Assembly: GCA_000934665.2 (NCBI GenBank)
Contig: KZ537981.1
Coordinates: forward strand, 62,001 to 126,000
Origin: Catajapyx aquilonaris
Lineage: Eukaryota
Direction of reading: 5' to 3'
Length of the DNA stretch: 64,000 bases
Shown: one piece after another, positions 1-64,000 of the stretch
Position numbering within the stretch: position 1 is the first letter of the stretch
Layout of the letters: every line of letters starts with the position of its first letter
The notes under the pieces: generated by a model
Database searches by the model: none
The model's input: only the letters and a program-made list of their open reading frames with translations
What the model was told of the DNA's origin: nothing
Made by a program: the position numbers and the translations under genes

Positions 1-1576
1 ATGAGTAAGGAGCGTGAAAATTGAGCAATTAATTTGTAGGAAATGAATCAAATCCGGTTTGAATTTATAGACTCAAGTTATTACCCGTTTTTGAGCAAAT
101 TGCGCAGAAACCAATATTCCCGTAAGATTGCAGCAGGGTAGCCAGATGAACAAGGCTAAAAATTCTTTAAATATATAATTTGTTAAAATCTCATTTTTTA
201 AATATAATATCTTACAACGCACCCAGCAGCTTCGTACTTTACACATATACATATGTTTACTCTACATATGTTTTTCAAGACGAAAAAACCGACAAATGTA
301 CACCTTCCGCCTTCCCAATCTCCACCATTCATTATTTTACACATACAAACACGATTCTATGTACAAGAATCTTCATTATAATAACAAGGTTTTGCGCATC
401 TGGCAACCTCAATACTCTGCAGCCTTACACGGCCTGTGTAATACAGCGAGGGGGGACCACTTTGTCCGAAACTTTTCTGTTGGGAACGAAACCAGCTGGC
501 AACACCGGTTGCCATGTGCATGTTGCAATGAGTTGATTTGCGAGGATGGCAAGATATGAACGGAATGTATTTTTTTAAAAAGCCTCTCGGATGCCACAAT
601 CACGAATTTTTAGTCAAACTATAAAAAAAAGTGAGGGTTTGTGGGTATAGGGGGCCGCCCCTGGTGTTTTTTGAGATTAAAGATAGCAGAGTCACACTGG
701 TTCAGGGGCGGAAGGGTCGAAACATAAAACTTTGCAAAAATTTTCCCGTTAGTCCCTGACACTGCATATTGCTTTGGGGTTGTTTTTCTTCAAAAAAGAC
801 ACACCACAATACAGGGATCCCGTTAAACCGATGCCAGGGGGGTCAAAGGTCATAGGTCACACAGAGACTCTCACATTTGAGTCCGGTTGGGGGGGGGGGG
901 GNCAGGTGGAGGGGCAAAAATGTGGACAAATTGAACGGTGCAAACCAGCAAAAATCTCATTTTTGGCCCTAAGATGTCCAAAAGCGCGTTATGACGAAGG
1001 AGGTTTTTTTTCGCATTTTGTGTGTATTTTTTTTTGCAAGCAATTGCCTATCCTTCACTAGGCTCCGTCAGTTCAAGGGGTGGGAAGGGAGGGTGGGTCT
1101 ATTTTTAGCACTTTTTCATTACTTTTATGCATTTTTTGGAGGGGGGAAGGGTAAAAGGATTTATTAAGGGTATAAAGTGTGCAATCTCCAAAGTACCTTT
1201 TCACCCGGATAGATGTCACTGCTAGTCTATAGGCGAGGGTGATGCGACGTTGCAACAGTGGCGGTGTTGCCACACGTAAAAATTGGCTCTCGCTGCGCTT
1301 CATCTCGTTAAGTTTGCAAGCCTGATATAGTCTACTATTAATAGTGCTTAGAAACACTGCCGGTCACGATATCCAATCAAGTAGCAATTCAATCGACTTA
1401 ATTTTAAAGTATGATTTAATAAATTTAAGTAATTAATACACATTAAGCATACTTTAAGAAATTTAGGTAAATAATATAAATGAAATATCATTTGATGAAT
1501 TTAAGTAACGAATATATTAATGTGTATAAAAGGCAAAGGTTGTCGTTGTGTCCCATTCCCCTCTACCACCCTACTC

Positions 1577-1642
1577 TGTGCCATAGCAACAGGTCGCCAT
1601 GGCAACTGGGTCACCATGACAACAGTGTGTTACCATAGCAAC
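1577..1642. promoter_or_regulatory. Cluster of four RFX X-box-like palindromes
   Basis: TGTGCCATAGCAAC, GTCGCCATGGCAAC, GTCACCATGACAAC and GTTACCATAGCAAC in tandem. Confidence 0.55.
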
Positions 1643-2277
1643 GGGGTTCTTCCATTCCCGTGTACGAAGAGCGGGTATAAACCTGTTGGTATGTTAAATA
1701 TAATATTCTACATGTTTAAGTAGTGCATACAAATTAAATGTCATTTAATAAATATAATTAATATTGCTAGGCTTACTCGGGCTTTTTCTGTGAAAGCCTT
1801 TGACTGGGTTTTGATTTGAGGAGAACCCCCGAGAAAAACCACACGATCACTGAGAGAACTGTGTCGTAAAAACATTTCAGCAGTTTACCATTGGTGGGTT
1901 TTTGATCACGTGACCAGCAGGGTTGCCACATTTGTCATGTATAATCGGCTGTGCCTCGTCCCGGACGCCCCTAAAAACTCGTTAACTTTTTTTTTGTTGT
2001 AATTAATTAAAAAACGGACCCGCATTATGGGTCTTGTCTTATCCATTTCGTCACTGCGGCATTGTTACCATGCCCCAAAAAAGTGACATTATTTTTTTGT
2101 ACAAAGAACAACAAATGGTGAGTAAATTTTTGAAAGGTGGTACTTCTCTCTCTCTCCGAAAAAAAAAAAAGTGCGCATTTTTCAATATATGTATTTTTTT
2201 TTTGAAAATTTGAGTTTGCACCCTTCTCGACCCGAGGGGAGATGTTTGAGGTGGGGATTGAGGATATTTGGGGTGGG

Positions 2278-2358
2278 NNNNNNNNNNNNNNNNNNNNNNN
2301 NNNNNNNNNNNNNNNNNNNNNNNNNNNNNNNNNNNNNNNNNNNNNNNNNNNNNNNNNN
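2278..2358. other. Assembly gap (N run)
   Basis: N run flanked by G-rich sequence. Confidence 0.99.
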
Positions 2359-2614
2359 GGGTCTGTCCCCAGCTCACAGTCACAACAGTCGTTTTGACAG
2401 GGCGTGTTAGTCATTGTTGGTGGGGGGATATATTTTTTGGTGGGGGACGGGGGGGGGTCAAGGGAAGGGGAGGGAAGAGAGGGGGGAGGGGACACGGCGA
2501 CCACCATCACTGTCACTATTCACCAATCACCACTCACAGATGGGGGATGTTAGGACCGCCGCCTTCCTGCAAAAAGAGACAGAAATGTGGGTCTTCAGCA
2601 GTACAGACCTGCCG

Positions 2615-4072
2615 TCCCAAGAAGAAACGCCACATGTCCATGGGTTTGTAGAAAGGGCATTTCTCATTGGGATGGTGATTCGACGCGTATGAGCGAGCCC
2701 AACCCAATGAGAAACGCCCTATATGTGCAAACCCTGTACTTACGACGCGACGTTTCTCCAAAACCAGTAAGGAGGTTTGCAGATAGGGCGCTTCATCTTA
2801 TGACTGTGCTTCGAATGTATGACCCGACCCAAGGAGATGCGCCATATATGTCCATTGGTGTGCACATAGGGCGTTTCTCCTTGGGACGATGATTCAACGC
2901 GTATGAGCGAGCCAGACCCAAGGAGAAACGCCCTATGTAGATGGGGCGTTTCTCCTTTGGGGCGAACATTCAACGCGCATGAGCGATCCCGACCTAATGA
3001 GAAACTAACTCCCGGTGTCCATGGTTGTGCGCATATGACGTTTCTGCTTGGGACGATGATTCAACGCGTATGAGCGAGCCAGACCCAAGGAGAAACGCCC
3101 TATGTAGATGGGGCGTTTCTCCTTTGGGGCGAACATTCAACGCGCATGAGCGATCCCGACCTAATGAGAAACTAACTCCCGGTGTCCATGGTTGTGCACA
3201 TATGACGTTTCTGCTTGGGACGATGATTCAACGCGTATGAGCGAGCCAGACCCAAGGAGAAACGCCCTATGTAGATGGGGCGTTTCTCCTTTGGGGCGAT
3301 CATTCAACGCGCATGAGCGATCCCGACCTAATGAGAAACTAACTCCCGGTGTCCATGGTTGTGCGCATATGACGTTTCTCCTTGGGACGATGATTCGAGC
3401 GTATGAGCGAGCCAGACCCAAGGAGAAACGCCCTATGTAGATGGGGCGTTTCTCCTTTGGGGCGATCATTCAACGCGTATGAGCGAGCCAGACCCAAGGA
3501 GAAACGCCCTATGTAGATGGGGCGTTTCTCCTTTGGGGCGATCATTCAACGCGCATGAGCGATCCCGACCTAATGAGAAACTAACTCCCGGTGTCCATGG
3601 TTGTGCGCATATGACGTTTCTCCTTGGGACGATGATTCGAGCGTATGAGCGAGCCCGACCCAATGAGAAACGTTCTATGTTCATGGTTTTGAAGATGGGG
3701 CGTTTTTTCTTGGGACGGCGATTCAAGCATATGAGCGAGCTAGACCGACCCGAGGAGAAACGTCATATGCCCATGGTTTTAAACATGTGGCGTTTCTCCT
3801 TGGGGCGGTGATTCGAGAGTATGGGCTTGACCCAAGGAGAAATGGTTTTTAACATAAGGGGTTTCTGCTTGGGACGGTGATTCAAGCGTATGAGCGAGCC
3901 CGACTAGATGAGAAAAGCCCAATGGTTGAGATATGGCGTTTCCCCTTGGGATACGGGTGTGTATGAGCGAGCCCGACCCAAGGAGAAACGCCCTATGTCC
4001 ATGGTTTTGCACATTGGGCGCTTCTCTTTGGGTGGGTGATACATGGGAGCGTATGAGCGATCCCGACCTGAC
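2615..4072. repeat. Palindromic minisatellite with about 80-88 bp monomers and a 167-bp dimeric higher-order unit
   Basis: TTCAACGCGTATGAGCGAGCCAGACCC recurs at about 2893, 3060 and 3227. Units carry AAGGAGAAACGCCC-loop-GGGCGTTTCTCCTT. The edges are degenerate. Confidence 0.92.
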
Positions 4073-4080
4073 ATGCGCTG

Positions 4081-5012
4081 CTATGAGGTGGGCAGGTGTC
4101 TGGCTCCGGAAGCAGCGCTCGAAGACACGTTGGGTTCCTTGTCCAGCAGACGCGTCTCCTCCGACGGGGAGTAGTCGGCGAAAAGAAAGTCCTCGTAGTC
4201 GAGCCGTCCGCTTCTCCCGCCGCCGCCGCCGCTACGAGCGAGGGCAGAGGGCGACGGGGTCTGGGAGGGGCCCGACGGGGGCGGCGGAAGGAGCAGCGGG
4301 GCCTGCTGCATGGGCCGCCCTCCGCTCCTGAGCGTCTCCATCTGCTGTCCGCACATGCAGACCGCGCCCCTGGAGGTGGACTGGGCCACCTGGTTGAAGG
4401 GGCAGTGCGGGTTGCAGCACCTGGGGGCCGAGGCGGCGCTCCCTGCCACGGCCACCACCGTGTCCCTGGAGGTCGGGGTCAGCGTGCCCTGGCTGGACTC
4501 GCTGGACTTGCTGCTGGCCCGCTCCAGCCGCTCCTTGGCCCTGTTCTCCACCGCGCTCTCGTCCCGGGCCGCCTTCTCCTGCTGGTACTCGCTCAGGAGG
4601 TCAGCCAGCAGGTCGGCCCGGGGCAATGGCGATTTGAGCACCCGGGGGCGTCTGGACGCGTCCGGATCGTCCCCCACTCCGACGAACTTGATTGGCAGCG
4701 CCTGGGGCTTGGTTCCGATTCGTGGGCCGATCCCTTTAGGCTGCTGAGTGGCGGATCGGACCGGTCCGGGCGTGGCAGGGGGCGGGGCCAGTGGCGGAGG
4801 GGCGTGGTCGGATCTGGGCGCGGTGGGCGGGGTTGGCGTGGCCGAGCTGACGTCTGGGATCAGCTTCTCGGTCTCAGGGTCGTCTGACTTGTGACCGCTC
4901 TCGGACTTCTTCAGGATCGACTTCTTCTTCTCCGGAGGGCTGCCTCCAAGCGAGCGACGGCTATCCAGCGACTCTTCTCCGGACAGGGACGTCTTGGAGC
5001 CAGTCTTCGCTG
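4081..5012 (-). CDS. Shab: Shab terminal coding exon of the long isoform
   Basis: Acceptor TTTCAG|CAG fits phase 1. Encodes KKKSILKKSE...DPETEKLI and a Pro/Ser-rich tail, ending at TAG 4083-4081. GC-rich 310-codon open frame. Confidence 0.85.
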
Positions 5013-5879
5013 CTGAAACCAACCACGAATGCGTCAGGAGAGTGCCCGAAGGATGACACAGACCAACAAGCAAAGCACACTGTCCACATCAACCGCACAC
5101 GAAGGGATTGTTTAACCCAGTATAACCAGAAGTAACTGCTGGCCACATGATTCAAATCCCTCGGATTGCTGGCCTTGATTGGACGATTGGTATCACGTTG
5201 CCATTGCGACGTTTGGAGTTAAGGCAGCACACGTATAGCCACAATGGAGAGCGTTATATTGCAGCTATTCGCCCTTGCAATACTATAATTAGGCATTCCG
5301 CATTGCCTCCCCGCCTGGGATATTCGCAAACTCCCACCCGCCCTTCCCCTGCTTTAAAAATGTCAGATATTGTGCAAGTTGGCAGTAAATGTCTTCAACC
5401 TGTTCATATATTTTTAAAAAAAGAGGCAATGGGACGCTGCGTGCACATTATTGCATTTTTTGCACGCGAAAAAAAAGCCAGGTTGTCGGTTAGGATGGTT
5501 TTTGCGTCATGGAGGTTTTTAGCAATGGGGTCCGGGTGTGTTCATCGCGTGCGACCTTCCTCCCGTTTTCTCTCTCCTTTTGATCGCATCGCGTGCCAAG
5601 GCGGAGAGGTCGCAGGAAGTGACGTCAGCACAAGTGATGAATGAGTGGGGGTGTGCTCCTGGTCATGCCCCGAAAAATAAATATTTTTTAAAAAAAAGGC
5701 GTTGGGAGGAGGTGGAGGAGGGAAGGTTAGTTATCACCGCCACTCCCACTGGATGCCCTACCTCCAGTTTAAATTTTTTTTGGCGTAAGCCAGGGGAAGA
5801 AACCCGTCCTTTTAAAGGATCATTTCCAAAGCAGCAAGTGGAGCCAGCTGTTATCGAGAAAGACAAGTCACTCGAAAAG

Positions 5880-6230
5880 ATGGCTTCTCGCCGAAGGGAA
5901 CGCATTTCAGAAATTAGCAATATGACCTCTCCCCGGTGAGAAGCTATTCTAACAATATGGCTTCTCCCAGATGAGACGCCATTTCAGTAACATTGCGTAT
6001 CTTCTGGGAGAAGCTATTTTAATAACATGCCTTCTCTTCGGAGGGAAGCTATTCCATTAATATTACTTCTCTTCGGAGAGAAGCTATTCTGGTAACATGA
6101 CGTCCCTCAGCGAGACGCCATTCCAGTCATACATGGCTTCTCTTCGGAGAGAGATCATTTCATTGGCAATTTCAAAGGGCACATTCGGTAGAGAGTCATG
6201 CTATAGGCAGAGTAAAGAAATGGCTTCTCT
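5880..6230. repeat. Degenerate tandem repeat of about 37 bp (GAGAAGCTATT...ATGACTTCTCTTCG)
   Basis: Recurrent GAGAAGCTATT and GCTTCTC motifs. Boundaries approximate. Confidence 0.7.
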
Positions 6231-6428
6231 ACCTGATCCATCCACATGTTAAAAGCCACACAACATGAGCCACAGTCCAGTCGGGCCCAGTCTTTTTGAA
6301 CAAATCCTGATTGGTTCATGCTAGAGAGAGTCTAACCAAAGATTACCCACCGATTGCGGTAATCTTCGAGTTGTCGGTATCAAACCGCGGGGATGTGGAT
6401 GACTGAGTTTAGTCGAATGAGAGCTGAC

Positions 6429-6615
6429 CTTTCTTGGCGCCTCCGAGCGAGGAGAGGCCGAAGAGGTGCTGGTTGAGGAGGCGAGTGGCCGAGGCCAGGC
6501 TCCTGCTCGGGATGAAAGAGTGTCTGCGACCTTTCTTCTCCTTGCGGGCCAGGCTGTCCTGTGACCCCTGCCACTGCTGGTGCTCGTCGTCGAAACGCTG
6601 ACGGGGCTGCGGGTC
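6429..6615 (-). CDS. Shab: Shab long-tail exon (DPQPRQRFDDE...SFIPSRSLASATRLLNQHLFG...KK)
   Basis: Acceptor CTTTTATTTGGCAG|GAC, donor AAAG|GTCAGC. 187 nt open, phase 0 to 1, joining both neighbours in frame. This frame is absent from the ORF track. ATR..NQHLFG is recalled from insect Shab tails. Confidence 0.85.
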
Positions 6616-6699
6616 CTGCCAAATAAAAGATAAAGGATCAGCGAATCATCACCAGCGGCGTAAGTCCTGTCGATACTCACAATCGGCACCATTATTAAG

Positions 6700-7180
6700 A
6701 CTCTTTCCAGAGGCCAAAACGTCTCGCCGAAGGGAACGCATTTCACTTCTCCCCGGAGAGAAGGCGTTTCAACAACATGACATCTCTTTGGGAATAAGCT
6801 ATTTTGGAAATATGACGTCTCTTCAAGGAGAAGGCATTACAGTAGCGGGGGAAGCTAATTTATATAATACGTATGACGTTTCGGCAGGGAGAAGCATTTC
6901 CAGTAGCAAGCGTTCTCTCCGGAGAAAAGCTATTCTAGTAATATTGCTTCTCTTCGGGTAGGAGCTAATTTAGAAACACGCCATCTCTTCTGGGAGAAGC
7001 CTTTCCAGTACCATACGTTCTCTCCGGAGGAAAGCTATTCTAGTAATATGACTTCTCTTCGGAAGGAAGCTACTTCAGGAATATTGCGTCTCTTCATGGA
7101 GAAGCCATTCCAGTAGCACGCGTTCTGTCCGGAGGGAAGCTATTCCAGTAATATGACTTCTTGTCAGGGAGAGACTTTCA
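6700..7180. repeat. Second block of the same ~37-bp degenerate repeat
   Basis: Same motifs. TCGCCGAAGGGAACGCATTTCA is shared with the block near 5890. Confidence 0.75.
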
Positions 7181-7234
7181 TTTGCACTTTGTGCCAGTTC
7201 TGCCTGGGCAGCTAGCCCCTCTGGACCAACCCAC

Positions 7235-7933
7235 CTGCTGGAACCGGGTCCTTCTCCGCCTTGAGGCCGGTGACTCCACCAGGCTTCCCCTGCTGCCCCT
7301 GCACTCTCTCTCCTCCGCCAGCTCCCTCAGGGCCGTCTCCAAGGCGGCGTCTCCAGAGGCGCTTCTGACAGCCGCCCTTACGCTCCCTTGCTTGATGGCC
7401 TTTGGCGATCCTCCGCCTCCTGACTCGGGCTCAGGTTGCGGCTGGCACTGGCAGGCCCTTCGACTTTTGGCCATAACTTCGTCCGACGCCAGCGGGTTTA
7501 TGTACAGGTTGTTGACGTCCCCTCCGTTCCCTCCTCCTCCGTTGTTGGTGTTCCCTCCTCCCCCACCGACTTCCCCGTCGCCCAACATGGCGGGCGAACT
7601 GGCGGAGAAGTCGAGCCAGTCCACGTCGATCAGCTCCTGGGAGAGGAATGGGTGTGTGTTGCAGCTTGCATAGGTGTCCGAGCTGTCCATGGTGTCCACG
7701 CTGGCCATGTCCGGCCCCGGGGCGGCTGCGGCGGCGGCGGCTGATGCTGCTGCGGACGACGGGACGACGGACGTCTGGTAGGCGGAGTGTGGCCCCGTGG
7801 TCATCCCTAGGCCGCCGATGAGTGGAGGGGCTTCGGACATGGCCCTCATGTACGAGCTCAGGGCCTTCATCTCGATGTCGTAGCTGCCCGGCTGGTGGAA
7901 GCCATTCTCCGCAGAGATGAACTCGCGGAAGTC
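7235..7933 (-). CDS. Shab: Shab long-tail exon with PRC-like motif (alternative upstream acceptor at 8001)
   Basis: DFREFISAEN...DMASVDTMDSSDTYASCNTHPF...RRRTRFQQ. Acceptor TTGGCAG|GAC, phase 0. Donor CAG|GTGGGT, phase 0. 233 open codons with GC-rich codon usage. Confidence 0.85.
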
Positions 7934-9124
7934 CTGCCAATACCAGACCATGCACTCTTGGTGCTCGTTCCATGACGTGACATGAACAATGCAGGTGGCG
8001 TCTTAAGAGTAAGGGCAGGTCCAACTGGTCCCCAAAATTGCTTCCCCTTCCCCCCTGGGATCCACCTGGGATGACGTAGTAGGGAAGAGCCCTAAAGGAT
8101 ATTGCATCGCTACTCCAAGATTAAAGTTGCATCAAGGCCTCCGGGCCACGCTCTTATATTGCTCGACACCCACCCACCCACACCCCCTTGCCCTCCAGCG
8201 GTTGGTATACTTCCCTGGCTCTTCTGATGCTGCTCTTCTCTCGTCCGCTCACTCCTCACTCGACCTCATCTCACAGCCTGCCTCATAACCCTTAATCAGA
8301 GAAACTTCACAACAATACGTACATTTTTGAGCGTTACCTATACACTAACAGCTACTTTCTGATGGCCGCTAATAGGAACTGCTTAAAACAAGCAGCTTAC
8401 CTGTTAGGGTCAAAAATCGCCAACTGAAATCGCAGGCTAATCTTATGGTAAGGCGCTTTGGACACTTTGCTACATCAACTGATCATATGCCCTTAGAAGG
8501 GTTAACCTATAAGTTTGTCTGGACCATTATGACACTACATGAAAGGTATAAAACTAGACCAAACTCTACCCGGACAATGCAACAACGTACCCATTCTGAT
8601 GAATCCTTGTCGTTATGACCATACCTTATCTTATACAGTATTGAGTATTAGGGTAACAAAGCTGAGACCTCCCACCAACAGGATGTTATTAACTTAATTA
8701 AGTATGTTAACCTGTAATCTCTAGTCACAAAACAGTCCCCATATGAATGTGTGTCACATTTGCGGCCCTGGAACGAGCAAGCGTGCTCGCTACAGGGCCT
8801 CTGTTGCGCTGTGTTGCCATTTCTCCATGAAATTGATCCCGATATGAAATGTGTATACTCAGCACTTCGTATGAAGTACTCGGCCCTGGAGCGATCATAT
8901 ATAATGCTCGCTCGAAATGAGATGTTACATGAAATATGTGCAAGAACGAAAAACGGCGTCGAGAGATGTGGCAACACCGCGCGGCTGCAGCCCTGCAACG
9001 AGCATTCAAGGCCCACGTTTCGCGTTGTTGCCACATCTCCCTTTTGCCTCTTTTGCATACGATTTGATGGTCTTTCCCCCCATATCCCACATGATTCCCT
9101 CCCAGCATCCATCAGTTGACTCAC

Positions 9125-9206
9125 CTGAGCTCGTCACCTTGGGCAGCTACGTATTTTTGTTGTGAAGAGGGATAGCCTCCCCCTGGTTCCCCTCTCGCGA
9201 ATCGCC
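9125..9206 (-). CDS. Shab: Shab alternative exon encoding a short C-terminus GDSREGNQGEAIPLHNKNT* (TAG at 9149-9147)
   Basis: Acceptor GTTACAG|GGC and consensus donor CAG|GTGAGT. The phase-0 peptide resembles the recalled end of the short Drosophila Shab isoform (GECIPLRANSV*). Not in the supplied ORF track. Confidence 0.75.
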
Positions 9207-9976
9207 CTGTAACATAATGCATCGGCAGGGTTTATCCTACAACCATCGGCTCTCTTCTATTGGCCCACCAATGATTGACGGACTCATCCAAACAAATTAA
9301 TAAGAAGAGTGGGGAGGGAGGGGGGGAGGACTTTGATCAAAAACTCAAGATGATGCCAATTTATAACAAAAATTAATCCCACATGCTTGTATCAAAAATT
9401 GTGTGTTTTTTTGACAAAGATTGGGGTAGAAAAAAATGGGGGGAGTATTTATCATCTCACAAACAAATAATACAAAGCTAATATTTACATCTAATTGAAT
9501 AGTTATATTGTAGGTGATTTTAATGCTAATTTCGGTATTTACAATATGTACAGAGTTGAAAGCTTTTAACGCGTGAGACGTGGCGCGTGGTGGTCAAGGC
9601 CGGTTAACAGAAATCATAGCAAAATCACAGATCATGAGTTCATGACTCTGGAAGTACTGTACATTGAGGAAAACGATGTCAGTTCAGACTGTCGGTACAA
9701 AGTAGAGCATGAGGACTGTGCAGAAGGATATCGCTTCTTATCTCATTAGATGGCAGAACTATTGGTTGAGATGGCCTTTTCGCCAGATCATAACGTTCCG
9801 ACTCGTCCCGGACCGTTGTTCCCGTCTGTTCGCGCAAAACAGTGCGTTTGTCCACCGCACGCCACTTGCAAAAAAAACTCATAAAGCCAGCGTTCAAAGT
9901 GTGTGCGTAAAAAAAAAAGGCTGACCTCTTCTCCACACGCGTGCAAATACAAAGGACAAGCAGTCCCACAACTTAC

Positions 9977-10066
9977 CATGGGTTTAACAGTGTGCAAAAG
10001 TGTCCTTGCACGCGTGTGTTGGGGAAGAGGTTGGAAAAGCAGCGGCTGGCAACACTGGTGGTGAAG
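9977..10066 (-). CDS. Shab: Candidate 90-nt symmetric cassette exon of Shab (LHHQCCQPLLFQPLPQHTRARTLLHTVKPM)
   Basis: Long polypyrimidine tract ending TTTTACAG|, donor ATG|GTAAGT, exactly 30 open codons in phase 0. No homology recognised. Confidence 0.5.
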
Positions 10067-10513
10067 CTGTAAAACCAGAAGGAAGCGGAGAGAAGGAGAA
10101 AAGTCAAGAGTGCCAAGGGAAGAAAACCAATGTCAAACAAGGAAGGTGCGAGAATAGCCGGGGGGCGAAAACTCCCCCAGTTAATCAAACTTGTGTTAGC
10201 GATAATTTAAATAATTGAATAACAGCTTTCTTTATTATTTCTATTAAAAAACCATGCAGCGAGCGAGCGCCATGGCCATGTAGGATAAAACATTGCCTTG
10301 GAGTGTTAAACCGTCACGTTCCATGAGACTTTCCGGTGTGCGGCTAGTGCGCTCGAAAACGCAGCTCTTTGCTTTGCTAAACTTCCGTCACTGAGCTTCG
10401 TGCATAGACCGGGGGGTCCATATTATACCCTCCAGTTAGTCGGTTGGGTCAACACCGCCAGCAAAAATCAAATTTTTGGAGAATAAAGTACCTCCAACCC
10501 TGTGTGTCACGTG

Positions 10514-11198
10514 GCAGTGACAGTGCTCAGGACACTTCGTTAATATTGAATGTAAGTTAATTCCTTTGTAGGTAACCTCACAGGTGAGTTAATCCCTCTG
10601 TAGAATAATCCACAACGGAATTAATCCTTTGATAGATTAATCTACTGACGTGTTAATCCACATACGGATTAATCCCTGGTAGAATAATCAACTGAAGTAT
10701 TAATCCGCATGTGGATTAATCCCTTAGTAGACTAATCCACTGAAATGTTATGCATAATTTATTGGTAGAATAATCCACATGAGTCTTAATCTGCGTATGG
10801 ATTAATCCCTTGGTAGAATAATCCACAGGTGGATTAATCCTTTGGTAGATTAATCCACTGGAGTGTGTTAATCTACATTTTGAATAATCCCTGGTAAAAT
10901 AATCCACTGCAGTGTTAATCAGCATGCGGATTAATATCTTGTATAATAATATACTAGCATGTTAATCCATTTCGGAATTATAATCCCTTGGTAGGATAAG
11001 CCTCTAGTAAATTAACTAATGAGTAAATCATTGAAAAATATATTAATGTGCTGGTAGGTTTACTGGGCCAGCTATCTTGATTGTAACATGCACTAGTTCA
11101 ATTGACTGGTAGTTTAATATCAGGTGGTAGATAAATCAATATCAGTGGAAGCTTAAGTTTAGCTCTCAGCCATATAATTTCCTGAATATTGTCACTGC
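10514..11198. mobile_element. Old TIR-bounded element containing a degenerate TAATCC minisatellite (about 10580-11000)
   Basis: GCAGTGACAGTGCTCAGGA ... TCCTGAATATTGTCACTGC is a 16/19 inverted match. Internal TAATCCAC/TTAATCCC repeats. Confidence 0.55.
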
Positions 11199-11332
11199 AG
11201 ACACTTTTTTTATAATTTTTTATTTATATAAACTTTTAATTATTTTGCTGACGGCGTCTCTGGGATGGAGCATACCACCCCTGTGATTGGTCAGGAACGA
11301 AGATCCAGTGAAGGAGGCGAACCTTATTGGTG

Positions 11333-11400
11333 GAGTGAGTGAGTGAGCGAGTGAGTGAAGTGAGCCAAGTGAGTGAGTGGGGTGAGTGAGTGAGTGAAGA
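11333..11400. repeat. Imperfect (GAGT)n microsatellite
   Basis: gagtgagtgagtgagcgagtgagtg... Confidence 0.85.
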
Positions 11401-13654
11401 GCGAGCGGTATGTACACACACTGTGCATCAGTCATCTCTCATCATCCCCTGGCATGATGATAAGGGGGCTGAGTGTGATTCGTGCAAAAAAAAAAAAAAA
11501 TCATCTTTAGGCCTAGCAGACTCCAAGACCCGAGTTGGGCTGCAGGGAGGCCTTCCGATTGGGTAGAGGGATATGTCAAAAAAAAATATGAAGGATTCGG
11601 ATATTCGAAAGATAAGTCTCCTTAGCCCAGCCCAGCGTCTGTTGCTCTTTCGCGTGTTTCCCAGGAGGAAGAATGAAACGGAAGAAGGCTTCAAACAGAT
11701 ACTCTTCGCCCAAGATGAGCGAGAGCAGAAGGGGATAATATGTGTTCCCCCAACTAGGCAATGTTGGACATTGCAGACTCCACAATGGTGACAAGTCACA
11801 CTCAGGGCTGGTGGTACCCAGGAGTATGCAAGTGCCAAAGGGTGCCTAGGAGGAGTAGAGGATACCCAGCACAAGACTGCATCGGAAGTGTGGTCGGAAG
11901 TTACCGCTATGACCAAATCTTTTTATAATTTATGCAACATTATTCTTAGACTTTACACTTGCAACTCTACAGTTTATCGGTTTTAGCGATAACTTCCGTC
12001 CATATATCCAGTGTGATCTCGAACTAGTTGTCCCATAAATATCGCGTCAAAAATGTGACATCACAAAGCCACGTCTTCCCAGGCAGCTTCAGTGCTGGGC
12101 TGTGTGACGTATATGGAGAGTGGTTACTCTGTGACGCCACAATCACCTCTCATTCCGTGCACTGTACAGGGTGATTCAGCAATATCTAACGATTCTAACC
12201 GATACCGCGCGGCTGTTTATGGAAACAGCAAGTGGTGTCTGGCAGCTACGTGTAAACAACATTTTAAGCCAATAATCATCAAACTATCATGCGGGTGACT
12301 ACCGCTAACTGTAGCACATCCAGCCACGCGATCCTGCTGAATCACCATGTAGAGTGATCTTCATTCTACAACGACACTGTACATCAGGGGGGTGGGGAGG
12401 GAGGCAGGGTTGTAACTATCTGGGGGGAAAAAAGTTCCTGACAATTCATCAGTCAGCTTGACACTAACACCACAAAAGATTGCACGGTTCAAAATAAACT
12501 GGACTGTTAGGAGGAGACAAAGAGGGGACATGACAAGAACACAATACTTCAAGAACTAAACTAATGTTGGGGAATAGTAGTAGGGCCTAGTATAGGCTAA
12601 CTTGGAAGAGGATCATGGGGATAAGCAGAAGGATTCTCAGGAGTGGAACAGAAGGAATGGGGAGGAATAAGTTTCGCCAATATCTGAGTATCCCAGGGAA
12701 TCAGCACCCCCATCCCTCCTGATTTTCCACCAGGAATTTCCCTTAGGGAATTCCCCAGGGAAACTCCCTCCCGGACACCGACCTTTTCAGCCCAAATCAC
12801 GTTTATCTAGGCTTCGTCTCTCAACAAGATGGCGGAGGTGACAGCATGAGAAGGAGGGCTAGGAAGAGATGTAACGTGTGCTGCTCAAACTACAACACTC
12901 AAGTCGTAGGATCTGACCTGGATCCTACTATAGTGGGACACATTCCGCTGTATAACTGGTGTCTCATAAGCAACTACACTACAACTACGCTAACGGTCAA
13001 AGTGCAGGCCTTAAAAAGTGGTGTAAGTGCAATTTGAAGTCATGTTTTCCAGCACAGGTAACTAGAAGGATGTCACTACTTAGCAACAGTGTATACACAC
13101 GGACAGAATAAGTGAGCCGGGCTGGAAAAATACCCAGTGTCTGTACCGCATATTTGCAAAGAGCAAATAAGAAAAGATCAGGTACTTTTCGATACAGGTC
13201 TCAGATGTGGGCGAGACTCAGGAAAAGAACAAGTATGGCGCAGGCGGAAGAGTAAACAAAGCTGCAGTATGCAGTAGAAGTAGTAGTAGGGTAACGGAAT
13301 GAACCTCGAATATCTCTGATAACGTCGAGGGAGTCCAAGGATGGGCCAAATCAGAGGGCGTCTGGAAGGAGAGAAGAAGAGAGACCAAAAAGACAAGACA
13401 TGACACAACTGCATTCTGTCACACTTGGCATTGGGAGGGCGGGAAAGAATCAAGAGAGTTTATACGTACAGGACGCACCCACAGACTCACACAACAATTA
13501 TTATTATTGTACACGAAGGCTGTACATGGACAATTAGTGCGGTGTGTGCCGAACGGTAGGACACGTTTGGGACACTTCATGTCGGCTATCGGACCTGTCC
13601 AACCATCAAGACACCCTGGCGGCCAAGGCCTCAATCTGGCAACCACAGTATATT

Positions 13655-14225
13655 TATATCGATAAAATTAATTCCATATTGATTTATCGATACTTATTGT
13701 TGTAAACATAAATGAATATCGATACGTTACTAAATTTATGACTTACGCGGAAAGATTGTCCAGGTTGAACATTTCATATCGATCCACATGAAAATCGACA
13801 TCGATATTTGATGTATCGATACATGAAGTTGGATGATCGATCTTTTCATACATGGAAATATATGAAATAGCAATATTAATCGACAATATCGATAACTTCG
13901 ACATTGATTATATCGATAATTTCGTACATCGATACTTGAAGTTAGATGTTAATGGTATCGATATTCTTCATGTGTCGATATAAATGCGGCTCGATATTTT
14001 GACATATGCATCCAAAATAAGTTCGACTGCAATATTATATCGATACGAATTATACCGATATTGATTGCACTGTACGATACTGGCATGACTATCGATACGG
14101 CTCGCACACAAATGGGCTCGGCGGGTATATCGATATTTTCATATATTGTGCGCTGATACAATATTGAAACCCGATTTTGAAAACAACTACGTATCGATTA
14201 TATCAAGGTGAGCATCGATACAAGT
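13655..14225. repeat. ATCGAT-rich degenerate dispersed repeat
   Basis: Very dense ATCGAT/TATCGATA/CGATAT words in AT-rich sequence. Related tract at about 47905-48790. Confidence 0.75.
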
Positions 14226-15884
14226 CATTACAATATGTTACGTCGCAAATGCGCAATAAATTGTCCTCGAAGGTAGGCTACATAGTCATCTTTTCCGTTT
14301 CCAAATCCGATTGTCTGTTGATTGAGTTTAATAGTTACGAGTCAGTGGCCGCCGGGGTGCTTTCAGAAGAAGATGATGGGTTTTCCTGTTTCCCGGAAGT
14401 CGCTTTCCTGTTTTCCAAGCAACAATGGTGATGACATTACTTCCTGAACGCGAGTAACCTGCCCCGCAGCCTTCTCAGCAGGGCTGGGTGGAGACTTCCT
14501 TATAATGTTTTTGAAAAGGCGCATATTTTTATTGGATCGGCCTACTTGACATCCAGACGTCAAATGCTCGGTGATGCGATTGACTTCCTATTTTTCTGCC
14601 AACCAGACGCCAAAGGCCAAAGCAATTCTGAAGCCATCTTGGACCGACGATACAGCATATCATGAATCCAATATGTCTTCAATCAATTAATAATGGTATG
14701 GCCTTAGAAGTGGCAACGCCCACATAGGATTTTATTGGCTGGAACGGAGGCCAATCAGATTCAGGCTCCCTGCTCTGCCGCCATGTTGCATCCATGACGT
14801 CACATTACAAAATGGCGTCGAGTTCATGCACACGATGGCGGGCATTGCACAAGCCGCTCTACTAAACACAAACGGTCTTTGGAAGGGTAGTAAACATGGC
14901 ATCAATGTGGTGTTGTGTCAATATGACTGACGGCCTGTCGTCGGTAAAGTCACGACCTCTCGTCTTACACATGTCACAAGGTTTGTCTCTTTTATCTTTT
15001 TCTAATAAATAAATATATAAAGTGTATATGGAGCGCGAACCTGGAGCCAATCCCTTTGCCAGCAGGTCGTCGCAGGTCCCCCAGCTCAGGCAGGAAGGCC
15101 GCGGGGCAGGGAGTCACGCGACGCAACTGAAGGTCACGCGACGTAACGCGTCGCCCCTTCCCCCACCAAAAGTGCCCCCATCGCTACGGTCCTACCACTC
15201 TTTACCACCGGGGTTATCTAGCTGGGCGGAAGCAGGGGCTCGCATTGCTCCTGGAGCTCCTGGAGCTGCTGGAACAAAAGACGGGGTGCTGGCTGGCCTC
15301 TGGAGTCACACACCTAAAGGGGCACACACACGCACACACCGTACCCTACAACACTCAACTGGACGACGAGCTGCCTGTCCCGGCCTGCAAGTCATCAAAT
15401 AGCACGATGGAGCAACCGCAATCTGTAACGGCTCGGTGTACTGGCCATAGCACGAATGAACTCGAATCACGGTAACTGTAGCGCTGAAGGCTACTGTTAG
15501 CCTGATTCTGGTATCTGATTCCCGCGAGAATAGACCGGGCCTCATTCAGAAACAGTATGCTTAAACCCTCCTAACACTTGGTTAGTGTGACTTGCGGTGT
15601 TGCCACGTTGTGACTTTCACTTACCCTCACCACACACGCAGTTACAGATTGCTCGCTGATCTCCAGTCATTCAAGCCCACACGGATGCAAACCACCGATT
15701 CGACCACAGGCTGGCAAGAAATGGGGGGTTTAGACCACCATTTTCAGAGAGGGGACTGGTGGATTGGGAGGGGGATGGATGAAAGTGGGGGGTGGTGCCG
15801 TTACGAACATGCTACAGGTACAGGCATCGCTACCGGAGTCACTACGTGCACCAGCAAGCGGACAACCTGGTTACAAAAGCAGTA

Positions 15885-15955
15885 CAGGGTGGTTCAAACT
15901 CAGCATTCATATTTTTCCATCAAAAACTTCAGTAAGGTAGTTAATAAACACCCTG
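15885..15955. mobile_element. 71-bp Tc1/mariner-type mini-MITE
   Basis: TA|CAGGGTG ... CACCCTG|TA, the same terminus as the 207-bp MITE. Confidence 0.55.
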
Positions 15956-15988
15956 TACACTATTCGCCCGATGCTGTCCAAAATGCAT

Positions 15989-16996
15989 CTTCACGCCGGT
16001 TGTTCGTCGTTGAGTTGTCTACACGACGACGTTCGGTCGTTGGTCGTTTGGTAGAATAATCCACTGGCATATTAATCTATATGGGGTTCAATCCCTCGGT
16101 AGAATAAATCCACTGGTGACTGGTGCATTAATCCACATGGGTTTAATCCCGGGATAAAATAATCCACTGGTGTATTAATCCACATGGGTTTAATCCCAGG
16201 GTAAAATAATCCACTGGTGTATTAATCCACATGGGTTTAATCCCGGGGTAGAATAATCCACATGGGTTTAATCCCGGGATAAAATAATCCACTGGTGTAT
16301 TAATCCACATGGGTTTAATCCCGGGGTAAAATAATCCACATGGGTTTAATCCCGGGATAAAATAAACCACTGGTGTATTAATCCACATGGGTTTAATCCC
16401 GGGGTAAAATAATCCACATGGGTTTAATCCCGGGATAAATTAATCCACTGGTGTATTAATCCACATGGGTTTAATCCCAGGGTAAAATAATCCTCTGGTG
16501 CCTTAATCCACATGGGTTTAATCCCGGGGTATAATAATCCACTGGTGTATTAATCCGCATGGGTTTAATCCCGGGGTAAAATAATCCACATGGGTTTAAT
16601 CCCGGGATAAATTAATCCACTGGTGTATTAATCCACATGGGTTTAATCCCAGGGTAAAATAATCCTCTGGTGCCTTAATCCACATGGGTATAATCCCGGG
16701 GTAGAATAATCCACATGGGTTTAATCCCGGGATAAAATAAACCACTGGTGTATTAATCCACATGGGTTTAATCCCGGGATAAAATAATCCACATGGGTTT
16801 AATCCCGGGGTAGAATAAGCCACTGGTGTATTAATCCACATGAGTATAATCCCGGTGCGGTGTCAGCAACAAGGTTCTGTACTAATTGGCGATTCCCGAG
16901 GGGAAACCTTGTCAACGACCTGAACGACCAACGACCAAAGATCGAACGACGTCGTGTGGACATCTCAACGACGAAAGACAAAAGACCGACGTGAAG
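15989..16996. mobile_element. Non-autonomous element with long imperfect TIRs enclosing a 47/31-bp TAATCC minisatellite (about 16050-16855)
   Basis: The left arm CTTCACGCCGGT..TTCGTCGTTGAGTTGTCTACACGACGACGTTCGGTCGTTGGTCGTT matches the reverse complement of about 16923-16996. Internal units of 47 and 31 bp often form a 78-bp pair. Confidence 0.8.
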
Positions 16997-18119
16997 GATC
17001 CTCAGAACTTTTTAATATTTTTGGACCGCCTCGGACTATAAATTAACCCACTGCCTACTACGCTTACTTTAAAAAATTGCAACCCCGGTCTATCTACTGC
17101 GCATGCGCCGCATTCCCCCTTTTTTTCCCCCCGCGCAAAAGGTTTTTCTTCGAGGGTGTGAAACTTCCCCCTCAAAACAAACAAAAAAAAAGCGAAACAT
17201 GTCAATCCGCTGCTTTTTAAATATAGATATTAAAATAGAGAGATGGGGTTGTAAAAAATTAAAAAAAGGTACGGTCTACACTACCTTCGAGGTGCAAAAG
17301 CAACAATCGATCTGTTCACTGGGGATTTCCTCGGAATATCTCTCGGGTTTCTTTGCTCTTTTCGTGCGTTCCTACNGGGGGGGGTGAGGTCAGGAGGGGG
17401 GAGAAAGTCACATATGAGTATGAGAAGAAAAAAAAAGTGCAGAAAGTACAAGAAATAACCAATTTCTTCAGCGGAAAAGTCTAATATCACAGATTCAGGC
17501 CCAATTGTGGCAACACTGGCGGAGTTGTCACCAGAGGAGCTGTCAACGCTGTTACTTGGCCAGTGTTGCCAGATCTTCTGGCTACTTTTTGTCGTTACCA
17601 TGTTTGCATTGAATGGTATAAGGTTGTAAACCAGTGAGAAATTAATAATATGCTGGTCGTGCTACTTCCGGACCGGATTGTAAACTGCGACCGGTTTCTC
17701 CGTCTACGAGCTTGCACCCTTTAGACATTCGTACGAGGACTCGTAACATGCTCTCTCTCAAGGTGCTTTCACACTAGAGGGTCAAACGCGTTCGAGACGT
17801 GATCACGTGAAAATGAGCCAGCGTCTTTAGAGCGTTTGTCCTCGGTTGCGTTCACAAGCTTGCGAGAACAGGTATCGAGATGAGCCAGTTCTTCCCAGCT
17901 TATGGACACCATCACTTTCTCTCTGTTTAGCCTCAGTGAGCAAGAAACGAACTTAAAATGGGGGTGGATTGGGTGCGAGACGACACATTTTGGTGGAGGA
18001 CTGAATAAGGCACCAGGCGGTTACATGAGCATGCGACGTGTGAGAGAGAGAGACGCGGTCGAGACGTGAGTTGCGGGGGGCATAAGTGCATTGTATAGTG
18101 TGTGTGTCCATGCCCTTAC

Positions 18120-18451
18120 CGGAGTGTAGAATCCGGGCGAATTGAGCGGGTGCATCACATCCTGCTGGTTGTTGGCCTGTTGTTGCAGTTGGAGCTGTTG
18201 CTGTTGCGCGGACGCCGACACAGGTATGTCAAGCAGGTGGGGCGAGGTCGGATTGATGACCCCTGGAGGCAGGCTGGTGCCCTGCGAGTTGCGTCTCCGG
18301 TCTTTCATCCCCCCGGCCGAGAGGCCCAGGGCGTGCTCGTGGTTTTTGTAGCACCCTGTCCCGGTGTTTCCGACGTGTTTCCCCCCGCCGGCGCCTCCCC
18401 CGCCGCTCTCTCCCCCGGTGCTGTTTGCGTCCGCCTGGGACATGTTGTGTC
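18120..18451 (-). CDS. Shab: Shab/Kv2 coding exon 4 (C-terminal tail)
   Basis: (G)HNMSQADANSTGGES...TGTGCYKNHEH resembles insect Shab GHNLSQTDGNSTEGES...TGTGCYKNYDH. Acceptor CCTTCCAG|GA fits phase 1. Donor CCG|GTAAGG, phase 0. Confidence 0.92.
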
Positions 18452-21400
18452 CTGGAAGGCGCATGGCGTCTACACTCCTGGCCCCCCCGCCCTTCCCCTA
18501 TCAAAGCAGCACTCTCCCCATCCAGAGGGACAAAGTGACAACAACGACAACATACAAAACATAGACAGACAACGAAGACGTCCACTACAACGACATACGT
18601 ACGTAGTGTACCACTAGTGGCCAGGCGTGTTTGCCCAGGGGCAGCGCAGGCCCACCCATCGGGAGAAGTGGAGGATCAGGGGGTGGCCATCAGAAATGGG
18701 GAGAGAAACAAGCATAGGAGCAGGAGGATAAACAGGAGCAGGAGGAACAAAAGAAAGAGCAGAGTCACGATAACTGTGGCGCTGAAGGCAGGGCCTGCTC
18801 CACCCCTAGAGCCCTGCACGCCTCTGGCTCCATGACATGCGACGGTTTAAGAACCGTGTCCGGTTTCTACGGATTATTTCGGGTGTCCAGCGAGGGGCAG
18901 ACTCAGATAAATGCATGCACAGACCTCGCTATGTGCTGGCTCCCCATTTGATCAAATCGCGTGGGTCGCTTTTTTTTTTTTTTTTTTTTGAATTTTCGAC
19001 AGGGGAGTCTTAGCTACTAAAGCGGCACGGTATGGGTACGGACCATGCAACGTGGTCCTTTTCATTATTTGAGGGGGGATCCACTACCCTGCCACTAACG
19101 TCTAATACTCATGATGGCACTAGAAATGACGTCACGGCCTGATAAACAAGGCGGGACGTCATTTGACCGCCATTTTATTGCGGTGCCAGACGGCGCCCAA
19201 GGGAAAACGACGATCCCCCGTCAATCATTTGCATGTTACCTGCCTTAGAGTTGCTAAGTGATACCGACACAACCAGGTATAAACAAAAGTCTTAACCACT
19301 GAAAGCCAATAATCATGTTTTAATCGTACCAATTGCTATTATTTTATCAGTTGCTTAGTTCATACCTGCCACATCCAGTGTTGGGCAGAAACTAAATTGA
19401 AGTTATTTCATTACTATTGTTTACTCTTAAAAATAACACATGTAAAAATTAAAATATTAAAATGTTACTCTCGAGGCCAAAGATATGATTCGACTTTTTC
19501 TTCAATTTTACTTTGGGAAGTACCCTGAAATTATTTGAAATTTAGTTTAACGTTCATGTATCTTGGCAACTGACAGTATTTGCAACTCTATAACAAGTCT
19601 TTTGTTGTCTTAGTAACTTGGCTAAAACAATCCCTTTAGCTGGATACTTTTTGTCTGATTCTGAGTAACTTGAGTAGAAAGCCTTGTTTGTTTGTTAGTA
19701 CGGTTCGTTTCTCGTTCTATTTACGCAAGTACATGCCTAGTACAAGTAGAACCTAATAATATGTAATTATGTAAAACCATTGATTAATTACTTATTGTGA
19801 GTAAAACATGTTCCCTTAGTCTTTGAAATTAAGCAATGATATTCAAGTACTGTAGTTACGTGACTACAAGTAGTGCCATGTAACTCTGGCATTATCCGAA
19901 TAATTGAGCTAACAACTAGGGTAGTTACTTTTTGTCTTAATAACTAGTCAGTAACACCACTTACTAGCACGTAGTAAGTACTAGTTAATTTTTTTTTAAA
20001 AAAAATAGAATAAGTTCTCCAACTCTGGTTGCATCAGTTGAGACATGAATGACTCGCCCTGTAAGATTTGACTTTTTGAAGAGCTCACTTTACAACCACT
20101 TGCTTTTTTCCCAGTGGATTTCACAAGCGTCCAATCAGAAGCGAGAGATTGATCCCATTCATTCCTAATGAGGCGCATTCAATTAGCCACCCCCTCCCTT
20201 TGAATAGGGTAAAAAAATATATATCGATTGGGATCCTTCCCCTGAATAAAACCGAACATATTTACGCCACATGATGAAAAATTTCCATGGTCAAATGATC
20301 CCCTGATAGAGGGTGCGTGACCTTTTTGCCCTGAGGTCACTGGTCTCTACGCCTACGTCTCAGGTAAGAGGGTAAATATTGCGGGGGCGTGTCTATGTAT
20401 GCCTCTATGCGATCAGTCTTGATCCCATGCAAACCGAGTGGCGTGTCATGGTGCATGCCCGCCTGCCTATATAGAAGCCTCCATCAAAAAAAAATAATCC
20501 AGGAATTATTCATTTGATAGCCAATGACCGATGCTGACTTCGTGACCTGAATCGACAGGAAATGGCCTGTCGATATATGTGCAACAGGGGGTTTATATGG
20601 CCAGGCATGTGTCTTAAGAAATGGGACTGCTGCTGGTCTGGCCAATTTAACTCGGCGTGGCGACTGATATTTTTGTGAATCGTCATCGCCCATAGTTCTG
20701 GTTATTTTTTGACAATTGATTTGCTAAGGCAGGCTCCACGTCACGCCACTGACTGACTACCTTGTAAGCTCTGTCCTCTACTCTGAGTAAAAGTCGAATG
20801 AGCCTCATCCTACGAGTCTGTCTGCAAAATATAAGACTGGGGGGTGGGGGCTGGGTAATAAAAGTGGGTGGTATAAGATAAAGAGAGAGAGTGGATGGGG
20901 GGCTAAGACTTTGAATCTTACGTAGTAGAGTAATTGCTCGATCGGTTTACACACGCGAGATTTGGGGACACTCGGAAGATAAACACACGTCACAGAGGTA
21001 CACACTTGAGGGGGTGGCAACCAATATGGCAGCCGCCCCAGAATGTCCGAGCGAGTGCTGTAAAGAGGCGAGAAATAGAATAACGAAAAACCAGGGACAC
21101 AATAAGGAGAGTCCAGGGATAGCATCACACAAAGGGCCAGGAATAAGTGACTCGGGCGTGACTCACAGACGCGATTTTAGGCCGCCATTTTTTTTAGGTC
21201 AATGGTGACGTCACGACTGTCGCCTATTGGTCGGATTCGAGGCCAATCACAGGGCAGGACACAAACCCCTGCCAATCAGGTGCTTGCATTTCAAAACAAA
21301 TGTGGGGCCTGTCCGCGATGCAAGGTCATCCTCCATTGGGCCACTGCAGAGCCAACTGCAAGACATTTTAAGATGTAATCTCGAACCTGATTGGTTCGAT

Positions 21401-21906
21401 CACCCAATTGGCTTTTCCAGTGGGCCAATCGGAAGCGACGCTCGAATCGGTCATTGCCCTGATATCTTGTTACTAATTAATTAGCGCATGACAAAATGTA
21501 CTCTACCCAGGCATTCTTGGAAGCTGCCGACTCCACCCCTTTCTGTTGGCCACCCAATGACTTGGCGGGATGGAGGAGGATACACCCCTACCAGTGGACA
21601 TGGAAAGAAGGGGGGTGGCGTTGGCAGCAGCCAAGAATGCCTAGATAGAGTATATGGGGGTGTGAAAAGCATCACTATGAAACCTATACTTGCAGGCCTT
21701 TTTCATAATGGCATATGTAGTACAGGCCTTTCCCCCGTCACCGACCAATAGGACCATCCACATACGAACAAAACGGATTTGTCCTCACAATCTCCCGAAC
21801 AAAGATGCTAAGTGTCACTTTACAGGAAACCAGTAGTGCTGCTTGCACTCTTTTAAGACAAGAACTGCTAGACAGAATAAGAACTGTTAAAATGCACTGA
21901 CTTATA

Positions 21907-22113
21907 CAGGGTGGTCCAAGTTCAAGTGTCGTTTTATAACGGCGATTAATAGCAGTGACTTTGCGATGACGTAGCAGCGACGCGTAAAATGTCCCACTTC
22001 GGCGCATCTTCGGCGCAATCGAAGTGGGCAATTTTACACGTCGCTGCTACGTCATCGTTAAGCTCTTCTATTAATCGCCGTTATAAAACGACACTTGAAC
22101 TTGGACCACCCCG
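21907..22113. mobile_element. 207-bp fold-back MITE (Tc1/mariner-like), copy 1
   Basis: TA|CAGGGTGGTCCAAGTTCAAGTGTCGTTTTATAACGGCGATTAATAG ... CTATTAATCGCCGTTATAAAACGACACTTGAACTTGGACCACCCCG|TA. Almost entirely palindromic, flanked by TA. Confidence 0.93.
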
Positions 22114-22383
22114 TATAGTAGAAACTGTAATTACTGCACTTCTCAAAAATACCAATCTTCTTATATACCGTATATAAGAAGGTAAAGTTTGTCTGCATGT
22201 AATCTTGTTGGTGCTAATTCAGTACGTATACTGATTACTTTGTCAAAGATGGCGACCGTAGCTATAGTAATGAGTCACAGCCAGAGACACAGCATATTAT
22301 AGTACAGTATACACACAAAAAAGAAAGAACTATAGTATAGTGAGAGAGGATGGAGAGCACATTGTGCAGACAATGAGACTGAC

Positions 22384-23227
22384 CTGTGTCGACGATGACG
22401 TCGATGAGGTCCATGCTCTTGGCGAAGGCGTCCCTGAGGTTGATGTGGTGGAAGGAGACGATGGAGCCTTCCCTCTTGGCCCTCTCTAAGGCCTCCCGCC
22501 TCTTGAGCGCCTTCTCCTTCCTCATCTGGTTCTTGTAGAACTCGGCAAAGTTGTTGACAATGATAGGGATAGGCAGCGCAATGACCAACACCCCGCAGAT
22601 GCAACAGACACTCCCGATCACCTTCCCCAGAGGGGTCTCGGGGCAGATGTCCCCATATCCCACCGTGGTCATAGTGATGACCGCCCACCAGAAGGTCTCG
22701 GGGATGCTCATGAACTTGCTGCCCGGCTCCTCCTTCTCCGCAAAATAGGCCAGGCTGGAGAAGATGAGCACCCCCATGGCCAGGAAGAGCATGAGCAGGC
22801 CCAGCTCTTTGTACGAGTTGCGCAGGGTGAAGCCCAGCGACTGCAGGCCGGTCGAGTGCCGAGCCAGTTTCAGGATTCGGAGGATCCGCATGATCCGGAA
22901 GACCTGCACCACCCGGCGCACGTCTTGGAACTGGTCTGTGTGCTTGTTGGACTCGATCAGGAAAAGGGACACAAAGTAAGGGAGGATGGCCAGGAGGTCG
23001 ATCACGTTCAGCGACCCTTTGAAGAACTTCCATTTGTTAGGGGACGCGCTGAATCTCAACAGGTACTCCAATGTGAACCACGTGATGCACACAGCCTCCA
23101 CCATACCCAAATTGTGGTTGTCCATCTGGTTTCCGTGGATGTCCGTCTCCTGGAGGCTCGGGATCGTGTTCAAGGTCAGAGCAATCGTCGACAGCACTAT
23201 GAACAGGATGGATATCACAGCCACCAC
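22384..23227 (-). CDS. Shab: Shab/Kv2 coding exon 3 (S1-S6, pore and proximal C-terminus)
   Basis: S4 [15 protein letters not shown], pore [16 protein letters not shown]6 [10 protein letters not shown], and [11 protein letters not shown]. Acceptor TTGCAG|GTG. Donor ACAG|GTCAGT, phase 1. Confidence 0.98.
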
Positions 23228-26200
23228 CTGCAATACACCAATTCCCCACGTTCTGCTCTTCATCTTCTTCCTATACTCATCCTCTTCAGTCAAAAACTCA
23301 CGATGATGGCCAAGGAGTTGTTGGGGTTGGGCCGGGTACGGGTTTGGGATATTGCGGTTTCTGACACGGCCACTGGTGGATTCATTCCGTAACCATCTGC
23401 TCTTACTGTACCGTACGTAACGGATATGTTCTGACGGGATATTGAACCAACATTACCTACCATCTCTATAATATTAAAATCCTTCTTATTCGTTTGCGTA
23501 AGGCTTCTGATTGGCCCGCCGTATTTGTTTACGCGACGCTTCCGATTGGCTCCCGTTCTGCGCCGGCGCAATGGGAGTAGGCAGCGCCTCTGGTGGCCGG
23601 GAAGAGGAACTAGTTTTTATTCAAAATCATGTAAAATTTAAACACTTTGTCACTGAACAATCATTCCGTGTCATTTAGTATGAAACATTATACTTCAGGA
23701 AAGAGTTCTATCTACCGGGCAAATGACCAGGAAGCGGCCCTTGTTTCCGTGCCAGGTGAATGGCACGTTAATTCCTGAATGGGCATAAATGATCAATGGA
23801 CTTCCAATCGGCACAATTCTATCTCCCTGCAGCTGGTGCCTGGAGGATGTACACCAGTCCCTAGTGAGGGGGGGTTCGATCGACTGCTGCACATGAACAA
23901 AATCAATCAATTTTCTAAAAGCCAGCCGAATCTCATTTTCAATTAAAAAGGGTGATCGACCCAGGAACTTGCTTTCAGACCTTCCCTTTTCGTCTGCTCT
24001 GGGTCACACAGAAAAGAAAGAAGGAAAAAAAACACACGCCATTTCTCGGGTTTCCTTCTTCAGGGGATTGGAAGCACTTATCTGCACACAATTCTCATTT
24101 CGCGTGATTCAAATTCATTCCCCGGAGGGAAGGTGATTCCCCCGACTTCAACCCAGGGTATCACATGTCGGTCACTTCGTTCCTACAGATTGTTACAGCT
24201 CCATTACCTTTGTTTAAACGGCGGCCATCCAGACAGCTCTTAAACTTCAAATGTAAAACTGAAGTTAAATATTACGGACTACATCTTTCTAACGGGGGCT
24301 TATACATGTGAATTCACGGATGATTCGAAGTAAAAACATGAGTTAACAGAGCATGAATCCACCAATGACAATGCAGGAATAACACCATAGAAACCACACA
24401 ATAATGGTCAGGTAAAGTGGAGGTTTTGTGCTCCTCTCGTGTGTAGTTAGCGCCTCGTTATGATAGGAAATGTCCTGGGTTGTGTTTCCACATGTGTTAT
24501 GTTTACTACGGCTTGCGGGGGGGAAAGGGTTACGTACAATATGCTATAGACGGATGCAGGACTGATGTAACTATAAAAGGATGGAGCCTATGGAGACGAA
24601 TCGCGACGGAAAAGAATAGTAGACAAGATGGTGGGAGGTATAGAAAAAAGATAGCCAAAAGCGAAGAATACGGAAGGAGATCGGGTGTCTGGCATCTATC
24701 GGAGGCATCGGATCACATGTTGGAAGAAGAATAGAGGAACAAAAAGAACACACTAACACATGATTTTTAGTTTGCTACGTGACCACACATGACACCTACA
24801 AGATGGCTCACTGCAGCGCTCCCATGATTGCCAATCCGGAAGAAAAAAAAAATCTTCCTGAACTTTACAGGCGCTGCAGTGGTGGAAAATATATTTTGAC
24901 TCCCATCTCTTTTCCTCTCGCTCTTGATGGGAACGTGGATGGAAAAGAGAGAGCGAAGAACAGTCAGAATCAAAAAAAAAAAGAGAAGGTGTGAAGATAT
25001 AGGACACACAGAAGAAAAAATAATAATTTTAAAAGACATGGTGAAAAGAGAGGGCAAGATGAACGAGCCGGATTGACTTTTGGTCCGGATGACGCCCAAC
25101 TTTCCTCTCTTTCTCACTCATCAAAAAGGATTGTTGGGTTCATAACCGTGACAATGGTTTGTTTCGTCTCGCGCACTTCCATCGGTCGAGTCGGAGGAAG
25201 GCGCGAGACGTGTCCCAGCAACAGAAACAATGGTGCCTTTTAATGTTGTCCACCATGGCGCTTTCCACTCGGCAAACAATGGCCACAATTTGCCTTACAC
25301 ATCAATTCAAAGCTAGACTAACCATTTTTCCAAACAAATGGCAAATGGTACTTGTAATGTAACGGGCCTGAGTCAGTACCAAGTCGGTACAGTTGGTACA
25401 ATCAGTCTGAATGAACTTAAGAGTGGAAGGCAACATGGCTTGGCGAACGTTAATATTCTCGGCTACCCCAACAGAATAGCAATGCCATGCTACATGCTTC
25501 ATGCTCATATACCAAGCACTTACATGCGGAGTCATGCCAGTACATGCACCCCCCTTTTAGCCGCATTAATACCCCCCCAGTGCAGTGTGCATATTTTTTT
25601 AAAACTTTTTATCTTCTTCAATAAAATATGGCGCGAAAAGAGCAATACAATGGTGTGTGTGTCTGTGTGCCGTGTTCTACTGTATATGTGAGCCACCGGT
25701 ACACAGGTGCGCGCGGTACACTTTGTGCTGAGAAAAGAGGTGCGATATGTTCCTCAACAAGAGCGACCCTGATTTTTTTTTTTTGTGTAGTCAGATTTCC
25801 CCAACCTCTTGTACCCCCACCCGTACCCCCCCGTACCCTTTGTAAGTGTCGTTACGAAGTCAAGCCTATCCCTGCACACATGTACTGCCTGTAGCCAATC
25901 CTCTACTTCCATACACGCCTCAGTGTCCGGTACAAAAGTCGTACCAGGAAACGATTTGCGACAAAAACGGGCAGCCAGTACACAACCAGTACGTGGTCAG
26001 TACACAACCAGTACAGTACGTGGTCGGTACAAAGCCAGTACACGACGTCCGTTACATATTAGTACTGGTGCCGATCTGAAACCCAGTACATTCTGGTAGA
26101 GGTTAGGTGCTACAGCGCCGTGGTCATGTGTACGGGGAAGGGCCGACGGGGTCATTTTGAGTACATCCCGGCAGGAGTGTGGTCGTCGCGGCTGCCCTTC

Positions 26201-27887
26201 CCTATCATTGGTCTCTTTCGACGGTTCGTGGCAAACGGCAAACAAGTCCAGACACCTCGGCCTGGTAGTACATACATGACAAACACTGGAGGTAGAGACA
26301 AGGGAAGAAAGGTGTGGGGTAAGTCATACGAACTCAACAACCATGGCCGAAAAGTGTCCTTTTGATTTGTTTCTCGAAGCCCGCCGTCTGTTTACACCTG
26401 TTTAAAATCCTTCAGATGCTTCATGTCATTTCATCCTGCAAGAGAACTGGTCTGCTGGGAAAGACAACTGTTATTTCGGTCACAAAAAGGACAGAGTTGA
26501 AGGGGACACAGACACACAGCAAAAAAGGAGGGGGACAGATCAGACAAGAAGATGGCCACCCCCGAGTGGACTACAGGGTGCTGCAAAAAAAAAACTTATA
26601 TTTATCCTCAATGGGTTTGGATAAGCCAAACAGTCACTTTGAAGCTGCAAAGCCCCTGCTGACAACTTTGCATCACCCTGTGGCGATAGAGCCCGAATCC
26701 ACCGGGGGGACATTGCATCTGCTCCGCGATAAAAAAAACGGCTCCTATCGGCTACTTTTCCCCCAAAAATGGAGGCTCCACCTTTTCTTACTTTTTTTTC
26801 CGCCCCAATATTTTCCAGCCACCGCCATGCACACAACAACAACAACAACCGGGTGGCCCCCATCCCCAGGAAAGCAGCTCAAAAAAAGCTCCCGAGGCGC
26901 TACAGTGACGATCACTGTATAGCACACAACTCTTATCGGAATATTTCGCCCCAACAAAAAGCTCATGCTCACCTTTTTCCAAGCGATCCTTTTAAAAAAG
27001 TGTTCCCCCAAAAAAGCAACTTTGTTACTCTTTTTTTTTGTTTTGTAGGTAATACAGCACACAACCGGTGCCATGCGCTGGCTATATATTATACCACCTG
27101 TAACCCTAACCGTCATTATATGGCCGCAGAGTGGTTGGTCACCAAGTTCAGAGTTGTCAACTTCGCAGTACTTGAAATTTTTTTTATCGAGGGTCATTAA
27201 TCACCATTTTGCGACAACCTGTGACAAACCCCCCGACCTTGGTACACCACACGTTCCACTCGAGCTATTAACTTTCCCGCCTCTATATACAGAAAGGACA
27301 TCTTGACAGGTAATATCATCCGTGTAAAGTAAGTGTATACCCATCATATGTTCTGTCTGAAGTTTTCTGTTCCCGGAGTGTCATGCAAACTGGTTAGTTA
27401 CACCACCAGCAGGTGAAATGACACGTATAGCATGCAGCCACGCTGCTCTTGACGACCACGCCAAGATACCTCTTTACTGAAGAGAGTTTTTTTTTATGTC
27501 GTCAGTTACCAAAAAAAGGGGGGCTTTGGTAGTGGGGGAGGGAGTACGAAAAGAATTTATTGGCAAAGACCTTTTCCTTTTTGGACAGGGGTCTGCTGCA
27601 TGAGCAATAAAGGTTGGTGCCGGGCCAACACAATCTTGCGGAAAGTAATCCCGTGAATAATTGAAGGGGAAAAGAAGGCGGTATATCTGCAGTTACAGCT
27701 CCTGTTCTATATCTCTCCCCTGTGGGTTTCAGGGGGAGGAAAGGAAGGAAGAAAATTGATTACGTGTTGTCCCTCCCATCTTTTTTTTTTTTTTAAATGT
27801 CCGGATACGCTTGGATCACTGTTGCCCAAACCAAATTGGGAGAAACCGTATCGTTGGACGGATTTTTTGGTGACACTAGTGACTCAC

Positions 27888-28362
27888 CCGTGCTGCGATG
27901 GAGGTGGTGGGTTTCTCGAGCAGGTCCCAGAGGAACTTTTGGTAGTGCGTGCACTTCCCTTCGCCAAAGTCCTCCTCGTCCCTCTGCCTTAATGACTCGG
28001 CTTCCTTCCTCATCTCCTCGTGCACGTGCTCCTTCCTCTGGTGGTACTTGTGCTGGCAGCAGGACTCGAGGTACAGCTCGTCCACGCCCCAGTACTCCAG
28101 GTCGTCGCTGAAGGCCAGCACGCACATCTCGTCCACCAGGTGGAGCTTCCCGGTGCGGTAGAAGTTGAGGATCGAGCTGAACGACTTTGGATGCCGGTCG
28201 AAGAAGTATTCGTTCTCTATGAGCGAGTAGTCGTCGCACAGCTCCATGATGGCCTCGTGGGTGTTGCACTCTCGAAGTCGGCCCAGTCGCGTGTGGGGAA
28301 GCCTCTCCAGGGTCCTCCACAGAACCTCATGCTTCGTTCCACCAACGTTGATGCTCACACGC
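27888..28362 (-). CDS. Shab: Shab/Kv2 coding exon 2 (T1/BTB tetramerisation domain)
   Basis: [27 protein letters not shown]...ELCDDY...FFDRHP, with the Kv2 CDD motif and the HX5CX20CC Zn motif. Acceptor ATATAG|G completes the phase-2 Arg codon. Donor CGG|GTGAGT, phase 0. Confidence 0.98.
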
Positions 28363-29572
28363 CTATATATTCGCACACACGCACAAAATCACACACACGT
28401 CACCGTGGATCAGAAAAAAGAACGAGCGCGCTCACACTCCATCTCTCTCCCCCCCGCCGCCGTTTAACCCACGACCCTCACCCTGGATGATGCATGCTTC
28501 GCAGCACCCTTGCACCTGCGCCCAAATATTCCTCGTGACGACGACCCATGGACACACTGGATTCTGGTTAGGAGAACCTGGACAGCATTGTCTTACAACC
28601 TGACGAAACCCTTCCCAATAATAACTGCTACAGCTCAGCTTCTCACAAGCCCGTGAAAATGCTTGTGGTGCAGCTAATAACAATAATGTCCTGCAGCATT
28701 GTAACGGGAAGGAATGCGCAGTATACAGGGTCCCTAAACTGTTATTAGTTGACGTCACGGTGCAGCTACTGCGGCGGATACAGCTTAAACCGGCTCAGAT
28801 CCCCCTCTCAGTTCGCATGGTAATTGCGCCTTTAAGCTGCGATTTGCATACGTTCAGAGGGACCGGCTTAAATCCTACTCTTCAGCTCGTCAGCCGCTAT
28901 GCTTTTGGTATATCATTAAGCACTCTTCTGGATACTTGCCCATAAACACGCCTCGGATTCACAAAAGGTCTATAGTCTATGACCGACCGAATATCCTGAT
29001 GCCCCCTTCCCTATCAGCGTTATCAGAAATTATTTACAAATAGAAGTCAGATCCTGCTACTGTTTCTAAAACTAGGACCTGCACCAGCAAAGAGCCAATA
29101 GCCACAAAGCAGTAACAGTTGCCCACCGCTCTAAGCCAACACTGCCGTAACATGGAAAAACGTCGCATCTGCACGTAGCCGCAGATGCGGCGTTTTTCCT
29201 TATTAAGGCAGAACAGCGCTTAGGCCCAGCTATTATCTGCCAAGTAGCAGGTTAGGTTAGGTCAGGTTAGGATTAAGAGGGACCGTGGGCCAATCAGACG
29301 CTGCCATCGAGAAGGAGGAGCTTGCGGTGCACCAATGAGTGGCGTCATTACGAGGCATACTGCGCAAGTGCAAGGTTGAAACTGGGACCGCGTGCTTAAT
29401 TTAAGCAGATTAAATTAATTACTATTATGCACATAATTATTATAAAGAGGGGGGTGTGTTTGCTGACCGTGTATGTGCGAAGGGTGGGGTTGGGGGGAGA
29501 GAGAGACGGGTGTGGTCAGTGGTAGATAAGCTACATAAATCCGGGGAGAAATGATGCGCGCGCGCGGGCTAC

Positions 29573-30003
29573 CTGTTGAGGGCCTTGCTGCGCATGATCA
29601 TGAAGGGCTCTGGCGGAAGGGAGCTGATAGAGCGCGAGTGGGCCCTTTGCATGGGGGCCCCCGCCACTGGGATATAGTACCCGGAGGCCTCGGCCAGCTG
29701 GGCCACCAGCAGTCTCCTCTCCGCATCCTCCTCCTGTTGCTGTTGCTGCACCTCCATCATGCCCATCCCGCCCCCGCCCCCACCGACGCCGCCTCCCAGA
29801 GACGACATGGGCCTCTCCAGGGGCTCCAGGGCCCCCCACTTGACTCCAGGGGGCCCGCCGCCCTCCCCGCCCCCCACACCGCCCTGGTAGGCCGGAGGTG
29901 GGGGCATAGTGAAGGCCTGGTGCTGCTGGGGGCCTCCTCCGGCGGGGGCGCCTCCGCCCCCGCCCCCTCCGGCCCCCTCCTCGCCCCCCTGATCGCCCAC
30001 CAT
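29573..30003 (-). CDS. Shab: Shab/Kv2 K+ channel, coding exon 1 (low-complexity Gly/Gln N-terminus)
   Basis: ORF MVGDQGG...QRAHSRSISSLPPEPFMIMRSKALNR resembles the insect Shab pre-T1 segment (QRTHSRSMSSIPPPEPFMI). Donor AACAG|GTAGCC, phase 2. Upstream acceptor TTTTCCAG| puts the exon start at 30064, leaving 61 nt of 5'UTR. Confidence 0.9.
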
Positions 30004-32872
30004 CGCCCCCGCCTCCTCCTCGACGGATCACCACATCTCAGCACAACCCATCTCGCCTCGCTGCCTGGAAAACAACGAAACAAAGATCAGCAACACCATC
30101 ACCGAGGATCATCAGAGGTTAAACAGAGGATGATATCAAGGAGAGAAATGAGCGCATAAAACTTGCGATATGTGCACTTGGATGGACCCTATAATGCGTT
30201 CAAATATGAGTCCGCGTGCCTGCGTGTCCTGAATATAATTTTTCCTTTCCACGAGATGAAATGGCCCAAAATTAGTGGGTTGAAAACGCCCCATTCTGCG
30301 GCAGGCGTAGTGATAACGAGTCAATTATTCTGGCGACGCCTTCCGACGCCAAACGGTCCGCTTTATTATAAACGGTGTTCATCTCGGGAAGGGGTCAAAC
30401 CTTTAGAAAAGGTTACATGCCCGCAAGTGGGACAGTCACGTCCACGCAGGACACTTCCATCGCTTTTATGAGTTACATCCTGTGAAGGTTAGACAAAGTG
30501 TAAGGCTCCCTGCGAAGAGTGGTCATGCAGAGAGAGAGCTTGGTCAGGTTTGTGATCAAGCATTGTGGAAGTGCAAAGAGCTTGATCCTGACAAATCCTC
30601 TCCCGGCAGGATTCTGTGAGGGGGACCACTTGCCAGACAAATCCTTTCTTCCCTCCAACCATCCCTCCTTCCCACACCAGTATAATCCACTCAATCGCTA
30701 TAGGAGTCTGGACACTCTCCAGAAGCGCGACTTGCTCGGACTTGAACCAAGGTCCGATCGAGATCGAGACGTGGCTCGGACGCGTCTCAAATAAGAAGAA
30801 AAATAGACGACGAATATGTGCCACTGGGGACCGCGTCTCGACCGCGTCTAAAACAACTTATGGCATAAAAATTCATTACCTTCGTTTCTGGACTCTGCTA
30901 ACTAGCTGTTAATTTTGGTCATTATTGTAAAAATCCTGGTCCGATTTGGCAACCCTGCAGAAAACACAGCAGAGCAACAGAGTTATGCTTTCAAATTGGA
31001 TCACTGCAGATCCGATTCCCAGATGTTATAGCCTTGGCTCCATTTCTAGATGTGTATCGGAGCAGCCCCGAATTTTGGCACAAATCCTTCCTACTCCTCC
31101 TCCTTCCCTTCCCTCCCACTGCGGACACCCACGTGACATCCGAACACGTGGCCCCGCATTACGCACAAGTGCGTGCAAGGTCAAGGTCGCATTATGGTCA
31201 CGCACATGCTGGAAAGATCTTGGGCTAAAGGCCCAACATCTGAACGTCAGATTAGACACAACTGAGTTTGTAGACATCGTTTTATAAACTGCAGTTAGCT
31301 AACTGTTGGAAGAAACCGGGCCTGGCACGCCCTGGAAGTGTCACACTGCCGAAAAGTTAGTGACACGCACACGGTGCGTGACTAGCCTCCGCACCCAAAC
31401 GTGACAACAGACCGCTAATTGAATGCTTCAGACGCGTTTTATCCATTCAATTACCACCCAGCTATTTCCCAAGGTTGCTGGAGTCGTAAACTTACTCCTG
31501 AAGTATGAAATTCGCAGCATCTAACTCGAGGCGTTTATAAGTTAGACAACCTCTTTGAATTCCAGTCTATAAGCTTGCTCTGGATTCCTGCTGGCCTGAA
31601 AGATGCGCTTACGAGAGCACAAGAATGGAGACGCATCATTTGCGCGTAACTTTCCAACTTACAAGACCTCGTTATGTAAGCTATACACCATAGCTCTCAA
31701 ATCACATCGACTGTGAAGTTTAGTAACGAACCGCATCGTTTGTCTAACCATGGCACCGATCATCATTAACAACCTGAATTTCCTGAAAATTTTGTCTACT
31801 AAACATCGCAAATAATGTCCAAACATCGACATGTGTGCCCCATGTTGTCACATGCTATTTTCGGCCCCGAAATAGTAGTCGCGAAAAGTAGCAGCGACTT
31901 TCACCTGTTTTCAGGCTCCAGTAACTATTCCACTGAAATACATACTAGGGCAGATCATTATTGGCTGCTGAGTCCAGTGAAATTCGGCAGTCGCGTAACT
32001 CCCTCTGGGATTGACTACAAAAGGAGCAATATGGAAGTAATTGGAGCGTATTATCTGCTAAAAGCGGATCGAGAGGGGAGCTCATTTCGGTCTTGAAATC
32101 GTCTTATTTTCTCCGTCCATCCATCCATGAACATGCAGACGGAGCTGGATTGATAGACAAGGCTTCCAAACTCCTGGAAACCATTCCTCTTCGACGTAAT
32201 AGTCGCAGTTACAGTATTTATTAGCGCTCTTCAATTTGGGCTAACACTTTGCGGATACATCCTACGACACTCCCATGGCAACATACATTTGAAATTGAAC
32301 AGACCTGTACTGTACATCCCTGCATCGACATATAGGCCTGTAGTGCATACCTGAGCAAATTGAATGCATAGTTGAGTAAGTGAGATGCAAGTTGCATGGT
32401 CTTGAGGGATATATAGGTCGAGTATTGGGTGGAAATGAGAGCAAAGGTTTTCCAGATGAAGTAATTCATGCATGGAGAGCAGCCGGCAGGAAGAGAACTC
32501 GACTAGTGCAAGTTTGAATGGTGGTTGGAAGACTCGAGGTTGGCCATGCAGGAAGGCATAGGAGGCTATAGACGGCGCCAACCCTCCGGACAGATCAAAG
32601 TTTGCCCCCCCCCCTCCCCCCTCCACCACACCACCCCCCACCACCCCTGAAAAAGAACAAGGGCGCTGGCCAACAACCAGAAAGGAGTCTGCTCCGGTCC
32701 AGAGAACTACATCTAGGGGGTCTATGGGACGAGGGGAGGGAGAAACACACTTGTGCTGACAGCCCCAGAGCTCAACTTTGGGGGACTGACACGCTCTCAA
32801 CTCATGTGATAAGGAGCAGTCGAGCTGCCCAATGGCTATAACTGACCCACTGCAGTTTTTTATGTGGTAGCT

Positions 32873-33368
32873 GAACGCGCCCTGGTATAGTCACAACACT
32901 CTGAACGCACCCTACTGGAGTCAAGACAGTCTGAACCCACTCTGGTATACTCACGAGTCACGACAGTCTGAACGCACCCTAGTAAAGTCACAACAGTCTG
33001 AACGCACCATGGAATAGTCACGACAGTCTGAACACACCTTAGTAGTCACGACAGTCTGAACGCACCCTAGTAAAGTCACAACAGTCTGAACGCACGTGAG
33101 TAGTCACAACAGTCTGAACGCACTCTGGTATACTCACGAGTCACGACAGTCTGAACGCACCCTAGTAAAGTCACGACAGTCTGAACGCACCCTAGTAAAG
33201 TCACAACAGTCTGAACGCACCATGGAATAGTCACGACAGTCTGAACACACCCTAGTAAAGTCACAACAGTCTGAACGCACCATGAAATAGTCACGACAAT
33301 CTGAACGCACGTGAGTAGTCACAACAGTCTGAACGCACTCTGGTATACTCAAGACAGTCTGAATGCGC
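32873..33368. repeat. Minisatellite of about 30 bp (CACGACAGTCTGAACGCACCCTAGTAAAGT)
   Basis: About 16 copies of the CAGTCTGAACGCAC core at 28-37 bp spacing, with a few recurring variant linkers. Confidence 0.92.
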
Positions 33369-33882
33369 CCACTGCTCTAAACTGTCTTGGCCGCCATTTG
33401 TTCTAACAAAACGCAACCAGGCGGCGGGGCGTGGACGAGAGACTACTGAAAGGGCCAGGCATGAAACACAGAGGAAGAGAGAGTCTGTGTGCATTGAAGT
33501 GACAAAGCAGTGGCAATTAGAGTAGGAGGATCCGCGTGGTTGACCGCGATCCAAAGCGGCGCGGCGCGGCGGTGGTGCTGGGATCAACGCGGAATCAACC
33601 TCAATCCAAGAGCCTTTCCTATTTGGGGCAAAAAGGACGCGTATTTCAACCAATATTTTTTTCCACAGTCAGACGCTTCGAAACAATATGCTGCCTTTAA
33701 AGTAGATAGTCCTTGAAAAGAATCCCCCCCCACTAGAACCTTGAAAAGGAAGAGAGTCCTCCAAAAGCATATTCAGTCTTCAACCGACCAGAAACCTCTC
33801 CGGAAAACCGTCGACATTTTCGAGAAGAGTAAACAAGTGCGTCCTCCTTTTTTTCTGACAGGGTCAGGAGGTCGGGGGGGGG

Positions 33883-33998
33883 NNNNNNNNNNNNNNNNNN
33901 NNNNNNNNNNNNNNNNNNNNNNNNNNNNNNNNNNNNNNNNNNNNNNNNNNNNNNNNNNNNNNNNNNNNNNNNNNNNNNNNNNNNNNNNNNNNNNNNNN
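33883..33998. other. Assembly gap (N run)
   Basis: N run flanked by poly-G. Confidence 0.99.
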
Positions 33999-36900
33999 GG
34001 TGTGGGGGGGGGGGGGGGGGGGAAACCTTAAGCAAGATGTAGTCATCAAAATGAACTAATCAGGATTTTAATCGCATTATTGCCAAAAGGGCAAGAGGGG
34101 AGGGGGATCGATCAGAGACCGAGAGAGAAATTCTCAATCAGACACACTCCGACCTCAATGACTAATGAGCCGTCATTCATGTCAGGATCGGTTAAATGAC
34201 TGGAGGCGGTTGCACCAAACTCGGTTAGCATCTCCGGTTACAAGGACATTCCTTCTCTCCGAAGTTTAACCGACTGATTCAAGTCCCGAGAGTATACAGG
34301 GCCGCTACTTCGGCAGTATTAAAACCCACGACCGGTTAACCATTAGTTAAACATCCTCAGTCCAGCACACCCAGCTGCTCCTGTCAACCTGAACTGAATG
34401 TTTAATCAGCCATTAATAATTAACCGATGGCTCTTAGGTAAGGCTCATCTGACCCAGAACTACATATTTAACTCCATGTTACATCCGGTTCCTCCCACCT
34501 TTTCTGTTAATTATTTTTCGGTGCTTTTTTGCGCGTTCTTCCATCAATTAACAGCTAACGGTCGGTTTAAAATGTAAACACCGGGTATACTGCCAGTTAG
34601 ATTTTAACGGCCAGTTAAACTGTAGGTGGCGTTTGGTGCCTCGGTTATCAGCAAGGTCATCGCGTAGTTATCCAAGAAAGGTGTAAGTCTTGAGGGGGGT
34701 GTAACTTGCATGTGGCAACGGTGCTCCCTCCTTCCCTCCTTCCCTCCACCCCCCTCCTCTCCCTAGTCTTGGGCGGCGCTGGCGTCGGCGTCGATATATA
34801 GCAGTAGCAGGCAGCAGCGCGCTCTGCTTGGACTGAATCAATACCCATGGTTGGAGTGTTGGAGGGGGTAGGGACGAAGAGGAGAGGAGGGCCAAGCCGC
34901 GAAAGGTCAAAGGTCAGGCACAGGATCTTCCGAGTCCGGAGGGGGGTCATCATCTGGTGGGCTGGAAGAAGGGGGGAGATTACACCCTCCTCAGGTCCTC
35001 ACGTGGACTCCAAAACACTACGAGACTTTCCCTTCTAACAAGTAGCCTAACTTGAGATCTGGCATCTTTCATTGGTCGCTCTACTAGTGAACCCAACTTG
35101 GCAACACTGCCCGGACCCCCGACCGCTTACGTAGTACATTACGTCGCTCATAGATGGCGCTCTCTGCATAGATGGAGGAAAATGGTACTACATCATGCTC
35201 ATAGGTGGCGCACCCTCCCTCTCTGCACACTACTGCCACTCTCAGTCGGACGAGAGGTAGTGGTACTTTATGCATCTAGCTGATGACTCGCCCCGGACAA
35301 ACAGATTCGAGTCAAAATAAGACCACAAATGTTTCATTATAAAACGGAATTAAGGACATTATGTTGATTTCCTGCTCTGTCTGACGTTAGGTAGGGTCAG
35401 GGATGCTTTTAAGAAGACGAGGACGGTTATCAAACACAAGAGAAGCGGTAATGGAAGCGTGAGACCCTGGGCAAATGCGGTTAATTTAATCCGGCAGTTA
35501 GTCTTCATCCGGGTGGGGACAAGATTGCATTATAGGAGGGCTAGAATACGCATCTTTAAGTCCGCATTCCCTCAACAGGATCCCCGCTTGTTAATCTCCG
35601 CATTTCCATTGGCTTAGCAGGTCGCGTGATTCCCCGCCGTTTGCTATTGGCAGGATTGGATCACGTGACTGGAAGCAGCCAATCGGAAAAGTTCTGATCA
35701 CGTGACCAACAGGGATGACAATATCCGTCATAATAACCCAGCTTAGGTGTTTTATAGTGAACTATGTATGTGTCCCACTTCTTTATATGGAATGTCCGGA
35801 GTCAGAATTGATGGTCTCTTGGCGTGAATGTAACTGTTCAAGGCAAGTAGCAATTTAAGCCCTTAAGGGGGCAAAGCAACCGCGCAAATCTGCGGCACGG
35901 AAATCTAATATTAATCACTATAACTCACTCTTAAAAATGTGGGTTTATTATTTTTCCACACGCGCCGATATAAAAAAAATGGGGGCAGCACTGTGCTCTG
36001 ATTACCGCCTTTTAATTTTAATATGCAATATTAAAATCGGAGTGGGCGTGTATGTATAAGCCTTCTGATTGGTCCGCCTCATTGTTACCGCGACGCTTCA
36101 GATTTGCCGGCGTTCAGTTCAGCGCATGCGCGCAGTGGGTGGACCCATTCAGTCGCATGTCGGCCGCCGACGGATGAAGGTCGCGGTTCGTCTCTCCCGT
36201 CACCTCGACTACGCGCCGAATCGGCCGCTGGCCGCTGGGTATCGATAAAATGCGTATGCATATTGCGTAGCGAGGGTTTTTCTAGTTTAATTTAAATTTC
36301 ACACATATGGTTACAGCTATCTTAACATTTTGGAGTCACTCGAGCATTCCCCAGGTATATGGCCGGTCCAGCAGCCGGTGAGTCAACGCCCCGTTTTCGG
36401 CTAGCTACAAATGCGACGAGTCTATTGCCCAGCTAAAGATAGACCCGGGCCAAAGGAATTTTTGACCGACTCTTCTATTCTTGATTTTTTTTTAGAAGTT
36501 CCGGTGGACAACTCTGGTTGGTCCGCAGTGAGTCTCACCCGAAATCGATCTTTGGGGCCCATCCCCAGCCCCCCTGCACACCCTTCTTCTTCTTCTTTGA
36601 AAGCACCCCCGTGTAAGTACAGTTGGTTGGATGCCAACAGCATATTTCCACCACAACAGAAGCCGCTTTTCTAGCGCAAGGATACGCCACAGGCAGATAT
36701 ATATATATATTTTTTGTAAGTCTTTTGCTGTAGCTGTTGGCACCACTCAGCAGCAGTGTGCCCTGCGCCTGCCACACTGCTTGGTTAGGGAAACAGGTCG
36801 GGGATTCCCCCTCCCTTCTCTCTCTCCCATTCTATACGAGGAGACACGACCCCCACTCCAGAAAACACGCACACAAAAACATGGCCTTCCACTTTATCTC

Positions 36901-39900
36901 CATTTGAAACGCGGCGCAATCAGGAAGAAGCCGCCATTTCTAATCCAATCTATTTGCTCTCGCCCCCCGAGATAACCATCCCCTTTTTCCATTTGCTGGA
37001 CTATAAATGGCCTCCATCCCCTTCCGCTTACCGCCCCACCATTATTATCCCAACGCGGCACATGCGCGGGGATCAGCAGATCAGCAGGTAGAAACACTTA
37101 ACCGTCAGTTAAACAGTTATTAGAGAATCCGAGCAATAATTGAGGAAAGAAATTTCACGACAAAAAGTTTGTACTCCAATATTGCCCGCCCACTTGCCAA
37201 TAAGGTGAAGTTACACGTGATCGGATTGTCGGCATGCAGGCCTTTAAGTTCACTCAGAGTGAGCGATAATGAGCTTGCTAATTACCCAGTGCGCGATAAA
37301 GCGTAATGCAATAAGAGCCAGCACTTATTGCGACCATCACCTGTAAAAGGTACGTGTCATAGCGACTATCGCTCGCTTACATAAAAAGAGCGGCCGGCGG
37401 CGCGGCGGGCCCAAAAATAGGTAGTAGGTTATCAGGTTAGCTGTAGCAGAGAGAGAGAGAGAACTAATTCATTTGGTGGGGGTCTCATATCTCTTATTAT
37501 ATCAGACCTTTCAGCTTGTAGCTTGCTCCATTTTGAAAGGAGATATGGTTTGGGCTCAGGCTAACACTAGCGATAAGGGAAGTGACGTCAGATGGTGCGC
37601 ATGCGTGAGTCCAAGGTGACCATTACTTATATCCCCGCCGATGCAGCTGGCAACGCGAGAACAGGTCAACACTCGCCAGAATATACCCCACATACTCTTA
37701 TAGCGACTCTTTACGTATTAAAAGAAAAGAAAAAAATTTGGCTGAATGGGAATAGTCCCGAGCGGCGCTTAATTTTAGCCTCCTCTGCCACTTGCTGCCT
37801 CCCGGAATAGACACGGGGTTTTGGAAGGATAAATCCAGCAGATGCTGCTTGTCTTTAAGGCTCCTCTCCACTTACCTACAACCCCACCCACGCAGCATGC
37901 TCAACCACTTCACGGCCTGCCAAAGAGCACATGGAGCAGCCCCTTTTCAAAGATGACAGACCCATTTACCACCCGGTTTTAATGGCAGCCGATGACGGAA
38001 GCGGCCAGGATTACGAGCTTTTAAAGCCACGTGCTTCGGAAGACCAATCGGAAGCCTGGTGGGAGCGCTCTGGCCAATCACGACTCGCTTGCAGGCCATC
38101 TGACCAATCAAGGCTTGCTGCAGGTCGTCTGACTCGCTGGTGCAAAATCAGTTTTTGGCCATAGCTCGAAAGCGGCTGGGAAATTTGCAATTACGAGGAT
38201 TTTCTGATACACTAATGCCTGGGCCAGCTTCCCAACGAGCCTACTCCCAGCCCTCTACGACTTCGGGAAGTGGGCTTTATATACTCGAACGTGCGAGTTT
38301 GCTGACCAGCAGTCCAGCACTTTGATGGCCACAGTGGGAGGTAGATTGGTCCAGACAAAGTGGTTCTAATCCCTTAATAAGTTAGCCTGTTCTCTCCTCC
38401 CATTTCTCCACAGACCGGCCACCTCTTTTGTTTTTCCCTTCAAGCAGGGGATCGACCACCTGCCAACCCCCTCTAATTTCACGCCCATTTTGTCGCCTTG
38501 ACGTCCAAGGGGTGAGACATTAGAGTGGATATTCATTGCATCTGGTGCTACACACGCGCATTGCTCGATTAAAATTTCGCGGAAATATTACGGCGGCTAT
38601 AGCCTGAATCAATGTGTCTGACATGAAAACGCGACAATTGTTTCAAGTAATTCAGAAGAGGGAAGTGCGGGGCTCTGCATCGACCCAACCTGCCTGCCTC
38701 ATCGGACTAATAAAAATATCACTACCGCATTATAGTTCTGGGGGGGAAAAGGGCCACAGGTGTGTGTATACCAACGTGTACAGTATTCGTAACTTTGGTA
38801 ACCCTCCACTAAAGACACGCCTTCTGGTTGAAGAGGGAACCTTTTTCCGGTATAATTAATTGGGCATTTCAATTCTTTTTTAGATGCCGCAATTGGCGAT
38901 GTCTTTGACCCCTCATCCGACATTGAATCACCTTGTACGACTTGGCGAAAATGGACCACCTGCGCCCACGTCTTTGCCTTCTTCAATAAAATTTGAGTTC
39001 GATTTTTGGCCAATTCGCAGTCAGCACACACTGCCAATATTCCGCCAAATCGCACAGCTTGTACAGGGTGTTTCATATTGAATCGAGTCAGTGTGCAACG
39101 GAGCTGGGAGGAAATTGCTTTCATCCTGGGCTAATATGCAACCGCACCCTTGTATCACGCGCTGCATACACCGCAGGCGCAATTGAAGGACGTCGCGTAC
39201 AATATTCGGTACACACATAATTGGCAAATGTATACAGGTAATCGAAGTGATTTCCACCCACCCACCCCCCGGGTTGCCATAGAGGCCACCTGTCGCCAAT
39301 TTTTGCAAAACACGATTATGAATTGAACCGATCCGGATATACGCACAACATACTATAACGGCCTTGCAATTGATCGGAAATGGTTCGCGTGACACCCTCA
39401 TCGAAAGTGTACAAAGTGGCACGTCGCATCCTAATCCCCATACGTATACATATCTCCTTTAAGGCACACTTACATCACGTGTCCTGTACACCCCATGCTT
39501 GCACTCGAACCAACAACACACGCACATGTTATTTTCTGGCATGGGTGTGTGTGTGTGTGTGTTGGAGTTTGGTATATCGACCAGTGTCCAAGGCCGACGA
39601 GCCCCAACCTTTGGGCCGCCAACACGTATTATTTTCCTTGTGTTCAGGGACAGGGTACTGATACAGGGTGTGCCATAAGGTGAGGAATCCAGAAGGCAGC
39701 CAATGGCGGTGCTCAATAAACTCAATCCAGGAAAGGAACAATCAGTGGCAGGGGGAAATGGGACAAACCGACAAACTTTCCCTTATCTATGTGACCAATC
39801 CGCTTATTCTCTCTGCCCACAAGTTTGTCCCTGTTGACTCATCGTCGTTGTTAACATTGTTTTCACTTCCCCCTTTCAACAATTAGAGCGGTCAGAGAGA

Positions 39901-42900
39901 CCCACTGGGAGGCGACTGTAGCACTCCGTGTGGTGACTCATCACCAACGTGCAACTTTAACCCCCTGAGAGTGGCAGTAGCCCGGTTGGAAAATCATGAG
40001 AGATATTAGACCGCGCCCAGCCTGTGGGGGGCAATGGATCCAACTTTTTGAACTAATTAAAAACGGAATAATAGGTACGCACATATCGATTGACATGGCG
40101 ACGTACAAATTGACAAGCTGTGTTGAGATGATAAAAAAAAGAGTTTCGTCGGTGCCAGATGGTATGTTATCAGCACATCTGTAATCGCCGGTTCATTTCC
40201 GGGGCATGGCTCTCTTCTCTTGTGAGACATCGAAGGAATGCCTTATTGCACAGCCAACAAAGCGATCACCTGGGTTCCGTGACACCAGGAAATTAGTCTC
40301 TCCCTTCTGGCAGCCACATTTTCATCCAAAAAACCCTAGGGGCCAAAACTTGCCTTCCAATCACCCCCTCCCTCAAATAACAAAAGAGGGAAGGTACATA
40401 TAAAAATGGTGGGGGGGCACGAAACCTGCCCAGATGGCGTCAGAAGTTTGTCTTAGCCGCAATTAATTCTTGGAGGGGGTGGACTAATTGGGCTCGTTTC
40501 GAGTGCTGATTTCACGTGACCAATGAGTGAGAGGACAACCCCCCAAAAAATCGACGCGGGAACGGCCCTGAAAATTGCCGATAGACCTTGGCATCACTCG
40601 TACAGTACACAGAAGGCGTTTCCTTCGCAAACTATAGATTCATATAGAGTATAAGGCTACTATTTCCTGGAAGGGGAAAAAAAAAGAAATGCTTATCTCA
40701 CTCTTTCAATATTTCAACACCCGTTTAGTTATATGGAAGTAGTCAGCTACACGTTGATGTAATAAATATTTGCAGCACCACTTTATATATTGACTATATA
40801 GTCTCGCACAGGGTGGCGCTATGTGCAAATTGTCGCCCCTAGCAAGGGAATTGCTGCAACTACTGCAGTAATTACACGGGGATAATATTTTATTCGCAAT
40901 ACAAACTGAACAGTTGAAATTTTTCTTTCCTAAGACTGGCCATTTTTTTTAGTAGTTGTTGTCAGCAATAAAAATTTCCAGTAAATATTTTACGACCCAG
41001 TAAATTATTTTCAGCAATGAAAAACCATTACCGAATGACTGTGGTGCATTACTGGCTGTCTTTCGTATGATTTATTTGCCATAATAATTTATAAATTTAA
41101 AACTATTTATATATTTTTTTATTTCGAGCAGTTGGCACCGCAGAATTCGCACTGAGCAAGATTTCGTGCTAATTTTTGCTCCAGCTGTGAATGAGATGGC
41201 GACAATTATTCGGCGTAGGATTTCGTGCCAATATTGTGACCTTGGAGATAAAGAGGTCAGCTTGATCGCCACAGTACACTAACTTTCAGTCACAATTTGC
41301 ACAAAAATTAACTGGTTTTTTTAAATAGTTGGGCATGTTGTTACAGAGTTGCAAAACTCTAGTTGTCACCGATGTTGGCAACATTTTCCATCCCGCGAGA
41401 GTCAAATCAGTTTTTTTTTTTAACAAACTCTCAGAAAACTGAAACTAAACATCGATTTATCCGAGATTGCGCTCTCTATGTTGTTTTTTTTTTTTTTTAA
41501 CATTGCCACACAAAGTCGATAGTTTGCGAATGATTCATGCGTGAAGTTGCACGGTACTTATCCTGCATATTGCAGCAGCCACGTTGTATGCACAAAAGTA
41601 TGACCAAACCACAATAAGTCCCTGCATTGTTGTCTTTTGATCCCCAATAAGCTGTTGCCAACAATTTGAGGCAGTGTGTCACATGATGTAAGAAGTTGGC
41701 CACGCGGATAAGTTGGAGTAAGTTATTCCGGTTGCATGAAACCAAATTAACTATAGTAAATGTCATTCAGAATATGCATAATCCAAACAACAAAATATTT
41801 GGAGTTGATACAACACGCCCATATTTGCAAAAACAAATGGAGATTGAATATTGCAAAAAAAAATCCTTCTTCAACAATTAATCTATAGGGGGGCATGTAA
41901 TTTCTCTACCAGAAAATCGAGTTGACATTACAACAATTGCTCAGCTCAAAAAGTGTGAGTGATCGTTCTGAATAATTCATCCCATAATATATTTTTTTCC
42001 GGCTCGTTTTTCGATCGACAGCCGCTAAATTGACTGGTCCGGATTAATCCTCGCGAATATTAGCATGACACACCCGCCCTAATTTTTTTCCCCCCCCCAG
42101 CAGCAAATCGTGCAAATCCTGTTTGAACAATCGTCGATGCGACGCCGACAACAATCGATACCGGCGTCGCAAAAAAAAATTATCGCAACTCAATTTAGTA
42201 GCAATATAATAATTATTATTGGGCTCACCATGCGTGTGTTATCCGGATCGCGTCGATGACTGGCGGTATTGTTGTCGCGGAGCATTGTTGGATCTAGGTC
42301 CGGTTTAGGGTCCTGGTCCTGTCGGGTAGGTGCGATTCGGTAATTAGGATGACCCATGATTACAGCACCTTAATTATATCCGAGTGTGGAAAATAAATTT
42401 ATGGGGGGGGGGGTTCTGCAGCACCCAGCACGTATCACCCAAGAGAAACGCCACGACACAGCCGCAGACATGGCGTCCAGAAGCTTCTTTCTCTCCACAG
42501 TTCGCCTCTTTCTGGATCAACCAAAACCCCCCTCCTGGTCCCCCCCCANCCCCTCCCCCCCCCCCTTCTGGTCCCACCCACCCACCCCACCACCGAGTTG
42601 GAATTAACTCTTGCGCACCTATACACCCACTACCAAAAATGTACGCGCCACAATAATAATTACAGTGCACATCCAACAACGCAATGAATCATTGTTCAAA
42701 TATAAAACCAGATTATTTTTTTGTTATATCAATTTTTGGAATTAAGCTGCTTATTTTTCATAAGTTGCTTATATTAGAAGCTAATAATATCGCCGCTAAA
42801 AAGTAACTGGTTAAGAGCATAATAAGCAGCTTAATAGTGCAAACGGATAATATTTGCTGTCGGATCACTCTGTCTCGAATTGAAGGTTAGAAATATTGCA

Positions 42901-43094
42901 TCTCTTAGATCACTATTGTTGTCATTGTGTCATGTAACAATCACTGAAGTCAGATGAAATTCGCATCATAATATTATCGGCCAATTGCAAATACTTAATC
43001 GAAAGAAGTTCAATTGAAGTGAATTCGCATAAGATAAACTGGACGAATTATTGAATTATTTTCATTTGATTCGTCATTATTAGGCTATTTTATT

Positions 43095-43155
43095 TTTATT
43101 ATTATTATTAATATTATTATTATTATTAATATTATTATTATTATTATTATTATTA
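43095..43155. repeat. (ATT)n microsatellite
   Basis: Direct inspection. Confidence 0.9.
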
Positions 43156-43958
43156 CAAAACGATATAATTGTGCTGTCAGTATAGTGCAAGTGGTTTAAT
43201 CAGTCATGCGGATTTGCTGCTGGCCTTATTAATATTTTTTTCCTGCGAATTTTTTTTTGCTTTATAAATCTGCGTGCGACTGATTTTAATCGGGATTTGT
43301 TTTTCCGAATAATCTCCAGCTAGGGATTTCCAAGGATTTCGGCCGGATTTGATGAAAAACGTCATGTCCGGATTTCAGATTTGCATCAATGTTTGACCCA
43401 CCCGGAAGCACATTTTCAGAATAATGCACATGCAGATTACTAGATTTATATTTTTTTAAAAGTGGGCACGAGATTTTTTTCGCAATTCTGCGCAGCTGGC
43501 CTAATTGCGATTACTTATCAGTCTTTGACATTATTACGATTCCAGACTCAGCGTCATTAACCTGCACAGTAAAATCGCTTAAAATTAACACCTTCGGATT
43601 CGCCTGAACAAAATTAGAGCCAGTTCTGACGTATAGAACTTTAGTTAATAACTGCTCGAATTTGATGATTTTTGATCGCAATTTGTGTTTTTGCAATATT
43701 TTCTGAACGTTGCCAATGTCGACGATGTTATTTCCAGTCCTGCAGTTGTCGGCGCGCATGTGAAGCGACGAGGTTCTATGGGTTCGATCCGGAACCTTGC
43801 TGGTGAGCAGGCGCAAACTTTTTTTTTTTTTTTTTACTCCTTTTTTCCATATACTTTAGGGGGGCGGTATGGCTATGGTGTGGGTGGAAAAGGGGGTGTT
43901 CAGGAATCAAGATTTATAATCCTCTACCTATTTTAACCCCCCCCCCCCCCCCCCCCCC

Positions 43959-44037
43959 NNNNNNNNNNNNNNNNNNNNNNNNNNNNNNNNNNNNNNNNNN
44001 NNNNNNNNNNNNNNNNNNNNNNNNNNNNNNNNNNNNN
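43959..44037. other. Assembly gap (N run)
   Basis: N run flanked by poly-C. Confidence 0.99.
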
Positions 44038-45210
44038 CCCCCCCCCCCTCCCCCCCAAGGCCCACCCAAAAATAATATTTCTCCTATAATAGGCTTATTC
44101 TGTCCGTCGGGTGTTTGCCCGACCTGATAGTACCGCTACCTCCCGCACGACCTGAGGGTGGCAGGAGTGTGCAGAGGGAGTCTGCGCCATCTCTGCGTGA
44201 AAAATATAACTACATGGTAAATCGGCGGGCCGTTTGATTGTCACTGCCATACTTATTATAGCTTTTGCCAAATTTTGGCAACGGGTTCCCTATAGTTTAA
44301 AAAGATTGAAAAATGGAGAGAGAAAGAAGGTTGTGCATATAGTAAGCTGTGCTGTCATCATTTATAACCAGGCTTTTGTGGCGGTGCTACAAAGTACCCA
44401 GTACCTGAGAGATCAAAAAGGTAGTGGAACATGTCTTTTTAATCGGCAGTTAAGTTGAGAAAAATTAATCCCGATTAATGTGTACATGCGAGCAGATGTT
44501 GCCTCGAGTCGAGTAATTGAAACCTGCTCCAGCAGATGTTCCCAAAAATTGTGCTAACAAAAAGTAACAATAGGGTCCAACATCAAGGTTGGGGGGTCCA
44601 TGTGAAAACCACTAGTTAGGACCTCTATTCAGGCCGTCCTACCCTTCTATTGATAGGGAAATTTTTGGAGGGTTGGACCACTGGGTTTTCGGTTACAAAA
44701 ATGAATTTCGTTTTAAAGACGGGTTTCACCCTGTGGGCCAGACCAGTCAAAATCGGGCATAAAAAAGCCACGAAGAAGTGGTCGTGAACTCTTGCGAAAT
44801 AACGACACTTTTGACGGATGACGCGAATTTGTCATTGTGACGTGGATGCGACCATGTTACGACCAAACGCCGAGTGACGACAACCTTGTTTCCTCCAGTG
44901 TTGTAATGGTGACAGGACAAATTTGGAGCGGCACTGTACAGTCCCACTCAATTGCAACGTAACCTGGTTTTCTGGATTGTTCTGTGGCTATGCATAATAT
45001 ACCTTACAGTAAGTCAAGAGGTACAGCGGTGTTAACACTCACCAGACAAGCGACATCCACCTGCGGCTTGTGTAATACAATGCATTGCTTATAAGTCTAC
45101 AGTACTTGTCACATTTCTTCTTCAAGAGCCAATTGAAATGGGGGCCATCAACACAAGTGGACACGCCACACGCCAACTGCTTAGAAACACTTGCAAGAAA
45201 ATAAATGGCT

Positions 45211-45243
<33 letters not shown>

Positions 45244-45460
45244 TTCTACAAAATAATACTGGGTGGTTCTCTGACCCCATAACCTGCGATAACAAAAAAG
45301 CACAGGGTGTTTCATAACCAGCTGAAGAGGAGGGCAGTAGGGCAAAGCTAGACAACGCAAAAAGAGTCCTTATTTCGACGAAGGGGACGCCGATCGATGC
45401 AGCTGCCTGATAGGTCCAGGAGCCCCCAAATTTCCAGGCTCTTCTGTTGGCCCACCCCTA

Positions 45461-45464
<4 letters not shown>

Positions 45465-45510
<46 letters not shown>
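45465..45510. repeat. (CT)n microsatellite
   Basis: Direct inspection. Shorter CT tracts at about 45220 and 47410. Confidence 0.92.
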
Positions 45511-45515
<5 letters not shown>

Positions 45516-47904
45516 TGATGATGCCCCTGCAGGTGAATCGCACACCTTCATTATAACCGGTCCGCATTCCCTATATAGTCAAGCCATGTTGCTTGAATTT
45601 TTTTGTGTATAAAATGCGAAGTTTGTTTGTTTGTCCAGGTTAGGTCCCGTGGCAACCGGTTGCCATGCAGTAGCTAACCGACGGTTTTGACGGGTCAGAG
45701 GCAGAAGGACCGTGGTGCAAGTATATAGGCCGATTCCAAGAACGGCCGACGCGACACGTAGGGTTGAACGAGCCCGTCAATGTTGTACTGGTCATGCGGC
45801 ATGCGAAGTTGTGCAGTTTAGCGCGCCGCTTGCTCAAATAATGATTCAGAATAAAAAGTATGGGGCGGGAGTTAATTCGACAGAAACATCCAGAGCAAGG
45901 TATCGATCCCCCTCGTGCCCAAAAATAAGCAGCTTATTTGTGTAACTAGCAGGTCGTAATCGTAATGGACGAAGGTCTTCTCGCCATGGTCACAATGAGG
46001 AAAAGCCTCTGTTTGCGCTTTTTTATTTATTTACTGTAGCAGCGGACCAGTTGCCAAATTTTGGCAACACTGCTTGTCGTCGTCGTCGTCCCCCAACTTG
46101 GACGTAGTACGATAGGCCGCACTGCCAGTTGGCGCATTGGCTCTCCCTCTGCACACTTCTGCCATTCTCAGGGGGAAAGTAGTACTACATGCACGTTGGT
46201 GATGAGTCACCGCGCGGACAAAGTCCACCCTGGCGCTATACTACTGTGTCCTCTATAGTAACAAGCACCTAGGTGATGAGTCAACTTGTTTACGGGGTGG
46301 AATCGCGGATTTATTTACTTATTTATTTATTTATTTATTTACGAACCAAAACTTGGCAGCACTGCCCTGCCATCCGATTGTCCACGCAATATCAAATGCA
46401 GCCAACAGATGGCGCATCCTTCCTCTCTGCACACTGCTGATGACTCACCGCGGACAGAGTAACGGGCCCTAGCCAATTCTATATACGATTTTTATTAATG
46501 TTATTAAGTTTTTTATCGACTGATTTCATGGCTATCAGAAATATAAAGAGTGTCGAGATGTCCCAAGGAAATGGGCCATATCGACAAACTTTCCTCTTTA
46601 TATATAAGATAAGCAGTTGCTTTTACTGGCTATCAGGAAATATTAGCTTCTAATATGAAGTGTCGATTTCCTTCTTTTCGTTGGGCAGTGTGGACTACTT
46701 GTCCTGCGTTGCGACTTTTTTTGGTGGTTCCTGTGCGTGCCTGCAGAGCCCCATTAGTCTGATTCGTTGCGTCGTGTAGTTTGTTAGGTGTAGAGGCACA
46801 CACCCACCTCCTTTTTCCCATCCACCTGTTACAAACCCTCTCCCCCTCTCTTCTCAGAATAGTTTGACCCACATTTACTATTACAGGAGGGTCCTTCTCT
46901 CTCTCCATAATATTCGTCAGACCCATTTTTGCTTCGAGACCCCCTGTGTTTACCGGTCCACTCCATGCCAATTACTAGGCTTAAGTACGGACCAACGCAT
47001 GCCGATAAGAGTAATTTCCAGAGACTTACAGTGGCACACGTATCTACCAGATAAGCGATTTAATTGGGCTCGTAATTGCTGTTAACATTGTTTCGCCAAA
47101 TATTCTCTCCTATTGCGCATGATTGTTATTTTTTTTCCCTTCGAATTATTATATGCATAGTCGTTTACAGTCTTTCATTTGTTCCCTGGCTTCATCGTTT
47201 CTTCCGACCTTGCCCTTTCTTTTTTGAGTTTTTCATTTCCATCGAGGTTGTGCTGACGTGGCGTTTTTCATTTTTTTTGAGTTTCGGGCGCCTAGAAACC
47301 AAGAAGGAACACAACCGCCTTCCGTGTGAAATATTTAAAGCTCTTCCGGCCCAGCTCGTGAAAGCCAAAAAGCTCTATAGTCTGCCCCTATAGGTCTATC
47401 CCCCCCTCCCTCTCTCTCTCTCTCTCTCCCCCCCCCCCCAAATAGGAGTCGATAAAAGTCACGATTTCCGATACTGACTAGTTTTCCTTTCCAGTCGGCA
47501 GCCAAATTATGCCCATCATGCAAACGTCGCTCTGATACTGCTCGTCCTACTTTTTAAGGGCCTATCCTTCATTCGGAGGCCTTTAAAAAATTGACAACCC
47601 TTTTTACTATCTACAGGGTGATCCAACCACTGCTTACACAAATTCTTGCCTATTTAGCCCCGTTTCATCCAGATTTTTATTTTTAGTATATAGTAATTTT
47701 TTAATGAACTTATTTGAGCATGATGTCACGCTCCATAACGATAGCGTGACGTATTTCATGGACGAACCCTATAAGCTATAGCCAAACACTATGCTAGTCA
47801 GCGAGGTTAAAATTAAGCCCAATTATTATAGCTTTGCGATATATGGAAAAATCATGGGAAAAATAGATGTACCACAAAATCTTCTCATGACGGCGCGGCG
47901 TGAG

Positions 47905-48790
47905 ATAAATCGAAATCGCTGATCGCATATCGAAAATCTAAACATATATCGGCTTTCATATATAGCTAGTTTCAAATATCAATAATGTTCGATATATCGA
48001 AATTGCGTGTTACATATCGATATCAAAAATCTGCGGAACACTGACATATATCGATTCAAAATCTTCGATGATATTGCATATCGATAATCTCACAATTATG
48101 ACATCGGTCTCCATGCATGTGCAATATCGCCGATATGGAGGAAATATCGATAACATGTGCGATGCATCGAAGTCGTACAAAGCATATCGATAATCTAAAG
48201 TACGGTATATCGGTTTCCATATCTTTAAAATGTAAATATCGATAACATTCGATATATTGAAATCACATACAGGGTTCGTGTTTCAAGTATTTGCGTCACT
48301 TCTTGATAACTGACATCGGGCGATATCAGTTATCACGAAGTGACCCAAATACTCTCCAATATATTGCATATCGATCATCTAAACTACGATATATCGATTC
48401 GAATATACAGTATTTAAAGATATTATCGATAATCTACAGGGTGGTCCAAGTTCAAGTGTCGTTTTATAACGGCGATTAATAGAAGCGCTTAACGATGACG
48501 TAGCAGCGACGTGTAAAATTGCCCACTTCGGTTGCGCCGAAGATGCGCCGAAGTGGGACATTTTACGCGTCGCTGCTACGTCATCGCAAAATCACTGCTA
48601 TTAATCGCCGTTATAAAACGACACTTGAACTTGGACCACCCAGTAGATTACGACATATCGGTTTCCATACCTTGAAAGCGATATGGAGGAAATATCGATA
48701 GCACGTGTGAATATGTAGTATCGAAATATTTTTCGACGCAATCGACACACGTACAAACTGTCGTCGATCATCAGATATCGGTGAAGATGG
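47905..48790. repeat. ATCGAT-rich degenerate repeat interrupted by the MITE
   Basis: Dense ATATCGA/ATCGATA words. The internal unit ATCGATAATCTA...ATATCGGTTTCCATA recurs. Confidence 0.75.
48437..48643. mobile_element. 207-bp fold-back MITE, copy 2 (opposite orientation, nested in the ATCGAT repeat)
   Basis: Near-identical to 21907-22113 in reverse, with TA on both sides. Confidence 0.93.
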
Positions 48791-50296
48791 ACAGGTGCCA
48801 ACTACCTGTGGGATTTGTTGGCACGCTGTCGGGAGGGCCTCTCGTCGCTTGCCGATGCAAGGCGGGTTGCACCTTGATTGGAACTGTACCGAATAAAATC
48901 GGGCAATCCGGTTAGGGCAGAGCTGCAGCAAGCAGGAGAGAGGCCACAGGTAGGAGTATAAGAAAGGTCTGTGCGAAACACGCTTGATGAGCTCGAGGAA
49001 AAACAGCGTAACTGTGTCTGCCAAGTGTATAGCATGGTGTCAACAGTTGACAGGAACTGGGCACCCAAGAAATTGCCAAAATTTCTATAGTCACGAGATA
49101 CAAACGGGCCAATGCGTCATGTAAGTAGCAAAGGTGCCAACCTCTGCAGCAGGAGGGCCTTCAACTCTACCTGCGCAAAACCTCACCCAGGTTGCAACAT
49201 CCTCCGGAATTCCAGTGACGAATAATCCTCCCTCCCTATGTGACGACCTAACGACGGACTAATTGGTTTCGAAACATCTCCGTGCTGTGTAAGCCTTAAT
49301 GGCACGCAATCTCTCATCACCTGTCCTCTTTCTCTCTCTTTTTTTGCATTCTTCATTTTTTATATCCTTTTGAAATTTTTTTTGCGATGCTCCGAAAGAT
49401 TCCTTGGCGTCCAGCCCGGGCATAAACACACGTCCGTCATGCGTGTTGTTTACCCTATAGTTTTGGCCCAATGCTGCGCGGTGTTCACTGCCCTGAAGTC
49501 GGGTCAGGGTTGCCAGGCAAATTCTCCTGCCCCAATATGGCAGCCATGACAAGGTCGCCAGGTGAAAATTTAACGCATCATGACCTGGCCACCTTGTAAC
49601 AGTGACAGCCGCCATGTTGTATAGTTGGCGGATCAGGCAACCGTGACTCCTCCCTGATGAACACCTTGTCGAGTCACGATAACTGTAGCGCTGACCTACC
49701 ATAGCCGAATGCCGGGTTAAATGAGGCTCAGCAAAAGAGGTTCGAAAAACAGGAAGGTGTCCGCGCATATCCTGACAAGAATGCAACTACTGGCCCCTAT
49801 TTTTATACGCACGACGACCCAGCACCCCCCGAAAAATCCTCTCCAGGTCACAGGGTTTTTTGGAGCCAAGGTTGCCAACCGCGGGCCAACACTCAAAGGG
49901 AACGTCGGAAATAATCCGAGAGATCGCGACCTTGAAATGTTCCGTCTGTTTCTTAATTAATGCGGTTGTGGAGGGCCAAAAATGAGGCGCCCTCAGGGTG
50001 GGTGAGTTAGTTTTTTTGGTGTTTACCCCCTCCCCCACACACACACCAGGCCGACGCCACCGACGCCTTCTTGGCAACCCTGCTGGGCGCCCCCAAAAAG
50101 GTCACTATACCGCTGTTTGTTGCCACAATGTGTGTACTGAGCAGGTAACTTTCAGAGAATGTTCTGGCTCACGTCACCTATACTATACTATTAGGAGTGA
50201 TGCAGCAAGAATATTATTGAGAGAAGTCTATTATACTGTATACAGAACAATATTGCAATATTTTGGACTTTCCGGAATCAGTATAAGACATCACAA

Positions 50297-50822
50297 GTTT
50301 CAGCACTCTCAGTAGTCTGAAAGTGGGTTAGGTAGTCCAGACATACGAACTTCCTGTTTTATATGTAGAGATTTCAGCACTCTCAGTATCCTGGATGTTG
50401 GTTAGGTAGCCTGAACACACGAACTTTCTGTTTTATACGTATTTAGAAATTTCAGCACTCTCAGTAGCCTGAGAGGGGTTAAGTAGCCCGAACATATAGA
50501 CTGTCTGTTTTAGACTTCAGCACTCTCAGTAGTTTGGAAGTAGATTAGGTAGCCCAGGGGTCATACAAACTTCCTGTTTTATATATGAGACGATAGAGAG
50601 AAGACCTTTCAGTAGTCTGGAAGTGGGTAGGTAACCCGGCCATATAGGCAAACTTTCTGCTTTATATATTATAGAGATATAGAGACAATACTCAGCAGTC
50701 TCAGTAGTCTGAAAGTGGGTTAAGTAGCCTGGACATAAAGGCTGTCTGTTTTACATTATATAGATATTTCAGCACTCTCAGTAGTCCGAAAGTGAGCTAG
50801 GTGGCCCGGACACACAGACAGA
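50297..50822 (-). repeat. Tandem array of about 70-90 bp units, probably Helitron-derived
   Basis: TTTCAGCACTCTCAGTAG..AAGTGGGTTAGGTAG..GACATAC.AACTT..TGTTTTATA repeated about 7 times. Reverse complement of the 55043-55390 family. Confidence 0.8.
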
Positions 50823-51849
50823 TTTCATCCCAGCCAAACGGAACTGCGCATGCGCGTCCTCCCCGCCAATCAGTGCCTGTCCATTCTTCCGAAACACCTA
50901 CCATCAGCCGAGAATGTCCATCACGAAAACAACGTGGGCCGGATGGACAAGGACTTGAAATAATTTAACAGGCCCGCATCCAATAAACCTTCAAACAACA
51001 AAAAATAGCTATTTCATTTCCCGTGACAGCTAGTCGATCGGCTTTTGCTGATGGTTATAATATCGGATGGGTTTTTGCGGGGAAAGAGAATAAGTCGATA
51101 CGCACGCTCGGTAAGCAAAAACACACGCCAATGAGAGGCGTGAATAATTCAGCGCGGCTATAGTTGAAGGCCCACCGACCAACCAAACTTACGGGGTTGT
51201 CCTCCCCAGCAACCGGTTGCCGGAGTAAACAAAAACGTCAACAACAACACCGCAACTTTGGGGATAGGTAAAGTGCGCAATTTTCAAACGTGCCCCCAGT
51301 ACCCTCCCTAGCAACCTGAAGAGCTTACCGTGTCCGATGCAATCCTGCGGTAAATCCGACACAAGCGTCACAAGCGTGCGTTCCGGTGCGTAAATCCCGT
51401 GCGTGCCTTGCGTTCGGGCAGGCATCCAGAGGCCATGTGAGCGCTTGGCTCCTCCTACACCTCTCTCAACCAAACTCAAAGGTGTGTGTGTGTGTGTGTG
51501 TTGATCCAAAAAATAGTGGAAGAGGAGGGTACTAGGAACCCTCGAAAACAGACGGCGCCACTCTCTGGGCCCCCATTGGACGGATCAAAGGCACCCAACA
51601 GCCATCTGCTGCTCGGACACTGCAACAATACATGCCAGTTTTCGACAGGGTGTCTAATAAATAATGTATCAGTCCCTCCACATCTGACCACCAGTCAATA
51701 ACAGCGCAAGGGGTACCACCATGTCCTGCAAATTCCAGTAGTCAACCTGATTTTAACTTAATTAACCTAATAGTGCTCACCAATGAGTGGAACGGTGGGC
51801 TGGAAATCTGATGGCACATCATAATTCCTAGAAAGGCCTGAAATCCTGC

Positions 51850-51955
51850 AGAGTCTCTATAAATCCATTGGGAGTCCCAATGAATCTCCAGGAATCCATT
51901 GGAGTCACAAGGAGTCTCGAGGAATTCATCGGAGTCACAAAGAGCTTCCAGAACC
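51850..51955. repeat. Short degenerate 30-bp tandem repeat
   Basis: GGAGTC(C/A)CAA..A.TCTC.AGGAAT.CAT repeated about 3 times. Confidence 0.65.
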
Positions 51956-52027
51956 TGGAAACAAAGTCTGGGGATAATATTCCAGCGCTGCCATAAAGTC
52001 TGAATTCGTGTGTAGCATGCACTTAAC

Positions 52028-52033
52028 TTTATT
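52028..52033 (-). terminator. Candidate polyadenylation signal (AATAAA) of TRIT1
   Basis: First AATAAA seen on the minus strand after the stop codon, about 470 nt downstream. Confidence 0.55.
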
Positions 52034-52504
52034 ACAAATCATCTGCATACATAATAAACTCAATCCCATTACACGCTTCATGGCCGTGGAGTGTCACGGT
52101 GCATCATGGCATGTCATGCCAGCCTCGAGGCCTTTGCAGGCATGATGGGCTTCATAAATAGTCCCCGCTGAACACTTATGACTAGCTACAAAATGCAAGG
52201 AGTCCAGTTACGTGCCACACCTTTCCGAAAACCAGACTTTCAGCGTTAGTTATTCATATCACACAGGACATATGCTTATTGATCATGTTCTGATATCGGC
52301 AATTAATGACCAGAAAACCTTTGCAGTTTACTATTGGATACTCGAGTACAGCTGTACCACCCCACAAAAACATAATCCGGCTGGAAATGGGCCAAAACAG
52401 TTTGTTACGTACTGTTGACAACAATGTGTAACAAACTTTTCCGCCTATTTTCCATCTGGAAAATGTTACCTGGATATCGACGAGCCAACCTGCACAAATG
52501 CAGT

Positions 52505-53030
52505 TCAGTTGGCCACTGAAGTTGAACTTTCAACATCAGTCATGGTCACCGCACCGCTCTGACGCTTCTTCATCCTCTTGTGATGCTTCCTGGAACCAAC
52601 ATGCACTCTCCACTGGTCGTCCCCAACCAAAAACTGGTCGCACGTCTCGCATCTTCTGACACCCCGCAAGCTCCCTATGGTCCGTTCCTCCTGAGCCAGC
52701 GGATCCACCGCTGGCTTCCTCCCTTTCAGTGCAGCTTGAACAACCTCCACCGACGGCTCCAGCACCTTCTGGTCCCAATCGGCCGGCTCAGTCGCATCCA
52801 ACGCGTACACCGGCGGCACCGGCCTCCCTGGCTGGCGCAGAAACCTATTGCGGATCCACTTAACCTGCCTCCTGGAGTATGCTCGCGTTGCCCTCTTCAG
52901 CTGCTCAACACAGTCCATCAACCTCTTCTGGCCATCCTCAGACTCTCGCTGGTCATCCGGTAGAAGCAAGTAGTCGTGGAACTCTTTGAAGCCTATGGAC
53001 TGGAATATTCCATGGGTGTAGTCCGGAGTC
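52505..53030 (-). CDS. TRIT1: tRNA dimethylallyltransferase last coding exon with C-terminal matrin-type C2H2 zinc finger
   Basis: GIFQSIGFKEFHDYL, LKRATRAYSRRQVKWIRNRF, CETC...WRVHVGSRKH. Acceptor TTTTTGCAG|G. TGA at 52507-52505. Confidence 0.96.
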
Positions 53031-55042
53031 CTGCAAAAAAAAAACACACAATAATGTTACTATTACAGCAGGTTAAATTATCAAATATGATAATAAGGGA
53101 GTTCAAACTACGCTCTATTTTTCTGTAGTTCAATCTAACGCCAACAGATGTCTGGCTTCGTTCACGCTCAGTCCACTAGATGGCGCGAGGGAGGCCAATC
53201 CCATATCGGCACATTATGGCGGGAAAATCACTTCTCACGTGGCTCTCACATTTTTTAAAAGATTTTTGTTTTTAAAATTAGCAGTGGGTGTGAGGAACCT
53301 AAGAGCTAGGAGGGTGTGTGCACCAAGCCCTGCGAAAAAAAAAAACCCGCCTTTGACGTCACCCTAAAATTGGCACACTGTGATTATCCGATTTCGGTGG
53401 CAGCGTCTGCGTGTGAAGACGGTTGCGTCACAAATCCAAGAATAAAAATACAAGGAGCTTCAGACGCTTTATTGTCATGCGACCCACGCAACGTCTGCCA
53501 TGTGTGCCACTCACTAATTAGTCTAGAGCTCGTGCCGGCCGCAACAATGTTCATAAAAGGCGATGTTTATAATACCAGAGAATGCGTACAACTGGGAGCG
53601 ACAATTCGCTAATAATAATCATTATTATTATTATTATTGAAGCAACATTTCATAATCGAATTATGTCACACAATTTGCGACGCCACGGAACTGTCTGCTT
53701 GTCTATATAGTGCAGCAGTATTTGTTTTTCTGCAACTGCTTCTGCGATGCAATTTTTGCACTTCCGTTTATCGTTTTTGCATTACCAGGAGGAAATATCT
53801 GGTTCCCATTCTGAAGGTTGGGTAATTCAGCAGCAGACCCACATATGCGGCGCTCCGACTTTTGTTTTCTGCGAATGCAAATTGCGTGTCCATGAATAGC
53901 CACGGATCGTAATGCAATAACACGTGTGCACTACATCCAAGCTGCTTACATTAATTACTAACTGCTAGGCCCTAATTAGGAGCACAGCGAAGACAGTCAC
54001 GTATCGGTATGTAAATTCATATCTCGATACAAAATAATCGTCAGTAATATTTGCCATAAAACGAAACAAACGGAAAGGCATAACGCACACAAATTTGCAA
54101 TAATTCAATGTAAAATGCACTTACAGCAAAAAATTAATCAACAATGAACATTACTTGTACATTTTTATTTATTTATACTTTCGTATTACACACGAATAAG
54201 TAAACAAATAAATAGCAGTCTACAAGTTAAGTTTTTGCTAGGGTATATATGTGAAAAGTGCATTTTACATTTTAATTTACTCGTTATTCCTCTCTACAAT
54301 TTTATGTGCAAATACGTCTATTCCTTGCGTCTATTTATTGCGTACTTCGCAATGCCAATTACCGACCGGACATTTCACCATAATTACTAGCCGACTTCTC
54401 CGGTTTGCACCACATACTTTACGATCATGTTTCGCAGATGATGTACCGCTATGTAGTGTCGCGTTACAAATTCCAGAAACAAATGAGTCGACTAAGTACT
54501 CTCAGGTTTTACTGCTCGAGTAATATAAGGGCAAAAATTTGATTCCCAGCGGAAGTGAGTGGGGTGATGATTCATTCGAGCAGGAATCCAATGTTTTTTT
54601 ATATATATATTTTGATCCCGGCGACATCCTCAAAATGTTCCCACCTGTCCATTTGTCACTTGCACACATGTTGTCAACTGACAGCAACAGGAAGTACAGC
54701 TTTTCCTTCCGTAAACCAACACCCGCCTTGTCCAGCATCAGCCCACAAAAACGGAGATAATAATAATGCAGGCTCCGGAGGAGGAGGAGGGCCATAAGAA
54801 AAGCGAAATGAACGCGTAGGAGGAAAAGAAAAGGTTTCTTTTTTTTTCCCACGCTCCCGGCGGGGGTAACGAGATTCCTGGCTGCAAATCACCTGGTTAC
54901 GCAACCGCACACACTGTCTACGACCCAGACTGGCTTGCATCCTCTCACAACACAAGGTCACACCTTCTGGGTGTGGCCCTACAGGTCATCAGTCACATAT
55001 CTTCAACAAGAAATCAGTATCCCCCAAGAGCAGCCTAAATAA

Positions 55043-55390
55043 TCTTACATAATAAATCAAGACAGTTTGTCTGCATGTCCGGGCTACCTAACCCACTTTT
55101 GTAGCACTGAGAGCAATGAAACTTGCATCTATATCTCTGCATATAAAACGGAGAGTTTGTCTGTATGTACGGGCTACCTGACCCACTTTTGTAGCACTGA
55201 GAGTGATGAAACTTGCATATCTATATCTCTGTACATAAAACGGAGAGTTTGTCTGTTTGTACTGGCTACCTGACCCACTTTTGGAGTACTGAGAGTCCTG
55301 AAACTCTTGTCTCTACATCTCTGTACATAAAACAGAAAGTTTGTCTATATGCCCGGGATACCTAACCCACTTTTGGAGTACTGAGAGGGG
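55043..55390 (+). repeat. Tandem array of about 90-bp units, probably Helitron-derived, in the last TRIT1 intron
   Basis: Four copies of AGTTTGTCTG..TG..CGGGCTACCT.ACCCACTTTT...CTGAGAG. The array begins A|TCTTACATAATAAA. Confidence 0.8.
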
Positions 55391-56350
55391 TGTTGAAACT
55401 TGGCACACTCATGGCTTATGTGCCAAGTCACAAAATCCTAATTGGGTCCTAATTTACCCAAAATGTATAGGATGTAGTTTGGTATATTTTACACTGAGAC
55501 CCACCGTAAACTGATTACAGGGTCGATCTTTAATTAGAACGACCTATTGAATAACCAATTGCACTTGAGTCGCAGAGTTCAAACAACTCACAAAAGGGAA
55601 TCGGTGAAGGAGACTGCGGGGTCGCAGGAAGTGTCTTTACGTAACCAAACTGTGACTATATAGGTGGGACATAAACCTAGCTGCCCCATCATTATGACTT
55701 ATGTGACAGGCCAGTGCGTCTCATCAAATCCAAGACAAAGGTTATGTAAATCATGTATACGTAAACACGTAGAAACAATCTTGACAACTGAATGTGACCC
55801 GGTTGGAAGCTGGAATTTGGCAACAGTGTAGTAGACTAATAAAGGTGTTTATGGTGGTGACTCTTCAGAAAGTGTCACCAGTGCGATGCCTGCCTCGGAT
55901 TTTTGATGGAGGTCAGTCAACTAGGGGGAAAAGAATGCGGCGAGTCCGGTTCCTTCTGTTGGCAGCAACGGCGGCGCAACAAAACCGACCGTTTATTGCG
56001 ACTCGTCTGTACCTCTTTTACCCCCGCAACGAGGCGTCGGGTGCGTCGAACCCCCTCCAAAAAAGAGAGAGACACGTCCTTGCTGGCACAGCACCAGGCG
56101 TCTATTTCCATGGGGAGCAGCAGCAACCAGCAGAAAAGGAGAGACAATTTGCCAGAAGACGTCCCACCTCATCTAACTACCTTGATTGGCTGCTCACGTA
56201 ACCAGGTCGTTGACTAGGTTACGTCTGAAGAGGACACGGTTTGAGGGACGGGGGAAATGTTAGCCCGGACATACCGACAAACTTTACTCTTTATATATGA
56301 TATGTAAGATAAGATGCATTTTCTGTGGGGGGGAAAAAAATGACACCCAC

Positions 56351-56605
56351 TGGTTCTGTTGGATCCTCTGCTGGTTGTGGAGCTTGTGGAAGTTGTCCAG
56401 CTCCTCCAGCAGCCCCTGGTCCATCATCTGGTCCACTCTCTGGTCCAGACGCGTGTCCAGGATGGCCTGCTGGCTCTGGAGCCAGAGGATGAGGCAGTTT
56501 GGGAACCTCAACGGTCCACCGAGGGAGCTCCCGCCTTCCTTGGACCTCTGCTCTCGAAGGATGCTGCTCAGGGTGCGACCTTCTCGTTCCAGAACCTCCA
56601 GTGCA
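56351..56605 (-). CDS. TRIT1: tRNA dimethylallyltransferase penultimate coding exon
   Basis: (R)ALEV...LGGPLRFPNCLILWL...LDTRLDQRVDQMMDQGLLEEL. Acceptor TTCCAG|T, donor CA|GTGGGT. 255 nt, phase 2-2. Confidence 0.95.
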
Positions 56606-56618
56606 CTGGAACAAATCA

Positions 56619-56713
56619 TCTGTATAATAATTATTATATAAAAGGGCAAGTTTGTTTGTCCATTTTCATACCCATTTTGCTCGATACATTTGGTCGTGCA
56701 AAGCCGCTGCTAG
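56619..56713 (+). mobile_element. Miniature non-autonomous Helitron-like element
   Basis: 5' A|TC...TATATAAAAGGGCAAGTTTGTTTGTCC and 3' CGTGCAAAGCCGC..CTAG resemble recalled arthropod Lep1-type Helitron ends. Similar 5' ends at about 22160, 45605, 46580 (minus) and 56260-56315 (minus). Confidence 0.55.
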
Positions 56714-59700
56714 CAAGAATATATCTATAAATAAATATTCGTCGTATGCATTGACACAATCGTATTTTATGCAGGACTGGAAATGGCAGTCCTGAGAGAG
56801 CTAACCTACATAAGGGAAATGAACCAAAAATATGAAATTATCCATGGCAGCTTCTTCTAAAATAGTTTTAAATGTGTCCCATAAAGGAAATCAGGAGAAA
56901 TCGGGAAATCGCCTGATTCCAAGAAATCCACAGCACTTCGAGAGACATTCAAAGGGTGAAAGGAAGCGCCTCCAAGAAAAAGACACGGGAAAGCTTATTT
57001 GCATAATGCATAATCGAGGAAATTCTGCGACACATATAGAATCCAGGCCATGTGGTAAGTCTGAGAAGAAGAAGAAAAAAAAAACACGAAAACATCTGCA
57101 AATGGCAGAGGTATTAAGTTTTTGAATCGTTGATTGGTTCACTGTGTGTGAAGTTCGAGAGAAAAAAATCTAGGAAATTCGGAATTCGCCTACATAATTC
57201 AAAAGATGTAATTCTCCAGAGAACCTGAAAATTAAAAGCAAGGTCTTCTGGAGAAGAAAAAAAAATCGCGCAAACAGGAAACCGTCAAGAAACTCGCAGA
57301 GAACAAGAAGCCTTAAATATCCACAGAATCCAAACAAAACCCACGCAGTTCGTGAAAACTAATCAAAAGTAATAAAACCCTCAGTCGGAAAATATGAACC
57401 GTATGGGCTGGAAATTCAAGCGGAAAATTTACAAAATTCGCAATCCTCTGTACGGATATTATTGAGGGAAAACATTTGAAAATGTGTGCCCATTCCAATA
57501 AAAATCCAGATAAAATTCCAAATCTGGTCGTAAAATCGGGATTAATTGATACGAAAATACACAAAATTCCGGAAATCAGTAATATCCCACAGGATGTATC
57601 CAAAAAGGACTTGCTAAAAAAAAAAATCCGCCTCGAATCCAGGGGGGCGTGCTTCCTGGAAAATCCAGGTCACCCATATTATAATATTTCCCCCTGCGAA
57701 ATAAATTTCCAAGAGTCAGAATCCGGTTTGTGTGCAGTTCCTTCAACCCCTTATGAGTAACTGAATCTCCGTAACTCTTTGTCGCCGTCTGCATTGCAAT
57801 AATTATAACCAGTTTTTTATTTTCTTCTTGCAATTGGCCAATTCCTGTACCTCCCTCCAGAAATTCCTGGAGTGGAAAGAGCGTAAGTGGAAGTCGTTCG
57901 CAATTCATGTGTGGACTTGCCCTTAGCCTTGAGAGAGGGGCGCCCCACCTTCCCCCCCTGCCCCTGGGTCCATTTCCTCTGTAGGGCCCCTCGGCCTTGA
58001 AGTGTTGAGGAGGACTCTGCCCCCAGTGCCAGAGGACTTCAAGGGCATCCCCATTCAATCCTCTCTCTAGCTAGCTCGCTCACTAGTCTAGTCCATATTT
58101 ATACAACTCACGAGGTCGCACATCCTTTTCCAGTGCAACCAATTACCTTTCGTAAGATCTTGTCACCATCTGCAGTGTGACATTGGGGGGTCACCAGTGA
58201 CACGTTGTTCCTCGAATCTGTACTCATCTGGCCCGATGATGAGTCAGTCACCAATCTAACAGCAAAAATCTTTGAGTCACTACTTGAGTTAGCTGGAATT
58301 GCTCTATTCCTGGATTGGATGAGTTACGGGGCCTGCACGCGACCCACGCAACGTCATCATCAAATATGCACTGACCAGCTGACCACTTAACAAGTCTACT
58401 AACACATTCGCTGAAAATATTATTTATTGGAAAAGAACAAAAAAAAATGTCGCCAGGTCTTTCAACTATAATGTGTCACGAGACACCTTGACATGTGCCA
58501 ATTATGTAGTCTTGTCTATAACTAGTTGATAGCCCCTTTTCCGATGTAACGAGGCAGACGTCTATTGGTCACTAGGACAATAGTCGCGTGCTTGGTTCTT
58601 TGCGTTTACGACCCGATAGTGATGCATATTTTTGGTCCGAAGAAAAAACTGCTACACGAGATGGGTGCTATTAAAGTATATAGAACCGAGTCTATAATTG
58701 AGGCCTGCCTTTTTTAAATCGTGCAATGTCGATGGTGGCTATTAATAGCCTGTTGCAAAGTGGTTTAAAATTTGCCTGGCCTCTCGATATAATGGTATAG
58801 AAGTGCTTATATATGAATATGGATTTAAAAGTCCAACGACTCGGATGACATTTAAGTCGTGTTAATTATTTTAAATTCGCAATTACAGCTTTTCTTGCGA
58901 CGCCATTTCTAACTATATACGGTATGCAAAAAGATGCCAATTACTTAACAAATAGTAACATAAAACACAAATGTACTTGTATAATACTGAAGCACAACTT
59001 TATTCATATAAAATGCGTATTTCTGAAATAATAACGACATAACTAATTTCGATACTTTCATAGCCAAATCAATGCCTTAAAAGGTAATGACAGTTACTTT
59101 AATTGTTCGGCACAAATTCGCGGAATTGTCTCGTCAGTTATTAAACCAGGAATCTTTATATGATTTCACTCCATTTCCGGTGCAAGAACCTGATCCTTTC
59201 CTTTCTTTCTTTTTATTCGATTGTTGGCAAGTTCCAATTTCGTAACAACCCGTACATATATAGCTCGACCTTGAGACGCAGACAAAAAGCCGCGTCATTT
59301 GGTCATTTACACCCGGTTGTACGAACGCAAAATTACGAGAAACACGTACCATTACGTAACCATCATCATGATTGCAGGAAATGTGCACGTTGCACACTCC
59401 AGCAGACATGAAAGTGATTGTTTACCACCAGCAACTTGTTCGAAGACAAGCAACAATCTTTTGAATTTATGCACCAAATGTGATTTTTCTCTAATTATTA
59501 TCAGTGCTGATGTCGCGTGTCTTTAAATAATAAAAAAAGTTCTGGCGGCTTCTGTACTCTGGCTGGATTGCTGCTTACGCAGCATTTGCGATCGAAAACA
59601 TGTGTTGTGTACACATACTTATTTATCGGTGCAGCATATGACGTGTCATATATGTAAACTGTATAAGGTTCCGTCTTTCGTTATCAGCAGGCCAGATATA

Positions 59701-60609
59701 AGGTCGGATCACAGATTAAAAGTTTTGGACCCGCGGTCAAACAAAAACACATTAATTTCCTCGAAATTATGCAATCACGCTGCCAGACCTCATTAAACTT
59801 ATAGCCACTTCTTAATTACCGCTAATTATTTACGTAAACATCTACCCTGAGAGGATATCGGGGTTTTGCACCTGAAACCGAGTACTTACAGTATTATTAT
59901 TATTATGTGCACTTACGTCGACTATTGCAAGTGTACTTATTCTGTCTTACCCAGACAAGCCCATCAGTTACGTAATGGTCTGGGGAAAATGTGCATAAAT
60001 CGATTCCGCCAATATTATTGCCAAAAAAATTGGCGTACATTTCCCGATCCGCAAACCACAACATTGTTGATCTAAAAACCCTGGATCCAATGTTTTGTGC
60101 TCGATCAGCTGTGTCCGTCTGCCTGCCTGTGTCTGTCTGGCAGAACTGGGTTGTGTTGCGTAAGGGTGGCAAAGAGGGAGGTCAAGGTCAAGGTCACCCC
60201 TCCACGGTGGGTGATGGGAGGCGGAAAAAGGAGGGGTTGAACGGCCCAGAGCGCGGGAAAAACGTGCGTCGCACTTACTGTATGAGTAACAAACCCAACC
60301 AGACAGAGAAAAGTAATAGGAAAAAAAAAATAGTTGGCGGGAAAATCATGCGCGACTCGTCCTTTGTGGCCCTGTCTACTCTTTTTTTTATATATACATA
60401 TACTATATGTTATACTGTTATGCACGAGCTAAACAGACTCGTTACTCGCACGCAGTGTGTGACCAACCAACACTAATAGCAATGAAAGGAGGAGGATACA
60501 GGACGGTGAGGTGTACTAGTCTGGCACACAAAGAGGCCGGGGAGAGTTACGGGTTGTCACTTTTATTTTATTTTTTATTTTTTATACAATTACGGATCCC
60601 TTACGGCTT

Positions 60610-61275
60610 CATTTCGCTTCATTTTATTGTCCATTCTGTATATATTTTTAACGTTTTAACCTAATTCCTATATTTGTTATTTTAATATAATATTTTATGC
60701 AGTATATTAATAACATCATTCTTTATTTTATCTACACTATATTTATTTATTTAGTTTATCTGCATTATATTTATATTATGTATTACATAATTTACTTGTA
60801 CCAATTTATTGACTTGTACTACATTACATAACAATTTACGTCGCGTATATAAATATTTGTTACGTAATAATTGAGATGTTTAAATGTTTAGGCAGTAGGT
60901 GACTTGTGTATTTGTTTACATTAAATGCGCTGCATAATTACATTTATATTAGTTATAAGCAAGTTGGAGGGCTTATTCACATGCATTCAATGTGTATTCT
61001 ACTGTAACAGTATATTGTGCACACTTTTTTATTTATATTTCTTATTTTATATTTATTATTTTACTCGTTCGTTATTTTATCTATTTATCTATCTATTGAT
61101 CGATTATTTATTTTTATTCACTTATTCACTATATATTTATTTATTCACTTATTTATTTATTTATTCCATTATTCATCATAATTTGTTTATTTATTCCCTT
61201 ATTTATTATTTACTTGTTTATTCACTTTTTATTCATTCATTCATTCATTCATTTCTTTCTTTCTTCTTCTTTTAC
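60610..61275. repeat. AT-rich low-complexity tract with (TTTA)n/(TTCA)n
   Basis: Direct inspection. It explains the spurious F/I/Y/L-rich ORFs. Confidence 0.85.
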
Positions 61276-63675
61276 CCTGTGTACATTTTACAATTACATT
61301 GAATGTGTGTCACCTTCGCTGATTACTCTAGTTGGGGTAATGAGAGTAATTGAACGCGCGTGTACTCGTGGTATTTATTATTCATACATTTCATCTTATT
61401 TTGGACCAGTTTATGCCAACTGGTTGCTTCACTTTTTAAACGGGCGTCTGGAGTGGACAATCAGTGACTTGACCCAGTGACCCCCTTAGTCTTGTCCATC
61501 ATCTTGTGTGGTCCTTGGGCAGTGCAATTATTGTAATAATAGTGACCAATCGAACCCGACCTTGAACCCTGGAGTCCAACTTTTCCGATGAGGAAGTTAC
61601 GTAAATTACTTGATATCCACGATCCGATTACATTGTCTTCAAAAAGAGTCACTTGCTCGGAACGTGACGGGTGATTACGCATTTTAATTTATCGCAATTT
61701 GATGCGGATCAGGCGTCGCAAAAATGTACATTCCAAAAGAATGGAAAAGTGCCTAGCTATGATGGGGAAAAAAAATTGCATAATGACGCGCATGAACATT
61801 CTGGATTTAATTTTTTTCCCCCGGCCAATAAATTTATTGCTCCATTATTTGACCTACTCAATTGTCGAATTCGACGATAGCATCTGATCGGGAAGTATTT
61901 TGTTCCCATTCCCGACTGTTCAAGTCGGTTGCAAAACATTTGCAAGTTATTGCAACATGTGGTGTCTGGCTGAATTCAAGGTCAGCGAAAGTGCAAAAAA
62001 AAAAAAAAACTACCGGTGCGTGCAAAATAAATAAAAAAAATGAGGAATTTGTGACGCGAGAGGGAAACGTTCGCTTACAGGAATTTTACCGGCGTCGGTA
62101 AAAGCATAGTCATGTTATGTTAATTGACGGTACATTATTTTTTATCTCGGTGAACCTTCGATAGGAAGGGAACAACAGATGCTTCATTTCCTATTTGAAG
62201 CTTTTAAAAAACCATCCATAAATCTGCAATGAAAGCTACTTATATGTAATCTGACATTTCCTATTTAATTGCAGGTAATTCATTAAATTAGCGCCATACA
62301 CTACTGCAACAAAATTGTCCACTGCACAGTGAAGCCAAATGGAGGTCACAAAAGTCAACGCAATAAATCAGTTACATATTTTTTTGTGCACACATGTTGC
62401 CATCCCATCGCATTGACCTCTTTGATACTCTTCCTATTCTTCAGATAATTCCACATAATATTGTAACAAAGATTGCAAGCGGTCAAGCTTGGGTCAGCCA
62501 ATCACCAAGATACAACGTCTCTCTCTGGCCATGCACATGTATATTTGGAGCCGTACCCTGACCGGCAATTTAAAACGGACTAATCCATGCCAAGTATCCT
62601 TGATTCTTTAAAAAGACGTGTCATTATTTAACAGATGGCCTTTGGCCCGATCCGTAATCAGGCCTTGAAGCATCCTCTGGCCTTCCGGGTTTTGAATGTT
62701 GGATTATCCGACGACATTACCATAAACTCCACGCTCCATACAAACTGGCAGGTGAGACATCAAAATGTAGCGGTGTAAACAACCTCGCTCCAACATGACG
62801 CCAAGAAGCAAAAGATACTCCGCTGTTGGGATAGGTACAGATTATGCAACATTGGCTTATACATCACTGCGAGGTTATCGCATATGTGTGTTGCAACACT
62901 GTAGTAAGCTATCTGTAATCAGCCTTCTCACATACTGAACCCATATTGAAATAGACCAGTAACAAAGTAACTGAAATGTACACATGGCGCTGCAAATATT
63001 GACGCTGCAATCTCTTGATACAATGTATACGGCTTAGATATTTAAGCCGTCCAACTTAATTAAATGCAACGAGCAATCATGTAATTTTGTACTGAACATA
63101 CCTGGAAACAACAGAACAACTTGCATTAAATAAATTACTAATTATTTACTACATAATTACGTATAACACGTGTGATGTCAGAATGTTGTCGATACTGGGA
63201 AAGTAAGTCACTTATCTATTGCCGCATCCCACTTGAGCAGCGTAACTAGGGCGTACATCATACTTCCTAGGCATACGCTTTTATCTACGGAGACAACTAA
63301 ACTGTCGCCAGGTGATCACTTGCTTCACATACAAGCCATATCGCAAATAAAAAAGGGGGGAAAATGAGGTGCTCGTTCAAGTAGCAAACAAGTGACGCAA
63401 TCAATGAGACACTCATTTCCTACCACAAATCATGTCACTTTAGAGTGCCAAGTAACTGATAATGTGCACTTGCTGCACTTTCACTAAGCAATTACATAAC
63501 CTTGAGGTTGTTAGCATGGCCTTTTTTTACTCCAATTTGATGAAATCATCTTTGTGAGGTTCCCAACAGCTGCGGCACGATAAAAAGGTGTTTCTTGAAA
63601 TTAATAGGCCGCTATGCCAAAATAAGTATCATTCTGAATGTAACGACAGCATGCTCAAGCAGAAATAGTCCTTAC

Positions 63676-63929
63676 CGTGCAATCTTCCGCCTGTTGTTGG
63701 GATGCAGCTCGTCGGCCGACTCCGGATCAACTTTTTGCAACTTTCTGTACATGTCCTGAGTGGAGCAGTCGGCCATGAACGACCCAGGTACGTCGTCATC
63801 GCTTCCATGGTCACCGCTGTTCTTTCGCTTCCTCTTGCCAACCAGCACGTCCCAAAGAAGAGACTCGATGTAGTAGTTTGTTCCGCCTACAACCACCGGC
63901 AGCTTCTGCTTGGACAGAAGGTCCTCCAC
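63676..63929 (-). CDS. TRIT1: tRNA dimethylallyltransferase internal exon (upstream exons lie outside the window)
   Basis: LPVVVGGTNYYIESLLW and LQKVDPESADELHPNNRRKIAR are IPPT/MiaA motifs. Acceptor CAG|GTG. Donor CG|GTAAGG, phase 2. Confidence 0.95.
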
Positions 63930-64000
63930 CTGACTTACAGGTTAAGGAACCCGCATCATAAATGTGCCCATGGGTTTAGTCAAAATAATCATCACCGGAA

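What the first reader, a model, noticed from the sequence alone, without database searches (positions are those of the whole stretch)
9125..9206. Stop-containing cassette exon that could toggle Kv2 between a short and a PRC-bearing long tail
Seen: an 82-nt exon with good splice sites encodes GDSREGNQGEAIPLHNKNT-TAG and has a consensus donor only 22 nt after the stop, so it looks internal rather than terminal. Including it gives about 713 aa. Skipping it (18120 to 7933, both phase 0) gives about 1299 aa including the PRC-like motif. Known: the vertebrate Kv2 PRC motif binds VAP and drives clustering at ER-plasma membrane junctions. Inference: one small exon may switch the channel between a non-clustering form and a clustering, junction-forming form.
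Basis: partly seen in the sequence, partly recalled or inferred. Interest (0 to 1): 0.75.

Follow-up and report, generated by a model that had tools for sequence, protein, structure and literature searches.

The report
Conserved short-tail exon of Shab channel
An 82-base exon with its own stop codon in an arthropod Shab (Kv2) potassium-channel gene appears to be the conserved exon that makes the known short form of the channel, which lacks the tail motif thought to anchor it at ER-plasma membrane contacts; it is a real feature of an already known kind.

Summary
On the minus strand, 9206..9125 has an AG acceptor, 19 codons (GDSREGNQGEAIPLHNKNT), TAG at 9149..9147, and CAG|GTGAGT 22 nt later. 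My gene model reproduces 713 aa with the exon and 1299 aa without it.

Splice sites alone do not exceed chance: the exon ranks 13th of 6463 AG..GT pairs in its intron, and 5 antisense pairs score as well.

Conservation is what supports it. An unnamed, beetle-like Shab sequence (P0156) ends with a 19-residue tail directly after the conserved CCFCTSK exon, at the same position and with the same length. Against that tail, the window peptide ranks 1st of 2190 stop-terminated 19-mers in all six frames. A crab gene model has a similar tail (rank 8 of 2190).

A 2025 preprint already states that Drosophila Shab makes PRC-lacking short forms and PRC-bearing long forms by alternative splicing.

Whether the 9125 donor is used (internal cassette) or the exon is terminal could not be tested. 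No RNA run was listed. The perfect donor and the absence of AATAAA/ATTAAA before the next exon mildly favour internal use.

Interest is modest.

The parts
29573..30003 (-). Shab coding exon 1 (ATG at 30003; ends ...KALN + AG, donor GTAGCC)
   Evidence: ORF list; tblastn to decapod and Drosophila Shab; junction read
27888..28362 (-). T1 (tetramerisation) domain exon, RRVSINVGG...SIAAR, donor GTGAGT
   Evidence: 88.9-89.5% identity to five full-length Shab proteins by tblastn; junctions
22384..23227 (-). Core exon S1-S6 and pore, ends ...VIVDT + G (phase 1), donor GTCAGT
   Evidence: About 90% identity to many insect Shab proteins; 2431 proteins at E<=1e-30, best 120 listed
18120..18451 (-). Exon 4, (G)HNMSQADANS...GFYTP, ends phase 0, donor GTAAGG
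   Evidence: homologs
17285..17371 (-). An N lies 5 nt upstream of its acceptor.
   Evidence: tblastn hits to the CCFCT[TAS]K exon of Cherax P0003, Palaemon P0005 and P0156; sequence
9125..9206 (-). The finding: 82-nt exon, 19 codons GDSREGNQGEAIPLHNKNT, TAG at 9149..9147, then 22 nt to the donor
   Evidence: Rank 1 of 2190 stop-terminated 19-mers against the P0156 tail; alignment A1
9119..9124 (-). GTGAGT donor (CAG|GTGAGT), the strongest donor in the gene by my crude score; its use is not shown
7235..7933 (-). Tail exon DFREFISAENG...RFQQ (699 nt, phase 0-0) carrying the PRC-like motif
7637..7702 (-). PRC/ncFFAT-like motif SVDTMDSSDTYASCNTHPFLSQ
   Evidence: The core [ST]D[ST][YF][AS]SC is present in 42 of 138 retrieved Shab proteins of 493 aa or more. 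Conservation across Bilateria is stated in the preprint.
6429..6615 (-). Tail exon DPQPRQRF...RHSFIPSRSLASATRLLNQHLFGLSSLGGAKK (phase 0 to 1)
   Evidence: tblastn to Drosophila willistoni long isoform P0006, E=4.6e-5
4081..5012 (-). Last coding exon of the long isoform, stop at 4083..4081
   Evidence: tblastn E=1e-26 to 1e-31 to decapod tails

Best explanation
The window holds an arthropod (pancrustacean) Shab/Kv2 gene on the minus strand. Segment 9206..9125 is a conserved alternative exon that encodes the last 19 residues and the stop codon of the short Shab isoform. When it is spliced in after exon 4 (18120), or more likely after the CCFCTSK exon (17285), translation ends at TAG 9149..9147. 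That gives a 713- or 742-aa channel with the full T1 domain and pore but none of the ~585-residue distal tail, so it lacks the PRC/ncFFAT-like motif in exon 7933..7235. When it is skipped, the 1299- or 1328-aa long form is made. Shown here: the anatomy, the two reading-frame outcomes, and similarity of the peptide, its position and its length to a short tail in another arthropod Shab. Inferred: the exon is used in this species; the short protein is functional and does not bind VAP or cluster; and the exon is internal, meaning the 9125 donor is used and the long-tail exons then become 3' UTR. I put internal use at about 0.6, conditional on the exon being real.
For: Anatomy and frames: (713/742 aa with the exon, 1299/1328 aa without).

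Conservation, P0156:
- P0156, an unnamed representative, reads ...EEIPSEFECCFCTSK|ECRDGRCQGECIPLSTKSV and then ends.
- The window reads ...EEIPSEQIDCCFCTSK|GDSREGNQGEAIPLHNKNT*. Both tails have 19 residues, the same phase-0 entry, and 7 of 19 identical without gaps.
- In an end-anchored BLOSUM62 comparison with all 2190 stop-terminated 19-mers of the window in six frames, the candidate is first (score 21; next 17; mean -20.8, sd 9.1).
- By local alignment it is again first (42 against 33).
- P0156 residues 1-264 are an out-of-frame reading of the T1 and core exons, and the rest runs in frame through exon 4, exon a and the tail. Its source is therefore a spliced sequence, not genomic read-through.

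Conservation, crab: the Scylla model P0011 ends ...SVFNK|EEGEEVAESEQIPLRSQPSS. The candidate ranks 8th of 2190 against it. P and L are invariant in the four-tail alignment.

Gene order fits: the exon lies between the CCFC exon and the D[FY]KEF exon, where the tail sits in P0156.

Literature: Drosophila Shab has a short isoform without the ncFFAT/PRC site and long splice variants with it (bioRxiv 10.1101/2025.09.21.677649, passages).

For internal use:
- CAG|GTGAGT scores highest of the gene's donors by my crude score: 8.0 against 1.2-5.2 for the five other donors scored correctly.
- No AATAAA or ATTAAA lies on the minus strand between 9124 and 7934, where 1.5-2 are expected (P of none 0.14-0.23). 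The nearest downstream is at 6023.
Against: - There is no expression evidence. No RNA run could be listed for this DNA, so no junction was seen.
- Splice-site quality is within chance: 13th of 6463 pairs, with 5 equal or better on the antisense control.
- The homology rests on short peptides. Only 1 of the 56 that contain the CCFC exon stops 19 residues after it; the other 55 run on for 177-704 more residues.
- The Homarus tail gives no signal (rank 593 of 2190). Scylla P0011 and Homarus P0002 are genome-project gene models of unknown support.
- The runner-up scores 17, so the margin is real but not overwhelming.
- The PAS argument is weak: P of none by chance is 0.14-0.23, and non-canonical signals exist (AATATA at 8160).
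- A targeted search for more short tails found only the query itself (1 protein of 5 candidates).
Confidence: 0.78

Rival explanations
1. Terminal or composite exon. The exon is real and makes the short isoform, but its transcripts are cleaved and polyadenylated in the downstream intron. The GTGAGT is not used, or serves only as a U1 site that competes with polyadenylation.
For: Both gene models with a similar tail (Scylla P0011, Homarus P0002), and P0156, simply end there; nothing shows a following exon. A variant hexamer, AATATA, lies at 8160. Absence of canonical hexamers over 1191 nt has a chance probability of 0.14-0.23, so it is not decisive.
Against: A perfect 9-nt donor consensus lies 22 nt after the stop. 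No AATAAA or ATTAAA lies before the next exon, and the nearest is at 6023, beyond two further exons.
Confidence: 0.3
2. Not a used exon. It is a chance AG..stop..GT segment, or a decayed relic of the short-tail exon that is no longer spliced in this species.
For: Splice-site scores are within chance. Other pseudo-exons in the same intron score higher, for example 10066..9977, which is 90 nt and open in frame 0. No RNA evidence was available.
Against: Rank 1 of 2190 against the P0156 tail and rank 8 of 2190 against the Scylla tail. The length, entry phase and place in the exon order all match. The frame is still open for exactly the 19 codons and the stop is in place, which is not what a decayed relic would show.
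Confidence: 0.12
3. Pure poison exon. Inclusion serves only to send the mRNA to nonsense-mediated decay and lower Shab dosage; the truncated protein has no role.
For: If the exon is internal, the stop lies upstream of three exon junctions and about 1.9 kb of former coding sequence, plus the normal 3' UTR. That is an NMD-prone layout.
Against: The peptide itself is conserved (QGE.IPL..K). That points to selection on the protein end, not just on a stop. [quoted passage not shown]
Confidence: 0.08

Closest known systems
Drosophila Shab short and long splice variants (bioRxiv 10.1101/2025.09.21.677649, section 'Shaker Kv2 Subfamily', passages read)
   Same: One Shab gene makes a short form without the ncFFAT/PRC site and long forms with it, by alternative splicing. 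The window gene has the same two outcomes. From memory only, not checked here: the classical fly short isoform ends in a peptide of this type directly after the CCFC exon.
   Different: The preprint passages I read do not describe the exon architecture (a stop-containing exon followed by a donor). I did not see its Fig. 9. The species here is different and is not close to any annotated one: exon 4 is at most 51% identical by BLASTP, and 54% for the best near-full-length match.
P0156, unnamed arthropod Shab sequence with the tail ECRDGRCQGECIPLSTKSV. Its exon 4 is nearly identical to that of Callosobruchus analis P0030.
   Same: A 19-residue tail directly after ...CCFCTSK, with the shared residues Q, G, E, I, P, L, K in the same columns and the protein ending at the same place.
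   Different: It has three cysteines that the window peptide lacks. Its DNA and what follows its stop are unknown. Its name and source could not be looked up (one search did not complete).
Decapod RefSeq Shab isoforms that skip the PRC exon in frame: Macrobrachium rosenbergii X6, X7, X8 and Portunus trituberculatus X5 (P0010, P0008, P0009, P0013)
   Same: They also remove the DS[ST]DTFASC motif by alternative splicing. Of the 9 full-length decapod proteins fetched, 4 lack the motif and 5 carry it.
   Different: They keep the frame and the distal tail (...EKPRPF... to ...SGLN[ST]). No stop-containing exon is involved. In the window, exon 7933..7235 is 699 nt and phase 0-0, so the same in-frame skip is possible there too.
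Vertebrate Kv2.1/Kv2.2 PRC (non-canonical FFAT) motif binding VAPA/VAPB at ER-plasma membrane junctions (review PMC6380216, passages; cited)
   Same: An acidic, serine-rich motif in the distal C-terminus. The preprint reports it conserved across bilaterian Kv2 channels.
   Different: As far as I recall (not searched), vertebrates do not remove it with a stop-containing exon. VAP binding by any arthropod Shab was not shown in anything I read.

Membership tests
Shab / Kv2 voltage-gated potassium channel gene | T1 (BTB) domain plus a six-transmembrane pore module, most similar to Shab rather than to other Kv subfamilies | tested here: met
   tblastn gives 88.9-89.5% (T1) and 82-87% (core) identity to decapod and Drosophila Shab. 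The core exon is about 90% identical to more than 100 proteins named Shab that carry PF02214, PF00520 and PF07885.
Short-isoform C-terminal exon of arthropod Shab | Lies after the ...CCFCT[ST]K exon and before the D[FY]KEF exon, and is entered in phase 0 | tested here: met
   Exon order is 17371..17285, 9206..9125, 7933... P0156 has the tail directly after CCFCTSK.
Short-isoform C-terminal exon of arthropod Shab | About 19-20 codons with the QGE.IPL-type motif, followed by a stop | tested here: met
   7 of 19 identical to P0156 without gaps; rank 1 of 2190. Rank 8 of 2190 against Scylla. P and L are invariant in four tails. The Homarus tail is not significantly similar (rank 593).
Short-isoform C-terminal exon of arthropod Shab | Present in mature mRNA of this species | not testable with these tools
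   No RNA run was listed and no genome is held for the window.
Internal stop-containing (poison-type) cassette exon | Both the acceptor and the donor are used, so the stop lies upstream of later exon junctions | not testable with these tools
   Only indirect evidence: a perfect donor 22 nt after the stop and no canonical poly(A) hexamer before the next exon.
Internal stop-containing (poison-type) cassette exon | Exon-containing mRNA is degraded by NMD | not tested
   Needs an experiment.
Kv2 PRC / non-canonical FFAT motif | Conserved acidic, serine-rich motif in the distal tail | tested here: met
   SVDTMDSSDTYASCNTHPFLSQ at 7702..7637. The core is found in 42 of 138 retrieved arthropod Shab proteins of 493 aa or more, in 41 distinct contexts. 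Likeness to the vertebrate motif rests on the preprint, not on an alignment of mine. PDB sequence searches gave nothing relevant.
Kv2 PRC / non-canonical FFAT motif | Binds the VAP MSP domain and clusters the channel at ER-PM junctions | not testable with these tools
   Needs an experiment. No paper I read shows it for an arthropod Shab.

The most novel reading that the evidence does not exclude
The exon is a three-way switch rather than an on/off switch. If the 9125 donor joins the alternative acceptor at 8001, the single base carried over from the 82-nt exon plus the 68 nt from 8001 to 7934 restores the frame of the long tail. The TAG is then the only barrier. Conditional bypass of that TAG, by stop-codon readthrough or by A-to-I editing of UAG to UGG (from memory, Shab is an ADAR target in flies), would give a long, PRC-bearing channel with a 50-residue insert. 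The same mRNA without bypass would give the short channel. A less exotic part of the same reading is that short-form mRNAs carry the whole long-tail coding region as 3' UTR, which would couple isoform choice to NMD or mRNA localisation.
Probability: 0.03. Interest if true: 0.65.

Novelty: new member of a known kind. Interest (0 to 1): 0.3.

Why it matters
It places the switch between short and long Shab forms at a defined 82-nt exon in a crustacean-like arthropod. It also suggests that the short-tail exon (peptide, length and stop) is older than insects: a beetle-like sequence, a crab model and this genome share it. Together with the 2025 proposal that the Kv2 VAP-binding site is ancestral to bilaterians, this gives a concrete handle, one exon, for testing whether invertebrate neurons regulate a non-conducting, junction-forming role of Kv2 by splicing. 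The concept is already in print for Drosophila. The gain here is annotation, plus one open architectural question: whether the exon is an internal stop cassette or a terminal exon.

Tried and rejected
- RNA evidence: the look-up of sequencing runs on 4000-9300 listed no RNA holder (none was listed). Read laying could therefore not be used.
- Own genome: none is held.
- Earlier notes of this scan: nothing relevant.
- Targeted search for more short tails, with Scylla P0011 residues 473-528: only the query itself came back, 1 protein of 5 candidates.
- The listing of cluster members for the names of P0156 and others: not answered because the database is switched off.
- Homolog of decapod exon 'b' (..EGPSSRYLA..): not found in the window by tblastn at E<5.
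- Repeat check: 8600..9500 matches only itself in the window, so the exon is not part of a repeat family here.
- PDB sequence searches with the PRC exon and with the 40-residue motif: only spurious low-complexity hits, or none.
- Literature:
  - 'Shab + alternative splicing + C-terminal + isoforms': 842 papers, and the 20 listed were irrelevant.
  - 'Shab + CG9965': 0 papers.
  - 'Shab + Drosophila + long isoform + potassium channel': 0 papers.
  - bioRxiv 10.1101/2025.09.16.676508 turned out to concern cacophony isoforms.
  - PMC13643278 mentions Shab isoform M but not tail structure.
  - The lobster search gave nothing on shab splicing in its listing.
- Other high-scoring pseudo-exons in the intron (15755..15625, 8534..8401, 12503..12346, 13361..13134) have stops in all frames or no homology and were set aside.
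- The predicted pairing of the exon's 5' end with its donor was not pursued. The z-score of -2.9 is dominated by the downstream hairpin.

Full report
**What is in the window**

The minus strand from about 30003 to 4081 carries a Shab/Kv2 potassium-channel gene. tblastn with decapod and Drosophila Shab proteins, together with direct reading of the junctions, gives nine coding exons:

- exon 1: 30003..29573
- T1 domain: 28362..27888
- S1-S6 core: 23227..22384
- exon 4: 18451..18120
- exon a: 17371..17285
- the candidate: 9206..9125
- tail exon with the PRC-like motif: 7933..7235
- second tail exon: 6615..6429
- last coding exon: 5012..4081

The core exon is about 90% identical to many insect proteins named Shab and 82-83% identical to decapod Shab. 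Exon 4 is at most 51% identical by BLASTP to anything, and 54% for the best near-full-length match. The species is therefore a pancrustacean without a close annotated relative in these databases. No whole genome is held for it.

**Checking the observation**

ACG TAG, 19 sense codons (GDSREGNQGEAIPLHNKNT), TAG at 9149..9147, 22 further bases, then gtgagt. The phases at 18120 and 7933 are both 0.

It encodes ...EEIPSEQIDCCFCTSK, the counterpart of the conserved ...CCFCT[TS]K exon of decapods and insects. With it the products are 742 and 1328 aa.

**Is it more than chance?**

On splice sites alone, no. I used a crude donor and acceptor score, with recalled frequencies, for ranking only.

- The exon ranks 13th of 6463 AG..GT pairs of 40-250 nt in its 9351-nt intron.
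- The antisense strand of the same interval has 5 pairs at least as good, and other introns have 0-3.
- Its acceptor score (0.32) is typical of the gene's real acceptors, which are mostly weak (-4.7 to 7.0).
- Its donor score (8.0) is the best in the gene.
- CAGGTGAGT occurs once on each strand of 4000..30100.

**What turns it into a real feature: conservation**

An exhaustive HMMER search of representative proteins with exon 4 returned 26 hits. One of them, P0156 (500 aa, unnamed), reads ...KKTEKLEEIPSEFECCFCTSK|ECRDGRCQGECIPLSTKSV and then ends.

tblastn shows that P0156 residues 1-264 are an out-of-frame reading of the T1 and core exons. Residues 265-500 run in frame through core, exon 4, exon a and the tail. 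Its source is therefore a spliced sequence with a frame error, not genomic read-through.

The window reads ...EEIPSEQIDCCFCTSK|GDSREGNQGEAIPLHNKNT*. It has the same preceding exon, the same phase, the same 19 residues and the stop at the same place, with Q, G, E, I, P, L and K identical.

For an objective test I compared the P0156 tail with every stop-terminated 19-mer of the window that has no internal stop, in all six frames (2190 peptides).

- End-anchored and ungapped: the candidate is first (score 21, 7 identities; runner-up 17; mean -20.8, sd 9.1).
- Local alignment: first again (42 against 33).
- Against the tail of the crab model Scylla P0011 (...SVFNK|EEGEEVAESEQIPLRSQPSS): 8th of 2190.
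- Against the Homarus P0002 tail: no signal (593rd).
- In the four-way alignment only P and L are invariant.

Short tails are rare in what I could retrieve. Only 2 of 157 proteins end in [IVLK]PL plus 2-9 residues. Only 1 of the 56 with the CCFC exon stops 19 residues later; the other 55 continue for 177-704 residues. A targeted search for more found only the query itself.

**The long tail and the PRC-like motif**

Exon 7933..7235 encodes SVDTMDSSDTYASCNTHPFLSQ at 7702..7637. The core [ST]D[ST][YF][AS]SC is present in 42 of the 138 retrieved proteins of 493 aa or more, in 41 distinct contexts, with strongly conserved flanks (S.DS[ST]DT[YF]ASC.T[HQ]PF.SQ).

A 2025 preprint (bioRxiv 10.1101/2025.09.21.677649; I read passages of its Kv2 section) makes four relevant statements:

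- The ncFFAT/PRC site is conserved in Kv2 channels across Bilateria.
- It is absent from the originally published short Drosophila Shab isoform.
- It is present in long splice variants.
- In Drosophila, forms with and without the site are made by alternative splicing.

I did not see its figure. My own attempt to align the motif to solved Kv2 or VAP entries found nothing relevant.

**How it most likely works**

Including the exon ends the protein after the T1 domain, pore and proximal tail, at 713 or 742 aa. Skipping it gives the long, motif-bearing form of 1299 or 1328 aa. These frame outcomes are shown.

Three further points are inferred from vertebrate work and the preprint: that the short form is made here, that it is a working channel, and that it lacks VAP-dependent clustering.

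The exon is not the only possible switch. Decapod RefSeq models skip the motif exon in frame (Macrobrachium X6, X7, X8 and Portunus X5; 4 of the 9 full-length decapod proteins fetched). The window's motif exon is 699 nt and phase 0-0, so the same skip is possible here.

**Internal cassette or terminal exon?**

In favour of internal use:
- A perfect donor lies 22 nt after the stop.
- No AATAAA or ATTAAA lies on the minus strand between 9124 and 7934. The nearest is at 6023, whereas the region beyond the long-form stop has three (1749, 1420, 1165).

Against over-reading this:
- Zero hexamers in 1191 nt has a chance probability of 0.14-0.23.
- A variant, AATATA, lies at 8160.
- None of the homologous sequences tells us what follows the stop.

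I put internal use at about 0.6, given that the exon is real. If it is internal, the short-form mRNA carries about 1.9 kb of former coding sequence plus the normal 3' UTR after its stop. That would make it a candidate for NMD or for 3'-UTR-based control.

**Comparison with what is known, and novelty**

The feature works like, and by position, phase, length and motif appears to be an ortholog of, the short-isoform C-terminal exon of insect Shab. The splicing-based presence or absence of the PRC site is already in print for Drosophila.

What is new here is limited to three things:
- the exon in this species;
- the indication that it predates insects (crab model, this genome);
- the unresolved observation of a consensus donor just after the stop.

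I rate it a new member of a known kind, with modest interest.

**Limits**

- The homology evidence rests on 19-20-residue peptides from one unnamed spliced sequence and one genome-project gene model.
- The splice-site scoring used recalled frequencies.
- I recall, but did not verify, that the classical Drosophila short isoform ends in the same kind of peptide.
- Names for the unnamed proteins could not be looked up.

Noticed in passing
It is optional in decapod RefSeq isoforms. A single N lies 5 nt upstream of its acceptor.
   Followed up: yes
window 8963-9039, with a related arm at 8784-8825: Strong hairpin about 86 nt downstream of the cassette donor: 19-nt arms, 95% complementary, 39-nt loop, plus a third, 42-nt, 76% complementary copy. 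It dominates the fold of 8940-9230 (z = -2.9). It could be a small inverted-repeat element or a splicing-regulatory structure. It has no other copy in the window.
   Followed up: partly
window 9977-10066 (minus): The best-scoring pseudo-exon of the intron: 90 nt, open in frame 0 (LHHQCCQPLLFQPLPQHTRARTLLHTVKPM), phase 0-0 compatible, with better splice scores than the candidate. I saw no homology to it, so it may be chance or a lineage-specific cassette.
   Followed up: partly
window 7934-8001 (minus): The frame of the PRC exon stays open for 23 codons upstream to an AG acceptor at 8001. Its pyrimidine tract scores better than that of the conserved 7933 acceptor (0.69 against -1.35). 82 nt + 68 nt = 150 nt, so cassette plus 8001 is frame-neutral apart from the TAG. 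I estimate the chance of such a coincidence at roughly 0.1.
   Followed up: partly
window 7235-7933 (minus): The motif-bearing exon is 699 nt and phase 0-0, so it can be skipped in frame, as in Macrobrachium isoforms X7 and X8 and Portunus X5. That is a second possible route to a PRC-less channel that keeps the distal tail.
   Followed up: partly
proteins P0146 and P0150: Another, unnamed Shab-like lineage ends a few residues after the exon-4 equivalent (...PIKAQ|VGQKEVH and ...SIKPQ|VGPKEAH). The V is consistent with read-through of a GT donor, so it may be a different way of making a short tail.
   Followed up: no
window 52505-63941 (minus): Exons of a second gene with ORFs that, from memory of the family, resemble tRNA isopentenyltransferase (e.g. 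...VVGGTNYYIESLLWDVL......RRQVKWIRNRFL...), upstream of Shab on the same strand.
   Followed up: no
window 16140-17020: Tandem repeat family of roughly 47/31-nt spacing, rich in AATAAA/ATTAAA on the minus strand (regularly spaced hits; repeated ORF peptides ...PGLNPCGLFYPGIKPMWINTPV...). It lies inside the large intron.
   Followed up: no
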